Below are positions 1 to 64,000 of a DNA stretch of 64,000 nucleotides, in pieces. The notes under the pieces are model-generated. The model did not search any database, was not told where the DNA came from, and saw nothing but the letters and a program-made list of their open reading frames with translations. How positions within the stretch are numbered: the first letter of the stretch is position 1; each line of letters starts with the position of its first letter. This DNA comes from Gammaproteobacteria bacterium. GTDB lineage: Bacteria; Pseudomonadota; Gammaproteobacteria; Ga0077536. A program made the position numbers and the translations under genes. The DNA is taken from contig CAXXLL010000002.1 of the NCBI GenBank assembly GCA_963662545.2, forward strand, positions 224,001-288,000, in the 5' to 3' direction.

Positions 1-1039
1 GTTCGCCGGCTATGCGATGCCTCTGCAATACGCCCCGGGCATCGTGCAGGAGCACATCCACACACGCGAACACGCGGGGCTTTTCGACGTTTCACACATG
101 GGACAGATCGCAGTTCGCGGATCCCCATCAGCGCTCGAGAAGCTGGTACCTAGCGATATCACCGGCCTCGCTGAGTTCCAGCAACGCTATACGGTCTTGA
201 CCAACGAAACCGGCGGCATCATCGACGACCTGATGGTGACGCGCGTGCCGGACGGCCTGTTCGTGGTCGTCAACGCCGCTTTCAAGGACCGAGTTTTCGC
301 CCATCTCGAGGACGGACTCAAGGGCGAATGTGGCCTCGATCGCTATCCCGATCGTGCCCTGATCGCGTTGCAGGGACCGGCAGCGGCCGAGGTATTGGCG
401 GCGCACAGTGGGCAAACACGGGCATTGAAATTTATGACGGCCGCCGAGTGCGACCTCGCCGGGATCGCCTGCCTGGTCAACCGCTCGGGTTACACCGGCG
501 AGGACGGCTTCGAAATCTCGGTCGCGGCGGGTGATGCCGAGCGGCTCGCCCGCTTGTTGCTCGAACACCCGCGGGTTTTACCGGCCGGACTCGGCGCACG
601 CGATTCGCTCAGGCTCGAAGCGGGATTGTGCCTTTCGGGAACCGACATCGATGCCAGCACCACGCCGATCGAAGCAGGCCTCGGCTGGATCATCGCGAGG
701 AAACACCGCGAAGAAGCTGCGACCGCCGCCTTTCCAGGCGCCGAAATCATTCTACGGCAACTGGAGGCCGGCACTTCGCGCGTACGCGTCGGCCTTCGTC
801 CTCAGGGCCGTATCCCTTTGCGCGGCGGCATGGTGTTGTTGAACGATGCCAACCACGAAGTGGGTAGAATAAGCTCCGGCAGCTTCGGGCCGACGGCGGG
901 ACACCCGGTCGCCATGGGCTATGTCGACAGTGGGATCGCAAACGCGGATTCGCTGCTCAAAGTGTCGATCCGAGATCGGATCCATGGGGTCGAAGTCGCA
1001 AGCTTGCCGTTCGTCCCGCACCGCTATCACAGAGATTGA
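1..1039 (+). CDS. gcvT: Glycine cleavage system aminomethyltransferase T (5' partial)
   Basis: Frame is open from the window edge (FAGYAMPLQY). Motifs GLFDVSHMGQ, RSGYTGEDGFEI and GLGARDSLRLEAG; followed by gcvH and gcvP. Confidence 0.97.
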   Translation, partial: FAGYAMPLQYAPGIVQEHIHTREHAGLFDVSHMGQIAVRGSPSALEKLVPSDITGLAEFQQRYTVLTNETGGIIDDLMVTRVPDGLFVVVNAAFKDRVFAHLEDGLKGECGLDRYPDRALIALQGPAAAEVLAAHSGQTRALKFMTAAECDLAGIACLVNRSGYTGEDGFEISVAAGDAERLARLLLEHPRVLPAGLGARDSLRLEAGLCLSGTDIDASTTPIEAGLGWIIARKHREEAATAAFPGAEIILRQLEAGTSRVRVGLRPQGRIPLRGGMVLLNDANHEVGRISSGSFGPTAGHPVAMGYVDSGIANADSLLKVSIRDRIHGVEVASLPFVPHRYHRD

Positions 1040-1049
1040 AGAATTTCAC

Positions 1050-1427
1050 ATGAGCACACTCAAATTCACTACCGCGCATGAGTGGCTGCGTGCCGAGGAC
1101 GATGGCGTCGTCTGCCTAGGCATCAGCGATTACGCCCAGGAGCAACTGGGCGACATCGTCTATGTAGAATTGCCGGACGTTGATGCCCGCTTCGAGAGCG
1201 GTGCAAACCTGGCCGTGATCGAATCCGTCAAGGCCGTCGGCGAGATCAATATACCGTTCGCAGGCACGGTGCGATCGGTAAACGATCGCCTGACCGACGA
1301 ACCCGAAATCGTCAACGCCGACCCCATGGGTGACGGCTGGCTGCTGCGGATCACGGCCGATGATCCCGATGCACTTGATGACTTTATGGAAGAGGCCGCC
1401 TATCACACTTACCTCGAAGGACTTTGA
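1050..1427 (+). CDS. gcvH: Glycine cleavage system H protein
   Basis: [22 protein letters not shown], lipoyl-Lys motif [17 protein letters not shown]. Start placed at ATG 1050. Confidence 0.97.
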
Positions 1428-1464
1428 ACGATTTTCACCCACCTGCGAATCCGCCCGCCGACGG

Positions 1465-4362
1465 ATGACTGAACGATCGCGGCTTGCCGATCTCGAAATG
1501 CGCGGCGATTTCATTCGCCGGCACATCGGCCCGGATCGGGGTCAGATCGCGACGATGGTCGCGGCAGTGGGGCTGGATTCCCTGGAGCAGATCGTCGCGG
1601 CGGCGGTGCCCGACGACATCGTCTCGAACGAGCCGCTGGCGCTCACCGAAACCATTAGCGAGCGCGCGGTCATCACCTATTTGCGCAACATGCGGGCGCG
1701 CAACCGCGTCCTGATCTCCATGATCGGCATGGGTTACTACGGCACCATCATGCCTGCGGTCATCAAGCGCAACGTGCTGGAGAACCCCGGCTGGTATACC
1801 GCCTACACGCCTTACCAGGCCGAGATCAGTCAGGGCCGCCTCGAAGCCCTGTTGAATTACCAGCAGATGGTCATCGACCTGACCGGCATGGAGATAGCGA
1901 ACGCCTCGATGCTTGACGAAGCCACTGCGGCGGCCGAGGCGATGGCCATGGCCCGGCGAGTGTCGAAGACCGCATCGATGCGATTTCTGGTCGATCTGGA
2001 CTGCCATCCGCAGACGATCGCGGTGGTGAAAACGCGTGCACGGTATTTCGGTATCGAGATCGTGGTCGACGAAGCGGTGAGCGCCATCAATGAGGGCGAA
2101 TTTTTCGGTGTGCTCGTGCAGTACCCGGGATCGAGTGGCACTGTCAGCGACTACACCCGCCTCATCGAGACGGCGCACGCCGGCGGTGCGCTCGTCACCG
2201 TGGCTTCTGATCTGCTGGGCCTGGTCTTGCTGAGATCACCGGGCACGATGGGTGCCGACATCGTCGTCGGCAACGCGCAGCGCTTCGGTGTCCCCATGGG
2301 CTACGGCGGACCGCACGCGGCGTTTTACGCGACGCGTGAAAAATTCGTGCGCTCCATGCCGGGACGGGTGATCGGCGTCTCACTCGACAGCGAAGGGCGG
2401 CCGGCGCTGCGCATGGCCTTGCAGACTCGCGAGCAGCATATCCGCCGCGAGAAGGCGACCAGCAACATCTGTACCTCGCAGGTGCTGCTCGCCGTGATCG
2501 CGGGCTTCTACGCGATCTATCACGGACCGAAAGGCCTCGCGCTCATCGCCGGGCGGGTCCATCGCCTCATGCAGATCCTCCATGCGGGTCTCCGCAGACT
2601 CGGCTACGAAGTGCTGACCGAAGTCTATTTCGACACGATCACCGTGCGGGTTCCGCACCGCGCGCGCCATATCGCCGCGAAAGCGCGCGAGGCGGGTATC
2701 AACCTGCGTGTAGTCGACGCGGATCATATCGGTGTCGCGTTCGACGAGACCATCAACCGCGCGGCTCTGCGATCGCTCTGGCGGGTGTTTGCGCGCGAAG
2801 CGGATGACGCGCTCGACCTCATTGCCCTCGACGCCGGCATTGAAGAATGCCTTCCCGCGGCGCTGCGGCGCAGGGGCGAGATCCTGACCCATCCGGTGTT
2901 CGAGCGGTATCACTCGGAGACCGAGATGATGCGCTACATGCGCCGCCTGGCCCGGCGCGACATCGCGCTCGATCGCGCCATGATCCCGCTGGGTTCCTGC
3001 ACCATGAAACTGAACGCCGCGGTCGAAATGCAAGCCCTGTCCTATCGCGAATTCAACAGCCTGCACCCCTTTGCGCCGCTGGATCAGGCGCAGGGCTACC
3101 AGCAGATGTTCGATGAGCTCGAAGGCATGTTGTGTGATCTCACCGGTTTCACCGCCTTCTCGCTGCAGCCAAACGCGGGATCACAAGGGGAGTACACCGG
3201 GCTTCTGGTCGTGCGCAAGTACCACGAAGTCCGTGGCGAGCCGCAGCGCGACGTCTGCCTGATCCCCGCCTCGGCACACGGCACAAATCCCGCCAGCGCG
3301 GTGATGGCCGGGCTGCGCGTGGTGGTCGTTGCCTGCGATGACGAGGGCAACGTCGATGTCAAAGACCTCAAACGCAAGGCCGACGAGTACGCTGAGCGAC
3401 TCGCGGTTTTGATGATCACCTATCCGTCGACCCACGGTGTCTACGAAGCGTCGATCCAGGAAGTCTGCAACATCGTGCATGGGCGCGGGGGCCAGGTCTA
3501 CATGGACGGCGCCAATCTCAACGCATTGGTGGGCGTGTGCCGGCCCGCCGAAATCGGCGCCGACGTCATGCACGTCAACCTGCACAAGACCTTCGCCATT
3601 CCGCACGGCGGCGGCGGTCCCGGCATGGGACCGATCGGCGTGATGCCGCACTTGACGCCGTATCTGCCGGATCATCCGGTGGTCGGCGGGGTCAATCCGG
3701 CGGCGGGCAAGAACGGGACCGTAGGGACAGTGTCGGCCGCGCCCTGGGGCTCTGCCAGCGTCCTCACGATCTCGTGGGCTTACATCGCCATGATGGGGGC
3801 GCAGGGCCTGCGCCGCGCGACGATGGTCGCGATCCTCGCGGCGAATTACATCGCGCGCCGCCTGCAGCCGCATTACCCGGTGCTTTACACCGGCAAGAAC
3901 GGCATGGTCGCCCACGAATGCATCATCGACCTGCGTCCACTCAAGGCCGCCACGGGAGTAACAGTCGACGACATCGCCAAACGCCTCATCGACTACGGCT
4001 TTCACGCCCCGACCATGTCCTTCCCGGTCGCAGACACCCTGATGATCGAACCGACGGAAAGCGAGAACAAGCGCGAGATCGATCGCTTCTGCGACGCCAT
4101 GATCGCCATCCGCGCGGAAATCGAGGCCATAGAAAAAGGCATCGCGGATCGCGAGAACAATCTGCTCAAAAACGCCCCGCACACCCACCGCATGCTGATC
4201 GCGGACGACTGGGACAAGCCCTATACCAAGGCGCAGGCCTTCTTCCCGATGGAGGGCCAGCACGAGGACAAGTACTGGCCGCCAGTCGGGCGGATCGATA
4301 ATGCTTACGGGGATAAGAACCTGTTTTGTAGTTGTCCGCCGATGGAGGCGTTCGCCGATTGA
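1465..4362 (+). CDS. gcvP: Glycine dehydrogenase (decarboxylating), P protein
   Basis: [42 protein letters not shown]-Lys motif [16 protein letters not shown]. Confidence 0.98.
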
Positions 4363-4369
4363 CGAATCA

Positions 4370-4407
4370 TTGACATATTGATGCATCATTAATATGCTTT
4401 GATGCAT
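4370..4407 (+). promoter_or_regulatory. Sigma70-type promoter and operator of vapBC
   Basis: TTGACA (4370-4375), 17 bp spacer, TATGCT (4393-4398). Palindrome TGATGCATCA at 4379-4388; TGATGCAT repeated at 4400-4407. Confidence 0.75.
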
Positions 4408-4651
4408 GCGTACCACCATACGACTCGACGATGAACTCCTGAAGGCAGCTAAACGCCATGCGTCGGAATCCGGCAGCACGGTCACGGCGGTCATCGAGGA
4501 AGCACTACGTGAAAAGCTGTTGCGCAGCCGAAACCAGCCCCAGGCCGCCCGTAAAATTCGCTTGAAAATAACCGGGGAAGGCGGCGTACAACCGGGTGTC
4601 GATCTGGACGACAGCGCAGCGCTGCTGGATGCGATGGAGGGCCGTTATTGA
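4406..4651 (+). CDS. vapB: VapB-family antitoxin (ribbon-helix-helix)
   Basis: N-terminus MRTTIRLDDELLKAAK; 81 aa; 4-nt overlap with the downstream PIN gene. Confidence 0.88.
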   Translation: MRTTIRLDDELLKAAKRHASESGSTVTAVIEEALREKLLRSRNQPQAARKIRLKITGEGGVQPGVDLDDSAALLDAMEGRY

Positions 4652-5076
4652 TCCTGCCGGATGTCAACGTGCTGGTGTACGCGCACCGGCGGGACGCAGA
4701 GAATCATAAGCAATACCGAGCCTGGCTCGAAGAGTCGGTAAACGCCGAAGAATCGTTCGGTCTCGCCGATCTCGTCTTGAGTGGATTCGTGCGCGTCGTC
4801 ACCCACCCCCGCGTGTTCAAGGCGCCGAGCCGCCTCGCCGACGCTCTCGCATTTTGCGAACAATTACGCACGGCCGAGAACTGTGTGGCGGTCAATCCGG
4901 GGCCAAGACACTGGGAAATTTTCGGCCGACTGTGCCGGGCGGCGGATGCCCGCGGTAACCTCGTCCCCGACGCCTATCTCGCGGCGCTCGCGATCGAGGC
5001 CGGATGTGAATGGATCACGACCGACCGGGATTTCGGACGATTCCCGGGCCTACGGTGGCGGCATCCGCTGCGCTAA
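4648..5076 (+). CDS. vapC: VapC-family PIN-domain toxin
   Basis: ILPDVNVLVYA, NLVPDAYLAALAIE and TTDRDFGRFPGL PIN motifs. Confidence 0.92.
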   Translation: MILPDVNVLVYAHRRDAENHKQYRAWLEESVNAEESFGLADLVLSGFVRVVTHPRVFKAPSRLADALAFCEQLRTAENCVAVNPGPRHWEIFGRLCRAADARGNLVPDAYLAALAIEAGCEWITTDRDFGRFPGLRWRHPLR

Positions 5077-5084
5077 AAGTGGAG

Positions 5085-8000
5085 TCAATGGCGCTTCGTC
5101 AAACGCTCGACGTGACCTTGCGCACCCAGCTTCGAAAACGCGTCCTTCGCATGCTGAAGCTCCGAGGCGGCGTCCCAATCCGAGTCGAACGCCCGCGCGA
5201 ATTCGGCGCGGCGCTCGTGCAGGAACGGCTGAACGACGACCGCACCCGTTCGATCGATCAGTGAGTGCGTTTCCTCGAGGGCCGCGAGTGCGCCCTGCCG
5301 ATCACCCAAGCCTGTATGGGCCTGGGCCGAGGCCAGCCAGGGCGGAAGCTCCCAATACAGTTGATGTTCGTGGCAGAACCCGACGGCCTCCAGGGCTATC
5401 TCACGCGCACGTTCCAGATTGCCGAGCGCGACTTCCGCTTGGGCGAGGATCCCCATGGCACTTCCCAGGTGCGCCCGACCGATATTTTCACCCTCCATGA
5501 TTTCGATGGCTTTCTTCGACGCCGCGGCCGAACTTTCGAATTCACACTGATAAAGCAACGCGTTGCCCATCGCCCAATGCGCCATACCCCTCGCGTAACC
5601 CGTTCCCCCAAATTCGGCTTCGGACACAGCCGTATGTGCCAAACTCATCGCCCGCTCAAAATTCCCGTAATAAGCAGACACGATGCTCTCGAGGGATATG
5701 AGTGAACGAGACGAATTCGGGAATCTTGTTGGTCTGAGCATGCGCTTTTCGAATGAATTCGCGAGCGCGCGAGTAGTCTCCAAGGTAACAATTCGTCAAG
5801 CCGACGCCCATTAAAAGCGACCACCGGATACTAAATCCTGTATATCGTGCGCCCCAGTAGGCCTCATCGGGAATTTTCTCGAGTACCTTATTCGCGAGGT
5901 CGATAGCCTCTTGAAAACGGCCGGAAAAGATATAACCGAACACGACCCAGTTCCGCTCGCAGCATTGGAGTTCCTCGTCATTCGTGAGATCGGCCAGGCG
6001 CGCCGCTTCTTCCCCGTAGGTCGCATAATCGTTGGCATAACCCTGCGAGATGCCGCGTAATGCTGAATAAGAGCCGGTCAAAACGGCTTTCAGGGCCGTG
6101 TTTCCCGCACGTTCCGCGAGCGAGATGCCGTCTTCGAAATACGCGCGCGCCTGGTCTTCCGTCGCACCCAGTCGCCACCAGAGGTTACTGATCTGCCCGC
6201 AAGCCTCGGCCCCGATGGTGAAAATCTCCGTCGACGGTTCCAATTCGTCAACAAGTCCCCGGACTTTCTCCCAATGCTCCAATGCCGATGCGGGATCCTT
6301 GACGTTCGCGATTTCCGCGGCCTTCCGATGCCAATTAAGGGCCTGCTCCGGTATGCCCGCGCGTTCCCAGTGGTAGGCAAGCATCGAAGAAAATTCGTCG
6401 ATACGTTGTACTTCCAGTTCTTCTATGGCAGCGGCCACGGCTGCATGCCTGGCAGCGCGCTGCTCCCTCAATTGAGTCTCGTAGGCGACCTCGTGGACGA
6501 GCGGGTGCTTGAACGAATACTCGACGACGGGGTAGAGCGAGGTTTCGTAAACGAAATCCACCGCTTTAAGGCGTTCAAGCGCCGCAGCCAGGTCGGCCGC
6601 GGCGGTGTCGGTGATCTTCTCAATGAGCGGGCGTGAAAAAACTTTCCCGGCAACCGATGCCGCCTGGAGAACGTGCTTCGAGGTTTCATCGAGCCGGTCG
6701 ATGCGCGCGGCGATGATGGCCTGCACGTTTAACGGCACTTCGAGTAGATCGACGTCGCGGCTCAGGCGGTAGGCCCCACGCTTACCTTCGAGCTGCCCGG
6801 TTTCGATCAAGGTATTGATCACTTCCTCGGTATACAGAGGGTTGCCGCCGGTCCAGTGCATGATCTTTTCAGTCAATCGAGTGACGGAGGCATCGTCGCC
6901 CAGCAGGGTTTCTACCATTTCCTGCAGCGCCTCCGGCCCCAGCGGAATCAGCGGCAATTGCTGGTAATGGGCTCTTCCGTTCCAGGCTGCCTGGTATTCG
7001 GGCCTGAAGTTCACGAGGACGAGGGCATGGCTGTTCTCGGCGGCCTCGACCAGCTGTGCCACGAACGCGTCGCTCCAGCTGTCGACCCAGTGCAGATCGT
7101 CGATGAATGTAACGGAGGCCATGCCGCGCTCGCTTCGCGCACGCACGAGCTTGTGCAGCAGGTCGAACAACTGGCGCTGCCGGGCGTCGGCGTCGAGTTG
7201 CGGGGCGGGACGGTCGGGATCGTCGACGCCGAGGAAATCGAACAGCACCGGCATTCCCTCATGCAGAGTCGGGTCGAGCAGGACCAGTGCGCCGGCAATC
7301 TTCTGGCGTGCCTGCCCGGCGGAATCCTGCTCGGAGATATCGAAGTAATTGCGGAACAATTCGAGGATCGGAATGAACGGTATCGTCTTGCCGTGCGCTG
7401 GGCAGTGCGCCTCGTAGACCGGAACCCCCTGCACGCGGCAGCGTTCGGCGAACTCGAAACACAAGCGGCTCTTGCCGAGCCCCGGCTCGCCGACCACGCC
7501 GACTACCTGCCCGTGCCCGGCTTTCACCCGCTCGAGCGCCGTTTCCAGGATCCGCATTTCGTCCTCCCGGCCAACGAATTGTGTCAATCCCCGGGCGCGG
7601 GATATGTCCAGCCGAGAGCGTGCCGTCGTCGTCCCGTCGAGATCAAAGACCGCCAATGCTTCTTCAGCGTCGGATAAGTTCGACCTACCCAGATCCGACA
7701 GTCGAAAAAAACCCTCTACCAGGCGCGCCGTGTGTTCGCTGACGTACACGCGGCCGGATTCGGCGATCTGCTCCAGACGCTGGGCGACGCCCACCGTGTG
7801 TCCTTGTGCGGTATAGTCCATGCGCAGATCGTCGCCAATCTTGCCGACCACGACTTCGCCCGAGTTGATCCCGATTCGCACGCCGAAATCCAGCCCGCGC
7901 TCCAAGCGCAGTTCGATCGCGTAGCGCCGCAGATCTTCCCGCATCTGCAAGGCCGCATAACACGCCCGCTGCGCGTGGTCTTCGTGCGCGATCGGCGCGC

Positions 8001-8433
8001 CGAACAGCGCCATAGCGCCGTCACCGGTATATTGATTGACGGTGCCCTCGAAACGGTGCACACCTTCAGTCAAGATCGAAAAAAAGCGCTCCAGGATACG
8101 GTGCCAGTCTTCGGGGTCCAGGCGGGCGGCGAGATTCATTGAGCCCTTTACGTCGGCGAAGAGTACGGTTACCTGTTTGCGCTCGCCTTCGAGCGCCGAG
8201 CGGGAATTCAAGATCTTGTCGACGAGGTGCTTCGGCGTGTAATCGGCGATCGCCCGGGTCGGCAAGGGTTCAGTCTTCGACGCTGTAGTGGATGCCCCGC
8301 ACTTCGAGCAAAATTTCGCGCCGGGTTTGAGTTCGGCGCCGCAGCTTGCGCAGTTTGCCATCAGCGCGGCGCCGCACTCCGAACAGAAAACGTCGTCGGA
8401 TCCGTTTGCATGTTGGCAAGCGGGGCAGTTCAT
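5085..8433 (-). pseudogene. Zn-ribbon / class III cyclase / STAND-like NTPase / TPR-like protein, paralogue 1 (frameshift near 5694)
   Basis: CxxC pairs, VTVLFADVKGS, QYTGDG, Walker A GEPGLGKS, FIDDLHW. The C-terminus continues in ORF 5085-5783. Removing one base from GGG 5693-5695 gives 1115 aa, close to the paralogues. Confidence 0.88.
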
Positions 8434-8452
8434 TTTTGCATGCCTGCACCTA

Positions 8453-11400
8453 TCAACCGATCAGCCGGGCCATCCGCTCCGCGTTCCCGGGCGCGCCGAT
8501 CTCCAGAAACAAATCATGTGCTTTCTGCAACTCGACCTCCGGCGACCAGTCACACTTAAAGGCCTGTGCGAATTCCGCGCGGCATTCATGCAGGAAGGGT
8601 TCGAAAGTAGACGCGCCCGTCTCTCGCAGGATGCCCGTAACTTCGTCGATCAGTTCTCGCGCGGCGGCCTGGCCACCTGCCTGAATATGAACGCGTGCCA
8701 TGGCGATCCACGGCTGGAGGGACATTCTGAAATTGTGCTCGCGGCAGTGTGCCAGAATCTCTTCTCCCACGTCCCGCGCTTTATCGATGGCGCCGCTGTT
8801 CAGCAGTGCTTCAACCAGAAACGGATCAGCCGTGGCGCGAAGTAATCCGTATGCGCGGTTGTCCAGAGAAATCTTCCGCCCCCTCTCGAGGTATTCAATC
8901 GCCGCCTCGAAATCTCCATCGATAAACGCGGTGACCCCGGCGCCGAGATCCGCCGCGACCGGTATTACACCGGATGGCGATTTTTCGGCGGTCTCAAACA
9001 GCAAATGAACGAAACGGCGCGCGGTAGTCTGATCGCCGGCATAAGCTGCGTTCGTTAATTCCCAGTAATCGGCGTACACCTTGCCATCGGGAAAAAGGCT
9101 CTGCTGCATTTGCTCGCGCGCCTTTTCATATTGCGGCCCCGCTTCGGCCAGATGCCCGACGACGGACAGTCGCACGGCGTCGGCCAGTGCGATCAGCGCC
9201 GACGGACTGATCGCGGTTGCTGATGTGCCAAAGCGCGTATCATCAGGCAGTTTTTCACGGAGCGCCTGAATGACATCCGCGGCTTCGTGCAGGTTGCCGT
9301 TTGCGTTATGTGCCCAGGGCAGGTAACTCTCCATACTGCATTGCAACTCGAAATCGTCGAGTTCCTTCGCAATATTCGACGCTTCAGTCGTATAAGTCAG
9401 ATAATCGTCGGCATTGGCTAGCCCTACCCCCCGCACGACGCCGTAACCGAGGTAGAGTCCTGCCATAAGTGCCTTGTTCCCCGCGGCCTCGGCCAAGCGT
9501 TTACCGTCTTCGAATAGCTGTTGGGCTTCGGCATCGGTCGAACTCAAGCGCCAGCCGATCATCAGTATGCGCGAGCAGGCAACAGCCCCGGTCGACAGCG
9601 TTGCCGCGTCCGCTGGCAGCTCCTCCGCCAGTTCGCGCACGCGATGCCAATGACGCATCGATGCTGGTGCGTCATGCCCTTCCGTTATTGTGGCCGCGCG
9701 TTGATGCCATTCGAGCGCCTTCGCTAGATCACCGGCAGCGTCCCAGTGGTAAGCGAGCAGTGATGCCTGTTTATCGAGGGCGCTTTGTTCCCCGGCCTCT
9801 ATCGCTTGAGCAACCGCTGCGTGAACCTCCGCGCGGCGCGTCTCGAGTTGTCCGTCGTAGGCGACTTCTTGGGTCAACGGGTGTTTGAAGCCGTATTCGG
9901 CAATCGGATAGAGCGCGCGCTCGTGCACGAAATCACCGTTCTTGAGGCGGTTGATTGCCATTGATAGTTCGTCCGCACTCAATCCGGCAATAGCATTCAA
10001 TAGCGGCCCAGAAAACTCTTTGCCGATCACCGAAGCCGCCTGCAACACGCGCTTGGCGGTGTCCGGCAGCCGGTCGATACGTGCAGCCAGCACCGAGCGC
10101 ACGTTAACGGGTACCTGCAATTCGTCGACCGGCGTCACGCGGCGGTAGGCACCCGGCGCCCCTTCCAGATGCCCACTTTCCGCCAGCATCTGCACGACTT
10201 CTTCGGTAAAGAAAGGATTGCCGCTGGTCCATTGCATGATGCGATCGACGAGTTCCGAAGTTGACGGATCCGTGCCGAGCAGACTTTCGACGAGTTCGCG
10301 CAGATCGGCGGCTTCCAGCGGTACCAATGGGAGTTGCTGGTAATAGGTCTTATTGGTCCACTCGGCCTGGTATTCGGGCCGGAAATTCAACAGAAATAGA
10401 TTGCGGCTGGCCGCAGTGGCTTCCACGAATTGGGCCACGAAGGCGTCACTGCCCTGATCGATCCAGTGCAGATCGTCGATGAAGGCCACGGTCGAGATCC
10501 CCTGCTCGTTGTGCACGCGATAGAATCTATGCATGAGTTCGAAAAGCGCGTGTTGCCGCGCATCGGCATCGAGCTCGGGCGCCGGCCGATCCGGATCGCC
10601 CACCCCCATGAAATCGAACAGCACCGGCAAGCTGTCGATCAGGCTTTCGTCGAGCAGGAGCAGCGCGCCGGCGATCTTCTGCCGCGTCGCGGCCGCGCCA
10701 TCTTGCGACGTGACGCCGAAGTAGCTGCGGTACAGTTCGAGGATCGGGATGTAGGGAATGTTCTTGCCGTGCGCCGGGCAGTGGCCCTCGATCACTTCCA
10801 CGCCATCTGCGCGACACTGCTGGACGAATTCATAGCACAGCCGGCTCTTGCCGAGCCCCGGCTCCCCGACAACACCGACGACCTGTCCATGCCCGTTCCT
10901 GGCCCGCGCCAGCGCGGCGTTCAGAATGTTCATCTCATCGTTGCGGCCGACGAAACGGGTGAGACCGCGTGAGCGGGATACATCGAGACGCGTGCGCGAT
11001 GCCCCCACACCCTCCAGTTCGAATACCCCAACGGGTTCATTCGCGCCGCTCAGTTTCGACACGCCGAGGTCCCGCAGCTCGAAATAACCGTCGACGAGCC
11101 GTTGCGTATGCTCGCTCAGGTAAATTCGATCGGTCGCGGCAAGCTGTTCGATGCGCTGGGCGAGTCCTACGCTGTGTCCCTGGGCGGTGTAGTCCATCCT
11201 GAGGTCGTCACCGATCTTGCCGACGACCACGTCGCCGGAATTGAGTCCGAGCCGCACCCCGAAGTTGAGCCCGCGCTCGATGCGCAGTTGATCCGCGTAG
11301 GCCGTCAACTTCGCGCGCGCGTCGAGCGCCGCATAGCACGCGCGTTGCGCATGGTCTTCATGCGCGATGGGCGCACCGAACAGCGCCATGATCCCGTCGC

Positions 11401-11809
11401 CGGTGTATTGATTGACCGTGCCTTCGTAGCGGTGCACTGCATCGGTCAGAATCGTGAAGAAACGGTCGAGAATGTAGTGCCACGCCTCCGGATCGAGTTG
11501 CTCCGCCAACTCCATCGATCCCTTTACATCGGCGAACATGACCGTCACCTGCTTGCGCTCTCCTTCGAGCGCCGATCGCGTGGTCAGGATCTTTTCGGCA
11601 AGGTGTTTCGGCGTGTAGTCGCCGATGCGACGAGGCGGCGGCTTTACCGATTCACCATCAGCCGTCCCAGTGCCGCACTTCGGGCAAAATTTGGCAGTCG
11701 CTTTAAGTTCGGCGCCGCAATTCGCGCATGACACTGCGAGCTTCGCGCCACATTCTTCGCAGAAGAGAGCGTCTTGATCGTTTGCATGCTGGCAGGTAGG
11801 GCAGTTCAT
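8453..11809 (-). CDS. Zn-ribbon / class III cyclase / STAND-like NTPase / TPR-like protein, paralogue 2
   Basis: 1118 aa; MNCPTCQHAN, FADVKGS, QYTGDG, GEPGLGKS, FIDDLHW, GNPFFTEE, FKHPL. Confidence 0.93.
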   Translation of the reverse strand: MNCPTCQHANDQDALFCEECGAKLAVSCANCGAELKATAKFCPKCGTGTADGESVKPPPRRIGDYTPKHLAEKILTTRSALEGERKQVTVMFADVKGSMELAEQLDPEAWHYILDRFFTILTDAVHRYEGTVNQYTGDGIMALFGAPIAHEDHAQRACYAALDARAKLTAYADQLRIERGLNFGVRLGLNSGDVVVGKIGDDLRMDYTAQGHSVGLAQRIEQLAATDRIYLSEHTQRLVDGYFELRDLGVSKLSGANEPVGVFELEGVGASRTRLDVSRSRGLTRFVGRNDEMNILNAALARARNGHGQVVGVVGEPGLGKSRLCYEFVQQCRADGVEVIEGHCPAHGKNIPYIPILELYRSYFGVTSQDGAAATRQKIAGALLLLDESLIDSLPVLFDFMGVGDPDRPAPELDADARQHALFELMHRFYRVHNEQGISTVAFIDDLHWIDQGSDAFVAQFVEATAASRNLFLLNFRPEYQAEWTNKTYYQQLPLVPLEAADLRELVESLLGTDPSTSELVDRIMQWTSGNPFFTEEVVQMLAESGHLEGAPGAYRRVTPVDELQVPVNVRSVLAARIDRLPDTAKRVLQAASVIGKEFSGPLLNAIAGLSADELSMAINRLKNGDFVHERALYPIAEYGFKHPLTQEVAYDGQLETRRAEVHAAVAQAIEAGEQSALDKQASLLAYHWDAAGDLAKALEWHQRAATITEGHDAPASMRHWHRVRELAEELPADAATLSTGAVACSRILMIGWRLSSTDAEAQQLFEDGKRLAEAAGNKALMAGLYLGYGVVRGVGLANADDYLTYTTEASNIAKELDDFELQCSMESYLPWAHNANGNLHEAADVIQALREKLPDDTRFGTSATAISPSALIALADAVRLSVVGHLAEAGPQYEKAREQMQQSLFPDGKVYADYWELTNAAYAGDQTTARRFVHLLFETAEKSPSGVIPVAADLGAGVTAFIDGDFEAAIEYLERGRKISLDNRAYGLLRATADPFLVEALLNSGAIDKARDVGEEILAHCREHNFRMSLQPWIAMARVHIQAGGQAAARELIDEVTGILRETGASTFEPFLHECRAEFAQAFKCDWSPEVELQKAHDLFLEIGAPGNAERMARLIG

Positions 11810-11887
11810 CGTTCGTCAGGTCCGCACAGAGATCCAGGGTGATTATCGATCAACCACCCCGCCAGCTACCGAGTGATTACGTCGCGC

Positions 11888-11944
11888 TTGCACAAGAGTA
11901 CCTCAACCATACATAATGTCGTTTGATGTCATTGACATTAAACG
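11888..11944 (+). promoter_or_regulatory. Putative promoter and inverted-repeat operator of relBE
   Basis: TTGCAC (11888), 18 bp spacer, CATAAT (11912). Inverted repeat CGTTTGATGTCA-T-TGACATTAAACG at 11920-11944 with one mismatch. Confidence 0.65.
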
Positions 11945-11952
11945 GGGTTATT

Positions 11953-12174
11953 ATGACTCAAATTACCGCGCGCCTGCCCGACGAACTTGTCCAGGCCTTG
12001 GATCAAACGGCGCGCAGCCTTAATCGCTCCCGGGCCGAAGTGATCCGGCAAGCCGTGGAACGTTACCTGGAAGATTTCGATGACCTGAGTGTCGCAATCG
12101 AGCGATTACAGGATCCTAATGATCCTGTTCTCGACTGGGATGAGGTCAAGCGTGATCTACTCGGTCAGAATTAA
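11953..12174 (+). CDS. RHH/CopG antitoxin (RelB-like)
   Basis: MTQITARLPDEL...RSRAEVIRQAVERYLEDFDD...LDWDEVK; overlaps the downstream toxin. Confidence 0.87.
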   Translation: MTQITARLPDELVQALDQTARSLNRSRAEVIRQAVERYLEDFDDLSVAIERLQDPNDPVLDWDEVKRDLLGQN

Positions 12175-12424
12175 GGGTAGTGCAGCGAAAGAGCTTGCCG
12201 GGATCGAAAAAGCACCTCGGGCGCAGATCATCGAATCGATCGATGCGCTGGCTGAGAATCCCCACAGGGGCAGTGCGCTGAAAGGTGACCTGAGCGGGCT
12301 GCGCCGAATACGCGTTGGTAACTATCGAGTGATCTACGAGATTATCAAGGTTGAAGTCCTTGTCCTCGTAGTCCAGGTGCGACACCGGCGAGATGTCTAT
12401 CGCAAGAGAGGCGCGACTCGCTGA
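12152..12424 (+). CDS. relE: RelE/ParE-family toxin
   Basis: YSVRIKGSAAKEL, LAENP, LRRIRVGNYRVIYEI, VRHRRDVY. GTG start at 12152. Confidence 0.9.
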   Translation: MIYSVRIKGSAAKELAGIEKAPRAQIIESIDALAENPHRGSALKGDLSGLRRIRVGNYRVIYEIIKVEVLVLVVQVRHRRDVYRKRGATR

Positions 12425-12574
12425 GATTGACCTTCAGCGCCGAGCTCGGTGTGCATCGCGCAGTTCGTCGTCCGCCGACCACTCGCATTTGAATGACCCG
12501 GCGAACGTTGGGCGGCATTCGTAGAGCAATAGTTGGTAGACGTTACTGCTATGCTGGCAGGCGGGGCAGTCCAT
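12397..12574 (-). pseudogene. Internally deleted relic of a fourth cyclase-NTPase paralogue
   Basis: Hand translation: MDCPACQHS (family N-terminus) joined to YQLLLYECRPTFAGSFKCEWSADDELRDAH, then in a shifted frame TELGAEGQSQRVAPLLR* (family C-terminus). Confidence 0.82.
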
Positions 12575-12577
12575 TGG

Positions 12578-15500
12578 CTAATCGAGTGCCTTGGCGAGGC
12601 GTTCTACGTGCGTAGTAAGCCCCATCTCTGTGCACAGGCGATGTGCGGTACGCAACTCCTCCTCGGCCGACCACTTACCACCGAAAGCCTTTGCAAATGC
12701 GGCGCGTTGTTCATGGATAAACGGCTGAAAATAGCGACCCTTCGTTTGTGTGATCAGCGTTTGCAGTTCGTCGAGCGCCGCGAGTGCCCCGGATTCATCG
12801 CCCAGCACGATGCGGGCGCGCGCGAGCGAGACCCATGGTTGCATATCATGAATCGAGCGTTTCGACCGACAGAAATCCACGCCGTTTTCTGCCCATCGCA
12901 GGCCGTCTTCAATTTTTCCTTGTTCGATGCAGGCCTCACTTAACGCGCCAGTCGCGGCGCCGCGGTAGTAACGCATTTGCATTGCATCACCGATTTGCAC
13001 CGCGGTTTCGAGAAAATCGTGCGCTCTATCCGTCTCCCACATGTTTAGGCAGGTAATACCCATGCACAAATTCGCAAGCGTACCGGCAAACCCGGCTTCG
13101 CTGTGCCCGGCGTCCTCGTAAACTGAGCGTGCTCGGTCGAGCGCCGTATCCCGATTGCCATCGAGGATCGCGAAACGGCACGCATGATAGCGGCCCAGCC
13201 ACATCATCTCGGGAGACATCTCGGTCGTTGGAAATCGCTCGAACTCACTGAGCAAGCGCTTCGCTTCTTCAAATCGTCCGAGTGTCCAGAGACTACCGCA
13301 CGCCGCGACCGTTAGGCCCGCGCGTATGCTATTACCCATTATCCTTACGCCGAATTCGCCATCATCGGGGCTATTGGCGAGTGCGTATTCTTTGACATTT
13401 AGGGCATCCTCGAACCGGCCTGCCGCGAAGTAGGCCCAGATGAGATAAAAACGCATGCCGAGCCGCAGTTCGGTTTCACCGATCTGATCTGCGAGACGGA
13501 CGGCTTCCTCGGAGTGCTTAACGTACTTCTGCGAATCCCCGATCGTTACGCCTTGCGCCACCGAATATCCACCCTGCAGGTAGACAAGCGTGGTCAGGTC
13601 ACCAGAGCGCTCGGCGAAAGCCTTGCCGTCCTCAAAATTGCGTTCGATATCTTCTTCCTTCCCACCGAGGCGCCAACCCAAGGTTAGGATCTGTGAGCAT
13701 GCCTGAGCACCAAGCATGAGGTTCTCTTTCTCGGGCGGCAGTTCGTCGATGAACTCACGCACGCGACGCCAGTGGTGGATCGAACCGGTTGCATCTTTGC
13801 GATAGGACCAGACTGCTGCACGCCGGTGCCATTCAACGGCTTGTGCGTGATCGCCCGCGACCTCCCAGTGATAAGCGAGCAGCGGCGAGCGCTCATCGAG
13901 ATTGTCGGGCTCGAAGGCCTCGAACGCCTGCGCAACGGCCCCGTGGACCTGTGCACGATGGCTCTGAAGTTGCGAGTTGTACGCAACTTCCTGCGTCAGT
14001 GGGTGTTTAAAAGCGCACTCGACGATCGGGTATAGCGAGCGCTCATAGATAAAGTCGCCGTCCTTCAGAATCTCGAGGGCAATACCGAATTCACTGCTTG
14101 CCAGCTCCGATACGGTCTCGAGTAGCGGCAGGGGAAACTCCTTACCGATCACCGCTGCCGTTTGCAGCAGCTGCTTGCTCGGATCGGACAGGCGATCGAT
14201 GCGTGCAGCGAGTACGGCCCGCACGTTGACAGGCACGGCCAGTTCTCGAACGTCCATAACCAGATGATAGGCACCGGGACTACCCTCGAGCTGCCCGGTC
14301 TCGACCAGTTCCTGAATGACTTCTTCGGTGTAGAACGGATTGCCGGTCGTCCACTGTACGATGCGGTCCGACAACTTGTTCAGCGATGGATCGCCGCCGA
14401 GGATACTGCCGACCAGTTCCCTGATGACCTCGTTGCCCAGAGGCGCAAGCGGCAATTGATGATAATGGGCGCGTCGCATCCAGTCGGCCTGGTATTCGGG
14501 GCGGAAATTTAGCAGCAACAGATTTCGACTGTGCTCTATGGTGGACGCAATTATTTGCGTCAGAAATGCATCACTACCCGGGTCGATCCAGTGCAGGTCG
14601 TCGATAAAAAGAAGCATCGTGATGCCGCGCTCCGCCTGGGCACGGTAGAGCGTATGCAGCATGGAGACGAGCTGCCGTTGCCGGGCGTCGGCGTCGAGCT
14701 CAAGTGCCGGCATATCGGGATCGCCGACACCCATGAATTCGAACAGCACCGGCAGTCCATCGCGCAGACTCTCGTCAAGCAACAGCATCGCGCCGGCAAT
14801 TTTTCGCCTGGCTTCCGTTTCATCGTCCCGGGCCTTGATGCCGAAATAGCTTCGGTACAACGCGAGAATGGGAACGAAGGGAATGTTTTTACCGTGTGCC
14901 GGACAGTGCGCTTCAAGGATCATGAGACCATTTGCACGGCAGCGTTTTACAAATTCCAGGCACAGCCGGCTCTTGCCGAGCCCGGCCTCGCCTACGACCC
15001 CGACCACTTGGCCGTTGCCGGCGCTGGCCTGGGCCAGTGCCGCATCCAGTGTCTGCATTTCGTCATGGCGTCCGACGAAGCGGGTCAGGCCGCGCGATTG
15101 CGACACCTCGATGCGCGTTCTCGATGTCCCGACATCTTCGAGCTCGAAGATACCGGTCGCACTGCCGGTTTTGGATAAATTCGAGGCGCCCAGTGAACGC
15201 AGGCGGAAATAGCCTTCAACGAGGTGTTGTGTGCTTTCGCTTAGATAAACGCGTCCGGGTTCTGCGAGTTGTTCGATGCGTTGCGCAAGGCCGACGGTAT
15301 GCCCCTGGGCCGTGTAATCCATGCGCAGGTCGTCGCCGATCTTGCCTACCACGACCTCGCCGGAGTTGAGACCGATGCGGAGGGCAAAACTCACCCCTCG
15401 CTCGATGCGTAACTGGTCGGCGTAAACGCCGAGCTTCTGCCGGATGTCCAGGGCGGCGTAACAGGCCCGCTGGGCATGATCCTCGTGGGCGATCGGCGCG

Positions 15501-15937
15501 CCGAAGAGTGCCATGATGCCGTCGCCCGTATACTGGTTAACCGTCCCTTCAAATCGATGGACGCCTTCGGTGAGGATGGCGAAGAAGCGATCGAGGATCT
15601 CATGCCATTCTTCCGCGTCGAGCTGGCGCGCCAGTTCCATCGAACCCTTTACATCGGCGAACATAACGGTGAGGTCTTTGCGTTCGCCTTCGAGCGCGGC
15701 TCGAGAGGTCAGGATCTTGTCAGCGAGGTGTTTGGGTGTGTAGTCGGCGATCGATCGTGGTGCTGATATTTCATTTTTGGGGCCCGCTGAAACGTCAATC
15801 CCGCACCCGGGACAGAAACGCGCATTAGGTGACAGTGCTTCGCCACAACTCGCGCAGTTTCGCTCGAGCTTTGCTCCGCAGGATTCGCAGAACCGCGCGC
15901 TGTCGTTATTCGCGTGTTGGCAGGATGGGCAGTTCAT
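12578..15937 (-). CDS. Zn-ribbon / class III cyclase / STAND-like NTPase / TPR-like protein, paralogue 3
   Basis: 1119 aa with the same motif order (GEAGLGKS, FIDDLHW, GNPFYTEE). Confidence 0.93.
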   Translation of the reverse strand: MNCPSCQHANNDSARFCESCGAKLERNCASCGEALSPNARFCPGCGIDVSAGPKNEISAPRSIADYTPKHLADKILTSRAALEGERKDLTVMFADVKGSMELARQLDAEEWHEILDRFFAILTEGVHRFEGTVNQYTGDGIMALFGAPIAHEDHAQRACYAALDIRQKLGVYADQLRIERGVSFALRIGLNSGEVVVGKIGDDLRMDYTAQGHTVGLAQRIEQLAEPGRVYLSESTQHLVEGYFRLRSLGASNLSKTGSATGIFELEDVGTSRTRIEVSQSRGLTRFVGRHDEMQTLDAALAQASAGNGQVVGVVGEAGLGKSRLCLEFVKRCRANGLMILEAHCPAHGKNIPFVPILALYRSYFGIKARDDETEARRKIAGAMLLLDESLRDGLPVLFEFMGVGDPDMPALELDADARQRQLVSMLHTLYRAQAERGITMLLFIDDLHWIDPGSDAFLTQIIASTIEHSRNLLLLNFRPEYQADWMRRAHYHQLPLAPLGNEVIRELVGSILGGDPSLNKLSDRIVQWTTGNPFYTEEVIQELVETGQLEGSPGAYHLVMDVRELAVPVNVRAVLAARIDRLSDPSKQLLQTAAVIGKEFPLPLLETVSELASSEFGIALEILKDGDFIYERSLYPIVECAFKHPLTQEVAYNSQLQSHRAQVHGAVAQAFEAFEPDNLDERSPLLAYHWEVAGDHAQAVEWHRRAAVWSYRKDATGSIHHWRRVREFIDELPPEKENLMLGAQACSQILTLGWRLGGKEEDIERNFEDGKAFAERSGDLTTLVYLQGGYSVAQGVTIGDSQKYVKHSEEAVRLADQIGETELRLGMRFYLIWAYFAAGRFEDALNVKEYALANSPDDGEFGVRIMGNSIRAGLTVAACGSLWTLGRFEEAKRLLSEFERFPTTEMSPEMMWLGRYHACRFAILDGNRDTALDRARSVYEDAGHSEAGFAGTLANLCMGITCLNMWETDRAHDFLETAVQIGDAMQMRYYRGAATGALSEACIEQGKIEDGLRWAENGVDFCRSKRSIHDMQPWVSLARARIVLGDESGALAALDELQTLITQTKGRYFQPFIHEQRAAFAKAFGGKWSAEEELRTAHRLCTEMGLTTHVERLAKALD

Positions 15938-15972
15938 GGTTCGTAAAGGTGATTCTTCCCCAAAACGTATGA

Positions 15973-16161
15973 TCAGGCTGTGTACTCTACCTCCGCCTGA
16001 ATACGTTCTCCCATTTCTTTCTCGACAATCGTCAGGGCTCGGTGGTTCCTACGGCCTCCGGTGAGCTTGTGCAGGCCGATGCTCTTAAATGGTCTGCGGT
16101 CGTGCAGCGAAGTTGCGGCGTTCAAGGCGGCCTGAAGATCTTCGGCAGCTTCATAGAACGC
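15973..16161 (-). pseudogene. HigB-like toxin fragment fused to a HigA-like C-terminus (TA relic)
   Basis: Hand translation AAEDLQAALNAATSLHDRRPFKSIGLHKLTGGRRNHRALTI resembles the HigB core. VEKEMGERIQAEVEYTA* resembles a HigA tail. No start codon. Confidence 0.65.
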
Positions 16162-16163
16162 GT

Positions 16164-17570
16164 TTACGGTGCGGCTCCCGACCCCATGCGCATATCCTTC
16201 ATCCGCCCGTCACTTTGCAACAAACCGAGTACCGCATGATCAAGATCCAATCGCTCGCCGCGCCAGTTCGCTACACACGTCTCCGCGGAAACGTGAATAC
16301 CTCTCGCCCGTACTAATTGGGCAAGGTCTTCGGTCGCGGGCGTCGGTGCGGGTACCTCTGGGAGCAGCATACCGTCGGGACGCAGGAATAATAGCTTGCC
16401 GTCGTCGCGCCGTTCGAGCGTAAAGCCGCCTTCGTGTATGAGTTGGTGATGATGCCGGCACAGCAGTACGAGGTTCTGCACACTGGTCTCGCCGCCGTCC
16501 GCCCAATGCCTTATATGGTGCGCATCGACGCTGCGGTGGCGGATACACCCCGGAAACCGGCAGCCGCGGTCGCGCGCTTCGAGCGCCCGGCGAATAGCGG
16601 ACGGTACGGCACGGGTCTTGCGGCCGATGGCGAGCGGTTCACCATCGGCGTCCTCTTCGATCTGGACGATCCCGGCGTCGCAGGCGAGCCGCCGGGCGGT
16701 CTCCGCGGCCAGGGCCGGGCCATGCTCGATTTCGCAGCGCGTCGTGCGGTCTTCTGCGCGTAAGGTGTCCCGATCGACGTATACGACGATTTGATGGCGG
16801 TCGGCTTGTTTGGATGTAAGCGCGCCATGCGCCAGGAACTGCTCGCCCAGGTGACTGAGCGCATCGGCACGGCGTGTGGCGGCCGGATGCGCTGCACCGG
16901 GTGACGTTCCCGCGGGAACGTCGGCGTCGACGAGCGGTTCTTTGATCTGCCCGGTGGGCACGCCGTCCGCCACGAGATCGTCCGCCGCCGCGGCGAGGGC
17001 CTTAAGCAGCATCGCGCCAGTTTCGGTCGGCAGGCGCGCCTGGATGACCAGCATGCCGTCGTCGTCGTAATACCAGTCCAGGTGGCGCGCTTGGTGTGCA
17101 CCGTTCGCCTTCTCGGTTTCTTCGATTCGCTGCACCTGCCGATAGGCGCGCACCGTCTGCTCGACATGCATCGCCGTGCCGTGGCGCGCGATCATCAATA
17201 AAGTGTCCTCGTTCTCGGGTGTCGCCACGCGGGTCATCGCCCGCACCTTGGAGTAGCTCACGACGCCTGACGCAAACGCCGCGCTGATCTGGGGTAACGA
17301 TTCCAGTGCCCGCGCGACGCGCACCTTTTCACGCGCCGCGCCGAGTGCGATCCCGCATTTCCAGTTGAGCCAGTGGGCGCAGGAGTGTAGGCCGTGCTTG
17401 CCCCAGACTTCGCGGCGGTCGAACTCCGCGATCAGCATGAGCAACTGCCAGGTGGCGGCGGCGATGTTGGCGGCGAGGGTGGTGATCGAGTCTTCCAGGG
17501 CGTCGTCGGGGGATCGCTCAGAATGGAACTCGGGAGGGGTATGGCAAGGCGTGATAGCGAGGTCTTCCAT
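16164..17570 (-). CDS. DUF222 + HNH endonuclease (13E12/REP-like)
   Basis: SCAHWLNW, AREKVRVARALESLP, ARRLACDA, RDRGCRFPGC, DAHHIRHWADGGETSVQNLVLLCRHHH. GGAG lies upstream of ATG 17570. Confidence 0.9.
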   Translation of the reverse strand: MEDLAITPCHTPPEFHSERSPDDALEDSITTLAANIAAATWQLLMLIAEFDRREVWGKHGLHSCAHWLNWKCGIALGAAREKVRVARALESLPQISAAFASGVVSYSKVRAMTRVATPENEDTLLMIARHGTAMHVEQTVRAYRQVQRIEETEKANGAHQARHLDWYYDDDGMLVIQARLPTETGAMLLKALAAAADDLVADGVPTGQIKEPLVDADVPAGTSPGAAHPAATRRADALSHLGEQFLAHGALTSKQADRHQIVVYVDRDTLRAEDRTTRCEIEHGPALAAETARRLACDAGIVQIEEDADGEPLAIGRKTRAVPSAIRRALEARDRGCRFPGCIRHRSVDAHHIRHWADGGETSVQNLVLLCRHHHQLIHEGGFTLERRDDGKLLFLRPDGMLLPEVPAPTPATEDLAQLVRARGIHVSAETCVANWRGERLDLDHAVLGLLQSDGRMKDMRMGSGAAP

Positions 17571-17593
17571 GGCGTATTTCGCTCCAGCAAATA

Positions 17594-17613
17594 TACTGTA
17601 ATTATATCCAGTA
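17594..17613. promoter_or_regulatory. LexA (SOS) box overlapping the -10 element of the HNH gene
   Basis: TACTGTAATTATATCCAGTA fits CTG-N10-CAG with TA flanks. Minus-strand TATAAT at 17601-17606 lies inside it. Confidence 0.8.
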
Positions 17614-17678
17614 TTTGCTCGCACAGCCAGCATTTTTTCCCTTCGCGTCGTGGAAATTTTTACGGCGACCGGAAGGGC

Positions 17679-18797
17679 TCAGCCAGTACTGACGGGCAGG
17701 CGCAGTCCTTTCCGTTCTAGCCGCGGCAGGACTTCGTCCACGAAGTAGGGGAGTTCGTCGGCGTAATTGACGAATGCCACCGTGGCGCCCGCGAAACTGG
17801 CACTCGCGATCCGTTCGAGCGCGTCGGCGACCGTATCCGGATCCCCTATCAGCGGAAACACGCCGTGGCCGCCGGCGAATTGCACGCGTAATGACTCGAT
17901 CATTTCTTTCGGGAAAGACTGCGCGTGCATGCCCTGTAAGGTCATCAGCCGCTCGACCGCTTCATGATCGGCGCACTCTACGGCGTAATGTTGGTGATAA
18001 TCCTCCGCCTCCGTCCGAGTCGGCCGGCATACCACATAAGTAGTCGTGAACACACCGAGTTCGCGCTGGTAGCGTGTTCGGGCGACCGCCTGCATTTGTT
18101 TGACGACCGCCGCGCCCGAGTCCGGATCGACCATTACCGTGAACAGGAAGTCGCAGTTCTTCGCCGCGAAATCGCAGCCTTCGTCCGAAGAGCCGGCGTT
18201 CATGATCGGCGGGAGCGTGCCGCCAGCCGGTTGCGGTGTACAGCGTCCGCGGCGAATGCTGAAAAATTCGCCATTCCAATCGAAATCACCGCCCTGCCAC
18301 GCTCTGCGGATCACGTCCCACCATTCCTGCCCATAGCGGTAGCGGACGTCGTGACCGGAGGGCAGCTCGAGGCCGAACATCTCGTACTCGGGCTGGTTCC
18401 AGCCGCACACGATGTTGAGGCCGAACCGCCCCGCCGCGATGTGATCGGCCGTTGCGAACTGCTTGGCCGCGACTAGCGGATGAAGAAACGCGGTGTGGGC
18501 AGTTGCGAATACCGTGATGCGCTTCGTTTGCGCGAGTAGGCCGGTAGCCCATGTGACGGTTTCGAGAGAGTCGCCCTGGAAATCGGTATCGCCGCCGTAA
18601 CCGGTCCAGCGCGCGATCGGCAATATAAACTCGATCCCCGCCGCGTCGGCCGTTTGCGCGAGCGCGAGATTATTTTCCCAGCTCGCGTCCCAGCGCTCGG
18701 GCACCGTGGTGACCGCCATGCCGCCCGAGCAGTTCGGGGAAAAGATCCCGAGCTTGAAAGCGTTGCGACTGAACATCGCATTGTGTGGCCGCCGCAT
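17679..18797 (-). CDS. LLM-class flavin-dependent monooxygenase
   Basis: KLGIFSPNCSGG, EFILPIARWTGYGG, GRFGLNIVCGW, MNAGSS. Confidence 0.9.
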   Translation of the reverse strand: MRRPHNAMFSRNAFKLGIFSPNCSGGMAVTTVPERWDASWENNLALAQTADAAGIEFILPIARWTGYGGDTDFQGDSLETVTWATGLLAQTKRITVFATAHTAFLHPLVAAKQFATADHIAAGRFGLNIVCGWNQPEYEMFGLELPSGHDVRYRYGQEWWDVIRRAWQGGDFDWNGEFFSIRRGRCTPQPAGGTLPPIMNAGSSDEGCDFAAKNCDFLFTVMVDPDSGAAVVKQMQAVARTRYQRELGVFTTTYVVCRPTRTEAEDYHQHYAVECADHEAVERLMTLQGMHAQSFPKEMIESLRVQFAGGHGVFPLIGDPDTVADALERIASASFAGATVAFVNYADELPYFVDEVLPRLERKGLRLPVSTG

Positions 18798-18872
18798 AAT
18801 TTTCAAACCCGATCGGTTCTGCTAAATAGTTGTACGAATGAAAGTGTTTGATGACATTTTAAGCTCGGGTAC

Positions 18873-19058
18873 TCACTGCAGTGTCGTCTTCGTTACACCG
18901 CAGCGCTCACACCGTTTGATCGTGACCAGCCGACCCTGCTTCACATCGAACTGCTTCTTTTGATCAATTTCCCATTTATGAAAACCGCTTTTACAGAGCG
19001 TCTTCCCCTTCGACTTCTTTTTTCGCCGTGCCTTCTTGATAGAGACGATTTCGCCCAT
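18873..19058 (-). CDS. Small basic hypothetical protein with C/H/CxxC, possible Zn-binding
   Basis: 61 aa; LCKSGFHKW...RCERCG; 9 nt downstream of the SDR gene on the same strand. Confidence 0.7.
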   Translation of the reverse strand: MGEIVSIKKARRKKKSKGKTLCKSGFHKWEIDQKKQFDVKQGRLVTIKRCERCGVTKTTLQ

Positions 19059-19067
19059 AAGCTTCGC

Positions 19068-19835
19068 TTAACTGGCGGACATGCCACCGTCCACCGAAAA
19101 GGTCGTGCCGGAGCAGTAGCTGCTTTCGTCGCTCGCGAGAAAAAGCGCGAGCTTGGCGACTTCGTCGGCTTCACCGTAGCGTCGCATCGGCACCGAGCTT
19201 TGCATCTTTTGCTTGACGCTGTCGTGGGCGCCGGGGGCGTAACCTTCCTCGATGGAATCGATCATGCGGGTCTGGATCGGGCCCGGGTTGATCGTGTTGA
19301 CGCGGATCCCGCTCTTGGCGCATTCGAGTGCAGCCGAACGCATGATGCCGACCACCGCGTGCTTCGAGGCGATGTAGGGCGAGACGCGCGGCATGCCGCG
19401 GAGCCCGCCCATCGACGAAGTTATGATGATGCTGCCGCCGCCGCTTTTTGCCATCGCCGGAATGACGTACTTCAATCCGAGCCAGACGCCGCGGACGTTG
19501 ACCGCCATGACCCGATCGAACATGTCGATGGGATAATCGATGATCGTTGCGACGGCGCCTTCTATCCCCGCATTATTGAAAAAGACGTCGACTTGGCCGT
19601 GACGCTCGAGCGTGGCCTCGACATAGGATTCGACCTGCGCCGGGTCGCTGACATCAGCCGCGATGGCGCTCGCGTTTTCTTCGCCGATCTCGGCAACGGC
19701 GGCTTCGAGTGCTGCCTCGTCGAGGTCGACGAGCACGACTTTAGCGCCCTCTGCAGCGAAGAGCGCGGCGCTCGCGCGGCCGATCCCGCCGCTGCCGCCC
19801 GTGATGATCGCGACTTTGTCCTGCAGGCGCTGCAT
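19068..19835 (-). CDS. SDR-family oxidoreductase
   Basis: TGGSGGIG, NNAG, YIASK. Confidence 0.93.
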   Translation of the reverse strand: MQRLQDKVAIITGGSGGIGRASAALFAAEGAKVVLVDLDEAALEAAVAEIGEENASAIAADVSDPAQVESYVEATLERHGQVDVFFNNAGIEGAVATIIDYPIDMFDRVMAVNVRGVWLGLKYVIPAMAKSGGGSIIITSSMGGLRGMPRVSPYIASKHAVVGIMRSAALECAKSGIRVNTINPGPIQTRMIDSIEEGYAPGAHDSVKQKMQSSVPMRRYGEADEVAKLALFLASDESSYCSGTTFSVDGGMSAS

Positions 19836-19945
19836 TCGATGACTCCTTGCTCTGTAGATTTCTCAAGCTCAATTAAAACACAGTCCCTTCCGGGCGAAAC
19901 GATTGCGCTACAATACTTGCCGAACCAATCGAAAAGGATGATTCG

Positions 19946-21832
19946 ATGGCAGGCAGCAAGGATGCGTTCAGGTGCGACCCTTTGACCGATCCCGCCCACC
20001 AGGCGCTCAAAGAAGTTTTCGGCTACGACGCCTTTCGCGCGGGGCAACTCGATGCGATCGAAACCGTACTCGCAGGCCGCGACAGCGTCGTGCTCATGCC
20101 GACCGGCGGCGGCAAATCGATCTGTTATCAGATCCCGCCCCTGATCAACGGCGGCTGCACCGTTGTCGTCTCCCCGCTGATCGCGTTGATGCAGGATCAG
20201 GTCACGAGTCTGGACCAGCTAGGGCTCGCTGCCGCGAGTCTCAACTCCGCGATGAACGGTGCCGCGCAGCGCGACGCCATTGAGCGGCTACGAGCCGGTA
20301 CGCTCAAGCTGATTTACCTCGCGCCGGAACGCTTACTGCAACCAGACACGCTCGAAATGCTCAAGCAGTGTGCCGTCAGCTTGATCGCGATCGACGAGGC
20401 GCATTGCGTGTCGCAGTGGGGACATGATTTCCGTCACGACTATCTCGAACTGCACCAGCTGGGTGAGCATTTTCCCGGCGTGCCGCGCATGGCCCTGACC
20501 GCAACCGCCGACGAACGCACCCGCGCGGATATCGCCGAACGGCTCGCGTTACGGGATCCGCGCTGGTTCATCGGCGGATTCGACCGGCCGAACATCCGCT
20601 ACACGGTGCGTGCCCGCGGTAACGCGCGCCAGCAACTGGAAAAATTCCTGGCGACGCGGCGCGGGCAGGCGGGGATCATCTACTGCATGTCGCGGCGCAA
20701 GGTGGAGGAGACAGCCGTGTGGCTGGCCGGGCAGGGGCATCAGGCCCTGCCTTACCACGCGGGCCTCCCATCAGATGTGCGCAGCGACAATCAACATCGC
20801 TTTCTCAACGAAGACGGCGTGATCATGGTCGCGACGATCGCCTTCGGCATGGGCATCGACAAACCCGACGTTCGCTTCGTCGCCCATCTCGATCTGCCCA
20901 AGACCGTCGAGGCCTACTACCAGGAAACCGGAAGGGCGGGGCGCGACAACGAACCGGCCGACGCCTGGATGATCTACGGTTTGCAGGATGTCGTGCGTCT
21001 GCGCCAGATGCTCGACCAATCCGAGGCGGATGAGGATCACAAACGGATCGAACGTCACAAACTCGATGCCTTGCTCGGCTGGTGTGAAGCGACGGAGTGC
21101 CGGCGCCGCCCGCTCCTGGAATATTTTGGTGACGGGCTGACCGCGCCCTGCGGCAACTGTGACAACTGCCTGGAGCCGCCCGTCACCTGGGATGCGACCG
21201 AGGCGGCGCAGAAGCTCCTGTCGTGCATTTTTCGCACAGGGCAGCGCTTCGGCGCGGCGCATGTGATCGATGTGTTGCGCGGGGCCGATACGGATAAAGT
21301 GCACGCGCACGGCCATGCTTCCCTGAGCACCTACGGTATCGGCAGCGAACAGAGCGTCAATCATTGGCGCTCGGTGCTGCGCCAGCTGATGGTGCAGGGT
21401 GCGGTGTATGCGGATGTGGAGCGTTTCGGTGCGCTGAAACTCGGCGCGGACGCGCGGCCTATCCTGCGCGGCGAAGTCGATCTGCGTCTGCGCGAAGACC
21501 TTGCTGAATCACGCGCGCCGCGGCGAACCAAGTCGAAAGTCGACCTCAGCGACGTCGATCCCGAGCTCTGGGAGCGCTTGCGCGCGTGCCGCAAGCGCGT
21601 GGCGGACGAACAGGGCGTGCCGCCCTTCGTCATTTTCCACGACCGCACCTTGCGCGAATTGATCGTCGTGCGTCCCGCGACGCTCGAAGCGATGCTCGAC
21701 GTGAGCGGGATCGGTCAGGCGAAACTCGAACGCTATGGAAAAATATTTCTGGACGAATTGAACGCGGTGCCGGCAAACGCGCGAAGCGGAACCGATCGCG
21801 AAATTCGGAACGGCAATCCGGCCAAGCGATGA
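19946..21832 (+). CDS. recQ: ATP-dependent DNA helicase RecQ
   Basis: [33 protein letters not shown], Zn motif CGNCDNC, RQC and HRDC regions. The start may be TTG 19982. Confidence 0.97.
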
Positions 21833-21845
21833 CGAAAGCCCTGTT

Positions 21846-22904
21846 GTGAAACTCGAAACACTTTTGCCTCTCGGCAAGCTCGATCCCGGGTTACGGGAGC
21901 CCGGGACGCCGTTCGATATTGCGCGCCTTGCCGAGGACGCGCGCCGGGTGGAAGCGCTCGGTTACGACGCCGTCATGTTCGAGGAAACCAAGCACGATCC
22001 CTATGTGCTCATGGCGTTGGCCGCCCAGGCGACGACTCGTCTCGGCATCGGTAGCGCAGTTGCAATCGCGTTTCCCCGCAGCCCCGCCGTCACCGCGATG
22101 AGCGCCTAGACGCTGCAGAAGCTTTCCCACGGTCGTTTCGTTCTAGGGCTTGGTACGCAAGTCAAGGCCCACATCGAACGCCGCTACGGGGTCAAATGGT
22201 CCGCCCCTGGACCCTGGATGCGGGAATACGTGCAGGCCGTGCACGCTATCTGGCACGCCTGGCAGAATGGTGAACAGCCCGCGTTTCACGGCGAGCATTA
22301 TGAAATCAGCCTGAACGTACCGCTGTTCGATCCGGGACCTATCGCGCACCCGAAGATCCCGGTCCACCTTGCGGCCGTCAACGCTTACATGTGTCGGGTT
22401 GCGGGTGAAATTGCCGATGGGCTGCGCCCGCATCCGGTGTGTACCGCGGATTACATTCGAGACGTGATGCTGCCGGCCGCGCGGACGGGAGCGGCGCGGG
22501 CGGGCCGTACGCTGGACGACTTCGCGATCAGCATCAAGCCCTTGATCGCGACTGCGCCCGACGAGGACTCGCTCGAGATCAGGATCCGCGACGTACGTGC
22601 GCGCATCGCGTTCTACGCCTCGACTCCGGCCTACCGCGCGGCGTTTGCGCTGCATGGTCTCGGCGAGCTTGCCGATGAACTCAAACATTTATCCCGCGCA
22701 CAGCGCTGGGAGGAGATGCCGCCCTTCATTTCCGACGAGGTATTACACCGGTACGCGTGTGTCGGCACCTACGATGCGATTGCCGGCAAGCTCGCGGACC
22801 GTTACGGGGGGCTGGCGACCAACGTCGAATTCAGTATTCCGGTCGCGACCGATGAAGATGAAGAAATACTCCGAGGGATCCTGAAGGACTTGAAACGGGT
22901 GTGA
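21846..22904 (+). pseudogene. LLM-class (F420-dependent-like) oxidoreductase with an in-frame TAG
   Basis: ETKHDP, AIAFPRSP, then TAG at 22107-22109, then in frame TLQKLSHGRFVLGLGTQVKAHIERRYG and FYASTPAY. Confidence 0.85.
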
Positions 22905-23077
22905 ACGGCTGATCTAACGTGTAAAAACTCAAACTCGATTTGACAGATTAAAAGCGGAGTTCAAACTTGCTCGGTCAGTTCCGACACGTGAATTGATGTC
23001 CGCTAATGAAGGCATTCCGGCCAAACTTCGAGGTGACGATTTCCGTCGCAACCGGCCAATAGCGGACAGGAGGGTGG

Positions 23078-23740
23078 CTAGTCGGCCGCGAAGCAATACA
23101 GGAAGCCTTCTCCGCCGGTGTTCACCAGGTTCTGCTGACTGCAGCCGCGCGATGGATGAGTGGAGTTCCACGAGGTGTTGCCGCCCCCGTGCCGATCGTG
23201 GTGGCCTACCTGCGCGCTACCTTTGCCGTCTTCCGAACTCGTCCAGTTACTGCAGGTATGGTCGCCTTTCTCCCACGGAAAGTAGGCCGTGCCGTCGTCC
23301 TTGGAACCTGTCAGGATGTCGTGTTTGTTTGGCTTGTCACCGCGCCCGTTGACCAAATTGCCGTTTTCATCCAGCGCTGTGCGTTTGACGATGTTGGGGC
23401 CCAGGTGCAGTTGGTCGAGGTCGCTGGCGATCAATTCGCCGCGCGCGTTATACCAGGGGCCTTTGCCGATCCGGTCGCGCGCGGATTTAGCGTATGCTTT
23501 GCCGTCGGGTGATTGTGTGCTCAGGTAGGCGCGCCACTCCCGTGCTTTGGAACCGGCGGCTTCGGCCAACTTGGCGCAGTGTGCATCGGCCCCTTTGAGC
23601 CCGCCGAGGTCAGCGCCTTTACCGATACTAACGCTGGTCACGAAAAAGCCCATCGAGTGATCGGCTGCGGTCGTAGTACCCGTCACCATCAGTAGTCCGG
23701 CGACAATCACTATTGTTGTGGCGGTTTCTGCGATTTTCAT
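23078..23740 (-). CDS. Secreted lectin-like (endostatin-fold-like) protein
   Basis: Signal peptide; FFVTS, GADLGGLKGADAHC, WRAYLS, ARDRIGKGPW, GFLYCFA. Confidence 0.8.
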   Translation of the reverse strand: MKIAETATTIVIVAGLLMVTGTTTAADHSMGFFVTSVSIGKGADLGGLKGADAHCAKLAEAAGSKAREWRAYLSTQSPDGKAYAKSARDRIGKGPWYNARGELIASDLDQLHLGPNIVKRTALDENGNLVNGRGDKPNKHDILTGSKDDGTAYFPWEKGDHTCSNWTSSEDGKGSAQVGHHDRHGGGNTSWNSTHPSRGCSQQNLVNTGGEGFLYCFAAD

Positions 23741-24023
23741 TTTGGTTTCCTCCTGAAATACGGCGCTTATTGGACACTGCAGTTTAGCGTCAACGGGGAC
23801 AGATTTGTTTGAGTGAACTACGTGACTAAACAATTCCGCCACCTTGAGCCCGAAACTTCCGCTTCGGGTCGTGAGCTGCCGGATCGCGGCAGTGCAGCAC
23901 GGCTCTAGATTGCGTCTGCATTGCGCTCAAGAGCGGTCGTCCAACAGCGTTCGGCAACGTGACCATAACGAGCGGCGGCTAGCGGCCAGGAGCAACGGTC
24001 GTCCGGCACATCGCAACATTGTC

Positions 24024-25317
24024 TTAATCCGGAATGATCGCCATCAAGTCGATCGCGACCTTACAATCCGGGACCAACATCGGTTTCGGCACGCGCACCG
24101 TCGTGCTCGCCGGTGGGTCGCTCGGGAATTCCTCGGCCCAGGTGACGAACGACGTGAAGAACTCCGTAAAATCGTTATACAGACCGCGCCGGCGCACCCC
24201 GTGTGGTGCCTGCAGCCTTGCAGATCGCATCGATGTTTTTCACGATATACAGCACCTGCTTCTCCGCCGCGGAGCTGAAGGAGGGAAAGTTCGGATCGAC
24301 GCGCGCCTCAGCTGGCAAGCCGGTTTTATAATCGGTCGCCATTTGCTGCGAGAAAAAGAGAAACGGGCCGGCTAGCACGGCCTGGGGCTCATGCACCGAC
24401 GGCGTCGGTGCTTTATCGGTGTGAATCGTTCGCTTGGCCGGACCGTCTTCTGGTACATAGGCGACCAGGTCGACGGCGATGTCGATCCCCGGGACGCCCA
24501 GGCTGTTCACCGGGATGGTGCATCGCGCGGGTGGATCAGTCGGGAAGTGCTTTTTCCACACCTGCTCGAAGCGGTAGAAATCATTCGGGTTGGTTAAATA
24601 CACGTTGGCCTTGACGACGTCCGCCATCGAGGCCCCGCCCTCTTCGAGAATGATCTTGAGCTTGTCGATGATGTACTCGGTCTGCAGCCGGGCACTCTCG
24701 CCGTAATAGATGAAATTCGGATCGAGCCAGGCTTCGGGGGCCACGCCCTGGTCGAAATCGGTCGCCGTTATGCCGGCGGTAAAAATATAGGGACCGGCCT
24801 TGGTCCCGTAGTTGAACAGGGGCCGGTCATCGAGCCCGGTGGGTACCGGACGCGGGAGTGACGACGGGTTGAGGACCTCGATCTTCTCCCCTTTTTCGGG
24901 CACGAACCCGATCGCGTCCACTTCGAGCGTGCAGCCGGGTACGGGCAACTCTTCGACACACACAGTTGTATGCGGCGCCACGCCCGCTTGACCGAATGCT
25001 TGCTGCATCACCTTCGACGCATCGTGCACCTCGCCGACATCCGTTTGATACAGGATCATTTGCAGGCAATTCTCCAGCGATGAGCCGCCCGCCTCCAAGG
25101 TGGTTTTCAGATTCTTTGCAATGAAGTCGGTTTGTCGTTCGATGTTCGATCCGTGATGCGGAAACCGGTCGTTAGTTTTTGCCGCGGGCGGAATACCTTT
25201 CTCGAAGTCGGAGGCGACCTGCCCGGAGATGAGAACCAGGGGACCGGCTTTGACTAAAGGTGAATATTGGACGCGCGGTCGTGGCAGAGTATCGGGGAAA
25301 ATTGCTTCTTTTTTCAT
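24024..25317 (-). pseudogene. Triple-domain RidA/YjgF-family protein (frameshift near 24198)
   Basis: Three units each with AGP(L/Y/F)...ATD(F/Y)-like and PP(A)...VP...(E/A)VD motifs. The third domain ends in ORF 24024-24230. Confidence 0.8.
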
Positions 25318-25410
25318 GTGTTCTTACTCCCAAGGGCAGCCACATCGTTTGCGTTTTTACACTGGACAGTCAATAGGCCGATGAATGCGCGATCGCGATA
25401 CACGAAATTT

Positions 25411-26529
25411 TCACTTGGAAATCGCGGGTTCAGTCAGCGCCGCGTTCACCGCGGGCATGACCTCCGTCGCCATCAATTCCATCGAGCGCTGCGCCAGGTC
25501 GGGATCCATCCAGTCGTGCCCCGCATAGACCAGCGTGCCGAAATCGCCGACTGTTTCGCGAAAGGCCAGGAGCTGGTCGACGACGCTGCCGGCGGTACCG
25601 GCGATGACCAGCGAGTCCATCACGTATTCATGGGTGACCGCTTCGTCCGGCATGTCGGGATCCTTTTTAAAGAGCTCGGGCCGACCGTTGCCAATGAGTT
25701 TGCGCATGAGGTTTTTGTAATAAAACCCGTAGGGTCCGTCCGCGCTCTTGCCGTAAGCCCGGGCCGTTTTTTCGTCGTCCGCCACGAAGATGCTTTTCGC
25801 GACGCGCCAATTGCTCGCCCGTGGCCGACGACCGCCCAGCGCACAGCCTTCGACGTACTTCGGCCAATGCGTGGCGACCCATTGTGGCTGTAGAAAATTC
25901 GCGGAAATGATGCTCCAGCCGCGTTCGCCGGCCCGCGTTACGCTGCTGGAATAAGGTGACATCGAGGTCACGACAATAGGTGGGTGCGGCTTTTGATAGG
26001 GTTTGAGCATGATGCCCTGTCCGATCTCACGGTCGAGCGTGCGCGCGGTGGTGATCTCCCAAAACTGGCCCTTGATGTCGTAAGGTGCGTCACTGCGCCA
26101 GATCTCGAGAACCTGGTCGATGGCCTCGACGAACATCGCCGTTCGGTCGGCCTCGAGGTTCCCGAACACCTCGGCATCGGAGCGCAAACCGCCGGGGCTG
26201 ATGCCGAACAGGAAGCGGCCTTCCAACATCGTGTCGAGCATGGCGACCTGAGCCGCCACCTGTGCCGGGTGGTTGTTCGGCATGTTGACCGTGCCGCTGC
26301 CGAGTTTTATTTTTTTTGTCTCGTGCGCGAGACTGGCGCAGAACATCAATGACGACGTGACCGTTTCGGCAATGTCGGTGACGTGTTCACCGATAAAGGC
26401 CTCTGCATAACCCAAATCGTCGGCCAGCAGGATGGCTTCGCGATCTTCAGTGAGCGTTTCGACATAGTTCCGCCCGGGTGGATGAAGCGGCATCATGAAG
26501 ATACTGAGTTGGACGGCCGTCTTTGGCAT
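25411..26529 (-). CDS. LLM-class flavin-dependent oxidoreductase
   Basis: FMMPLHPPG, EAFIGEH, GISPGGLRSDAE, KPYQKPHPPI. Start placed at ATG 26529. Confidence 0.9.
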   Translation of the reverse strand: MPKTAVQLSIFMMPLHPPGRNYVETLTEDREAILLADDLGYAEAFIGEHVTDIAETVTSSLMFCASLAHETKKIKLGSGTVNMPNNHPAQVAAQVAMLDTMLEGRFLFGISPGGLRSDAEVFGNLEADRTAMFVEAIDQVLEIWRSDAPYDIKGQFWEITTARTLDREIGQGIMLKPYQKPHPPIVVTSMSPYSSSVTRAGERGWSIISANFLQPQWVATHWPKYVEGCALGGRRPRASNWRVAKSIFVADDEKTARAYGKSADGPYGFYYKNLMRKLIGNGRPELFKKDPDMPDEAVTHEYVMDSLVIAGTAGSVVDQLLAFRETVGDFGTLVYAGHDWMDPDLAQRSMELMATEVMPAVNAALTEPAISK

Positions 26530-26587
26530 CGATAGCAGTTCCGTTAGCACGCAGCTGCGCCGGAGGCGAACGATTCTAGGGGAGGTC

Positions 26588-27331
26588 TTGATCCGCGACA
26601 AGCAATGGTGGCGCGTAGATAAACGCGCGTACGACGTCTTCGACAACCTGGGTCTTTCCGTGTTAGAGGGCGCGCCCGCGCTTGCGACCTGCCCGGACAA
26701 CGCGTGTTCCCTGTGGGGGGAGCACTATGTGAATCACTCCTCCTGGGGTGTGGCGTTTCACGATCGGTTTCTGAACGGCCCGGCGCTGCGCTCGAACCTG
26801 CTGTACACGCACCTCGTTTTTCATTCAATCGTCTTCGTGCTGCTGCATATACAGCTCATGCGGCCCGGTTCGGCGAACGACCGGGGCTGGCACAGCCTGC
26901 TCGGCCGTATCTCGTTCGTTTGTCTCACCATTGCGACTGCCTGCGCCGTGTGGTTGGCTTCCGAGCACGGGCCGGTCACTGCCTACGGCGGCGAATTGTC
27001 GAAATACGGGTTCTGGTTTATGTCGCTTTGCGTTTACTCGTGCGCCGTGATGGGCGTCGTGGCGATACGCAATGGCAATGCAGTTGTTCACCGCATCTGG
27101 ATGATTCGCTTCGCCGGATCGATGTGGGGCTCGTTTTGGATATTCCGATTTATGCTGTTGGTGACAGGTCCGCTGCTGCGCAATTGGGAGTCGGCTTCTT
27201 TGTTGATCAGCATCTGGTTCTCGGCGCCACTCGGTATTTTGATCGCTGAGGCATTACGCAAGAAGTGGGACCGGCGTGCTGATGGCGCCGAGGCGCCAGC
27301 TATGTCGAGCGCCGTTGGCCTGGAAGGCTGA
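26588..27331 (+). CDS. Membrane protein, DUF2306-like
   Basis: About 5 hydrophobic segments; HSLLGRI and HRIWMIR motifs. Start uncertain. Confidence 0.65.
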   Translation: MIRDKQWWRVDKRAYDVFDNLGLSVLEGAPALATCPDNACSLWGEHYVNHSSWGVAFHDRFLNGPALRSNLLYTHLVFHSIVFVLLHIQLMRPGSANDRGWHSLLGRISFVCLTIATACAVWLASEHGPVTAYGGELSKYGFWFMSLCVYSCAVMGVVAIRNGNAVVHRIWMIRFAGSMWGSFWIFRFMLLVTGPLLRNWESASLLISIWFSAPLGILIAEALRKKWDRRADGAEAPAMSSAVGLEG

Positions 27332-27634
27332 ATGAGGGGGCAAATATACGCGGAAGCAGCGCACTCCAGCCTCAAAGAATTCCTCCCGCTGAGCAGAGGG
27401 GAGTCGAGCTGCTGCCGATCGCCGCAACGGGTCGACTCCGGACTCCTGCAGTGCAGCATGGCGTGGCTGCTCACCGCGGTATAGCGGACCCTCATCTCGT
27501 AAAGCCTGATAGCACAGTGCTGTGTATATGCGACGGCACTCGCCAGGGCAGGTCGTATCCAGGATGCCAATCTGTAAGAACGAGTCCAGGTTTTTACATC
27601 TAACGTGGTTTTACCGCCGGCATCCGTCGCGGGC

Positions 27635-28099
27635 TCAGGACGGCTCCGTGTCGCGAATAACGGAGCCACCGACCCCGTAAGTGCGCCCACGAAAATGACA
27701 GACCGCCTCGCCTTCTCCGTTGACGATGCTGACGTTGTACATACCCATTCGTTTCGTGCGATTGCCCTCGATCGCCTCGGCGGTCAAGGTTTCGCCGACT
27801 TTTGCCGGACGTAAATAATCGATGTTCGCGTGCAATGCGAGGTGCTGTTGATTGTGTGAATTACTGGCGAAGGCCATCGCCGAATCGGCCAGGGAGAAGA
27901 GCAGCCCGCCGTGACACATGGTATGGCCCTGGATCATCCAGGCTTCGACCGTCATCGACATGCGCGCGTATCCCGGCCGGATTTCGTCGAGCGTGATCCC
28001 CAGTTCGCGCGACGCGCGGTCGCGTGCGTACATGGAATCGCCGGCGGCCTGCGCCAGTGCACCCGGGTCTAGATCGTCTGCATCGATTGATTCACTCAT
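27635..28099 (-). CDS. paaI: PaaI-family acyl-CoA thioesterase
   Basis: DRASRELGI, CHGGLLFSLADSAMAFASNS, FRGR. Confidence 0.85.
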   Translation of the reverse strand: MSESIDADDLDPGALAQAAGDSMYARDRASRELGITLDEIRPGYARMSMTVEAWMIQGHTMCHGGLLFSLADSAMAFASNSHNQQHLALHANIDYLRPAKVGETLTAEAIEGNRTKRMGMYNVSIVNGEGEAVCHFRGRTYGVGGSVIRDTEPS

Positions 28100-28109
28100 C
28101 GAGTAAGGT

Positions 28110-28829
28110 TCAGTCCCGTCCGGCCTCCAGGATCTTGCGTGCCAGGAGCGCCGGATCGGTAAAGCACAGTTCGTGACTGCCGGGCGTCTGTACCAGCCGG
28201 AAGAGCCCGAGCTTTTGTGACAGCCGCGGATGCCAGGGCTCGTGATGCGGCAGCGCCGTATCCTCGGTGCAGTTAAGGTAGGATTTCGGGATCGTGAATT
28301 CCGATGGATTGCTGGACAGCTTGATCGGATCGGAAAACGTTTTGCGCGGGTGCGGGTTCAACTGGTCGTAGGCGCTCTGCGCGAGCTCGCAAGATGCATC
28401 GTTGATGAAGGCCTCCCGCCAGATGGGAAACGGCAGCGAGAATGAGCCGTCGTCCTGAACCAGTTCGTTGAAGAGGTCGATGTAAATGGGCGGGATCATG
28501 TCGTCCAGTGCTTCGCCGTCGTTGGGTACGAAAGCATTCCAGTAGACAAGGCGGCGGATCTTATCGGCGATGCGGTCGGCCGCGCCCGTGATGACCATGC
28601 CGCCGTAGCTGTGGCCGGCGAGGATGATGTCGTCCAGTTTGCGCTCCGCGATGAATGCGACCAGCGAATCGATCGCCTCGGCCAGGCCAACCTGCTTGGA
28701 ATCGCCCGGCCGGTTGCCGGCCAAGGTGGGCAGGTGCACCTCGTGACCGGCTTCGCGCATCGGCGCCGCGGTGGCTTCGAGCAATTCCCCGGTATGCCAG
28801 GCGCCGTGCACGAACACATAGCAACTCAT
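28110..28829 (-). CDS. Alpha/beta hydrolase (esterase-like)
   Basis: FVHGAWH, GHSYGG, C-terminal GSHE. Confidence 0.9.
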   Translation of the reverse strand: MSCYVFVHGAWHTGELLEATAAPMREAGHEVHLPTLAGNRPGDSKQVGLAEAIDSLVAFIAERKLDDIILAGHSYGGMVITGAADRIADKIRRLVYWNAFVPNDGEALDDMIPPIYIDLFNELVQDDGSFSLPFPIWREAFINDASCELAQSAYDQLNPHPRKTFSDPIKLSSNPSEFTIPKSYLNCTEDTALPHHEPWHPRLSQKLGLFRLVQTPGSHELCFTDPALLARKILEAGRD

Positions 28830-29155
28830 TTGGTTTCTATTAGAATCTCGCGGTAGCGCGTGGGTCCGGCGTTGCGCGCACTGTGGGTTGCTGGCACGCG
28901 GTGTCCCTTGTCATCCACCGATATCAACTCGTCACCGTCACACCGGAGCGCGAATACGGCGCCCGTCTGGGCATCGAACGGGCTGAGTGCCTGATCATCC
29001 GCGTCGAAGACCTCGAGCGGGGCACCGTCGAGCACGTAGAAGACATAGTCGTGTTTGTGGGTGTGAACCGGCGTCGTCTCGCCGGGTTCCAGCGTGAATT
29101 CCCAGACGATGATCTTGTCGTTTTCGAATACCTTGGTCGTGCCTACGTCGCTCAT
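28826..29155 (-). CDS. Cupin-domain protein
   Basis: FENDKIIVWEFTLEPGE, HTHKHDY, HSARN. Confidence 0.85.
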   Translation of the reverse strand: MSDVGTTKVFENDKIIVWEFTLEPGETTPVHTHKHDYVFYVLDGAPLEVFDADDQALSPFDAQTGAVFALRCDGDELISVDDKGHRVPATHSARNAGPTRYREILIETK

Positions 29156-29261
29156 AGCTCTTCTCCTCGTCGTTGGTGATTGATAGTAGGTTTAAGAGTA
29201 ACCAAACTTGCCGGTACCCGCCATGAATGTTCCCAATGAACGGCGGTGTCGTATATCACTA

Positions 29262-30728
29262 TCAAGGCCCGCCGATGCACTCCTGACCTTGGCCCGAGTG
29301 CCGTTTCGAGATTTCTATCGGCGCCGCCATGATTGCCCGGCGAATGTCGGCGAGCTTTGCATCGTCTCGCATATGAATACGTCCGGAGTTCATACGTATA
29401 CCCAGGTCCTGCAAGCTTGCGGCATAGTCGGGAAACCGACGGCTCGTGCGGTGCCGGTCGTAGAGGCGTTCGAAAAGCGGGAACGGGCTCAGTTCGTCCA
29501 GTTTCCGAAAGAAAGTCCGGCCGTCCCAGCGGCGCTTTGACGGCAGGCAGCATGCCTGTAGACGATCGAGCACCGCATCGAGAGATTCTTCGTTGCCAGA
29601 TTTCGCGCGCAGTTCGACATCGGCGAGCAGGAACACGGCGGCACCGCCCCAGTAAGTCTTCATGATGCCGTCCCAACTGCCGACGGGCATGGCGTCCTCG
29701 AGGCTCAGATGCGGGACCGATTTTTCTCCGCGCTGAAATCCTTCGACGATCTTGCGCCAGGCTTTTTCTTGCGAGTAGGCGCCCGCGCGCGCCATGAGCA
29801 GGTTCTGGTAGTAACTCGCGAGTCCCTCGGAAATCCATTTCTCGTCGCTGGTAATGTAGGGGATCAGCAAATGGCTGAACTCGTGGGTCGCGGTCCAGTC
29901 GGCAATGAATTCGTCGTGTGGCCGCCGTTGATTGACGAAGAACTGCACGGCTTCGCCGCCATCGCGTATGACGTGTCCGAAAGGACAGGCTTCGCGCGCA
30001 TCGTCGCTGCTTTTCGCGACGGGAACGACGATGACCTGGGCGGTCGGATTCGGAAAACGTCCATAAGCCAGGGCTACGTTGCTCGCTGCCGACTGGATCC
30101 AGTTCATCAACTCGTCGGGCGCGCCGCCATAGCGACCGCGTAACACGGCCGTGCGCAGTCTCGCCCCCGGTACCTCTATGCCACAGTTATCGAAACGGCC
30201 AAAGACGGTCACTGCGTCGTCGCTTTGTGGAGACAAGGGGATCGAGTAGAGCGGACGTGCCGGATCACTGCCGTCGACCAAGGTCCAGGGCACGGATACT
30301 TTAAGGCCGCCGGCGAGTTCGAAACGCACTTCGGTTGCGAATCCGCCCTGACCGGCCGGACGCCACAACCACACTGCGGACGTGGTCGCGACATTGTTGT
30401 CGTCAAGTTGGGCATACCGCTCAATGAGCTGCGCGGCGGCGCGGAGGTCGACACGGTACTCGACGCATCCCTTCGCATCTGCAAGTGATAGCTGGCCACT
30501 CTCTAGCGGGATGCGGTGACCCGAGTCGATCGAATGCGCCTCGAGGAGGTAGCGTTCCGCGTCCGCGGAGCGCGCAGCGAGCGCGTGTGGGGAGCCGGCC
30601 GCGCAAACCTTTACCGTCAGGCCCTCGAGCGCGTCGTCGACTTTCACCGTATAGCGGTGTACCTCCGCCGCGGGGATTGCCGGCACGCCGATGACCGCCA
30701 GGACCAGCACTAAGAGTCGTGTCTTCAA
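29262..30728 (-). CDS. Secreted zinc metallopeptidase (gluzincin, M61-like)
   Basis: Signal peptide after TTG 30728; HEFSH followed by WISEGLASYY; YWGGA. Confidence 0.75.
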   Translation of the reverse strand: MKTRLLVLVLAVIGVPAIPAAEVHRYTVKVDDALEGLTVKVCAAGSPHALAARSADAERYLLEAHSIDSGHRIPLESGQLSLADAKGCVEYRVDLRAAAQLIERYAQLDDNNVATTSAVWLWRPAGQGGFATEVRFELAGGLKVSVPWTLVDGSDPARPLYSIPLSPQSDDAVTVFGRFDNCGIEVPGARLRTAVLRGRYGGAPDELMNWIQSAASNVALAYGRFPNPTAQVIVVPVAKSSDDAREACPFGHVIRDGGEAVQFFVNQRRPHDEFIADWTATHEFSHLLIPYITSDEKWISEGLASYYQNLLMARAGAYSQEKAWRKIVEGFQRGEKSVPHLSLEDAMPVGSWDGIMKTYWGGAAVFLLADVELRAKSGNEESLDAVLDRLQACCLPSKRRWDGRTFFRKLDELSPFPLFERLYDRHRTSRRFPDYAASLQDLGIRMNSGRIHMRDDAKLADIRRAIMAAPIEISKRHSGQGQECIGGP

Positions 30729-31087
30729 AGTTCGCCCTGCGGACGCCACGCGAGGTCCTGTCCGCGCTCGATGCCGCGATCCGCGACCGCGCCGGCGGCG
30801 AGCTCGAGCGTCATGGCGGCACCGAACGCCATCGAAAAGCGCCACGGCACGAGCTTGCTGACGACCTTGATCACCCGCAGTTCGCGGCTCAGATAGACCA
30901 GGTCGATGGGGTAGCGCATCATGAAGGTATGCACGCCACTACAGGGGTCCAGCAACAGGCCTTCACCCACGCCCAAGGGTGAGCGCCCGAGCAGACCGCG
31001 CAGCCGCTCCCACGGCGTGGTGGTGCGGTAGACGGTCGCCACCAAGGGTTCTGCCGTGTCGGCATGGACGAGGCTTCCTATGTCCAA
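30725..31087 (-). CDS. DUF192-domain protein
   Basis: ERLRGLLGR, VHTFMMRYPIDLVYL, TLELAAG. Start uncertain (TTG 31087 has an upstream GGAG). Confidence 0.85.
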   Translation of the reverse strand: MDIGSLVHADTAEPLVATVYRTTTPWERLRGLLGRSPLGVGEGLLLDPCSGVHTFMMRYPIDLVYLSRELRVIKVVSKLVPWRFSMAFGAAMTLELAAGAVADRGIERGQDLAWRPQGEL

Positions 31088-31322
31088 GCGGCGTCGTTCT
31101 CCGTCCCCGCGGGACTTTGGCCATGATCCCGCCATCGGTCCCCTGGGCGCCAAAAGCTCGAAATGGCGCACATCCATAATCGTAAGTTTTCGTTTCGCAT
31201 TGAATATTCGTGATAAATTACAAGATTCCCGATTGGCGTAAGGGTTCTCATCGTATATCTTTGTGGTTATCTAACAGAAGTTGTTTCCGGCGGATCAACC
31301 GTGGCGGGAGCAGAGGAGATCA

Positions 31323-31583
31323 ATGATGAAGCAGAAGATGAAACAACTCGGTCAGGGCATGACGGAGTACATCATAATTGTCGCGTTGATAGCGATCGCC
31401 GCGATCGCGATTTATGGCCTTTTCGGCGACACCATCCGCGGGCAAATGGGTATCATGACCGAGGAGCTGGCGGGTGGTGCCGGAGACCGTGGAGCCGTTG
31501 ACGACGCTGAGGGTGCCGTTTCGGACGCGGAAGGCGTGGGAACCCTCGGCAACTATGAGACTACCGGATCAGGGAGCAACTAA
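31323..31583 (+). CDS. flp: Flp-type major pilin
   Basis: GQGMTEYIIIVALIAIAAI prepilin motif; GAGGAG RBS. Confidence 0.92.
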   Translation: MMKQKMKQLGQGMTEYIIIVALIAIAAIAIYGLFGDTIRGQMGIMTEELAGGAGDRGAVDDAEGAVSDAEGVGTLGNYETTGSGSN

Positions 31584-31670
31584 GCGTAACGAAAGGTGCT
31601 GCGACAAGTGCAGCGCCATGAAAGTCCCACCTTGAACCGGTCCGGCGCCCTCAGGCGCCGCGCCAAACCT

Positions 31671-33737
31671 ATGACGCGTCAACGCGGCCTTCGCGGGCAG
31701 GCTGCGGTCATGACGATGATGTTCGGCGTCGTCCTCGTCCTCGTCGCCTTAACGCTCTTTCGCACCGGTCGCATCACCAGCGACAAGATGGAGATGCAGA
31801 ACGCGGCGGACGCCATCGCCTACAGCATGTCGACGATCGAAGCCCGCGACCTCAATTTCGCTGCTTATACCAACCGCGCCATCGTCGCCAACGAAGTCGC
31901 CATGGGCCAGGCGCTAGGTATGGCGTCCTGGGCCCATCACTGGGAATCGATCGGCGATTTCCTGCAGGAATACGACACTTACCTGGCCACACCCACGCTC
32001 GGAATTTCGACGACGATCATAACGCCAATGGCGACGGGCTTTAGGACCACGGGCACCGTGTTCATGACGATCATGGACGCGTATGCCAAAGTCATGACCG
32101 CCGTCAATACGAACGTAAATCTGGCGTACGGCATCGCACAGCAGATCTACCATCTCGCGGCCGTGGTCAATACGCTCGGCGTGATCGACGAGATGATCCA
32201 GAAAAACGCGCCCGATAACACGCAGATGTCGGGTTACGGCGTCCTCATGCTGTTGGCGCATCTCGGTACCTATGGCGGGCTGCCGCTGCCCGGCGTGATC
32301 ACCAGTCAAGATGCCTTCGCGCCGTTCACGAAGTCTTACAACCCCACGAGCAAGGAAACGAAGGAAGATTGGCAGGCCGACACCGCGGGCGAAACGGATG
32401 CCGGCGGTTATGGCCGTCTCGCCGCCATCATTCAGGATTCGGGCGACCCCTTCACCAAGGGCCGGCAGAACCCACCCTACCACGACAATCCGGATTACAC
32501 GGGCCGCGGCTGGGAGATCAACTTATTCAAGAAGATGGAAGAGGCCGGCTTGTTGCCGGCACCTATCTCACTAGGCGTCGAAGGACCGCCAGTCAGCGGC
32601 TATATGCGTTTCGGCGTCTGGCCTGACGGTTGGCTGGGCTTCGAGATGGGGGGCGGTTTCGATACCCCGATCGGCGGATTCAGCATCGACTATTACATCA
32701 AGATCCAATTCACCATGAAGCGTGAGGGCGGCAGCGAGCTACGCGCGGTCATGCCGGTCACCGGTAATCCTCAAGTGGGCGGTACCAGTTTCGCCTGGTC
32801 GAGTGCGGATGCGACCAATTTCGAACTCGGCTTCGCGGGTGGCGGCGGGTTCGAGGCCTGGATCACCATCCCCATCATCGATCAGGATATCACTATCATC
32901 GACATCGGTTTCGATATCCTTGTGGACAACGACCACATGTTCATCGGCTTCAGTTTCGGCGGCAGCGAGTCGGGCTGTCATACAACGCAAGACGAAGACG
33001 GTAACGACGTGGAATCCTGCGAGACGGTCGCGGGTGACGCCGATGTCTCGATCTACGACGGCCCGTTCCCGAACACGGCACCCATAGGCGCGGCGTTCGT
33101 GCAATCGGGTTCGACTGCCAATAAAATTACCACCCCTCATCTGGTTACCGAGGCCACCGGCGGGCCGGTCTCCGAGGACTCTTACGGCAAGGCCGCGGCG
33201 CGGCTGCTCGCTAGGTATTACCCCACCGGCCCCCAGGCTACCGGCATCGTGTTCCAGCCCTCGGACCCTCGCTATACCGATGTCGTCTCGACCAGCCATA
33301 AGGGCCTGCCGAGATATATCGATACCACGGGGAGCGAACCGCTGGCGAAAATGGGCGGCCCCTTACTAATCGTCGGCTTGCAAATGGGCGAAGACGATTT
33401 CGATACCGCGCACTACGATGATCACGGCGGCGCCGAACCGGCCGGGCAGTTCACACTGGACGAGGCGTTCGGGGCAGGCGACATGACCGCGATCGCGAAG
33501 TCGGAGGTGTACTTCGATCGACCGCTGGATCGGTTCGTCGACTATTTCGCGCGCAGCGACGGCCACGTCGAGCACGGCAGCGCGTTCAATCCGTACTGGC
33601 AGGCGCGCCTGATCGAGACCAGCCATGCCGATCGCGTCCTCGCGCTGCTGGTCGAGCACGGCGAGGTCGCGCAGACGATCACCTTCGGAGAGGATATCGA
33701 CAGCCTCGTGGACTGGCTGGCGGGCCTTTTGCCTTGA
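31671..33737 (+). CDS. TadG-like pilus protein / putative tip adhesin
   Basis: RGQA + TM, QNAADAIAYS, ARDLNFAAYTNRAIVANEV, C-terminal AKSEVYF...FNPYWQARL. Confidence 0.82.
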   Translation: MTRQRGLRGQAAVMTMMFGVVLVLVALTLFRTGRITSDKMEMQNAADAIAYSMSTIEARDLNFAAYTNRAIVANEVAMGQALGMASWAHHWESIGDFLQEYDTYLATPTLGISTTIITPMATGFRTTGTVFMTIMDAYAKVMTAVNTNVNLAYGIAQQIYHLAAVVNTLGVIDEMIQKNAPDNTQMSGYGVLMLLAHLGTYGGLPLPGVITSQDAFAPFTKSYNPTSKETKEDWQADTAGETDAGGYGRLAAIIQDSGDPFTKGRQNPPYHDNPDYTGRGWEINLFKKMEEAGLLPAPISLGVEGPPVSGYMRFGVWPDGWLGFEMGGGFDTPIGGFSIDYYIKIQFTMKREGGSELRAVMPVTGNPQVGGTSFAWSSADATNFELGFAGGGGFEAWITIPIIDQDITIIDIGFDILVDNDHMFIGFSFGGSESGCHTTQDEDGNDVESCETVAGDADVSIYDGPFPNTAPIGAAFVQSGSTANKITTPHLVTEATGGPVSEDSYGKAAARLLARYYPTGPQATGIVFQPSDPRYTDVVSTSHKGLPRYIDTTGSEPLAKMGGPLLIVGLQMGEDDFDTAHYDDHGGAEPAGQFTLDEAFGAGDMTAIAKSEVYFDRPLDRFVDYFARSDGHVEHGSAFNPYWQARLIETSHADRVLALLVEHGEVAQTITFGEDIDSLVDWLAGLLP

Positions 33738-33738
33738 G

Positions 33739-34893
33739 ATGAGTACGGGCGCTGGACAGGGGCATTTCGAACGCGGTCAGGCGATGACCGAGTTCGTGAT
33801 CGCGGCCACCTTCGTGTTGGTGCCCCTGTTCATATTCGTGCCGATGCTCGGCAAGTATATCGATTTCAAACACGCCGCGATCCAGGCGGCGCGCTACCAG
33901 GCGTGGGAGTACACCGTGTGGTACGAGGACACCGATGACCGCGACATCCTGGACAATTTCGATTCGGGCATTGCGAACTATCTCCACCCCGAGAAAACGG
34001 TGCCTGACACCCGCAACGAATCGCGGATCAGGATGATGTCGACGGTTGGCAACGAACTGACAGGGACTCCGGGAGATACCACCCCCGGCGCGATTCGATA
34101 CATACAATCGAGCGACGCGGGTGAGGACTATACGCCAAATGCTATATGGACCGATCATCGGGGACTCCCATTCTTCGCTGACGGCGACATGACGATCAAC
34201 GCGGTGAATACCGATGACGATACGCCCACGATCACCATATTTGGCGTCGATGTCGGCTCCGTGTTGAGCGCCATCGTCGACGTCGTGCAGTCCGGCTTCA
34301 ATGCCATCGCCAAGCTCCTCAATCCCGACGACACTGCGGCCGCGGCCGGATTCTCGGCCATGCATACCGACGGCTTTTCGCATGTCGACTTCGACGCCGA
34401 AATCACCGTACCGCAGAACGTGATCTTTTTGAGAGACGAACTCGGCGAAGCGGCAGATACGTCCACGCGGACCCTGGGGTTCAACGCCAAGGCCGGCGTG
34501 CTGGCGGCGGGCTGGAATGCGGGCGGTACGGACCACACCTATCTCCAAGTCAGTGGCACGACCCCGTCGACCCTGGTCAACGCCTTGCTCAATCTGCCCC
34601 TGCTCGACGAAGTCTGGACCGCGATCAGCTTCATCGCGCCCGAGCTGTCCCGTTGTTATTCGGGCTCAGCCACGCCCATATCGCCGCTGGCCGCGCCCGA
34701 TGGGCACCTGTGGCTCGGCTATGTGGATGGCGACGTGGTGCACGTGGATCGCCTCTCCGAGCTGGGCGGGGATCCGGACGACCGCCTTGGCAACCATGCT
34801 TGCGACGACGCCGGTCGCTGCATCTGGGACGACGACGCATGGGCCGATTGGGCCCCCGACCCGCCGTTGGGGCATTCGGATTGCATACCGTGA
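33739..34893 (+). CDS. TadE/TadF-like pseudopilin (large)
   Basis: RGQAMTEF + TM, AARYQAWE. Confidence 0.8.
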   Translation: MSTGAGQGHFERGQAMTEFVIAATFVLVPLFIFVPMLGKYIDFKHAAIQAARYQAWEYTVWYEDTDDRDILDNFDSGIANYLHPEKTVPDTRNESRIRMMSTVGNELTGTPGDTTPGAIRYIQSSDAGEDYTPNAIWTDHRGLPFFADGDMTINAVNTDDDTPTITIFGVDVGSVLSAIVDVVQSGFNAIAKLLNPDDTAAAAGFSAMHTDGFSHVDFDAEITVPQNVIFLRDELGEAADTSTRTLGFNAKAGVLAAGWNAGGTDHTYLQVSGTTPSTLVNALLNLPLLDEVWTAISFIAPELSRCYSGSATPISPLAAPDGHLWLGYVDGDVVHVDRLSELGGDPDDRLGNHACDDAGRCIWDDDAWADWAPDPPLGHSDCIP

Positions 34894-35606
34894 TGCATAA
34901 GGTGCACGTCATGGCGCGTCGGCAGTTATTGGTACTTGCGATAACTTGTTTCGCGAATTTCGCCGCTAGCGCGCGACCGCCGGATTTTCCCGCACCCGAC
35001 GACGCCGACGTCAGTCAGGTCGCGCGCTCCATGACCATCAACGGCCGTACGATGTCGGTACGCGCTTTCGTCGCCGACGATACGGTCGAGGAAGTCGTCG
35101 ATTTTTATAAGGAAATGTGGCAAGACCCGCCGGTCAAGGGCGCGCCGGGCTTCGCCTACGAACCGGAGGTGCTCGCGCCCTGGCACCTCGTCACCCGTGT
35201 TGAGGACGGTTACGTGCTCACCGTGCAGGTGCAGGCGGCGAGTCCCACCAGCTCGCGCGGCTATCTTGCGACGGGACTGCTGCCCGAACCGGGCGAACCG
35301 CCGCCGTCGGCGCCGGAGCCGACCGCCATGCGAGGGAGCACCGTGCTTTCCAATGTTACGAGCGAAGACCCCGGCAAGTCGGCGCAGACGGTCATGTTGG
35401 CCAATGAGTTTTCGGTCGACAGCAACGTTAATTTCTATCGCAATCAGTACAGCGGCTGGCGTACCGATATCGACCAAAAACTCGCCAGCGACAAGTATCA
35501 TGCTTTGAGTTTCACCCGCGGTCGCCGGCAGGTGCAGATCACCATTCAATCGAGTCGTGACGGGGCGCATATAGTGTTAAACTCTGTTGAACACGATCTG
35601 CTGTAG
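34893..35606 (+). CDS. Secreted hypothetical protein of the Tad locus
   Basis: Signal peptide; translationally coupled (TGATG) between pseudopilin genes. Confidence 0.75.
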   Translation: MHKVHVMARRQLLVLAITCFANFAASARPPDFPAPDDADVSQVARSMTINGRTMSVRAFVADDTVEEVVDFYKEMWQDPPVKGAPGFAYEPEVLAPWHLVTRVEDGYVLTVQVQAASPTSSRGYLATGLLPEPGEPPPSAPEPTAMRGSTVLSNVTSEDPGKSAQTVMLANEFSVDSNVNFYRNQYSGWRTDIDQKLASDKYHALSFTRGRRQVQITIQSSRDGAHIVLNSVEHDLL

Positions 35607-35914
35607 AGCCTTGATGAGTAACCGATTTTATTCTTCCCGCCCAACCGCCATATGGCGGGTAGCGGGCCAGGCCATGGTCGAATACACGATAGTGCTCGCA
35701 TTCGGGGTGATGGTGCTGTACGGGCCGGGCGGGGACGTCATCGAAGAACTCGAAGAAGTGTTTAGAAACAATTACCGCGGTTATTCGTATGCGATGTCGC
35801 TGTCGGCCCTGCCGGATTTCGGCAACGGCGAGGAATACCGGAACTACATCGAGGATTTGCAGCTCGACCCGGCACTCGACGACGCCACCCTTGACCGTCT
35901 GGCCGTCGATCCGG

Positions 35915-37300
35915 GAGTTATTGTCAAAAGTGGTGTTCAGGCGGTTGAATCAAGCGGCGACCTGATTGACCCTTGTCACCTCGATACCATCTTCAAATTT
36001 AACTCCAGTAATCACCTTGGCCAGGTAGTCGAATCCACGTAGGCGTCGCCAATTCTTCTGCGCACACCGCCCCAGCTTGAACATCATATGGAGCATGCCG
36101 TCCCGAGAGAGACCGCCCTTGGAGCGCCGGGTCCGGTGCCGGATCGTAGCGAAGGTGGATTCAATCGGATTGCTCGTGCGAATGCTTTGCCAATGTGGTG
36201 CCGGAAAATCATAGAACGCCAGCAACTCCTCACGGTCTTTCTGTAGGCACAGGGTCGCCTTGGGATACTTCGGTTCATAGGTCTTGAGGAACAGCTCGAA
36301 CGCCTTCTCGGCGTCGGCCTTTGTCGCGGCCTGCCAGATCGCGTGCAGGGCTTGCTTGGCTTTGGCCTGTGCCGACTTCGGTAGGCAGTTCAGCACGTTC
36401 ATCGTCTTGTGCATCCAGCAGCGTTGCTGGCGGGTCTCACCGTAGACTTCCTCCAGTGCGGCCCAGAAGCCCATGGCACCGTCCCCGATCGCCAGCTTGG
36501 GAATATTCATCCCGCGTGACTTCAATTTCAGCAACACCTCGCGCCAGCTCTGCGTGGACTCCCGCACACCATCCTCCATCGCCAAAAAACGCTTCTCGCC
36601 TCGCTCATTGACGCCGATCACCACCAACGCACACAGCTTCGTGTGCTCCGCCCGCAGGCCACTGTAGACACCGTCCGCCCACACCTACACCCAGCGGTCT
36701 TGGTCCAATCGCCCCTCGCACCAGTCGCGGTATTCTTGCGCCCACACCTGCTTCAAGCGCGACACGGTGCTCGCCGACAGGCCCTTCGCCTGCGGCCCCA
36801 ACAAAACTTCCAGCGCAGCGCCCATTTCGCCACTGGAAACGCCCTTCAAATACAGCCACGGCACGGCCGCCTCCAAGGTTCTTGTCTTGCGCACATACGG
36901 CGGCACCAGCGCTGAACGGAAGGTCACCGGCTCGCCGAGCTTCGAACGAACCTTCGGGATCCTCACCGTCACCGGCCCCAAGCCCGTCTGCAACTGGCGT
37001 TCCGGCAAATAGCCGTTGCGAACCACACCTGCTTTGTCGTCCGCCGTGCGATGTCCTGAATACTGCGCCATATATTCTGCCAGCTCGATTTCAACCGCTC
37101 GTTCAATCAGAGCCCGAGCACCGTTTCTCAAGACCTCCGTCAACGGATCTGGTATTCCTTCTCGACCTGATAATTCAACAACCTTACTCTCTCTCATGGT
37201 GGCGTATCCTCTTTGGTTGGCTTGCTGCTTGGTAACAACATTTCAACCAGATACGCCGCCTTTATTCAATTCGCTCAAACACCAGATTCAGTTATAACTC
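35915..37300 (-). mobile_element. IS256-family element (1386 bp)
   Basis: Imperfect terminal IRs GAGTTAT...TGGTGTT. 9-bp target duplication TCGATCCGG at 35906-35914 and 37301-37309. Confidence 0.93.
35950..37197 (-). pseudogene. IS256 transposase with premature TAG (36685-36687)
   Basis: VRNGY, YLKGVS, WV*VWADG, GDGAMGFW, QRCWMHK, SNPIES. Confidence 0.9.
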
Positions 37301-37585
37301 TCGATCCGGTTCAGGAGGCGATCTCGAGCGCGCTCGAGCCGTATGCGGATGTAACGAGCGGCCTTAGTGACATCAGTGGCTTGATTGGGGACCCGGCTAC
37401 GATCATGTCCGATCTCGCTGAAGAAATGCTCTCGGATGCGATTAATATCACACCGTTCTGATTTGATTGATTTAGGTGAGCTGAACGCCGTTCTGATGGT
37501 TTTAAAGAGGCCTTAGAGCCGCCGGCACCCGGTCCGGCATCAGAGCGAAAACTTCACCCAGCCTGAAGGGGAGGACTCGACTGGC

Positions 37586-39319
37586 ATGGCCGCTGATCCC
37601 GAACGCAAAAGTGCATTTGGCATACCCTTACTCGTGGGCGCGGTCGGCTTCGGCCTCGTGGCCGCCTTGTTGTCTTTCGTTTACCTGAAAAGTGAAGCCA
37701 GGGCGCTGATCGAGAAATACGCCGGCCCCGATCGAAAACAAGTGTCGGTACTCGTCACCGCGCAGGACGTGCGAAAAGGATCGGTGCTCCGGCGAGAGCT
37801 GATTTCGCAACGTAAGATCCCGGCGCGCTTCGCCCATGGTGATGCGATACGCGCCGCTGATTTCGAGCGCTATCTCGGCCGCGTTGTCGAGGTCAATATC
37901 GCGGCCGGCAAGCCGATACTCAAGAGCTTTCTCGATGATAAGTTTCCGGTCGATTTCTCGGATACGATTCCGATCGGACGCCGCGCAATGACGGTGCAGG
38001 TTGACGAAGTCAATTCGGTGGGGGGATTCATTCGTCCCGGCAACACCATTGATTTATACGTCAACATTCCGTCCGGCTTTTCCGGCTTTTCCGCTGGCTT
38101 CATCACCGCCGATCTGGTCGACGTGATACCCGCACAGCTGCTCGATGCAATTCCGCCCGCGCTGCTCGACGCGGCGCTGAGCGCGAATCCCGACGACGCC
38201 ACGGTTCAATCACTCGTGGCCAATGCCATGCCTAAGGACGTGATTCTCCCGGTCCTTCAAAACGTGCGTGTTTTGGCCACCGGACGCGATGCTTATCGTG
38301 AACAGCTCGATGCGCTGCGCTATCCGCAGCGGCGCAGCGAACGAACGTTCAACACGCTGACCCTCGATTTGTCGCCGCGAGAAGCGGCGCTGATAACAGC
38401 GGCGGTCGACAAAGGCGATCTCCTGGCAATCCTCCGTAATCGCGAAGACGAGGGTTCGGCCGATTTTTCGACGGTGGCAGCCCAGGATCTATTCAGCAAC
38501 GCCTTCGAGATGGCGCAAGCCGAAGCCGAACGCCGTACGCGCGTCAGCGCGGCCGCCGGCGTCGATATCGATGGCAATCTCATAGACGCGGATGGCAATA
38601 GGCTCATGAGCGCCGAGCAACTCGCGGCGGCCGGTCTGCACGTGAACGAAAACGGCGAATTGGTCGACGCGGATGGCAATGTGGTCGATCCCAACGACCT
38701 CGTGGTCACAGCCGACGGTCGCGTACTGAACAAGAAGCAGCTCGCCGCCGCCGGCTTCACGGTCAACGCCAGCGGTCAGATCGTCGACGCCGACGGCAAC
38801 ATCGTGTCGGCGGACGATATCGTCATCACCGCGAGCGGCGAAGTGCTGACCAAACAGCAATTGGCGGCCGCCGGACTCAGCGTTAACGAGAATGGCGAGA
38901 TCGTCGATGCCAGTGGCCGGGTCGTCGATAGCTCGCAGCTCGTGATAACCGCAGACGGCAAGATCCTCACTACCGAGCAACTGGCTGCGGCTGGTTTGAG
39001 CGTTAACGAAAACGGCGAGATCGTCGACGCCGACGGCAATGTCGTCGACCCCGACAGCCTGATCGTATCGGCCGCTGGCGAACTGCTGTCGAGGGAGCAG
39101 CTCGCCGCAGCCGGTTTGAGCGTCAACGAGAAGGGTGAGATCGTCGATGCCGACGGCAACGTGGTTGATCCGAGCACCCTGGTCCTCGATGAGAACGGCA
39201 ATGTCGTCAAGGCCGAAGACCTGATTGCGGCCGGCAGACCTCATCGCATCGACATGATTATCGGCGGCGCGAGTGAAGACGGCGTCGCGAAGTCGACCAC
39301 GCTCCAGGTGACCGATTAG
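37586..39319 (+). CDS. cpaB: Flp pilus assembly protein CpaB/RcpC with C-terminal repeats
   Basis: N-terminal TM, SAF-like region, GRRAMTVQVDEVNSVGGFIRPG, LQNVRVLATG, LRN. Confidence 0.88.
   Translation: MAADPERKSAFGIPLLVGAVGFGLVAALLSFVYLKSEARALIEKYAGPDRKQVSVLVTAQDVRKGSVLRRELISQRKIPARFAHGDAIRAADFERYLGRVVEVNIAAGKPILKSFLDDKFPVDFSDTIPIGRRAMTVQVDEVNSVGGFIRPGNTIDLYVNIPSGFSGFSAGFITADLVDVIPAQLLDAIPPALLDAALSANPDDATVQSLVANAMPKDVILPVLQNVRVLATGRDAYREQLDALRYPQRRSERTFNTLTLDLSPREAALITAAVDKGDLLAILRNREDEGSADFSTVAAQDLFSNAFEMAQAEAERRTRVSAAAGVDIDGNLIDADGNRLMSAEQLAAAGLHVNENGELVDADGNVVDPNDLVVTADGRVLNKKQLAAAGFTVNASGQIVDADGNIVSADDIVITASGEVLTKQQLAAAGLSVNENGEIVDASGRVVDSSQLVITADGKILTTEQLAAAGLSVNENGEIVDADGNVVDPDSLIVSAAGELLSREQLAAAGLSVNEKGEIVDADGNVVDPSTLVLDENGNVVKAEDLIAAGRPHRIDMIIGGASEDGVAKSTTLQVTD
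38621..39235 (+). repeat. Five 120-bp (40-aa) coding tandem repeats in cpaB
   Basis: LAAAG units start at 38621, 38741, 38861, 38981 and 39101; partial LIAAG at 39221. Confidence 0.9.
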
Positions 39320-39331
39320 CGGCGGGTTTCA

Positions 39332-39616
39332 ATGGCTGCTTTATTCGTTAATCCAATTGGTCGCGGTAGATACAGATGGATTTTAGTCATGACGCTTTGG
39401 ATGTTCGCGGCCGCGGCCGAAGAGAATATGGGCGCCGCCGCGGGCAAGGCACAAGCGCAGGATACGGAATTCGATGCCGAAACATCGCTCATTACCTCCG
39501 GCGACGTGACGACATCCGGCCGCCGGGCCACCGACGGCCCTTCGGTCGAATACATTACCGGTGGTAACAGTACGGACGGGGCGGCCAAGGTCGGACGACT
39601 GCCGGTTATCGATTGA
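39332..39616 (+). CDS. Small exported hypothetical protein resembling the CpaB C-terminal tail
   Basis: Hydrophobic signal-like segment; ends VEYITGGNSTDGAAKVGRLPVID. Confidence 0.6.
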   Translation: MAALFVNPIGRGRYRWILVMTLWMFAAAAEENMGAAAGKAQAQDTEFDAETSLITSGDVTTSGRRATDGPSVEYITGGNSTDGAAKVGRLPVID

Positions 39617-39680
39617 TTGCTGAGGGGGAAACGACTTGAACTGTACGGTGAACGGATCGGGCGTTCGGAGATTCGAACCT

Positions 39681-41222
39681 ATGATTAGCATGCACTTTGG
39701 GGTAAAGAATCGCTGCGGCGCAAACAAGGTTTTGATGGCGCTGTCGGTGGCTTTGGTGTTGATCTTTTCGGGGCTGAGCTCAGCATGGGCGGCGACTGTC
39801 AACATCAAAGTTGGCGAAGTCAAGATCATGAAGCCCGGGGACATCGAGCGCGTTGCTGTCGGCAACACGGGATTCATGGGCACTTCCTTACTCAAAAACG
39901 GTCAGTTATTGCTTTTTGGAGAGTCACCCGGCGCGACGACCTTGCATTTGTGGCTCAAGAACGGACAGGAACTCGACTACGAGATTTACGTCGACGAGGC
40001 GGCATACGCTCAAACGGTAAATAGCGGCGTACTCCGGCAAAAATTCACAGAGATCGATGCGCTCATCGGCGACGTACTGGGCCTCGAAATGTCGATCGTC
40101 GGCCCCAAGATCGTCTTGTCCGGACATTACGTCAACACCGTGGTTATCGACGCCGTCAAAGCAAATTATGCGGATGTCATTCTCGATCTGTCCTTATCGA
40201 CCAAATTGAGCGAAGTGCAGCAACTGCTGGAACACGTTCCCGGTATAGAACTTCGCGTCGTGGGCGACCGCATTGTGATTCACGGCGTCATCGGTACAAC
40301 CTTCGTCGACACGATCGCGACGGTAGCGGCCGCGTACCCGGAGATCATGGACCTCACCCGCCTGAAAGACGAGGAATCAGTCGATGACAAGATGGTCTTG
40401 ATGAACGTCAAGATCACCGAATTCAACCGGGCGGCGTCGGATAGTCTGGGCATTAACTGGACCACCAATTTCGCCGGTCCCGCGGGCGCCTTTGCCCACG
40501 AAGTCGGCCTCGGCGGCAGGCGGGGGGATGGCGTGACCATACTCGGCGCTCCGGGTACGCCAACGAGCATCGCGGGTGTCGATGTCGCCCAGGTTCAACC
40601 TTCGTTCGGTTATTTCGGTATCGCCACGGAGATCGCCTCGCGGATCAACGTCGCAGTCAGCTCCGGGGACGCCTTGATCCTCGCCGAACCGAGATTGATC
40701 GCCCGCAGCGGGGGTGAGGCGAGTTTCCTCGCGGGCGGGGAAGTGCCGATCGAAATCGTCACGCCCACCAGCGCATCGATCGAATTCAAGGAGTTCGGTA
40801 TCTTGATGAACATCAGCCCGCGAGTGGACGCCTATGACAACATCCGTGCGACCGTCGAGACTGAGATCAGTGCGGTCGACCAATCCGTGTCGGTCGGCAA
40901 CACGCCGGGCTTTCTGACCCGGCGCACCTCGGCTGACGTTCTCCTGCGATCCGGCGAGACCCTGGTGATGTCGGGCCTGGTCGATCGGGAACTTGGCAGG
41001 GACGTATCGGCCGTCAAAGGGCTGGGGGCCATCCCGATCCTCGGCGCCTTATTTCGCTCGCGGGATTTTCGCGACTCGATCACCGATTTGGTGATCTTCG
41101 TAACACCGCTTATCTACGATGCTTCGCATCAGCAAAATATTGAGGACGTCGCCCGCGAACAGCAAAGAACAGGCGCTTTCATTGAATCGATGCGTGGGTC
41201 GACATTTAAATTGCTCGACTAG
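39681..41222 (+). CDS. cpaC: Tad secretin CpaC/RcpA
   Basis: IERVAVGN, LAEPRLIARSGGEASFLAGGEVPI, EFKEFGI, LGAIPILGALFRS, LVIFVTP. Confidence 0.93.
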   Translation: MISMHFGVKNRCGANKVLMALSVALVLIFSGLSSAWAATVNIKVGEVKIMKPGDIERVAVGNTGFMGTSLLKNGQLLLFGESPGATTLHLWLKNGQELDYEIYVDEAAYAQTVNSGVLRQKFTEIDALIGDVLGLEMSIVGPKIVLSGHYVNTVVIDAVKANYADVILDLSLSTKLSEVQQLLEHVPGIELRVVGDRIVIHGVIGTTFVDTIATVAAAYPEIMDLTRLKDEESVDDKMVLMNVKITEFNRAASDSLGINWTTNFAGPAGAFAHEVGLGGRRGDGVTILGAPGTPTSIAGVDVAQVQPSFGYFGIATEIASRINVAVSSGDALILAEPRLIARSGGEASFLAGGEVPIEIVTPTSASIEFKEFGILMNISPRVDAYDNIRATVETEISAVDQSVSVGNTPGFLTRRTSADVLLRSGETLVMSGLVDRELGRDVSAVKGLGAIPILGALFRSRDFRDSITDLVIFVTPLIYDASHQQNIEDVAREQQRTGAFIESMRGSTFKLLD

Positions 41223-41306
41223 ATAGGATCTTTATGTAACAAAAATTACGAATCATTCCCGCTGCTGCGCGGTAAAATTGACCCAAGCCCACAGAGTTAA
41301 TAACTT

Positions 41307-43040
41307 ATGTTCAGTGTCATCGTAAAAAACGGCAAAGGTGAAACCTTACAGACCATTGAATGCCCGGTCGCGATCTGCGCGATAGGTAAGTCGCGCAGCA
41401 ATCTCATTCAACTGCGCGGCTGGAAAATCGCTCCACAGCATGCAGAGATCCAGCGCACGTCTGAAGGTCTATTCGTCGAACGGGTCGCGCAAAAGGCTGC
41501 GGTGGAAATCAACGGTAAAGCCGTCGAACATTACGGGCCGCTCAGGACCTCCGACGAGATCCGCATCGGCGGTTATGTTCTGCAGGTCGGTTCCTTCAAG
41601 AAAAAGGAGCAAGCCGAAAAAACCAAACCTAAAACTGACAAAAATATCGATTTTGTACTCGATCAAGACGATGACGATGACGAGGAAGATCTAAGAACCG
41701 TTATCGGCGTGCCGCGGCATGCCGAGATCGAAGGGTCCGAAGAGCTGTCTAAAACGCTGCTCGATCTGCGTCACCAGGACAAATTCAAGTATCGCAACCG
41801 CGTTCACGAAGAGCTGCTCGCGGCGATGGATCTCAGGCGCACGGACGTCAGCTCGATGGACGAAGAAGAGCTGCGCAAACACGTCAAAGGATTGATCAAG
41901 GAGATCATCGACGAACTCGGTGCGAAGATTCCCGCCGACGTCGACCGATCGGGTCTTGCCAAAGAGGTACTGGACGAAGCGGTCGGCCTCGGCCCGCTAG
42001 AGGAACTGCTTGCCGAAGAGGCCGTGACCGAGATCATGGTCAACAAGTTCGACGACATCTACGTCGAGCGGGGCGGGAAGCTGACCAAGTCTGAGATCAC
42101 GTTTTCCAGCGACGATGCGGTGATGTCGGCGATCGAACGTATCGTCTCGCCACTCGGTCGCCGCATCGATGAAAGTTCGCCCATGGTCGATGCGCGCCTC
42201 AAAGACGGTTCGCGCGTCAATGCGATCATCCCGCCATTGGCGCTACGCGGCCCCTGTCTGACGATCCGGAAATTCGCCGTCAAAAAACTAACCGGCGATG
42301 ACCTCATCGGTTTCGGTGCCATTAACAAGCCGATGGTTGCCTTTCTCAAGGTGGCGGTCGAGATGCGGCAAAATATCGTCATTTCCGGCGGTACGGGATC
42401 GGGTAAGACGACGACGCTCAACATCATGTCCAACTTCATCCCGCCGGATGAACGCATCGTGACCGTAGAAGACGCGGCGGAATTGAAATTGGCCCAGCCG
42501 CACCTGGTCAGCCTCGAAGCCCGGCCGGCCAATCTCGAAGGCAAAGGCATGGTGACCATTCGCGATCTCGTCAAGAACTGCTTGCGCATGCGGCCGGATC
42601 GCATCGTCGTCGGCGAGTGCCGCGGCGGCGAGGCGCTGGACATGCTTCAAGCAATGAATACCGGTCACGATGGATCCATGACCACCGCACACGCCAATAC
42701 GCCGCGCGATCTAATCTCACGGCTCGAAGTCATGGTCATGATGTCGGGCATGGATCTCCCGCTTACCGCCATTCGCGAGCAGGTTGCCTCCGCGGTCGAC
42801 GTCATCGTGCAACAAACCCGATTTACGGACGGTTCCAGGCGGATCATAAACATTAGCGAAATTACCGGTGTCGAAGGCGGCACCATTCAGATGCAGGACA
42901 TCTTCCGTTACGATCAAAAGGGCTTTAACGAAGAAGGCAAGGTGGTCGGCGAATTTGTCGCGACCGGCTGTGTGCCGGAGTTCTACGAGGATCTGCGCTC
43001 GCGCGGGATCAAGGTGGATATGAGTATTTTCGAAAACTGA
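41307..43040 (+). CDS. cpaF: Tad ATPase CpaF/TadA with FHA-like N-terminus
   Basis: GLGPLEELL, GGTGSGKTT, LRMRPDRIVVGECRG, MNTGHDGS. N-terminal IGKSRSN...HAEI. Confidence 0.95.
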   Translation: MFSVIVKNGKGETLQTIECPVAICAIGKSRSNLIQLRGWKIAPQHAEIQRTSEGLFVERVAQKAAVEINGKAVEHYGPLRTSDEIRIGGYVLQVGSFKKKEQAEKTKPKTDKNIDFVLDQDDDDDEEDLRTVIGVPRHAEIEGSEELSKTLLDLRHQDKFKYRNRVHEELLAAMDLRRTDVSSMDEEELRKHVKGLIKEIIDELGAKIPADVDRSGLAKEVLDEAVGLGPLEELLAEEAVTEIMVNKFDDIYVERGGKLTKSEITFSSDDAVMSAIERIVSPLGRRIDESSPMVDARLKDGSRVNAIIPPLALRGPCLTIRKFAVKKLTGDDLIGFGAINKPMVAFLKVAVEMRQNIVISGGTGSGKTTTLNIMSNFIPPDERIVTVEDAAELKLAQPHLVSLEARPANLEGKGMVTIRDLVKNCLRMRPDRIVVGECRGGEALDMLQAMNTGHDGSMTTAHANTPRDLISRLEVMVMMSGMDLPLTAIREQVASAVDVIVQQTRFTDGSRRIINISEITGVEGGTIQMQDIFRYDQKGFNEEGKVVGEFVATGCVPEFYEDLRSRGIKVDMSIFEN

Positions 43041-43918
43041 TGGCTACTCTGTGGGCCATCGTCGCCACCATCGCCTTTCCGCTGGCAATTCTGGCGGTCT
43101 TTCTCTCGGCCACCTTAGCGTGGGTGATTATCTCCACCAAAGCGCAAAGCAAGCTCGAAGCATATCGGCAGGATTTCACCACCTCGGCGTCGTCCAACAT
43201 GGCCGACATGTTCATGTTCGTCGACCCCAACCGACTGTTCCGGATCAATTTGATCGTGCTGGTCGTTGTGCCGATCGTCGTATGGTTGCTCCTCGGCGAT
43301 TGGATCACGACGCTTGCCACGTTCTTTATCATTTTGATATTTCCAACGTATTACTATCGATCGATGAAGAAAAAGCGCCTCGCAATGATCGAAGCACAAC
43401 TGCCGGATGCGCTGGCCATGGTAGCGGGCTCCATGCGCGCCGGCGCGAGTCTCAGTATCGCACTCGATAACCTCGTCGCCGAGCAACCGGCCCCACTCAG
43501 TCAGGAATTTGAAATTTTTACTCAAGAGCAACGCCTCGGCGTCGACTTCGAGCTATCGCTCGACAATATGGAAAAACGTATACCGATGCAGGATTTCGCA
43601 ATGTTGATGACCGCACTGCGAATCAATCGTGAAGTAGGTGGGAATCTCGCCGACACGATCGATTCACTAGGCGATACCTTGCGGAGAAAGGGCACCATGG
43701 AAGGCAAGATCCAAAGCTTGACGGCACAGGGAAAATTGCAGGGCATAGTGATGACCGGCCTGCCGGTACTGCTCGGCGTTCTGCTCAATTTTCTCGAACC
43801 GGAGGCCATGAGCAAACTTTGGACGACCGGTATCGGTTGGACCGTGTTGGCAGTGGTCATCGTCATGGAAATACTCGGTTATCTCATGATCAGCAAGATC
43901 ACATCGATCGACGTCTAA
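43040..43918 (+). CDS. tadB: Tad platform protein TadB
   Basis: QLPDAL...RAG, GGNLAD, LTAQGKLQG. Confidence 0.92.
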   Translation: MATLWAIVATIAFPLAILAVFLSATLAWVIISTKAQSKLEAYRQDFTTSASSNMADMFMFVDPNRLFRINLIVLVVVPIVVWLLLGDWITTLATFFIILIFPTYYYRSMKKKRLAMIEAQLPDALAMVAGSMRAGASLSIALDNLVAEQPAPLSQEFEIFTQEQRLGVDFELSLDNMEKRIPMQDFAMLMTALRINREVGGNLADTIDSLGDTLRRKGTMEGKIQSLTAQGKLQGIVMTGLPVLLGVLLNFLEPEAMSKLWTTGIGWTVLAVVIVMEILGYLMISKITSIDV

Positions 43919-43938
43919 TGCGCATGAGTATCGTGTAA

Positions 43939-44832
43939 ATGGAAGAAGGCCTCTCAGGACCGATGCCGTTCATGATCATGCTCGCCTGGGGGCTGAGCGG
44001 TTTTTGTTTTCTGCTGCTCGTGTTCTGGGTGAATTCGCTCATCGAGGAGGAAGATCGAGCCTACATGGATCCGTTGCCGCCTTTACTGAAACTGATCTGG
44101 CCGTTCGTTCAAATCATTGCTAATTTCGTCGTGGCGTTTCTGCCTTACGATTATCTCGAGTACACCGAAAAACGGCTGCAACGAACGGGCGTCAGTTATC
44201 TCGTTACCGCCGAGCAGTTCGTCGCGCTGCAGCTCTTCCTCGCGATGCTCTCGGCGCCCGTCGTATGGATGTGTCTCAACGTAATGCAAAAATCGCTTCC
44301 GCTGGCGATCATTTTGGCGCCCTTCGCTGGATTTCTATTTCCTAACGTGTGGCTGGCTGATACGCGCAAACGCCGGGAACTCGGCGTAATCCGGAGTATG
44401 CCCGTGTATCTCGATTTCATCACGATGTGCGTCGAAGCCGGGCTTAATCTATCCGGCGCGCTGGCGCAGGCGATGGAAAAAGGGCCGCCGGGGCCCTTAC
44501 GCAATGAATTCGCCATCGTGTTGCGTGACCTGCGTGCCGGCGTGACCCGAGCCGACGCTTTACGGCGCATGGCCGACCGCCTCGACATTCTCGAAGTCAC
44601 GAGCTTCGTCAGCGCCGTCATCCAAGCCGAAAAGATGGGCGCAAGCCTCGCATCCGTGTTACGCGTTCAAGCTGAACAGCGCCGTAACGAGCGCTTTCAG
44701 CGCGCGGAAAAACTCGCCATGGAGGCGCCCATTAAACTCGTTGGGCCGCTCATCCTGTTTATTTTTCCGGTCACATTTATCGTGCTCGCATTTCCGATCG
44801 TCATGAAATTCATGGCTGAGGGTTCAATGTGA
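43939..44832 (+). CDS. tadC: Tad platform protein TadC
   Basis: LDFITMCVEAGLNL, QAEKMG, RFQRAEKLAMEAPIKL. Confidence 0.92.
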   Translation: MEEGLSGPMPFMIMLAWGLSGFCFLLLVFWVNSLIEEEDRAYMDPLPPLLKLIWPFVQIIANFVVAFLPYDYLEYTEKRLQRTGVSYLVTAEQFVALQLFLAMLSAPVVWMCLNVMQKSLPLAIILAPFAGFLFPNVWLADTRKRRELGVIRSMPVYLDFITMCVEAGLNLSGALAQAMEKGPPGPLRNEFAIVLRDLRAGVTRADALRRMADRLDILEVTSFVSAVIQAEKMGASLASVLRVQAEQRRNERFQRAEKLAMEAPIKLVGPLILFIFPVTFIVLAFPIVMKFMAEGSM

Positions 44833-44887
44833 TTACGGTGCGCTCCTCATAAGAGGCGCGACGCGCGTTCCAAGCGTCGCGAGATGC

Positions 44888-46900
44888 TTGACGAAGGTGA
44901 ATTCACTCTATTCCATCGGCCTTGCGGTTCTGATTGTCTTTCTCGCCGCTTGCGGGAGCACTCCGGAACGTAAAGAAGCGGCCGCTGCTAAAGAGCCGAC
45001 GGCAGTCGACTTGATGGCCACACTAGCCTCGGCGCGTTCCGCATACGCTCAGAAGAACTGGCGCGAGGCGGAGCGGCATTACGAAATCCTGGTGCGTCGC
45101 GTGCCGAAAGATCCAGAGCACTGGTTCCGGATGGCGAATATCTATGCGCGTACCGAGCGTCCGGATCTCGCGGTCACGGCTTATCGCGAAGTCCTCGTGC
45201 GCGACTCCAATTACGCTAAAGCGTGGTTCAACATGGGCATCGTGCAACTGCGGCAGGCAGCCAATAGCTTCCGCAAGATGGAAGTACACGTTGACGAATC
45301 CGACCCGGCGCGCATGCAAGCTGCGGAAGCCTATCAGGGTATTCTCGACATTATCGGCGGAGAGAATGGGCGGGCGGAACAACCTGCGCCAATCGTGCGG
45401 GCCATTCCGGATCAGCAGTTCGAAGCGCCCGAAAGCGATGCCGCTACCGTATCGGACGCGGAAATTGTAGAAATCCCCGACGCTTCCCAGGCCGATGTAA
45501 GAGAGGCTTCGACACCGGTGCAAGCTGCTGTAAGCACCGGAGATGTCGAAGCGATCGGTGCTGCCGAGCAGGTCGATGATAGAGAAATCGCTGACGTCGC
45601 CGTACAACCCGCGCCGGTCGAGGACGCTGAACTTGAGAAGGCCGGAGAACTGGAAGCGATCGCCGGAGCCGAGGAAGCGACGGCAGTCGAGGAAGCTCCG
45701 GCACTCGAAGAGCCGGCCGGCGCCGTGGTGACAGAGCAGCCAGGCACCGTGGCGCAACCGGTGCTGGCTGATGACTCCAACATTGAAGAGACCGGAGATT
45801 TGGAAACGGCTTCGCAAGCCCAGGAAACCGCGGTAGGCGACGACACTCGAATCCTTGGAGAGGCGGGCCAGGGGGTTATGAACGACGAACCAGAAATGGC
45901 GGGGCACTCCGCGGTGGTCGAGGATTCGGTTCCTGAAGAGACGGCCGAGGCTGCGATGCCCGAGGAAGCAGAAATAGCGGCACAATCCATAATGGTCGAG
46001 GATTCGGTTCCTGACGAGTCGGCCGAGGCTGCGATGCCCGAGGAAGCAGAAATAGCGGCGCAATCCATAATGGTCGAGGATTCGGTTCCTGAAGAGACGG
46101 CCGAGGCTGCGATGCCCGAGGAAGCAGAAATAGCGGCGCAATCCATAATGGTCGAGGATTCGGTTCCTGAAGAGACGGCCGAGGCTGCGATGCCCGAGGA
46201 AGCAGAAATAGCGGCGCAATCCATAATGGTCGAGGATTCGGTTCCTGAAGAGACGGCTGAGGCTGCGATGCCCGAGGAAGCAGAAATAACGGCGCAATCC
46301 ATAATGATCGAGGATTCGGTCCTTGAAGAGACGGGAGAACTCGAAGCCGCAGTTGACGCTCGGGAAGCCGTGCCATTTGATGAAATTCCAGCGAGCGAGG
46401 AGACGGCTGGGGCCATTGAGCCAGAACAAGCGCCTGTAGCGGTGCAAGCTGCGGCCATTGAGGACCCCGGCGTCGATGAGACGGGAGCAACTGAAGCTCC
46501 CTTAGAAGTAGATGAATCCGCGCTTGTCGACCTTGATCGAACGATCGAAGAGACCGCCGAACCTGCTATGCCCGAACCACTGGAAACAGCAGTGGAATCC
46601 ACGGCTACCGAGGGAACGATTGATACTGCGGAAATCGAGCCGGGCGAAACAGTCGGTCCGGCTGGGCAAGCCGAGCCGGTCCCGAACGCGGAAGTGATTG
46701 AGGAGTCACGCGCAATCGAAGAAGTGGAAGAAATCAGACAGGCTGTCGAAGTTCAACAAGCCGGGGTGGTCGAATATAGCGGGCTGGCCGAACCAGTCGT
46801 TCAAGATGCGAAGTCTGTCGCAGCGGAGTTAGTAGATGGGGCCGAAAATGCCCGCAATAGCGGTGATCTCGAGGACGCCGGGCATGCTACCACTGAATAG
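44888..46900 (+). CDS. TPR lipoprotein (TadD position) with a long acidic low-complexity tail
   Basis: Lipobox LAAC; TPR motifs (WFRMANIY, AWFNMG); about 500 aa E/A-rich tail. Confidence 0.78.
   Translation: MTKVNSLYSIGLAVLIVFLAACGSTPERKEAAAAKEPTAVDLMATLASARSAYAQKNWREAERHYEILVRRVPKDPEHWFRMANIYARTERPDLAVTAYREVLVRDSNYAKAWFNMGIVQLRQAANSFRKMEVHVDESDPARMQAAEAYQGILDIIGGENGRAEQPAPIVRAIPDQQFEAPESDAATVSDAEIVEIPDASQADVREASTPVQAAVSTGDVEAIGAAEQVDDREIADVAVQPAPVEDAELEKAGELEAIAGAEEATAVEEAPALEEPAGAVVTEQPGTVAQPVLADDSNIEETGDLETASQAQETAVGDDTRILGEAGQGVMNDEPEMAGHSAVVEDSVPEETAEAAMPEEAEIAAQSIMVEDSVPDESAEAAMPEEAEIAAQSIMVEDSVPEETAEAAMPEEAEIAAQSIMVEDSVPEETAEAAMPEEAEIAAQSIMVEDSVPEETAEAAMPEEAEITAQSIMIEDSVLEETGELEAAVDAREAVPFDEIPASEETAGAIEPEQAPVAVQAAAIEDPGVDETGATEAPLEVDESALVDLDRTIEETAEPAMPEPLETAVESTATEGTIDTAEIEPGETVGPAGQAEPVPNAEVIEESRAIEEVEEIRQAVEVQQAGVVEYSGLAEPVVQDAKSVAAELVDGAENARNSGDLEDAGHATTE
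45917..46334 (+). repeat. 78-bp coding tandem repeat, 5 full copies + partial
   Basis: Units start at 45917, 45995, 46073, 46151, 46229 and 46307; peptide VEDSVPEETAEAAMPEEAEIAAQSIM. Confidence 0.95.
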
Positions 46901-47684
46901 ATCCAAGCGCGGGCAGGCGATGGTCGAGTTCGTCATCGTGGCCGGCGTGCTCCTGATGCTGATCCTTGGATCGATCCAGTTTGCGCTCATCTACCATGCT
47001 AAAACGACGCTGAATTACGCAGCCTTCGAGGCCGCCCGCGCGGGATCGGTGACCAACGCGCGGATGTTTGCAATGGAACTGGCCTTCGCGCGCGCGATGG
47101 CACCGCTATACACGACGCCTTACGTGGACGAAACGTGCAATTCGGTTTTCGTGCCCACTACTAAAACGGCAACCGATGATTTAAGTCCGCTCCACGGTAC
47201 CAGCCTGTCGCTCTTCCACGTCCAATGCGCTCGACAACGCGTCCGCGACATGATCGAGGAAGGCAAGTACGTCCGTATTCTGCTCGTCAATCCGACTGAG
47301 GATTCCTTCATCGATCACGGCGAAACCGTAGGCGGTACCCGTTACATTCCGAACGACAATTTGATGTACCGCAGTGCGTTTGTAAGTCCACTGTCCGGGC
47401 AATCCGTTCAGGACGCGAATCTCATCAAGGTTCACGTCAGCTTTTGCCATAAGCTGATCGTACCGCTGGTTGATCGCATGATTTCACGCATGATTACGGA
47501 TGCACCGGACGACGAGTTTCCGGAAAACTTCGGGGCGCCCGATGGGAGCTCTTTTGCGTTCCGCTGTTCGGTCGATGGCGCTAACGAGGGTCGCTACGGT
47601 ATTGCGATCCATGCGGAAGCGGTCATGCGTATGCAGTCTGATGCAATCGAAGATATCTTCTGTGCTGGATCCTGTGGCACCTAA
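46884..47684 (+). CDS. tadE: TadE-like pseudopilin
   Basis: RGQAMVEF + TM, LNYAAFEAARAG, QDANLIK. Confidence 0.87.
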   Translation: MLPLNRSKRGQAMVEFVIVAGVLLMLILGSIQFALIYHAKTTLNYAAFEAARAGSVTNARMFAMELAFARAMAPLYTTPYVDETCNSVFVPTTKTATDDLSPLHGTSLSLFHVQCARQRVRDMIEEGKYVRILLVNPTEDSFIDHGETVGGTRYIPNDNLMYRSAFVSPLSGQSVQDANLIKVHVSFCHKLIVPLVDRMISRMITDAPDDEFPENFGAPDGSSFAFRCSVDGANEGRYGIAIHAEAVMRMQSDAIEDIFCAGSCGT

Positions 47685-47750
47685 GACGACCCGAATCTCC
47701 TGCTCACCTTGCCGTAACCACGCCGCAGTAACTCTAAAAGTGATCTACGT

Positions 47751-48524
47751 ATGCCTAAGGATCTCTTCACCATCGAGGGCAAAACAGCACTCGTAACGGG
47801 TGGATCGCGCGGTATCGGGCTCATGATCGCGCGCGCCTATGTCGAGGCGGGCGCGAAAGTCTACATCTCGTCACGCAAGGTCGATGTTTGCGCTGAAGCC
47901 GCGGCAACATTGTCGAAGCTCGGTACCTGCACCGCGCTACCGGCCGACCTGTCGAAGATGGACGAAATCGACCGTTTGGCGAACGAACTCAAGGCGCGCG
48001 AGGATGCGCTTCACGTGCTGGTCAATAATGCGGGCGCGACCTGGGGCGCTAAGGTGGACGACTTCCCGGAGCAAGGCTGGGACAAGGTCATGGACGTCAA
48101 TCTCAAGGCGCCGTTCTTTCTGATTCAGAAACTATTACCCGTATTGGAGGCGGCTGCCCGTGCCGATGATCCCGCGCGGATCATCAACATCGGTTCGGTC
48201 GATGGCTTGCATAACTCGCTCTTCGAAAACTTCTCCTATGGCCCTTCCAAAGCAGGACTGCATCACATGACACGCAATTTGGCGGCGCATCTCGCAGCGC
48301 GGCACATTACCGTGAACGCAGTCGCCCCCGGACCCTTTGCCACTGACATGATGAAACCGATGATTGAAACGATGGGCGATGCCATAACTGCAAACGTCCC
48401 GCTTGAGCGCATGGGCTCGCAGGACGACGCGGGGGGCATTGCAATCTTTCTGGCGGCGCGTGCGTCAGCGTATATCACCGGTGCCGTCATACCACTCGAC
48501 GGCGGGGTTATCGCGGCGTCCTGA
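47751..48524 (+). CDS. SDR-family oxidoreductase
   Basis: TGGSRGIG, NNAGATWG, YGPSK. Confidence 0.92.
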   Translation: MPKDLFTIEGKTALVTGGSRGIGLMIARAYVEAGAKVYISSRKVDVCAEAAATLSKLGTCTALPADLSKMDEIDRLANELKAREDALHVLVNNAGATWGAKVDDFPEQGWDKVMDVNLKAPFFLIQKLLPVLEAAARADDPARIINIGSVDGLHNSLFENFSYGPSKAGLHHMTRNLAAHLAARHITVNAVAPGPFATDMMKPMIETMGDAITANVPLERMGSQDDAGGIAIFLAARASAYITGAVIPLDGGVIAAS

Positions 48525-48540
48525 GCCCACTCGATCGAAT

Positions 48541-48975
48541 CTATTCGGGCAGCGTATCCCCCGACCCCCCCATTTCGGCCGGCACGTCCTTCATCTTCGG
48601 TAAGCCGTCCTTGATGCTCAGCACAGACTCTGCATAGAAGACGTGCACCGCGGGCTGAAAGTCGAGTTGCGTAAGAATCGCTGCGTAAACGTCGATCAAT
48701 CCCATGCCGGGATGATTCGTCATGATGTGGCCGCCGCAGTCCCTGCACCATTTACGATGGCTGTTGTCCGTTTTGGCATAGGTATCGAGCTTGTCTTCAC
48801 CCTTTGTAATCTTGACGGAATCGGGACTCCACAGCGAGAACGCATTGATCGGTCCGGCCGACCAATGACGGCAGGATTCGCAGTGGCAATAGCCCATTGC
48901 CGTGGGCGTGCCGGTCACTTCAATTTGGACGGCGCCGCAGAAGCAGCCGCCGTGGTAGGTCTGGTCGTCGCTCAT
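48541..48975 (-). CDS. GFA (CENP-V-like) family protein
   Basis: GGCFCG, CHCESC, CRDCG. Confidence 0.9.
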   Translation of the reverse strand: MSDDQTYHGGCFCGAVQIEVTGTPTAMGYCHCESCRHWSAGPINAFSLWSPDSVKITKGEDKLDTYAKTDNSHRKWCRDCGGHIMTNHPGMGLIDVYAAILTQLDFQPAVHVFYAESVLSIKDGLPKMKDVPAEMGGSGDTLPE

Positions 48976-49094
48976 GACGGTTTTCCTCCGAGTTCAGATA
49001 CTGCGCGAGGCGCAGTATCGGTCAATGCGTTTACGTAGCCATCGTATCACCTGCCTTAACCCTCACGATATATACGTGCCGTGCTTCGATTTGG

Positions 49095-50198
49095 ATGATA
49101 ATCCGGGCGGTGACGCGCCCATTCGACAAACGTGCTCCCGTCCGGGTCGTAATCCTTTTCACCGCCTGGGCCGTCTGGCTACCGGCATCGGCTGAGCGCG
49201 GCCTCGATCTCACGATCGCTACGGTACACGCACCGACCGTACCCTGGGTGACTGTGATAAGAGACTACGTGTTGCCCGAGTTCAACGCGCAGATGGCGGA
49301 GCAAATGCCCGATATGCCGGTTAGATGGACCGAGGCTTACGGCACGCTCTACAAATGGCACAACAGTCTCGATGCCGTCGAGATCGGCCTTGCCGACGTC
49401 GGTTGGGTCGGCGCGCTGTGGGAAACCTCCAAGCTGCCGCTGCAGAACATCACCTATTCGCTGCCATTCATCACTGACGATCTGTTGACCTTGGTGCGCG
49501 TAATGAATCGACTGCACGACGAGATCCCTGGGATGCGTGAGACCTGGGAGCGGTATAACACGCATTTTCTCGGCATGAGTGGGGTCGAAACCTACCACCT
49601 CATGACTAATTTTCCCGTGCATAGCCTCGACGATTTGAAAGGTCGCAAGATCCTCGCGCCCGGCGCGGCCGCGATCTGGCTCAAGGGCACCGGTGCCATC
49701 GCCGTCGACGGCGCGCTGTCGACCTATTACACGCAGTTGAAGACCGGTGTGGCGGAAGGGACCGTCTCCATTTTGACCGGTATTTATCCGTTTCGGATCC
49801 ACGAGGTCGCGCCCTATGTGACATTCGTCGGCATCGGTGCGCAATGTACCGGTGCGCTGACGGTTAACCTCGATGTATGGCGGCGGCTGCCGCCGGCGGC
49901 GCGTGACATTCTAAGCCGGCTCGGTCGTGAATACGGCGAGCGAGCCGCCCTCGAAGTCCTCAAGCGTTACGCGGACGCCTACGAGGGTCTCAAGAACGAC
50001 GGCGTGGTGTTCGCCACCCTGCCGGCCGCCGAAAAGCAACGTTGGATCGACGGACTGCCCGATCTGGGCCGCACCTGGGTCGCGCGCAACGAGGCCAGGG
50101 GATTACCCGCGGGCGACGTGCTCCGGGGCCTCATGCGGGGCCTGAGGGAATCCGGAATCGAGCCCATGCAAGACTGGGACCTGCAGATCGATCCCTGA
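49095..50198 (+). CDS. TRAP transporter substrate-binding protein (DctP family)
   Basis: SLDDLKGRKI, HEVAPY, VNLDVWRRLP; upstream of a DctQM gene. Start uncertain. Confidence 0.88.
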   Translation: MIIRAVTRPFDKRAPVRVVILFTAWAVWLPASAERGLDLTIATVHAPTVPWVTVIRDYVLPEFNAQMAEQMPDMPVRWTEAYGTLYKWHNSLDAVEIGLADVGWVGALWETSKLPLQNITYSLPFITDDLLTLVRVMNRLHDEIPGMRETWERYNTHFLGMSGVETYHLMTNFPVHSLDDLKGRKILAPGAAAIWLKGTGAIAVDGALSTYYTQLKTGVAEGTVSILTGIYPFRIHEVAPYVTFVGIGAQCTGALTVNLDVWRRLPPAARDILSRLGREYGERAALEVLKRYADAYEGLKNDGVVFATLPAAEKQRWIDGLPDLGRTWVARNEARGLPAGDVLRGLMRGLRESGIEPMQDWDLQIDP

Positions 50199-50205
50199 TT
50201 TCAAG

Positions 50206-52146
50206 ATGGCCCCCGCTGATCATTCACATGGCGCGGCACACGCTCGCCATAGAAATCCCGGCCGACGGATTGCGCAAGCACTGGCATGGGTGTCGGCGCT
50301 GGCGATCGCGGGCCTCGTCGCTCTGATAAACAGCGACATCGTCAGCCGCACGCTGTTCGATGTACCCATTCGCGGGGTCACCGAAATCGTGTCGATTTCG
50401 ATCCCCTCACTCGTATTCCTGGCGGTCGCGGAGCTCTATGCCGCCGGCGGTCTGATTCGCGCGGGGATTCTGTCCCGCTGGTTCGATCCCCGGTCACACG
50501 TCTTTGGAGCGGCGCTCGAAACCGTTTTTCACGTGATCGCCGCGGTGCTGGTCTCGAGCTTATTCATTGCCACCTGGCCCAATTTCGTGCGCGCCTGGCG
50601 GACCGACGAATTTCTGGGCGTCGAAGGCGATTTCACGGCGCCGGTATGGCCCGCCAAGCTCGCGATCCTGACCGGCACGCTGCTGGTTGCGGGGTTCTCG
50701 CTGACGGCGGGCTTGCGCATGGCACGGGCGACCTTCGAACGCCTATGGAAAGCTGCCAGGCCAGGGCGTGATGTCTTGATTTGGAGTGCCGCCTGCCTGG
50801 CGATCCTGCTCATTCCCACTCTCTATTTCGCAATCGACACGCGCGTCGCCGCGGGCGGATTGTCGATCGCTGTCATGTTCGTCCTGCTCTACGCCGGCTT
50901 GCCCGTCGCTTTCGCTCTGATGAGCGCGGCGGCACTCGGCATCGCCTCCATCACGGGCAGTGCGATGATCGCCGTCGACACCCTCGGCCTCGCGGCCGCC
51001 GGCGCCGTCTCGTCGTACGTTTTTGCGGCGGTGCCCTTGTTCGTTGCGATGGGGCTGATCGTGGGGGCGGCCGATATCGGACGCGACAGCCTGCAGTCCG
51101 CGCACTGGTTCCTGCGCAGGCTCAAGGGCGGTCTCGGCGTCGCCACGGTGGCAGCCAACGCTGTGTTCGCCGCGATCACCGGGATTTCAATCGCTTCGGC
51201 CGCGATCTTCAGCAAGGTCGCGGTGCCCCCTCTGATTGAAAACGGATTTACAGCGCGTTTTGCCGTCGGCCTGGTCGCCGGATCTTCGGTGCTCGGCATG
51301 CTGATCCCGCCGAGCCTGCTCCTCATCATCTACGGTCTGGTCGCCGAGGTGTCCATCAATGCCCTTTTCATCGCCGCGATCATCCCGGGCTTACTGCTGG
51401 CGAGTGTCTTTTCCCTCGCGGTCGTTGCCGTGGCATGGCTCCGACCGGCCTTTGCTGTTTCCACGCGGACGATGACCGCACCGGGTACCACCATTAATGC
51501 AGCGGTCGCGGTGCGCAAAGCCATTCCGGTTGTCGTGTTGATCGGGATCGTTCTCGGCGGTATTTACGGCGGCATCTTCACCCCGACCGAGGCGGGCGCC
51601 GTGGGTTCGCTGTTTGCGTTCATCATCGCGCTCGTCATGCGCCGGCTCACTTTTAGACGCCTGTGCGGGCTGTTCTACGAAGCCGCCCAGACGTCCGCAT
51701 CTATTCTGTTCTTGATCGTGTCGGCATCGGTTTTCGGCATGATGATGACCTTGTCCGGCATTCCGGGCCACCTGGGTGCGGCGGCGGCCGAGGCGGGACT
51801 CGGCCTGAGCGCTTACGCCATCGGCTACCTGGCCGTTCTCATCGTGCTCGGCATGGTGCTCGATTCGACGTCCATATTGCTCATCATGGTGCCGCTCGCG
51901 GTACCGGCGGTGACAGCGCTGGGCGGTGATTTGATCTGGTTCGGTATCATCACCGTCATCGGCGTCGAAATCGGCCTGTTGACCCCGCCGCTTGGGCTGA
52001 GCGTGTTCGCGATCAAATCATCGCTGGATGACCCGTCGATTTCGCTCAACGACATCTTCATCGGCGCGATACCGTTCACGCTGATGATGCTGGCCGTGAC
52101 CCTGTGCCTGATTGCAATGCCGGGCTTGAGCCTGGTACTTCTTTAG
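50206..52146 (+). CDS. TRAP transporter fused small/large permease (DctQM)
   Basis: N-terminal DctQ-like TMs; AVPLF, LGMLIPPS, FTPTEAGA, GLLTPPLG. Confidence 0.9.
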   Translation: MAPADHSHGAAHARHRNPGRRIAQALAWVSALAIAGLVALINSDIVSRTLFDVPIRGVTEIVSISIPSLVFLAVAELYAAGGLIRAGILSRWFDPRSHVFGAALETVFHVIAAVLVSSLFIATWPNFVRAWRTDEFLGVEGDFTAPVWPAKLAILTGTLLVAGFSLTAGLRMARATFERLWKAARPGRDVLIWSAACLAILLIPTLYFAIDTRVAAGGLSIAVMFVLLYAGLPVAFALMSAAALGIASITGSAMIAVDTLGLAAAGAVSSYVFAAVPLFVAMGLIVGAADIGRDSLQSAHWFLRRLKGGLGVATVAANAVFAAITGISIASAAIFSKVAVPPLIENGFTARFAVGLVAGSSVLGMLIPPSLLLIIYGLVAEVSINALFIAAIIPGLLLASVFSLAVVAVAWLRPAFAVSTRTMTAPGTTINAAVAVRKAIPVVVLIGIVLGGIYGGIFTPTEAGAVGSLFAFIIALVMRRLTFRRLCGLFYEAAQTSASILFLIVSASVFGMMMTLSGIPGHLGAAAAEAGLGLSAYAIGYLAVLIVLGMVLDSTSILLIMVPLAVPAVTALGGDLIWFGIITVIGVEIGLLTPPLGLSVFAIKSSLDDPSISLNDIFIGAIPFTLMMLAVTLCLIAMPGLSLVLL

Positions 52147-52181
52147 GCGCCGAATCTTCCGCTGGGATCGATCATTATTGC

Positions 52182-52823
52182 TTACGCGCCCGGAATGACC
52201 TCGCCATAGGTGTCCAGATACGCGATTTCATCGAGCGGTTTTCGGTAAAGCTTCTTTGGAAAGGGCTTGACCGGCCAGCCGAGCGTGATCATCGCGGTCG
52301 TCGCAATGTCGTCGGGTATCGAGAGAACGGCTTTCACTTCAGGTTCCACGATGCAGAGAATCGTAGTGAGTGCCGTGCCGAGACCTTCGTTACGCGCCGC
52401 GAGCATGAGGTTCTGTATGGCAGGGTAGATCGAGGAGCCGCCGGCAACGCTTAAGCGGCCCAGATTCGCGTCGACCGCGGTGATTTCGTTGACCGCCGCG
52501 CATACGACGATCATGACGGGCACCTCGGCCAGGTGCTTTGCGAAATAGTCCACCCGTTCCATGAAGCCGGGGCGGAATCCGGCGCGAATCTCTCCGGATT
52601 GGTACTTCTGCATGATGCCGTCCCACACCGGCTGGTAGAGGTCGTGAAGTTTGCGACGCTTGTCGGCGTCCTTTACGGCGAGGAAGGTCACGGGTTGCTT
52701 GTTCGACCCGCTCGGGGCCCAGCGCGCACCGTCCAACACCTTGAGCAACAGAGCGTCCGGCACCGGGTCGGGCTTGTAATTACGGCACGCGTGGGTGGTC
52801 CGCATCGCTTCGATGAGATCCAT
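52182..52823 (-). CDS. Nitroreductase-family protein
   Basis: WAPSGSNKQP, SIYPAIQNLMLAARNEGLG, LGWP. Confidence 0.9.
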   Translation of the reverse strand: MDLIEAMRTTHACRNYKPDPVPDALLLKVLDGARWAPSGSNKQPVTFLAVKDADKRRKLHDLYQPVWDGIMQKYQSGEIRAGFRPGFMERVDYFAKHLAEVPVMIVVCAAVNEITAVDANLGRLSVAGGSSIYPAIQNLMLAARNEGLGTALTTILCIVEPEVKAVLSIPDDIATTAMITLGWPVKPFPKKLYRKPLDEIAYLDTYGEVIPGA

Positions 52824-53092
52824 GGCGGCTTCCTCAGTTTCTGACAACGGCGCGCAGTGTAGCAGTCCGCCATGGCTTAGCTAGTGTCCGTCCATAAACA
52901 GGCATTTTCTTCGATGGGCACGGAGAAATCGAGGTGTTGAAAGTAGGTTGTTGGAGCGGTAGCGGCGGTTCGGTGGGGGTCGAAGGGCTCTTCGAGCGTA
53001 ATTGTGAGTACGTTCGCCGGCCGCAGAGCGCTGCAACCCAAAGTCGCCCGTTCGACGATATCGAGGAGGTCAGTTAGTGCGAGTGAACGTCG

Positions 53093-54434
53093 CTATTCGA
53101 GTTGATAGCGCGCGAGCAGGCTGAGGTTGTAGGCGACCACAGAAGACCACACGTAGGCTTCGAAGTGCGGCAGGCTCTTCCAGGTGCAACGTGCCAATCC
53201 GTATGCACGCTTCAGGCAGGAGATACCGGCCTCGATGCCGGCGCGGAAGTTGCGCAAGCGTCGATAGACCCACTGACTCTTGACCATGTCGGCGATCGCG
53301 AGCCCGCGCTTCTTGTGGAAGGCAACGTCTTCGATGCCTTCTGCTTTCGCCGCCCGGAGATTGTCGAGGCTCGCATAGCCGCCATCGGCGGCGACCTGTC
53401 GTGGCATCGTCCCGTAGTGTGTTCGATGCCGTTCGAGCATCGGCATGAAGCGCTGACTATCGACCGGATTGCCTCGCTCGATGACCACGTCGAGGATGAG
53501 GCCACTGCGCCCCGAAGCCAGATTGATTTTGTGTCCGTACTGAACGTCGCGCGCACCCTTTATGATGATGTCGGTATGCGGCTCGAACAAGCTCACGCAC
53601 TTCTCGCTCGCGGGGACCTTCTCACCGCCGAACACCCGCCGCTCAGTTTGCGAAATCACCTGCAGAACAAGTGTTTCGTAGTGCGCTACCTGCGCTAGCC
53701 AGTCCGGCAGTTCAACGCCGGTGACGCCCGGGCTCAGCAGCTGCTCACGTACCCTCGCTACCGCTTCCAAGGTTGAACGCGTCGCCCCAATCAAATCGCG
53801 ATACAGACGTTGGCGTTGCTTCGCACCACGCGCATACCACAGCGCCCGCGCACGCTTCTTCGCCAATCGAGTGTGGTTCACGAAGCACAACTCCGGCGCG
53901 CCAGGCAACTCGCGCGCCTGTGCGAGCAGACGAACCACAACACGCACGCCATCCCACAGCAGATGACTGTCGCTCGGCGCGTGGATGGCACTGTCCGTTA
54001 CCGTGCTATCAATCCGTACACGCTGTGCCGGCTCAATGCGCGTCTCTTTCGCCGTCGCCAGCAGGGCGCGATGAATAGACTCCCACGTCGATACCTGGAT
54101 CGCCGAGACCACCCGCTGTAAGGCAGACTTCTTCGGACGTTCATTACCCGGCAACCGGGCGAAGGCCTGAAAGCTCGCCGAGTCCTGCAGGTGAAAGGCC
54201 AGCTCCTCGTAACTCAATTGCCGGTGCTGCTTGAGCACCGCGCAGCGCAGCACCGACTCCGCCGACAGTCCGCGTCGACCGGTGGGCTTCAAACCCCGCC
54301 GACACAGATCGTTCATGACCGGCGTGAGGACCTTGGGGTGAGCATCGAGCCACTCGGACATGCCCTGCAGCTCTCGCCCCAGGTCATGGTCAGCAAACAG
54401 CCGTACTCGCTTGGGCCGTGCGTTTCTGACGCAT
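53093..54434 (-). pseudogene. IS transposase copy 1 (5' end frameshifted near 54402)
   Basis: Same protein as copy 2 from MSEWLDAHP onward. CAGCCGTACTC here versus CAGCTCGTATATACTC in the other copies. Confidence 0.85.
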
Positions 54435-54485
54435 TCCCCCTCCTGTGGTGTCGAGGAGGAAAATCAGGTTTGCGAGTGAACGTCG

Positions 54486-55832
54486 CTATTCGAGTTGATA
54501 GCGCGCGAGCAGGCTGAGGTTGTAGGCGACCACAGAAGACCACACGTAGGCTTCGAAGTGCGGCAGGCTCTTCCAGGTGCAACGTGCCAATCCGTATGCA
54601 CGCTTCAGGCAGGAGATACCGGCCTCGATGCCGGCGCGGAAGTTGCGCAAGCGTCGATAGACCCACTGACTCTTGACCATGTCGGCGATCGCGAGCCCGC
54701 GCTTCTTGTGGAAGGCAACGTCTTCGATGCCTTCTGCTTTCGCCGCCCGGAGATTGTCGAGGCTCGCATAGCCGCCATCGGCGGCGACCTGTCGTGGCAT
54801 CGTCCCGTAGTGTGTTCGATGCCGTTCGAGCATCGGCATGAAGCGCTGACTATCGACCGGATTGCCTCGCTCGATGACCACGTCGAGGATGAGGCCACTG
54901 CGCCCCGAAGCCAGATTGATTTTGTGTCCGTACTGAACGTCGCGCGCACCCTTTATGATGATGTCGGTATGCGGCTCGAACAAGCTCACGCACTTCTCGC
55001 TCGCGGGGACCTTCTCACCGCCGAACACCCGCCGCTCAGTTTGCGAAATCACCTGCAGAACAAGTGTTTCGTAGTGCGCTACCTGCGCTAGCCAGTCCGG
55101 CAGTTCAACGCCGGTGACGCCCGGGCTCAGCAGCTGCTCACGTACCCTCGCTACCGCTTCCAAGGTTGAACGCGTCGCCCCAATCAAATCGCGATACAGA
55201 CGTTGGCGTTGCTTCGCACCACGCGCATACCACAGCGCCCGCGCACGCTTCTTCGCCAATCGAGTGTGGTTCACGAAGCACAACTCCGGCGCGCCAGGCA
55301 ACTCGCGCGCCTGTGCGAGCAGACGAACCACAACACGCACGCCATCCCACAGCAGATGACTGTCGCTCGGCGCGTGGATGGCACTGTCCGTTACCGTGCT
55401 ATCAATCCGTACACGCTGTGCCGGCTCAATGCGCGTCTCTTTCGCCGTCGCCAGCAGGGCGCGATGAATAGACTCCCACGTCGATACCTGGATCGCCGAG
55501 ACCACCCGCTGTAAGGCAGACTTCTTCGGACGTTCATTACCCGGCAACCGGGCGAAGGCCTGAAAGCTCGCCGAGTCCTGCAGGTGAAAGGCCAGCTCCT
55601 CGTAACTCAATTGCCGGTGCTGCTTGAGCACCGCGCAGCGCAGCACCGACTCCGCCGACAGTCCGCGTCGACCGGTGGGCTTCAAACCCCGCCGACACAG
55701 ATCGTTCATGACCGGCGTGAGGACCTTGGGGTGAGCATCGAGCCACTCGGACATGCCCTGCAGCTCTCGCCCCAGGTCATGGTCAGCAAACAGCTCGTAT
55801 ATACTCGCTTGGGCCGTGCGTTTCTGACGCAT
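54486..55832 (-). CDS. IS transposase copy 2 (intact, 448 aa)
   Basis: RIDSTV, SLFEPHT, ADGGY, FRAGIEAGISCLKRAYG DDE motifs. Confidence 0.92.
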   Translation of the reverse strand: MRQKRTAQASIYELFADHDLGRELQGMSEWLDAHPKVLTPVMNDLCRRGLKPTGRRGLSAESVLRCAVLKQHRQLSYEELAFHLQDSASFQAFARLPGNERPKKSALQRVVSAIQVSTWESIHRALLATAKETRIEPAQRVRIDSTVTDSAIHAPSDSHLLWDGVRVVVRLLAQARELPGAPELCFVNHTRLAKKRARALWYARGAKQRQRLYRDLIGATRSTLEAVARVREQLLSPGVTGVELPDWLAQVAHYETLVLQVISQTERRVFGGEKVPASEKCVSLFEPHTDIIIKGARDVQYGHKINLASGRSGLILDVVIERGNPVDSQRFMPMLERHRTHYGTMPRQVAADGGYASLDNLRAAKAEGIEDVAFHKKRGLAIADMVKSQWVYRRLRNFRAGIEAGISCLKRAYGLARCTWKSLPHFEAYVWSSVVAYNLSLLARYQLE

Positions 55833-56187
55833 TCCCCCTCCTGTGGTGTCGATGATTGTGTGGAAAATCAGAGGTTTGAAGTTCCATTAGATCACGACCC
55901 ACCGGAGGTTTGATCCCTTAAGCGACAAATTTTCCTTTTTATTTCAACCGCATCGCGTTTAGGGATGCACACTAGCTAGTGTCCGTCCATAAACAGGCAT
56001 TTTCTTCGATGGGCACGGAGAAATCGAGGTGTTGAAAGTAGGTTGTTGGAGCGGTAGCGGCGGTTCGGTGGGGGTCGAAGGGCTCTTCGAGCGTAATTGT
56101 GAGTACGTTCGCCGGCCGCAGAGCGCTGCAACCCAAAGTCGCCCGTTCGACGATATCGAGGAGGTCAGTTAGTGCGAGTGAACGTCG

Positions 56188-57532
56188 CTATTCGAGTTGA
56201 TAGCGCGCGAGCAGGCTGAGGTTGTAGGCGACCACAGAAGACCACACGTAGGCTTCGAAGTGCGGCAGGCTCTTCCAGGTGCAACGTGCCAATCCGTATG
56301 CACGCTTCAGGCAGGAGATACCGGCCTCGATGCCGGCGCGGAAGTTGCGCAAGCGTCGATAGACCCACTGACTCTTGACCATGTCGGCGATCGCGAGCCC
56401 GCGCTTCTTGGGAAGGCAACGTCTTCGATGCCTTCTGCTTTCGCCGCCCGGAGATTGTCGAGGCTCGCATAGCCGCCATCGGCGGCGACCTGTCGTGGCA
56501 TCGTCCCGTAGTGTGTTCGATGCCGTTCGAGCATCGGCATGAAGCGCTGACTATCGACCGGATTGCCTCGCTCGATGACCACGTCGAGGATGAGGCCACT
56601 GCGCCCCGAAGCCAGATTGATTTTGTGTCCGTACTGAACGTCGCGCGCACCCTTTATGATGATGTCGGTATGCGGCTCGAACAAGCTCACGCACTTCTCG
56701 CTCGCGGGGACCTTCTCACCGCCGAACACCCGCCGCTCAGTTTGCGAAATCACCTGCAGAACAAGTGTTTCGTAGTGCGCTACCTGCGCTAGCCAGTCCG
56801 GCAGTTCAACGCCGGTGACGCCCGGGCTCAGCAGCTGCTCACGTACCCTCGCTACCGCTTCCAAGGTTGAACGCGTCGCCCCAATCAAATCGCGATACAG
56901 ACGTTGGCGTGCTTCGCACCACGCGCATACCACAGCGCCCGCGCACGCTTCTTCGCCAATCGAGTGTGGTTCACGAAGCACAACTCCGGCGCGCCAGGCA
57001 ACTCGCGCGCCTGTGCGAGCAGACGAACCACAACACGCACGCCATCCCACAGCAGATGACTGTCGCTCGGCGCGTGGATGGCACTGTCCGTTACCGTGCT
57101 ATCAATCCGTACACGCTGTGCCGGCTCAATGCGCGTCTCTTTCGCCGTCGCCAGCAGGGCGCGATGAATAGACTCCCACGTCGATACCTGGATCGCCGAG
57201 ACCACCCGCTGTAAGGCAGACTTCTTCGGACGTTCATTACCCGGCAACCGGGCGAAGGCCTGAAAGCTCGCCGAGTCCTGCAGGTGAAAGGCCAGCTCCT
57301 CGTAACTCAATTGCCGGTGCTGCTTGAGCACCGCGCAGCGCAGCACCGACTCCGCCGACAGTCCGCGTCGACCGGTGGGCTTCAAACCCCGCCGACACAG
57401 ATCGTTCATGACCGGCGTGAGGACCTTGGGGTGAGCATCGAGCCACTCGGACATGCCCTGCAGCTCTCGCCCCAGGTCATGGTCAGCAAACAGCTCGTAT
57501 ATACTCGCTTGGGCCGTGCGTTTCTGACGCAT
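56188..57532 (-). pseudogene. IS transposase copy 3 (two 1-bp deletions)
   Basis: Single bases missing near 56410 (CTTGGGAAG vs CTTGTGGAAG) and near 56910 (GGCGTGC vs GGCGTTGC). Confidence 0.87.
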
Positions 57533-57707
57533 TCCCCCTCCTGTGGTGTCGATGATTGTGTGGAAAATCAGAGGTTTGAAGTTCCATTAGATCACGACCT
57601 ACCGGAGGTTTCGATCCCTTAAGCGACAAATTTTCCTTTTTATTTCAACCGCATCGCGTTTAGGGATGCACACTAGTTAGATTCCATTAGTCGCGCAGGA
57701 GCTTGCA

Positions 57708-58135
57708 ATGAATGTGGACATGACGGGCGGGTGTCTCTGCGGTGCGGTTCGTTATCGCTGCAAGGGTGATCCGTTGCGGCAGGGATTGTGTCAGTGCGAT
57801 CGGTGTCAGCGGCAGTCGGGATCAGCCTTTCTGATCGCCGTTATCTTCGAGCGGCACGCGGTCACCATCGAGCAGGGCGCGCTTCAGATCTTCGAGGCCC
57901 ATGCCGATGACGGGTCCGCGCTGTATCGACACTTCTGCCCGAACTGCGGATCGGCGGTGATGATTACCCTGGACCGTGATATCCTGAGATCCGTTCAATG
58001 ATGGGCGGCAGCCTGGATGATAAAAGTCGTCTCGCACCCGCGTTCAGCCTGTGGTGTTCTAGCGCGCAGCCGTGGTTGACACTGCCCGATGGTATCGAGC
58101 TTTTCCAGGGCTATCCGGATGGGCTGATCGCCTAG
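57708..58135 (+). pseudogene. GFA-family protein, frameshift near 57978
   Basis: GGCLCG, CQCDRC, FCPNCGS; continues in a shifted frame as YPEIRSMMGGSLDD...WCSSAQPW...*. Confidence 0.8.
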
Positions 58136-58147
58136 TGTAAGCCGTCG

Positions 58148-58801
58148 TCAGTGGCTGCCGCTGCTTTGAATCATGCATCCGTAATAGACCGCATCGGTCA
58201 GTGCGGCGCGGTGGCAGATGCGCACCGAGACCGCCACCGGGTCGTGCTGCTGCGGCATTTGGATTGCGAGCGCCAGCGATTGACGTTCGCGCAACAAGGC
58301 ATCGGTCTGTTCGTCGACGATGAAGCCGATGCCGCGTGTCGAGTGGTTGAGCACCTTAAGGTCGACTCGGGCTTCGCCGACCAAGGTCGCCGAAGCCGCG
58401 CTTTCGGGCTCCGATGCGGCCTCGCGTAGATCGGCGCGGCGGTTGAACACGCTGAAAAAATCACTGGTCGCGCGGTCCGACAAATCCGGCGTTTGTGTGA
58501 ACACCAGTGCGACGACGTGACGCGATGCCTTGATCGCGGAAAATATGATCCGCGCCGGAATGTCGGCGCAACCGTCGAGGCCGGGTGCCTGAACCGACGC
58601 CGTGACGTTTTCACCCGGTACGATGTTCAAAGTATTTGATCCTTCGAATTCGACCCGGGCGCCACTCAGATTGACGTCGATGACGGTGTCGGCGGTCACG
58701 CGCCGCCCGTCATGGATGATGCTGAGGATCGGCTCGAGGACCGGCGACGGTTCGAGCCGGTACCGTTCCCGACGATTGGAATCGATCGTGTTCTCTATCA
58801 T
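58148..58801 (-). CDS. Tandem PilZ-domain protein
   Basis: RRERYR...DVNLSG and RRADLR...NHSTRG. Start placed at ATG 58801. Confidence 0.75.
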   Translation of the reverse strand: MIENTIDSNRRERYRLEPSPVLEPILSIIHDGRRVTADTVIDVNLSGARVEFEGSNTLNIVPGENVTASVQAPGLDGCADIPARIIFSAIKASRHVVALVFTQTPDLSDRATSDFFSVFNRRADLREAASEPESAASATLVGEARVDLKVLNHSTRGIGFIVDEQTDALLRERQSLALAIQMPQQHDPVAVSVRICHRAALTDAVYYGCMIQSSGSH

Positions 58802-58881
58802 GGCCCCCTCCCGTGCGTGCGACTGTAACAGATCCGAACGGTCGGCAATGTGAATATTCGTTGACCGGCCGCGCCTGCCGC

Positions 58882-61638
58882 TCAATCGATCTGCATACGC
58901 ACCGAGTCCATTAAGCGCTGATGGGATTCGAGCAAGCGCGAGCCCAAGATATTGCTGATGTTTTGGTGCAGCCGCGCGGCGATACGCGGGTAAAAGCGTA
59001 GGCCCTTGCGGGTGCTTTCGGCTTCGAGCCGAACGACCGTCATCGGCTCTTTGGCGGTCACGGTGGCCGTGCGCTCGACGTTCTCCCCGGAGAATCCGAT
59101 CTCACCCACGATGCCGCCCGGGCCAATTTCATCGAGCGCCAGCGCGATGCCTTCGCGTTCGATCGAGATATCCGCACGCCCCTGCAATATCACGTACATG
59201 CCGCTCGATACCGTGCCCTGCTGGATCACGGTTTCGCCGGTGTCGTAATCCTGCATGTTCGACAGCACCACGACTTTCTTGACGTCGAACGGTGACATGC
59301 CGCTGAAGAGCGGGCAGTTGACGAGCACTTCGCGGTCGAGTTGCAGGGCAACGATGTCCCAGACCGTGGCCAGGCGTAGATGCCTGAGCAGGATCGGCAT
59401 GATGAGCAGATCGGCCACCGCGGCGTAGATCATCGTCGCGGCGGCGAGCAGGCCGAACTGCGCCACGATGCTGAAGTTCGACAGCGCCAGCACACCGAAG
59501 CCGAGCGCCAGCGCGATCGAGGTGGAGACGATCGGGACGGCTTCGCCGCGTATTGTCGCGCGCACGGCATCGCGTTCGTCGAGGTGCAGTTTGCTCTCCG
59601 TGCCGAAGCGCGTCATCAGATGAATGGTGTCGTCGACGGCAACCCCGATGGCAATGGCCGCGACCATCGCGGTACCCGGATTGAGCGGCACGCCGAGGTA
59701 GCCCATGAGACCGAAATTGAGCACGATCGGAATGAGGTTAGGCACCAACGCCAGCAGACCCGCGAGCCATGAGGTGTAAAGCACCGTGAACAGCACGAAG
59801 ATCATGAACAGGATCAGAAGCAGCGATGCGAACTGTCCTTTCATCAGGGATTCGGCGGCCCGGTTAACCATCAGATTCTTGCCGGTGATCGCGAATTCGA
59901 TGTCGGGCCCGAGTAGGGTCGGCAAGACTTCCAGCAACGCATCGACGGCGGCGTTCAAGCGCACCGAATCACTGACGTTGTGCCGCACGGAGATGCGCGC
60001 GGTCGAATAGTCCTCCGTGACGAAGCCCTCGAGATCCCCGCGGGTCAGGCTGGACAGATAGAGGTCGATATCCTCGGCTGATTCGGGGATCTTGTGGAAA
60101 TTGGTATCACCGGCATGGAATTCCTGGTGCATGAGGGACATCAGGGTCGCAAGCGACAGGGTCTTGTCGTAAAGGCCCTGGTGATCGATAAGACCTTGCA
60201 CCGCGTCGATCTTCTTCATCCCGGCGCTGGTTTCGAACAGTCGCGGTATCTTCGAGGTCATGGTGACACTGAAGACCTGCAAGCCGGCGAGTTCCTCGTG
60301 CACGGTGTTGGCGTCGCGTACGAAGGGATGATCATCGGGGAAGTAGGACAGCGGATCGTTATTGACGTAAATGTCGAACGCCTGGACACCGAACCAGAGC
60401 ATGACGGCGATCGTGGCGGCAATGACGACGACCGGCCCCCGTTCACTGGCGGTCTCGACGGCGCGAACGATGATGCCGATGATGCCGCCCGGCATGCCCG
60501 AGACACGCCTCAGGCGGTTCACGCGCGGCCCCAGCCAGTGCAGCATTAGCGGTACCGTCAAAACCGTGACGATGAGATTTGCGATCATGGCGAATGCGCT
60601 GGCCAGCGCGAATTCGAAGATCAAGGGGATCTCGGTGATGACGTTCGCAAAGAAGCCGATCGACGTGGTGAGGGCGGTGATGACGATGGGCAGGCCGACG
60701 TGCCTGGCCATATGCGCCACCGCGCGCCGACGCTGATCCTCCGGATCATCGTCGAGGCCTTCGAGGTAGGACGCGATCAGGTGTACGTCTTCGACCGAAC
60801 CGACGACGATGATGAGCGCCGGGATCATTGCGGTCAGAAGCGTTATCGGAATGCCCGCGGCGGCCATGAACCCGAGCGTCCATAACACGCTCAGACCCGA
60901 GGTGACGAGCGGGATCGGTATGACCCGCACGGACTTCAGAAAAAACGTGATGACCACTACGAGGATCAGCAGTGAGGCAGGGATCAATCGTTGCAGGTCC
61001 TTGAACAGGCCGCGGTCGATCTCGACATTCAGGCGCGGCCGTCCAAGCTGAAAAATGACGTGAAAATCGTCTTTGAGCGGCGCGACCCGTTCCTCGATCA
61101 GCCGGAAGATCTCGATCTCGTAATTCGGGTCTTCGGGCTTGCTTTTGTAGCCGAGGCTGATCGCCGTGGCGAGTCCGTCTTTGGAAATGAAATTTTCCCT
61201 GATGAGGGGGCTGTATTGGGCATCATCGCGATACCCCGGCAGTTTTTCCGGTGTTGCGGGGACCAGGATCATCAGGGGTCCCGCATCGACATAATCACCT
61301 TGGTCCCGGATGCTGGTGGCCGTGAGCAGGTCGCCTACAGAGGTGAATTCCGGCGTATTTTCAAAGGCGATCGTGACGGCCTGGAGCTGCTTGAGCCGCT
61401 CTACGGTCCAGAGGTCCTTGGCGCGCAGGTAGACGATGACGGACTGTTCGTCGCCAAAGTCGGTCTGCATCTGGTGGAACTGGTTCCAGCCCGGATCGTC
61501 GGCGCTGATGAGGCGGTCATCGCTGCGGTCGAGCTTGAGGTTCGGCAGCTGCATCCAGGCTGCGACAGAGACGGCAACCACTACCACGAGCGCACCGAAG
61601 CGCCCGCCTCCATCTAGAGTTAGAAGGCGATTGATCAC
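58882..61638 (-). CDS. MMPL/RND-family transporter with a C-terminal cyclic-nucleotide-binding domain
   Basis: Two TM blocks (GSVEDVHL, GVAVDDTIH). C-terminal PLFSGM...GMYVILQG...GEIG...RTATV. Confidence 0.88.
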   Translation of the reverse strand: MINRLLTLDGGGRFGALVVVVAVSVAAWMQLPNLKLDRSDDRLISADDPGWNQFHQMQTDFGDEQSVIVYLRAKDLWTVERLKQLQAVTIAFENTPEFTSVGDLLTATSIRDQGDYVDAGPLMILVPATPEKLPGYRDDAQYSPLIRENFISKDGLATAISLGYKSKPEDPNYEIEIFRLIEERVAPLKDDFHVIFQLGRPRLNVEIDRGLFKDLQRLIPASLLILVVVITFFLKSVRVIPIPLVTSGLSVLWTLGFMAAAGIPITLLTAMIPALIIVVGSVEDVHLIASYLEGLDDDPEDQRRRAVAHMARHVGLPIVITALTTSIGFFANVITEIPLIFEFALASAFAMIANLIVTVLTVPLMLHWLGPRVNRLRRVSGMPGGIIGIIVRAVETASERGPVVVIAATIAVMLWFGVQAFDIYVNNDPLSYFPDDHPFVRDANTVHEELAGLQVFSVTMTSKIPRLFETSAGMKKIDAVQGLIDHQGLYDKTLSLATLMSLMHQEFHAGDTNFHKIPESAEDIDLYLSSLTRGDLEGFVTEDYSTARISVRHNVSDSVRLNAAVDALLEVLPTLLGPDIEFAITGKNLMVNRAAESLMKGQFASLLLILFMIFVLFTVLYTSWLAGLLALVPNLIPIVLNFGLMGYLGVPLNPGTAMVAAIAIGVAVDDTIHLMTRFGTESKLHLDERDAVRATIRGEAVPIVSTSIALALGFGVLALSNFSIVAQFGLLAAATMIYAAVADLLIMPILLRHLRLATVWDIVALQLDREVLVNCPLFSGMSPFDVKKVVVLSNMQDYDTGETVIQQGTVSSGMYVILQGRADISIEREGIALALDEIGPGGIVGEIGFSGENVERTATVTAKEPMTVVRLEAESTRKGLRFYPRIAARLHQNISNILGSRLLESHQRLMDSVRMQID

Positions 61639-61784
61639 CAGTTATTCCCAAGCCCCGTTGCTGGCCACATGGTAGTTCCCAAGCTTGAAATAATCGAGTC
61701 CGCAGCCCTCACAGGCATACTGCGTTCACCTGCCGGGGTTCCGTATACTGTGGCTTGACTGGTCGAAGATCGGGGAGGGCGGAC

Positions 61785-64000
61785 TTGTCGTTTGACGAAC
61801 TCTTGGATGCGGTACGCCAATTGATGGAGCGTGACGGCCGCGTGGCTTATCGTGTGCTCAAGCGCCGCTTTGAACTCGACGACGAGGACATCGAGGACAT
61901 CAAGGCCGATCTGGTCGACGCGAAACGCCTGGCCAAGGACGAAGACGGCAGGGTACTGGTGTGGATTGGCGACGCCGGCGGGGGATCGGATCCGGCACCC
62001 TCGAGCCGGCCCGAAAACACGCACGCCGTTGCCGACCATGCGGATCGGCGCCTGATCACGGTGATGTTTTGCGACATCGTCGGCTCGACGGAATTATCGG
62101 GTCGTTTCGACGCCGAGGAACTCAGGGATCTGGTGCGCGAATATCAGGGCGTCTGCGCGGAAGTCATCGCGCGTTGCGATGGGCACATCGCGCAGTATCT
62201 GGGTGATGGGCTGCTGGTTTATTTCGGCTACCCGGTGGCGCAGGAAGACGAAGCCGGCCGCAGCATTCAGGCGGCCCTTGAAATCCTCGATGCGCTGAGC
62301 AAAGCCGAACCGTTACAGGCTCGACTCGGAGAACCCCTGCGGGTGCGGATCGGTATACACACCGGGCCGGTCGTCATCGGCGAAATGGGCGGGGCCGATC
62401 GTCACGAGCGGCTCGCGCTCGGTGAGACGTCGAATATCGCCGCACGGGTGCAGGGGTCGGCGAGACCCAACGAAATATTGATCACCGCGGCCACCCACCG
62501 CCTGGTGGACGGACTCTATGAATGTGAATTGCACGGTCCGCACATCCTTAAAGGCGTCGCGCAACCCATCGACCTCTACACGGTAAAAGGGGAAGCCGCC
62601 CCCTTGAATCGTTTCGAAGTGGCGCTCAGTACCGGAGCCTTGTCGGAATTCGTCGGCCGTCAACAGGAACTGCAACTGCTCGCCCGGCACTGGGCCGAGG
62701 CACGCGAGGGGCGCGGCCACGTCGTGCTCTTGAGCGGCGAAGCCGGCATGGGCAAATCGAGACTGGTGCAGGAGTTCAAAAAAGAGGTCGGCGACGACGC
62801 ACGGCAGATCACGCTCAGATGTTCGCCGAATCACCAGAACAGCGCCTACTACCCCATTGTTCAGCTGCTCCGGCGGGTTTTCGGTATCGAAAACGATGAT
62901 TCTGAAGCGATGCGTATACAGAAGATGGAGTCGGCGCTGGAACCCTATGCATTCACGAAACCGGAAACAGCGCCTCTGTTCGCATCGCTTCTTTCACTCG
63001 ATCATCCCGACCAGGGCCAGCTCGTCCCGCTTGATCCGCAGGCTCGCAAGACCCTGATGTTTGAAGCCTTGATCGATTGGTTTCTCGAAGAAGCGACGGC
63101 CCGGCCTGCCTACGTGATTTGGGATGACGTGCATTGGATGGATCCCGCAAGCGCCGAGCTGCTGGACCTGTATCTGGATCACATACCCGCTTCGCGGACG
63201 CTTGCGTTGGTGATTTACCGATCGGATTTCGTGCTGCCTTGGAATCAACGCACATTTTTCGAACACCTCTCCATCGGGCGACTCCCGGAAACTGAGGTCG
63301 AGGCAATCATTATGAACGTGGCCGAACGGGAAACGATTCCCGCGGAGCTTCTACGGCATATCAAGGACAAGACGGACGGCATTCCGCTCTACGTCGAAGA
63401 ACTCACCAAGACCATTGTCGAAGCGGATTTGCTGGAGCAAGCCGACAAAGGCGGGATTACCGAACCGTTGCAGGACATCGCGATCCCCGCGACTCTGCAC
63501 GACTCACTCGAAGCCCGCATCGATCGATGCCCGAGCGGTAAGCATATCGCGCAATGGGGCGCGGTGATCGGGCGAGAATTCGGCTACGAACTGCTGACTC
63601 ACCTCGTCGACGACCGCGCCGTGTTGTCGCGGGGCCTGGACGAATTACTCGATGCCGAATTGTTATATCGCAGCGGTACGCGTGCGGATCCCAGCTATAT
63701 ATTCAAGCATGCGCTCATCAGGGACACCGCCTACGAATCGCTGCTCAATAAACACCGGCGTGCCCGCCACGCGGAAATCGCCGAAGTGCTCGAACAGCAC
63801 TATCCGGAAACCGTGCAGCGCGAACCGGAGCTGGTCGCTTATCACTTCGCCGAAGCCGGCATTCACGAGCGCGCGGTCGAACATCTCTACGCGGCGGGAC
63901 AGCGGGCGGTGGAGCGTTCGGCCGCCCCGGTGGCTCAGGGGCACTTGCACAAAGCCTTGAAGATCGTCGCGTCCTTGCCCGATACGGTTGATCGCGCTCG
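61785..64000 (+). CDS. Class III cyclase / STAND-like NTPase protein (3' partial; absent from the ORF track)
   Basis: GGAGG then TTG 61785. Hand translation: ITVMFCDIVGST, QYLGDG, RIGIHTG, GETSNIAAR, GEAGMGKS, DDVHW, FKHALI. Confidence 0.9.
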   Translation, partial: MSFDELLDAVRQLMERDGRVAYRVLKRRFELDDEDIEDIKADLVDAKRLAKDEDGRVLVWIGDAGGGSDPAPSSRPENTHAVADHADRRLITVMFCDIVGSTELSGRFDAEELRDLVREYQGVCAEVIARCDGHIAQYLGDGLLVYFGYPVAQEDEAGRSIQAALEILDALSKAEPLQARLGEPLRVRIGIHTGPVVIGEMGGADRHERLALGETSNIAARVQGSARPNEILITAATHRLVDGLYECELHGPHILKGVAQPIDLYTVKGEAAPLNRFEVALSTGALSEFVGRQQELQLLARHWAEAREGRGHVVLLSGEAGMGKSRLVQEFKKEVGDDARQITLRCSPNHQNSAYYPIVQLLRRVFGIENDDSEAMRIQKMESALEPYAFTKPETAPLFASLLSLDHPDQGQLVPLDPQARKTLMFEALIDWFLEEATARPAYVIWDDVHWMDPASAELLDLYLDHIPASRTLALVIYRSDFVLPWNQRTFFEHLSIGRLPETEVEAIIMNVAERETIPAELLRHIKDKTDGIPLYVEELTKTIVEADLLEQADKGGITEPLQDIAIPATLHDSLEARIDRCPSGKHIAQWGAVIGREFGYELLTHLVDDRAVLSRGLDELLDAELLYRSGTRADPSYIFKHALIRDTAYESLLNKHRRARHAEIAEVLEQHYPETVQREPELVAYHFAEAGIHERAVEHLYAAGQRAVERSAAPVAQGHLHKALKIVASLPDTVDRA

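Follow-up and report, generated by a model that had tools for sequence, protein, structure and literature searches.

In this study, we ask what connects the elements of a dense gene array found in a gammaproteobacterial genome (G000), within a stretch of 64,000 nucleotides that we will call the window. The array combines several genes joining a cyclase domain to an NTPase and a TPR region, and these genes lie among toxin-antitoxin (TA) pairs and beside an HNH gene preceded by a LexA box. An initial annotation had taken the whole for the best candidate in this DNA for an undescribed system, a sensor repertoire producing a cyclic nucleotide, possibly for defence or stress signalling. The STAND layout and the expansion and contraction that it proposed have stood up well, but the link to TA and defence genes, the place given to the HNH gene at the head of the array and the claim of novelty have not. 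The explanation that we favour from the analysis as a whole, with somewhat better than even confidence, is that the three full genes, termed P1, P2 and P3, would be paralogous cytoplasmic receptor-cyclases with diverged sensors, gathered in a decaying array at a flexible site.

Organization of the array

The array consists of three old tandem cyclase-STAND-TPR paralogues and one collapsed copy (Table 1). On the minus strand, one successively finds the LexA box, the DUF222-HNH gene, P3, the collapsed paralogue, P2 and P1, and the plus strand carries the RelB/ParE and VapBC pairs. Two closely spaced cyclase genes converge twice on a TA pair, P2 and P1 facing vapBC (the 3' ends of vapC and P1 being 8 nt apart) and P3 and the remnant facing relB/parE. 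All the elements, strands and orders first described were recovered, this double convergence included, except that a frame described as a HigBA-like relic found no support in any profile.

Table 1. Coordinates in the window of the elements of the array and of two genes at the window end.
Feature	Position	Strand	Support or remark
VapB-type RHH antitoxin, 81 aa	4406..4651	+	Pfam VapB_antitoxin 3.4e-7, RHH_1 1.8e-6
VapC PIN-domain toxin, 142 aa	4648..5076	+	Pfam PIN 1.9e-15; TIGR00028 1.3e-47
Paralogue P1, frameshifted	5085..8433	-	Tail aligns with P2 and P3 C-termini
Paralogue P2, intact, 1118 aa	8453..11809	-	Pfam, AF2 model, fold matches, G001 orthologue
RelB-like RHH antitoxin, 73 aa	11953..12174	+	NF048017 1.1e-13 (at cut-off); RHH_1 5.4e-11
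ParE/RelE-family toxin, 90 aa, GTG start	12152..12424	+	Pfam ParE_toxin 1.4e-13
Collapsed paralogue, 46-codon ORF	12434..12574	-	Sequence reading and start 24-mer
Paralogue P3, intact in window, 1119 aa	12578..15937	-	
Short open frame between HNH and P3 ("HigBA-like relic")	15973..16176	-	Resemblance by eye
DUF222 + HNH endonuclease gene, 468 aa from ATG 17570	16164..17570	-	Pfam DUF222 8e-25, HNH 1.6e-6
LexA (SOS) box TACTGTAATTATATCCAGTA	17594..17613	.	CTGT-N8-ACAG type; overlaps TATAAT-like hexamer
MMPL/sterol-sensing RND-type transporter with C-terminal cNMP-binding domain, 918 aa	58882..61638	-	MMPL 3.4e-26, cNMP_binding 1.7e-14
More distant cyclase + AAA_16 paralogue, 30% identical to P2	61755..64000	+	Outside array; runs off window

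In the genome, the array is located between gcvP and an SDR gene. The initial annotation had called for a comparison of the locus downstream of gcvP, and this locus proves variable within the genus: gcvP directly abuts the SDR gene in one relative (G001), which represents the empty site, and in another (G002) only a 150-nt piece of the P1 tail and the 5' end of the HNH gene are left. The gcvP-SDR intergenic site is thus a flexible one, at which two TA pairs and a LexA-boxed HNH gene have been collected. At the array, island boundaries marked by terminal direct repeats, by a tRNA or by an Rfam family were not found, and a scan of the stretch for promoters and terminators returned signals no more numerous than in shuffled sequences.

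Age, divergence and decay of the paralogues

The three paralogues are 75-79% identical to each other in the CHD, 61-67% in the NBD, 56-61% in the HD-WHD and 29-36% in the TPR region. With one output module and such different sensors, they probably respond to different ligands. In the gene tree, P2 groups with its G001 orthologue and P3 falls outside that pair, so the duplications are older than the split between the source genome and G001. P2 is the sole array paralogue to have an orthologue in G001, and it has evolved at an ordinary rate, since the two orthologues are 77% identical and the housekeeping neighbours of the same two genomes 75-88%.

Several of these copies have been damaged. The first frame of P1 runs from 8433 to 5656 on the minus strand and encodes 925 aa before a premature stop; the C-terminal ~190 residues are found in another frame, within 5085-5783 and ending at 5085, with the shift at about 5680-5730. 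The same frameshift is found in the contigs of three studies, at a place covered without gap. It was absent from the initial description of the locus. As for P3, it carries in one strain (run X8) a 2-nt deletion at 15894, at about codon 15. These two frameshifts suggest that parts of the array are under weak selection. The collapsed paralogue, which begins 3 nt beyond the P3 stop, is real: it joins the first 8 codons of the family (MxCPxCQH start) to a match of the C-terminal ~35 residues of P2 and P3, with an internal loss of about 3.2 kb, and its start is the fourth copy of the 24-mer start repeat D9 (8410, 11786, 12551 and 15914). It matches, at 76% nucleotide identity over C2:77082-77181, another cyclase-tail relic of the same genome, which extends over C2:77034-77443.

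The idea of an expanding and contracting repertoire is borne out by the collapsed copy, the P1 frameshift, the P3 deletion, the empty site of G001, the collapsed one of G002 and the number of cyclase-STAND matches, which ranges from 0 to 8 per genome among 41 relatives (10 of the 41 have a match). The same facts could be taken further, to mean that the locus is a decaying relic in which selection acts on P2 only, P1, the remnant and perhaps P3 being on their way out, and in which the juxtaposition with the TA and HNH genes at an insertion and deletion hotspot is meaningless. The recurrence of the P1 frameshift across three studies, the fragments left in G002, the restriction of G001 orthology to P2 and the extra relic on C2 all fit such a reading. 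However, P3 is intact in two of three long contigs as well as in the window, with all its catalytic and NTPase motifs kept, P1 is broken only once and its motifs are otherwise conserved, and the tandem pairs of other Nevskiales (L039 and L089) form two parallel clades, which denotes a long retention. We regard a mere relic as unlikely. It seems on balance that the array arose through old tandem duplications and that it is now decaying, one copy having collapsed and one being frameshifted.

The source genome as a whole contains 22 cyclase matches, and relatives of the whole architecture number at least 595 in a collection of one genome per species, to which 773 plasmid or chromid records can be added. 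No phage record carries the full architecture, and the nine that matched did so in the cyclase domain only. The architecture is common and already routinely annotated, so it is not undescribed; some cyclase-STAND fusions have even been predicted, in a 2026 preprint, to act in immunity.

Domains, fold and catalytic residues

Each paralogue is composed of a zinc ribbon, a class III cyclase, a MalT-like STAND ATPase and a TPR sensor. In P2, a double zinc ribbon (residues 1-50) is followed by the cyclase (81-265), the AAA_16/STAND NBD (285-475), the HD-WHD (about 476-700) and the TPR sensor (about 700-1118). In all three, Pfam recognizes the cyclase domain (PF00211, E from 1.4e-20 to 2.5e-23) and AAA_16 (E from 1e-22 to 1e-25), and its TPR matches are weak. 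By sequence, the only matches of P1-P3 to PDB chains lie within the cyclase domain, and the NTPase-TPR part alone retrieves no PDB relative at E<=1 except two chance-level matches.

The AF2 model of P2 (pLDDT 90, pTM 0.81) allows one to go further. Superposition of its cyclase domain on CyaB 3r5g gives a TMt of 0.88, a Z of 26.2 and an rmsd of 2.6, which together with the Pfam matches places P1-P3 in the class III cyclase fold. Its NBD-TPR part matches the archaeal STAND-TPR protein 6mfv_A (Foldseek E 9.6e-12 over 809 columns), and the model also matches Apaf-1 (5juy_A, E 2.6e-8). The region 656-1117 is all-helical in the model, and residues 771-1118 align with MalT domain III (1hz4) with a Z of 25.4 over 335 of 366 residues. 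In the family alignment, G318, G320, K321, D451, R477, N531 and P532 are invariant, D446 and H643 nearly so. From sequence and model taken together, we thus predict a MalT-like STAND, with its NBD, GxP motif and WHD His and with a superhelical C-terminal sensor. The effector-NTPase-TPR order had been read as the STAND/NLR layout, and Pfam, the motifs of 58 sequences and the matches to 6mfv and MalT domain III all agree with it. The archaeal protein and MalT have in common with P1-P3 the NBD-HD-WHD-TPR fold, Walker A and B, the GxP motif and the WHD His; the output is a cyclase domain in P1-P3 and a DNA-binding domain in MalT.

Four residues do not vary in any of the 58 family members: the two Asp that bind metal, the Arg of the transition state and the Lys of Walker A. 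According to the CyaB alignment and these 58 sequences, four of the six canonical cyclase residues are kept, with Thr in 53/58. The position of the substrate-defining Lys is occupied by Gln in 47/58, and that of the transition-state Asn by Gly (36/58), His (15/58) or Asn (7/58). With such a predicted pocket, the activity or the product could differ from cAMP.

The closest studied kin of P1-P3 are the mycobacterial proteins Rv0386, Rv1358 and Rv2488c (which have in addition a LuxR domain). The Rv0386 type is described with an N-terminal class III cyclase, a MalT-type P-loop ATPase and TPR, and it thus shares with P1-P3 the cyclase-ATPase-TPR order and the Gln at the Lys position (10.1101/2024.03.06.583649). 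This likeness is drawn from published descriptions, and P1-P3 differ in having no C-terminal LuxR HTH, in an extra N-terminal double zinc ribbon and in their second specificity residue, which is Thr in their family and Asn in the Rv0386 type.

Since two of the six canonical positions are altered in most members (Gln for Lys, Gly for Asn), one could imagine that the cyclase-like domain serves as a nucleotide-binding or dimerisation module, with a signal passing through partners bound to the zinc ribbon or to the TPR. This is very improbable in our view, as neither the pair of metal Asp nor the Arg varies among the 58 members, the genes are linked to cNMP-binding proteins (see below) and Rv0386, with its Gln-Asn pair, is reported to be an active adenylyl and guanylyl cyclase (10.1101/2024.03.06.583649). 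The product of P1-P3 is probably a cyclic nucleotide.

Toxin-antitoxin pairs and the LexA-boxed HNH gene

Two of the three TA modules initially counted are supported by profiles. VapC reaches 161.6 bits against TIGR00028 (cut-off 73.6) and the ParE/RelE toxin 32.5 bits against TIGR02385 (cut-off 27.9), and both pairs have the make-up of type II modules, with gene overlaps of 4 nt for vapB/vapC and 23 nt for relB/parE. A promoter-like site (10/12 positions) precedes vapB at 4370-4398, in a scan that overall did no better than on shuffled sequences, and a palindrome lies by the relB-like gene at 11919-11945. The third module, HigBA, was rejected: the frame 15973-16176 matches no Pfam family at E<=1 except DUF6148 at 0.1, has no match in PADLOC or NCBIfam, and has no paralogue in the source genome or in the loci examined.

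We then come to the association of the family with TA and defence genes that had been expected of such a system. Neighbour genes were called by a home-made GC3-based ORF picker, by which some genes are split or missed. TA domains were found in 7/149 small ORFs within 3 kb of homologues and in 6/141 at 3-10 kb (this far set being 141 of 166 small ORFs, with 9 omitted inside a cyclase match at L053 and L058, where no cyclase was called). A coupling of TA modules to the cyclase-STAND family was rejected, the near-versus-far enrichment being absent; at a few loci, namely L014, L025 and L073, such modules do lie directly beside homologues. Likewise, among 119 neighbours PADLOC singled out only two genes that clearly belong to defence, a Type I MTase and an AbiEi, and its few remaining matches were weak and mostly to generic domains (oxidoreductase, HTH, subtilase). 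Of 213 larger ORFs within 2 kb, these 119 were the ones from the first loci, L013-L066, with two ORFs longer than 2600 aa and part of the second neighbours set aside, and the count was read without a genome-wide baseline. On these two counts, the second lacking such a baseline, homologues are not enriched beside TA or defence genes as they would be in defence islands.

The HNH gene was described as SOS-boxed and as heading the array. The box is well supported: TACTGTAATTATATCCAGTA fits at 17/20 positions the motif CTGT-N8-ACAG, which we take to be the gammaproteobacterial LexA consensus. Only three LexA-like sites at >=15/20 exist in the whole 5.58-Mb genome, this one among them, and the promoter of lexA itself has boxes of the same type, so that the HNH gene can be predicted to belong to the SOS regulon. 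Since the longest HNH ORF, starting at 17633, would include the box, ATG 17570 is the likely start. In G002, the box has been kept despite the deletion of the HNH gene. The heading role, on the other hand, does not hold. A second copy of the unit is found at C3:756090-757534 (88% nucleotide identity; protein at C3:756149-757534, 90% amino acid identity) with its own LexA box at C3:756106, and some 245 kb separate it from the closest cyclase-domain match of the same contig. The HNH gene and its box form a self-contained two-copy unit of about 1.45 kb, spanning 16185-17629 in the window, and not the head of the array. As part of the explanation that we favour, the TA pairs and the HNH gene appear, with fair probability, to be independent selfish passengers. 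As this array illustrates, TA modules and an HNH gene under predicted SOS control can adjoin a system without belonging to it.

Cyclic nucleotide-binding partners

The source genome has 17 ORFs with a CNB domain. None lies within 4406-17613, the nearest being the MMPL-CNB gene about 41 kb away, at the window end, and this gene is divergent from the more distant cyclase paralogue. An MMPL and cNMP_binding gene also adjoins a cyclase in G001 (L001) and G012 (L002), and relatives lie beside cyclase-STAND genes at L039, L069 and L089 as well. Among public loci, 3/79 have an MMPL-CNB gene within 10 kb of a cyclase-STAND gene, all of them in Nevskiales, and in two of these three a LolA_like gene is found in between. 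The adjacency was seen in this lineage only and concerns 3 of the 10 relatives that possess both genes; the linked MMPL-CNB genes belong to two subfamilies (27-29% identical) and come in several gene orders. A type-B MMPL-CNB orthologue is present in 14/41 relatives, including 10/10 of those with a cyclase-STAND gene, a correlation confounded by kinship and genome size. In L021, it is a Crp-type CNB+HTH gene that comes after the cyclase. A literature search combining MMPL with "cyclic nucleotide-binding domain" returned matches among which, as listed, the phrase was absent.

The only recurrent partner is therefore an MMPL-CNB transporter, in this lineage, or a Crp regulator, and no toxic effector. 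These partners point to ordinary signalling with diversified sensors, and the MMPL-CNB protein of the window is a candidate reader of the product of the cyclases.

A possible immune role and known systems

The alternative that had motivated the defence reading is that P1-P3 are NLR-like immune sensors, in which the TPR would detect a phage or invader protein and the cyclic nucleotide would activate a CNB effector, as in a Pycsar with a built-in STAND; this effector could be the MMPL-CNB protein, causing growth arrest or an envelope change. The STAND layout with highly diverged sensors, the variable copy number and locus, the paralogue clusters in 8/79 public loci and a gene tree in which phyla are mixed are what one would expect of it, to which the TA modules abutting homologues at the three loci named above can be added. 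Avs and bNACHT STANDs share with P1-P3 the effector-NTPase-repeat layout, the sensor divergence and the patchy distribution. Their effector, however, is a nuclease, protease or NADase where P1-P3 have a signalling enzyme and no defence-island context, and PADLOC Avs and NACHT models give no match to the array at E<=0.01, the near-miss being EruA (NCBIfam), with E 7e-4 over 26 residues.

P1-P3 can also be compared with Pycsar and Pucsar. PycC shares the class III cyclase fold, PADLOC PycC models match P1-P3 with E down to 1.3e-23, and both kinds of loci pair a cyclase with a protein having a cNMP-binding domain. But these matches cover the cyclase domain only and reflect a generic fold, and neither a TIR nor a small-TM CNB effector adjoins the genes. 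According to the accessible text of the 2026 Pucsar preprint, PycC are mostly stand-alone cyclases beside CNB-TIR or small TM effectors; in P1-P3, cyclase and STAND-TPR sensor form a single protein, and the only linked CNB proteins are 12-TM RND-type transporters or Crp regulators, often not adjacent. The same text assigns cNMP cyclases with a fused NACHT or AP-ATPase STAND to a predicted "immune clade 1", which favours an immune role, and the fusions that it names there do not include the MalT-like type of P1-P3. The absence of TA enrichment, the scarcity of defence genes among the neighbours scanned, the ordinary rate of P2, the absence of the full architecture from phage records and the remaining content of the window (metabolism genes, a Tad pilus and IS elements, and not a defence island) all speak against this alternative, which we consider unlikely. 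Nothing found marks the array as a new anti-phage system.

P1-P3 also resemble the TOMM kinase/cyclase fusion of TIGR03903, to which their cyclase-AAA-TPR part aligns over positions of about 278-1242 of 1267 (E 1e-82 to 1e-94). They fall outside this family, with 275-315 bits against a cut-off of 705.75 and positions 1-277 unmatched. The N-terminal kinase of TIGR03903 is replaced by the zinc ribbon in P1-P3, and no RiPP genes were seen nearby.

A proposed model for the putative receptor-cyclases

If P1-P3 are receptor-cyclases, as we favour, their functioning could be envisioned as follows. By analogy with MalT and other STANDs, the binding of a ligand to the C-terminal TPR sensor would lift autoinhibition, and the STAND module would then swap ADP for ATP and oligomerise. 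The N-terminal cyclase domains would meet as dimers and form class III active sites, as class III cyclases do. The product may be cAMP or cGMP, given the non-canonical pocket, and it would be read by the many cNMP-binding proteins of the genome, in this lineage notably by MMPL/RND-type exporters that carry a cNMP-binding domain as a fusion and have a LolA-like partner.

A bolder version, which we find doubtful, would make the paralogues pattern-recognition receptors and the array their repertoire: the cyclic nucleotide would gate the MMPL/RND exporters with their LolA-like partners and so switch the export of envelope lipids or lipoproteins, in an immune or stress response. If it were true, bacterial NLR-like proteins would gain a new output arm, and an RND transporter gated by a cNMP would be described for the first time.

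The repeated linkage of cyclase-STAND and MMPL-CNB genes in this gammaproteobacterial lineage is a useful new lead. If it is real, two orphan families get a testable function, leading from a cytoplasmic ligand sensor to a cyclic nucleotide and from there to an envelope exporter. We know of no ligand for any member of the cyclase-STAND-TPR architecture, the mycobacterial ones included, so an array that sets three sensors on one output module would be a convenient place for ligand discovery. It also illustrates the evolution of a large and poorly studied class of receptor-cyclases, whose genes are duplicated, diverge in their sensors, collapse and are lost at a flexible site.

Layout and state of the array

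The genome (5.58 Mb, about 60% G+C) carries an array downstream of gcvT-gcvH-gcvP whose layout, as given in the initial annotation, is borne out by ORFs and domain profiles: the cyclase-STAND-TPR paralogues P1, P2 and P3, a collapsed further copy, the toxin-antitoxin (TA) pairs and a DUF222-HNH gene. The collapsed copy is indeed a 46-codon ORF that opens as the paralogues do and then directly matches their last ~35 residues, and the repeat common to the starts of P1, P2 and P3 occurs a fourth time as its start 24-mer. No profile supports the earlier reading of the short frame between the HNH gene and P3 as a HigBA relic.

Features of the array and of the distal transporter locus (window positions)
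Feature	Position	Strand	Remark
gcvT-gcvH-gcvP	17-4362		array begins downstream
VapB	4406-4651	+	
VapC	4648-5076	+	
P1	5085-8433	-	frameshifted
P2	8453-11809	-	
RelB-like antitoxin	11953-12174	+	between P2 and P3
ParE/RelE toxin	12152-12424	+	between P2 and P3
Remnant (collapsed paralogue)	12434-12574		gene start 3 nt past P3 stop
P3	12578-15937	-	
DUF222-HNH gene	16164-17570		upstream of P3
LexA box	17594-17613		
SDR gene	19068-19835		
PilZ-domain gene	58148-58885		follows MMPL-CNB gene
MMPL/sterol-sensing RND-type transporter with cNMP-binding domain (MMPL-CNB), second type	58882-61638		divergent from the cyclase gene at 61755
More distant cyclase-AAA_16 paralogue	61755 onward		

The initial annotation did not mention that P1 is frameshifted, near 5680-5730. 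The short-read contigs from three studies that span 4086-16581 deviate from the window in 0-6 letters and show no gap here, so the break is real. The array is partly decaying, in P1, in the remnant and, in one of the three contig strains, in P3, which lacks 2 nt at codon ~15. In a comparison of 4000-19500 with four runs, each of a different study, three yielded long contigs that deviate from the window in no more than 6 letters over 12.5 kb, and DNA nearly identical to 5000-9000 occurs in runs from 7 studies, sponge metagenomes included; the strain is thus widespread in such samples.

The remainder of the window consists of metabolic genes, a Tad pilus cluster and IS elements. A luciferase-like monooxygenase (21846-22904) is split into two ORFs of 87 and 228 aa, both Bac_luciferase; its counterpart in G002, a genome of the same genus, is a single 352-aa ORF (L010 14001-15059), and the gene in the window is therefore probably disrupted. 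A Mutator-family transposase is split into two ORFs (35950-37197), and three neighbouring DDE_Tnp_1/DUF772 transposase copies, one of them truncated (53093-57532), lie near the Tad pilus cluster (31596-47684).

Architecture and relatives of the paralogues

P1, P2 and P3 each start with a double zinc ribbon (1-50), which is followed by the class III cyclase domain (about 81-265), a P-loop module of the AAA_16 type (285-475) and, C-terminally, helices and TPRs. For P2, AlphaFold2 gave a model from 58 family sequences with a mean pLDDT of 90 and a pTM of 0.81. The cyclase part of this model fits the structures of CyaB, CyaC and Cya2 (TMt 0.83-0.88, Z about 26). Over the whole chain, Foldseek ranks the STAND-TPR structure 6mfv first (E 9.6e-12, 809 columns) and also lists Apaf-1, and residues 771-1118 match MalT domain III (Z 25.4, 335 aligned). 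Since Walker A, Walker B, the GxP motif and the winged-helix His are conserved family-wide, sequence and model together assign the family to the MalT-like STAND proteins. Among the catalytic residues of the cyclase domain, the two metal Asp and the Arg never vary (58/58), the Lys-equivalent is Gln in 47/58, and the Asn-equivalent is Gly in 36/58, His in 15/58 and Asn in 7/58; the domain appears to be conserved as expected of an enzyme, with an uncertain product.

A pattern scan with one genome per species returned at least 595 relatives, and the best 79 of these loci belong to Binatia, Myxococcota, Methylomirabilota/Rokubacteria, Actinomycetota, Chloroflexota and Gammaproteobacteria (Nevskiales). 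Matches also occur in 773 plasmid or chromid records, frequently several per record, annotated as "adenylate/guanylate cyclase domain-containing protein" or "AAA family ATPase", while the nine matching phage records hold stand-alone cyclase domains only. The core can be aligned to the NCBIfam TOMM kinase/cyclase model, with a score far under the cut-off. The nearest studied kin are mycobacterial cyclase-MalT-TPR-LuxR proteins, and Rv0386 is reported to have, like most of this family, Gln at the Lys position (10.1101/2024.03.06.583649).

Toxin-antitoxin pairs, defence genes and the HNH unit

The array had been proposed as a candidate undescribed system, possibly for defence or stress signalling, whose homologues would associate with TA or defence genes. 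In the 79 public loci, ORFs were called with a simple GC3-based picker and the small ones (up to 160 aa) scanned with Pfam. TA domains were found in 7/149 small ORFs within 3 kb of the cyclase gene, in 5 loci (MazE and PIN in L014, PIN in L025, Phd in L049, HicB in L063, RHH and ParE in L073), vs 6/141 at 3-10 kb, in 3 loci; this within-locus comparison gives no enrichment. One of the few striking parallels is L025, where a PIN/Phd pair lies between two tandem cyclase genes. PADLOC returned a Type I methyltransferase, AbiEi and some weak domain matches among 119 larger neighbours and, for the window's own genes, PycC models only, through the cyclase fold. A modest TA/defence enrichment near the homologues may exist, since these counts cover the neighbourhoods of the homologues only.

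These tests, which the initial annotation had proposed, speak at the family level against an immune role, such as a 2026 preprint predicts for other cyclase-STAND fusions, and we hold such a role to be unlikely for P1-P3.

Nor does the SOS-boxed HNH gene head the array, as had been suggested. The LexA box type of the organism can be read from the promoter of lexA itself (CTGT-N8-ACAG). Only three sites in the genome fit this consensus at 15/20 or better; one precedes the window's HNH gene and another, at C3:756106, precedes a second HNH copy (C3:756149-757534, 90% aa identity). The DNA shared by the two copies comprises the box and the gene only (16185-17629 and C3:756090-757534, ~1.45 kb, 88% nt identity), and the second copy lies ~245 kb from the nearest cyclase-domain match on its contig, so we see here a self-contained duplicated unit. 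This suggests, on sequence grounds, a mobile or duplicating, SOS-controlled selfish gene; SOS boxes are also present on mycobacterial DUF222/REP13E12 genes.

Of the 119 scanned neighbours, 5, from several phyla, are luciferase-like or "C3a156" oxidoreductase genes no more than 2 kb away from a cyclase-STAND gene (loci L019, L027, L028, L031 and L042), and one of this type (17679-18806) would adjoin P3 without the HNH insertion. This proximity may be due to chance, given how abundant these enzymes are in the genomes concerned.

History of the array

The paralogues are 75-79% identical to one another in the cyclase domain, 61-67% in the nucleotide-binding domain, 56-61% in the helical and winged-helix domains and 29-36% in the TPR part; at the nucleotide level, similarity is ~68% in the first 2 kb and can no longer be detected further on. 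In a family tree built on 720-790 N-terminal residues, the partner of P2 is a gene of G001, a genome of the same genus (SH-aLRT 100), P3 stands outside this pair (88), and P1 with two other sequences completes the clade (support 99). The positions of P2 and P3 place the duplications before the split of the genus's two species. P2 and its G001 orthologue are 77% identical overall (68-71% in the TPR part) and adjacent housekeeping genes 75-88%, so the orthologue changes at an ordinary rate. Taken as a whole, the tree does not follow the phyla, a common feature of STAND families.

In G001, gcvP abuts the SDR gene, ~14.7 kb (4363-19067) are missing, and the P2 orthologue is located elsewhere. In G002 (~90% nucleotide identity), the record at L010 8860-9340 joins gcvP nucleotide 1475 (first ~145 nt of gcvP) to a 150-nt P1-tail piece, and this to the 5' end of the HNH gene with its LexA box, after which the monooxygenase follows; a query search of the assembly (completeness 95%) found no gcvP elsewhere. 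This genome probably once had the array and has since lost it; either gcvP was truly removed in a double deletion, or the junction is an artefact of assembly, which is possible because the assembly is fragmented. Cyclase-STAND matches at E≤1e-50 are present in 10/41 relatives, with 1-8 per genome, and a relic of a cyclase-STAND C-terminus persists at C2:77034-77443 (L006 7032-7447; 37-50% aa identity to the P2 tail). Patchy matches, emptied loci and relics thus uphold, over long time scales, the idea of an expanding and contracting repertoire. A phage-type integrase and an ISL3 transposase are found within a few kb of this relic.

A possible connection to cyclic nucleotide-binding transporters

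The P2 orthologue of G001 lies immediately behind an operon that comprises a LolA-like gene, a small ORF and the gene of an MMPL/sterol-sensing transporter ending in a cNMP-binding (CNB) domain. In G012 (locus L042), a clade-mate precedes a different MMPL-CNB subfamily, 27-29% identical to the first, and this second type is also the one in the window. In three Nevskiales loci, one or two cyclase-STAND genes are followed, 1-4 kb further downstream, by an MMPL-CNB gene; L039 and L069 have a LolA-like gene in between. One Binatia locus has a Crp-type regulator behind the cyclase. Two Nevskiales genomes show tandem cyclase-STAND pairs upstream of the MMPL-CNB gene (L039 9359-19582, L089 9995-20289), whose first genes form one clade and second genes another; the tree marks this pair as old and retained, and the two proteins might act as a heteromer.

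A type-B MMPL-CNB orthologue occurs in 14/41 relatives, including 10/10 of those with a cyclase-STAND match, with the two genes adjacent in only 3/10. Beyond this lineage, no conserved CNB partner was found, a CNB gene being present in 5/79 loci. The ESM Atlas holds several MMPL-CNB fusion clusters, in Pseudomonadota, Binatota and Myxococcota, and our literature search found no published description of such fusions. In the MMPL-linked CNB domains (the window's copy; L001 12670-15018; L002 1155-3905), the phosphate-binding cassette has the sequence G-E-x-G/A...R-T-A. R-T-A is typical of cGMP-selective CNB domains, so the messenger may be cGMP rather than cAMP.

The genome encodes 17 CNB-domain ORFs. 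As the most likely account, we consider it fairly probable that P1-P3 are receptor-cyclases of a known and widespread kind, which a ligand would gate and whose sensors would have diverged following old duplications. Their product would feed a large cNMP network that includes the cNMP-binding MMPL exporters, and the TA pairs and the HNH unit would be independent occupants of a flexible site.

What the first reader, a model, noticed from the sequence alone, without database searches (positions are those of the whole stretch)
12397..12574. Hidden scar of a fourth paralogue: first ~9 codons fused to the last ~50
Three nt after the paralogue 3 stop, the minus strand reads MDCPACQHS and then YQLLLYECRPTFAGSFKCEWSADDELRDAH / TELGAEGQSQRVAPLLR*. 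This matches MNCPACQHAN and FEPFLHECRAEFAQAFKCDWSPEVELQKAH...EIGAPGNAERMARLIG. About 3.2 kb appears deleted, which is sequence evidence of gene turnover in the array. The ORF track does not show it.
Basis: seen in the sequence. Interest (0 to 1): 0.7.

Follow-up and report, generated by a model that had tools for sequence, protein, structure and literature searches.

The report
Deletion scar of a lost cyclase gene
A 178-base stretch between two large signalling genes is the dead remnant of a further copy of that gene, with its first 11 codons joined to its last 47, which is an ordinary example of bacterial gene decay.

Summary
On the minus strand, 3 nt after the stop of the 1119-aa gene at 12578-15937, an ATG opens 11 codons that match the paralogue starts. 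These are fused in frame to 31 codons and, after an 11-nt frameshifting deletion, to 16 more codons plus a stop, which match the paralogue ends. The start motif occurs 4 times in the six-frame genome: three gene starts and this site. Genome-wide tblastn E-values for the end part run from 9e-11 to 1.5e-5.

Codon-position identities (0.76/0.89/0.43 to its nearest relative, dN/dS about 0.14) show the piece evolved as a coding gene of its own, so it is not a recent copy of a neighbour's end. Contigs from four runs of four studies cross the junction colinearly, so it is not an assembly collapse.

The parent was a zinc-ribbon / class III cyclase / AAA_16 / TPR protein, and about 3.17 kb is missing. 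No intact orthologue was found.

The family decays elsewhere too. The third array member is frameshifted, a second remnant lies at C2:77 kb, and related genomes hold further remnants. The scar is real but ordinary, and of low interest.

The parts
12578..15937 (-). Intact array member pA (1119 aa): double zinc ribbon, class III cyclase, AAA_16 NTPase, TPR. Its stop lies 3 nt before the scar's ATG.
12542..12574 (-). Scar N-part: ATG plus 10 codons matching the paralogue starts, with only the first CxxC of the zinc ribbon
12449..12541 (-). Scar C-part 1: 31 codons, in frame with the N-part, matching the conserved C-terminal cap of the paralogues. The large-deletion junction lies at 12541/12542.
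12448..12448 (-). Single leftover base at the site of an 11-nt deletion (four codons minus one base) relative to all four other copies. It shifts the frame.
12397..12447 (-). Scar C-part 2: 16 codons plus stop TAG, in the shifted frame, matching the paralogue ends
12434..12574 (-). The 46-aa ORF as it now reads, ending early because of the frameshift. It has no Pfam family.
12140..12424 (+). ParE/RelE-type toxin gene (start uncertain), convergent with the scar. The family profile ends at about 12400. The last 7 codons and the stop lie antisense on the scar's last codons.
11953..12174 (+). Ribbon-helix-helix (RelB-like) antitoxin gene. The start is ATG 11953 or TTG 11923.
11919..11945 (.). 12-bp-stem palindrome beside promoter-like hexamers upstream of the antitoxin. 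A role as operator is an inference only.
8453..11809 (-). Intact array member pB (1118 aa), same architecture
5656..8433 (-). Array member pC, first 925 codons. The frame is lost near 5725-5747.
5085..5783 (-). C-terminal part of pC (TPR plus C-terminal cap) in another frame

Best explanation
Window 12397-12574 (minus strand) is a non-functional remnant of one further full-length member (pX) of the tandem array of zinc-ribbon / class III cyclase / AAA_16 / TPR genes. pX lay directly behind pA, 3 nt after its stop.

A single internal deletion of about 3.17 kb joined codon 11 in frame to the last 51 codons or so. This removed most of the zinc ribbons, the cyclase, the NTPase and the TPR region. 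A later 11-nt deletion shifted the frame within the remaining tail.

Shown: the anatomy, the significance of both matches, the coding-type divergence and the reality of the junction in DNA. Inferred: that both ends came from one gene, the order of the two deletions, and that the remnant has no function.
For: (1) Both ends match. tblastn E-values are 1e-8 (locally, to pB) and 3e-7 (to pA) for the end part. Genome-wide they are 9e-11, 1.7e-6 and 1.5e-5. The start motif occurs 4 times in the six-frame genome, three of them gene starts.

(2) Position. The ATG lies 3 nt after pA's stop. pB and pC are 19 nt apart, and a distant relative (L027) has two copies 2 nt apart.

(3) Divergence is of the coding kind. 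Identity at codon positions 1/2/3 is 0.76/0.89/0.43 to the nearest copy (the remnant at C2:77 kb), with dN/dS about 0.14. Against pB the figures are 0.62/0.81/0.36. Position 2 versus position 3 differences are 5 versus 26 of 46, Fisher p 5.6e-6. The piece is no closer to pA (40% aa) or pB (47%) than intact copies are to each other (46-50%).

(4) An 11-nt gap relative to all four other copies breaks the frame.

(5) The scar departs at 5 of 14 columns that are invariant in the other four copies. Each of the others departs at 2-3 of 11-12. This is a weak hint of relaxed constraint.

(6) Contigs of runs X2, X8 (12,496 nt each) and X4 (4,102 nt) are colinear over 11402-14000 or more. A 180-nt contig of X14 spans the junction. 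No indel, joint or listed loose end falls at 12541/12542.

(7) Internal deletion happens in this family. G087:C13 carries residues 1-280 fused in frame to about 1050-1115.
Against: No genome searched holds an intact gene at this position or a close orthologue of the remnant.
- The same-genus genome G001 has only a pB orthologue (77%), in a non-syntenic setting.
- The genome contigs and metagenome-contig scans with pA gave relatives of at most 47% and 57% identity.
- A protein-database search with the 46-aa ORF against longer proteins scored nothing.
- The best intact relative of the tail is in another genus (G086:C162). It is 67% identical to the C2:77 kb remnant over 54 aa, and its start differs.

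The N-part is only 11 codons long. The distant-relative profile supports only the last 16 codons (E 0.049) and not the 31 before them. Two of the four runs laid may be the assembly's own source. All four are nearly identical, so they show that the junction is real but do not show its age.
Confidence: 0.76

Rival explanations
1. The deletion spanned more than one gene. The 11 start codons belong to one lost paralogue and the tail to another further down, so the array once held five or more members.
For: Arrays of three occur in relatives (G067:C3, three C-termini about 3.4 kb apart). Nothing links the two parts to one gene except adjacency. The tail's nearest relatives, the C2:77 kb remnant and G086:C162, either lack a start or have a different one.
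Against: It needs a larger event and more lost genes without any extra trace. One gene suffices to explain the data.
Confidence: 0.12
2. There was never a fourth gene. A small tandem duplication spanned the junction of two adjacent array genes. It placed a copy of the downstream gene's first codons in front of a copy of the upstream gene's last codons.
For: Such a duplication gives exactly this layout: a full gene, a short spacer, a start fragment fused to an end fragment. The N-part is 21 of 24 nt identical to pB's start.
Against: The tail is not a copy of pA's end (40% aa, 49% nt). It is closer to a remnant 160 kb away (61% aa, 70% nt). Its differences from every copy fall mainly at third codon positions (dN/dS 0.14-0.29 where it could be computed). 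A fragment that was never functional should not show this. An independent in-frame internal deletion in G087 shows that deletion does occur in the family.
Confidence: 0.05
3. The remnant is kept because it does something. It could be a 46-aa peptide translated by coupling to pA, or a spacer or terminator serving pA and the convergent toxin gene.
For: The ATG lies 3 nt after pA's stop. The large deletion is in frame. The sequence is identical in four runs. The toxin gene's last 7 codons and its stop lie within it. A second in-frame N-to-C fusion exists in G087.
Against: An in-frame junction has a one-in-three chance. The 11-nt frameshift cuts the conserved cap in half. The ORF has no Pfam family and no scored relative. 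No terminator-like site lies in 12397-12574 and there is no Rfam match. The four runs are near-clonal, so their identity says nothing about selection. The G087 copy carries an in-frame stop.
Confidence: 0.05
4. Chance resemblance or assembly collapse.
For: Both pieces are short, and the paralogues could in principle confuse an assembler.
Against: Genome-wide E-values reach 9e-11, and the start motif is otherwise exclusive to the gene starts. Three long contigs and one short one, from four studies, reproduce the junction. The paralogues are only 54-59% identical in protein, and a collapse between them would give a chimeric long gene, not this fusion.
Confidence: 0.02

Closest known systems
Bacterial pseudogene remnants produced by deletional bias (Kuo & Ochman, PMC2817411 and PMC2916853; Danneels et al., PMC6054270; for each I saw only the search listing and the start of the abstract)
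   Same: A gene is inactivated and eroded by deletions, leaving a short recognisable piece between intact genes. A large deletion is followed by a small frameshifting one.
   Different: Here the remnant keeps both extreme ends of the gene, joined in frame. It lies inside a tandem paralogue array of a 5.6-Mb genome rather than in a reduced endosymbiont genome.
Mycobacterium tuberculosis Rv0386 / Rv1358 / Rv2488c: class III cyclase + MalT-type ATPase (+TPR) + LuxR HTH proteins (bioRxiv 10.1101/2024.03.06.583649, passages read)
   Same: The parent family shares the order class III cyclase, P-loop STAND-type NTPase, TPR, and a length of about 1100 aa.
   Different: The window's proteins start with a double zinc ribbon. 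No HTH family was reported at E <= 0.01. They end in a conserved cap of about 50 aa. The scar itself keeps none of the catalytic domains.
TIGR03903 TOMM system kinase/cyclase fusion protein (NCBIfam)
   Same: It is the best NCBIfam match of pA and pB over the cyclase-NTPase-TPR part (E 1e-93 and 5e-91).
   Different: The scores of 315 and 306 bits are far below the curated cut-off of 705.75. There is no kinase domain, since the match starts at profile position 278-279. pA and pB are therefore not members.
Type II toxin-antitoxin module ParE/RelE with RHH antitoxin (the neighbour of the scar)
   Same: Toxin: ParE_toxin 50.9 bits (cut-off 23) and RelE_StbE 33.1 bits (cut-off 27.9). Antitoxin: RHH_1 42.5 bits (cut-off 20.5) and RelB-like 51.2 bits (cut-off 50). 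The two genes overlap.
   Different: It is not part of the remnant. It is notable only because the toxin's extra 7-codon tail and stop run antisense into the scar.

Membership tests
Gene remnant (pseudogene) by internal deletion | Significant, colinear similarity of the piece to parts of intact homologues | tested here: met
   E-values from 9e-11 to 1.5e-5 genome-wide for the end part; start motif 4 times in the genome, 3 of them gene starts
Gene remnant (pseudogene) by internal deletion | Essential domains missing | tested here: met
   The 46-aa ORF has 0 Pfam families, while the neighbours carry DZR, Guanylate_cyc, AAA_16 and TPR. Codons equivalent to pB 12-1067 are absent.
Gene remnant (pseudogene) by internal deletion | Reading frame disrupted | tested here: met
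   11-nt gap relative to 4 of 4 other copies; the ORF ends at 12434
Gene remnant (pseudogene) by internal deletion | Present in the DNA, not an assembly artefact | tested here: met
   Contigs of 4 of 4 runs laid (4 studies) cross the junction without a gap. Two of them may be the source.
Gene remnant (pseudogene) by internal deletion | Intact orthologue at the same position in a relative | tested here: not met
   Not found in 40 relatives, in 80 other genomes of the family, in genome contigs or metagenome contigs with pA, or in the protein database. The flanks are not syntenic in G001.
Gene remnant (pseudogene) by internal deletion | No expression or function | not testable with these tools
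   No RNA holder was listed. This is no evidence either way.
Rv0386-like cyclase-ATPase-TPR-LuxR regulators | C-terminal LuxR-type HTH | tested here: not met
   No HTH family among the Pfam hits of pA, pB or pC at E <= 0.01
TOMM kinase/cyclase fusion (TIGR03903) | Score above the curated equivalog cut-off; N-terminal kinase | tested here: not met
   314.7 and 306.3 bits against a cut-off of 705.75; the match begins at profile position 278-279
Pycsar (PycC cyclase plus effector) | Stand-alone pyrimidine cyclase next to a cNMP-sensing effector gene | tested here: inconclusive
   PADLOC PycC hits of 1e-21 to 1e-23 cover only the cyclase domain and are no better than the generic Pfam Guanylate_cyc hit. 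None of the 8 neighbouring ORFs scanned showed a cNMP-binding family. Product specificity was not tested.
Type II TA ParE/RelE-RHH (neighbour) | Small RHH antitoxin gene followed by an overlapping ParE/RelE-fold toxin gene, both above family cut-offs | tested here: met

The most novel reading that the evidence does not exclude
The array may be a fast-turning, NLR-like sensor family. It has a conserved zinc-ribbon/cyclase output, a STAND NTPase switch and a hypervariable TPR sensor. Identity between copies is 77-82% in the cyclase part and 22-29% in the TPR part. It would evolve by birth and death in this family of marine, sponge-associated bacteria, for example in defence or host sensing. In that setting, in-frame internal deletions would repeatedly leave start-to-cap mini-genes (this scar and G087:C13) that keep the conserved 50-aa C-terminal cap and act as regulators or decoys of the intact copies.
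Probability: 0.08. Interest if true: 0.5.

Novelty: new member of a known kind. Interest (0 to 1): 0.2.

Why it matters
The scar records that this array once had at least four members. It adds to other signs that the family gains and loses copies quickly: a frameshifted third member, a second remnant in the same genome, and remnants in relatives. For annotation, it explains an apparently empty 178-nt gap and marks a 46-aa ORF that should not be called a gene.

It opens no new question by itself. The gene family, made of large cyclase-STAND-TPR proteins of unknown role arranged in tandem arrays across several phyla, is the more interesting object.

Tried and rejected
- **Intact orthologue.** I searched with DNA 11700-12800 in 40 relatives. 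The only hit outside the window's own genome was a 31-nt match in G007. pB in the same 40 relatives matched in 3 genomes at E <= 1e-100, none syntenic. pA in genome contigs gave 9 loci, at most 47% identical. pA in metagenome contigs gave 7 loci, at most 57% and that one only a partial match. The 46-aa ORF against longer proteins gave 3 candidates and none scored. These searches gave no ancestor.
- **RNA expression.** No RNA holder was listed.
- **Rfam.** No match with E <= 1 in 11500-12900.
- **Terminators and promoters.** No terminator-like site falls inside the scar. Counts in 11600-12900 were 2 found against 1.4 expected for terminators, and 3 against 0.7 for promoters.
- **Earlier notes of this scan.** Nothing near this place. 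The four notes elsewhere in the genome concern other mobile elements and an operon, and did not bear on this finding.
- **Microhomology at the junction.** It cannot be assessed because the parent sequence is lost.
- **31-nt inverted repeat.** One arm lies in the toxin gene and the other in the scar tail. At 71% complementary I treated it as chance.
- **PMC2447327.** The held text lacks the body of the paper, so nothing was taken from it.

Full report
**Setting**

The window is G000:C2:224001-288000 of a 5.58-Mb, 3-contig genome. Earlier notes of this scan call the organism a marine bacterium. Some of the runs that hold the stretch are labelled sponge metagenome.

Three large ORFs lie head to tail on the minus strand:
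- pA, 12578-15937, 1119 aa
- pB, 8453-11809, 1118 aa
- pC, 5656-8433, 925 aa

Each has a double zinc ribbon (DZR), a class III cyclase domain (Guanylate_cyc), an AAA_16 NTPase and TPR repeats. pA and pB are 54% identical, and pB and pC 59%. Identity is 77-82% in the cyclase part, falls to 22-29% in the TPR part and rises again in the last 50 residues or so.

pB and pC are 19 nt apart. Between pA and pB lie 768 nt. These hold the finding and, on the plus strand, an RHH antitoxin gene (11953-12174) and a ParE/RelE toxin gene (to 12424), both above the curated cut-offs. The array lies between the glycine-cleavage genes (gcvT, gcvP) on one side and a DUF222/HNH gene on the other.

**The observation**

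The minus strand reads TAG (pA's stop), CCA, ATG. Three pieces follow.

1. *Start piece, 12542-12574.* These 11 codons resemble the paralogue starts. 7 of 11 residues are identical to pA, and 21 of 24 nt are identical to pB's start. The pattern M[ND]CP.CQH occurs only four times in the six-frame translation of the whole genome: the three gene starts and this site.
2. *First end piece, 12449-12541.* These 31 codons continue in the same frame and align with the paralogue C-termini. Local E-values are 1e-8 to pB and 3e-7 to pA. Against the whole genome they are 9e-11 to a remnant at C2:77 kb, 1.7e-6 to pB and 1.5e-5 to pA. The present frame then stops at 12434, giving a 46-aa ORF.
3. *Second end piece, 12397-12447.* The alignment goes on in another frame for 16 codons and a stop. 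In a gap-free codon alignment, pA, pB, the pC end and the 77-kb remnant all have four more codons between the two end pieces. The scar has one base there, so 11 nt are missing.

A profile built only from 10 C-termini of other organisms ranks this tail fourth of 2095 six-frame fragments of the window (E 0.049), after the three genes. It does not pick up the 31 codons before it, whose motif is specific to this lineage.

The scar keeps 11 start codons and 47 end codons.

**Is the junction real?**

Logan contigs of four runs from four studies were laid on 11000-14000.
- One 12,496-nt contig each in X2 and X8 covers the whole stretch, with 2 differences and no gaps.
- A 4,102-nt contig in X4 covers 11402-14000 with none.
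- In a 2019 run (X14), a 180-nt contig covers 12456-12635 with no difference, and so bridges the large-deletion junction.

No indel, joint or listed loose end falls at 12541/12542. 30 further loose ends were not shown. X2 and X8 may be the assembly's own source.

The 11-nt site is bridged by the three long contigs only. All runs are nearly identical, so they establish that the junction exists as DNA but say nothing about its age. Contigs drop rare variants, so a minority full-length form is not excluded.

**What it came from**

The tail is not a recent copy of a neighbour's end:

| Compared with | aa identity | nt identity |
|---|---|---|
| pA | 40% | 49% |
| pB | 47% | 60% |
| 77-kb remnant | 61% | 70% |

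Intact copies are 46-50% identical to one another over the same columns.

Differences fall mainly at third codon positions. Identity at positions 1/2/3 is 0.76/0.89/0.43 against the 77-kb remnant and 0.62/0.81/0.36 against pB. dN/dS is 0.14-0.29 where dS could be computed. For position 2 versus position 3, 5 versus 26 of 46 sites differ (Fisher p 5.6e-6).

A fragment that had never been part of a working gene would not show this pattern. For most of its history the sequence was therefore the end of a distinct, selected paralogue.

This argues against the main alternative, a small tandem duplication across a gene junction, although such a duplication would give the same layout. The scar differs at 5 of 14 columns that are invariant in the other four copies, against 2-3 of 11-12 for each of the others. 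This is a weak sign of drift since inactivation.

By comparison with pB, codons 12-1067 are missing, about 3.17 kb. Whether the start and the end belonged to one gene or to two adjacent ones cannot be decided.

**Search for an intact version**

None was found.
- Of 40 relatives, only G001 (same genus) has a close array member. It is a pB orthologue at 77%, standing alone in a non-syntenic neighbourhood.
- pA has no relative above 47% identity in genome contigs. In metagenome contigs it has none above 57%, and that one is a partial match.
- The 46-aa ORF found no longer protein in the protein database.
- The C-terminal cap was then sought with the 77-kb remnant's end in 81 genomes of the bacterial family. 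It occurs in 13 of the 81, the window's own genome included.
- The nearest intact gene is G086:C162, 1149-aa frame, 67% identical to the 77-kb remnant's end. It has a different start.

**Turnover in the family**

*In this genome*
- pC has lost its frame near 5725-5747. Its last 232 codons lie in another frame at 5085-5783. No reads were laid on this site.
- A second remnant at C2:77031-77446 holds only the last 140 codons or so, with a frameshift.

*In relatives*
- G012 has a 62-codon end piece.
- G049 has an in-frame stop 68 codons before the end.
- G009 has a 285-codon end piece.
- G087:C13 has residues 1-280 fused in frame to about 1050-1115, with an in-frame stop after the zinc ribbons. 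This is an independent internal deletion of the NTPase-TPR part.

*Tandem arrays* occur in G067 (three copies), G083 and G086 (two each), and in distant phyla. Examples are L027, with two copies 2 nt apart, and L030.

**Mechanism and function**

The likeliest history has three steps:
1. A fourth gene stood behind pA.
2. A single deletion removed its interior.
3. An 11-nt deletion followed.

The order of the two deletions is inferred. I regard the remnant as non-functional, for these reasons:
- it has no domain
- it has no relatives
- its frame is broken
- it has no terminator-like site
- it has no Rfam match

The toxin gene's family profile ends at about 12400. Its 7 extra codons and its stop lie antisense on the scar's last codons. 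The toxin-antitoxin module therefore abuts the end of the lost gene exactly. Whether its arrival had anything to do with the deletion is unknown.

**Comparison with what is known**

The object is an ordinary bacterial pseudogene remnant of the kind treated in the deletional-bias literature (PMC2817411, PMC2916853, PMC6054270; for these I saw only listings and the starts of abstracts).

The parent family resembles the mycobacterial Rv0386 group in the order cyclase, ATPase, TPR (passages of 10.1101/2024.03.06.583649). It has no HTH and has an N-terminal double zinc ribbon. It falls far below the cut-off of TIGR03903. PADLOC PycC hits reflect the generic cyclase fold only.

**Verdict**

The feature is real and neatly readable, but it is an expected product of gene decay. 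Interest is low (0.2). Novelty: a new member of a known kind.

Noticed in passing
window 5085-5783 and 5656-8433 (-): The third array member, pC, is split by a frameshift near 5725-5747. Its TPR end and C-terminal cap continue in another frame. It is either a pseudogene or a sequencing error.
   Followed up: partly
G000:C2:77031-77446 (L020 3029-3443, -), outside the window: A second remnant of the same subfamily: only the last 140 codons or so, with a frameshift. It is the closest relative of the scar's tail (61% aa, 70% nt). No intact member of this sub-branch was found in the genome.
   Followed up: partly
L044 1474-2550 = L048 4185-5258 (G087:C13, -): A copy in another genus of the family has residues 1-280 (zinc ribbons plus cyclase) fused in frame to the last 65 residues or so, with an in-frame stop after the zinc ribbons. 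This is an independent internal deletion that again keeps the C-terminal cap.
   Followed up: partly
L041 1483-1668 (G012); L043 1489-3165 (G049); L045 835-1689 (G009); L046 (G090): Further end pieces or interrupted copies of the family in related genomes: a 62-codon piece, an in-frame stop 68 codons before the end, a 285-codon piece, and a copy with a TAG inside.
   Followed up: partly
window 12397-12424: The ParE/RelE toxin gene's last 7 codons and its stop, beyond the end of the family profile, overlap the scar's last codons on the opposite strand. The toxin-antitoxin module abuts the lost gene's stop codon exactly.
   Followed up: partly
last 50 residues or so of pA, pB and pC, and of loci L021-L033: A conserved C-terminal cap follows the hypervariable TPR region. 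It is recognisable in relatives from several phyla (10 of 10 C-termini aligned). Its role is unknown.
   Followed up: partly
L027 595-7344; G067:C3:447033-454077; G083:C12:119552-123082; L047 3052-9951: Tandem arrays of two or three family members recur in unrelated genomes, in one case with only 2 nt between the genes.
   Followed up: partly
window 11919-11945: A palindrome with a 12-bp stem overlaps promoter-like hexamers just upstream of the antitoxin gene. It may be the module's operator.
   Followed up: no
L020 2176-2343 and 2793-2969 (G000:C2, about 76.2-77.0 kb): Two nearly identical copies, about 620 nt apart, of a sequence of about 170 nt lie next to the second remnant. It may be a small repeat element.
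   Followed up: no
window 16164-17633 (-) and about 62031-64000 (+): A DUF222/HNH endonuclease gene lies directly upstream of the array. A more distant family member (30% identical to pB) runs off the window's end.
   Followed up: no
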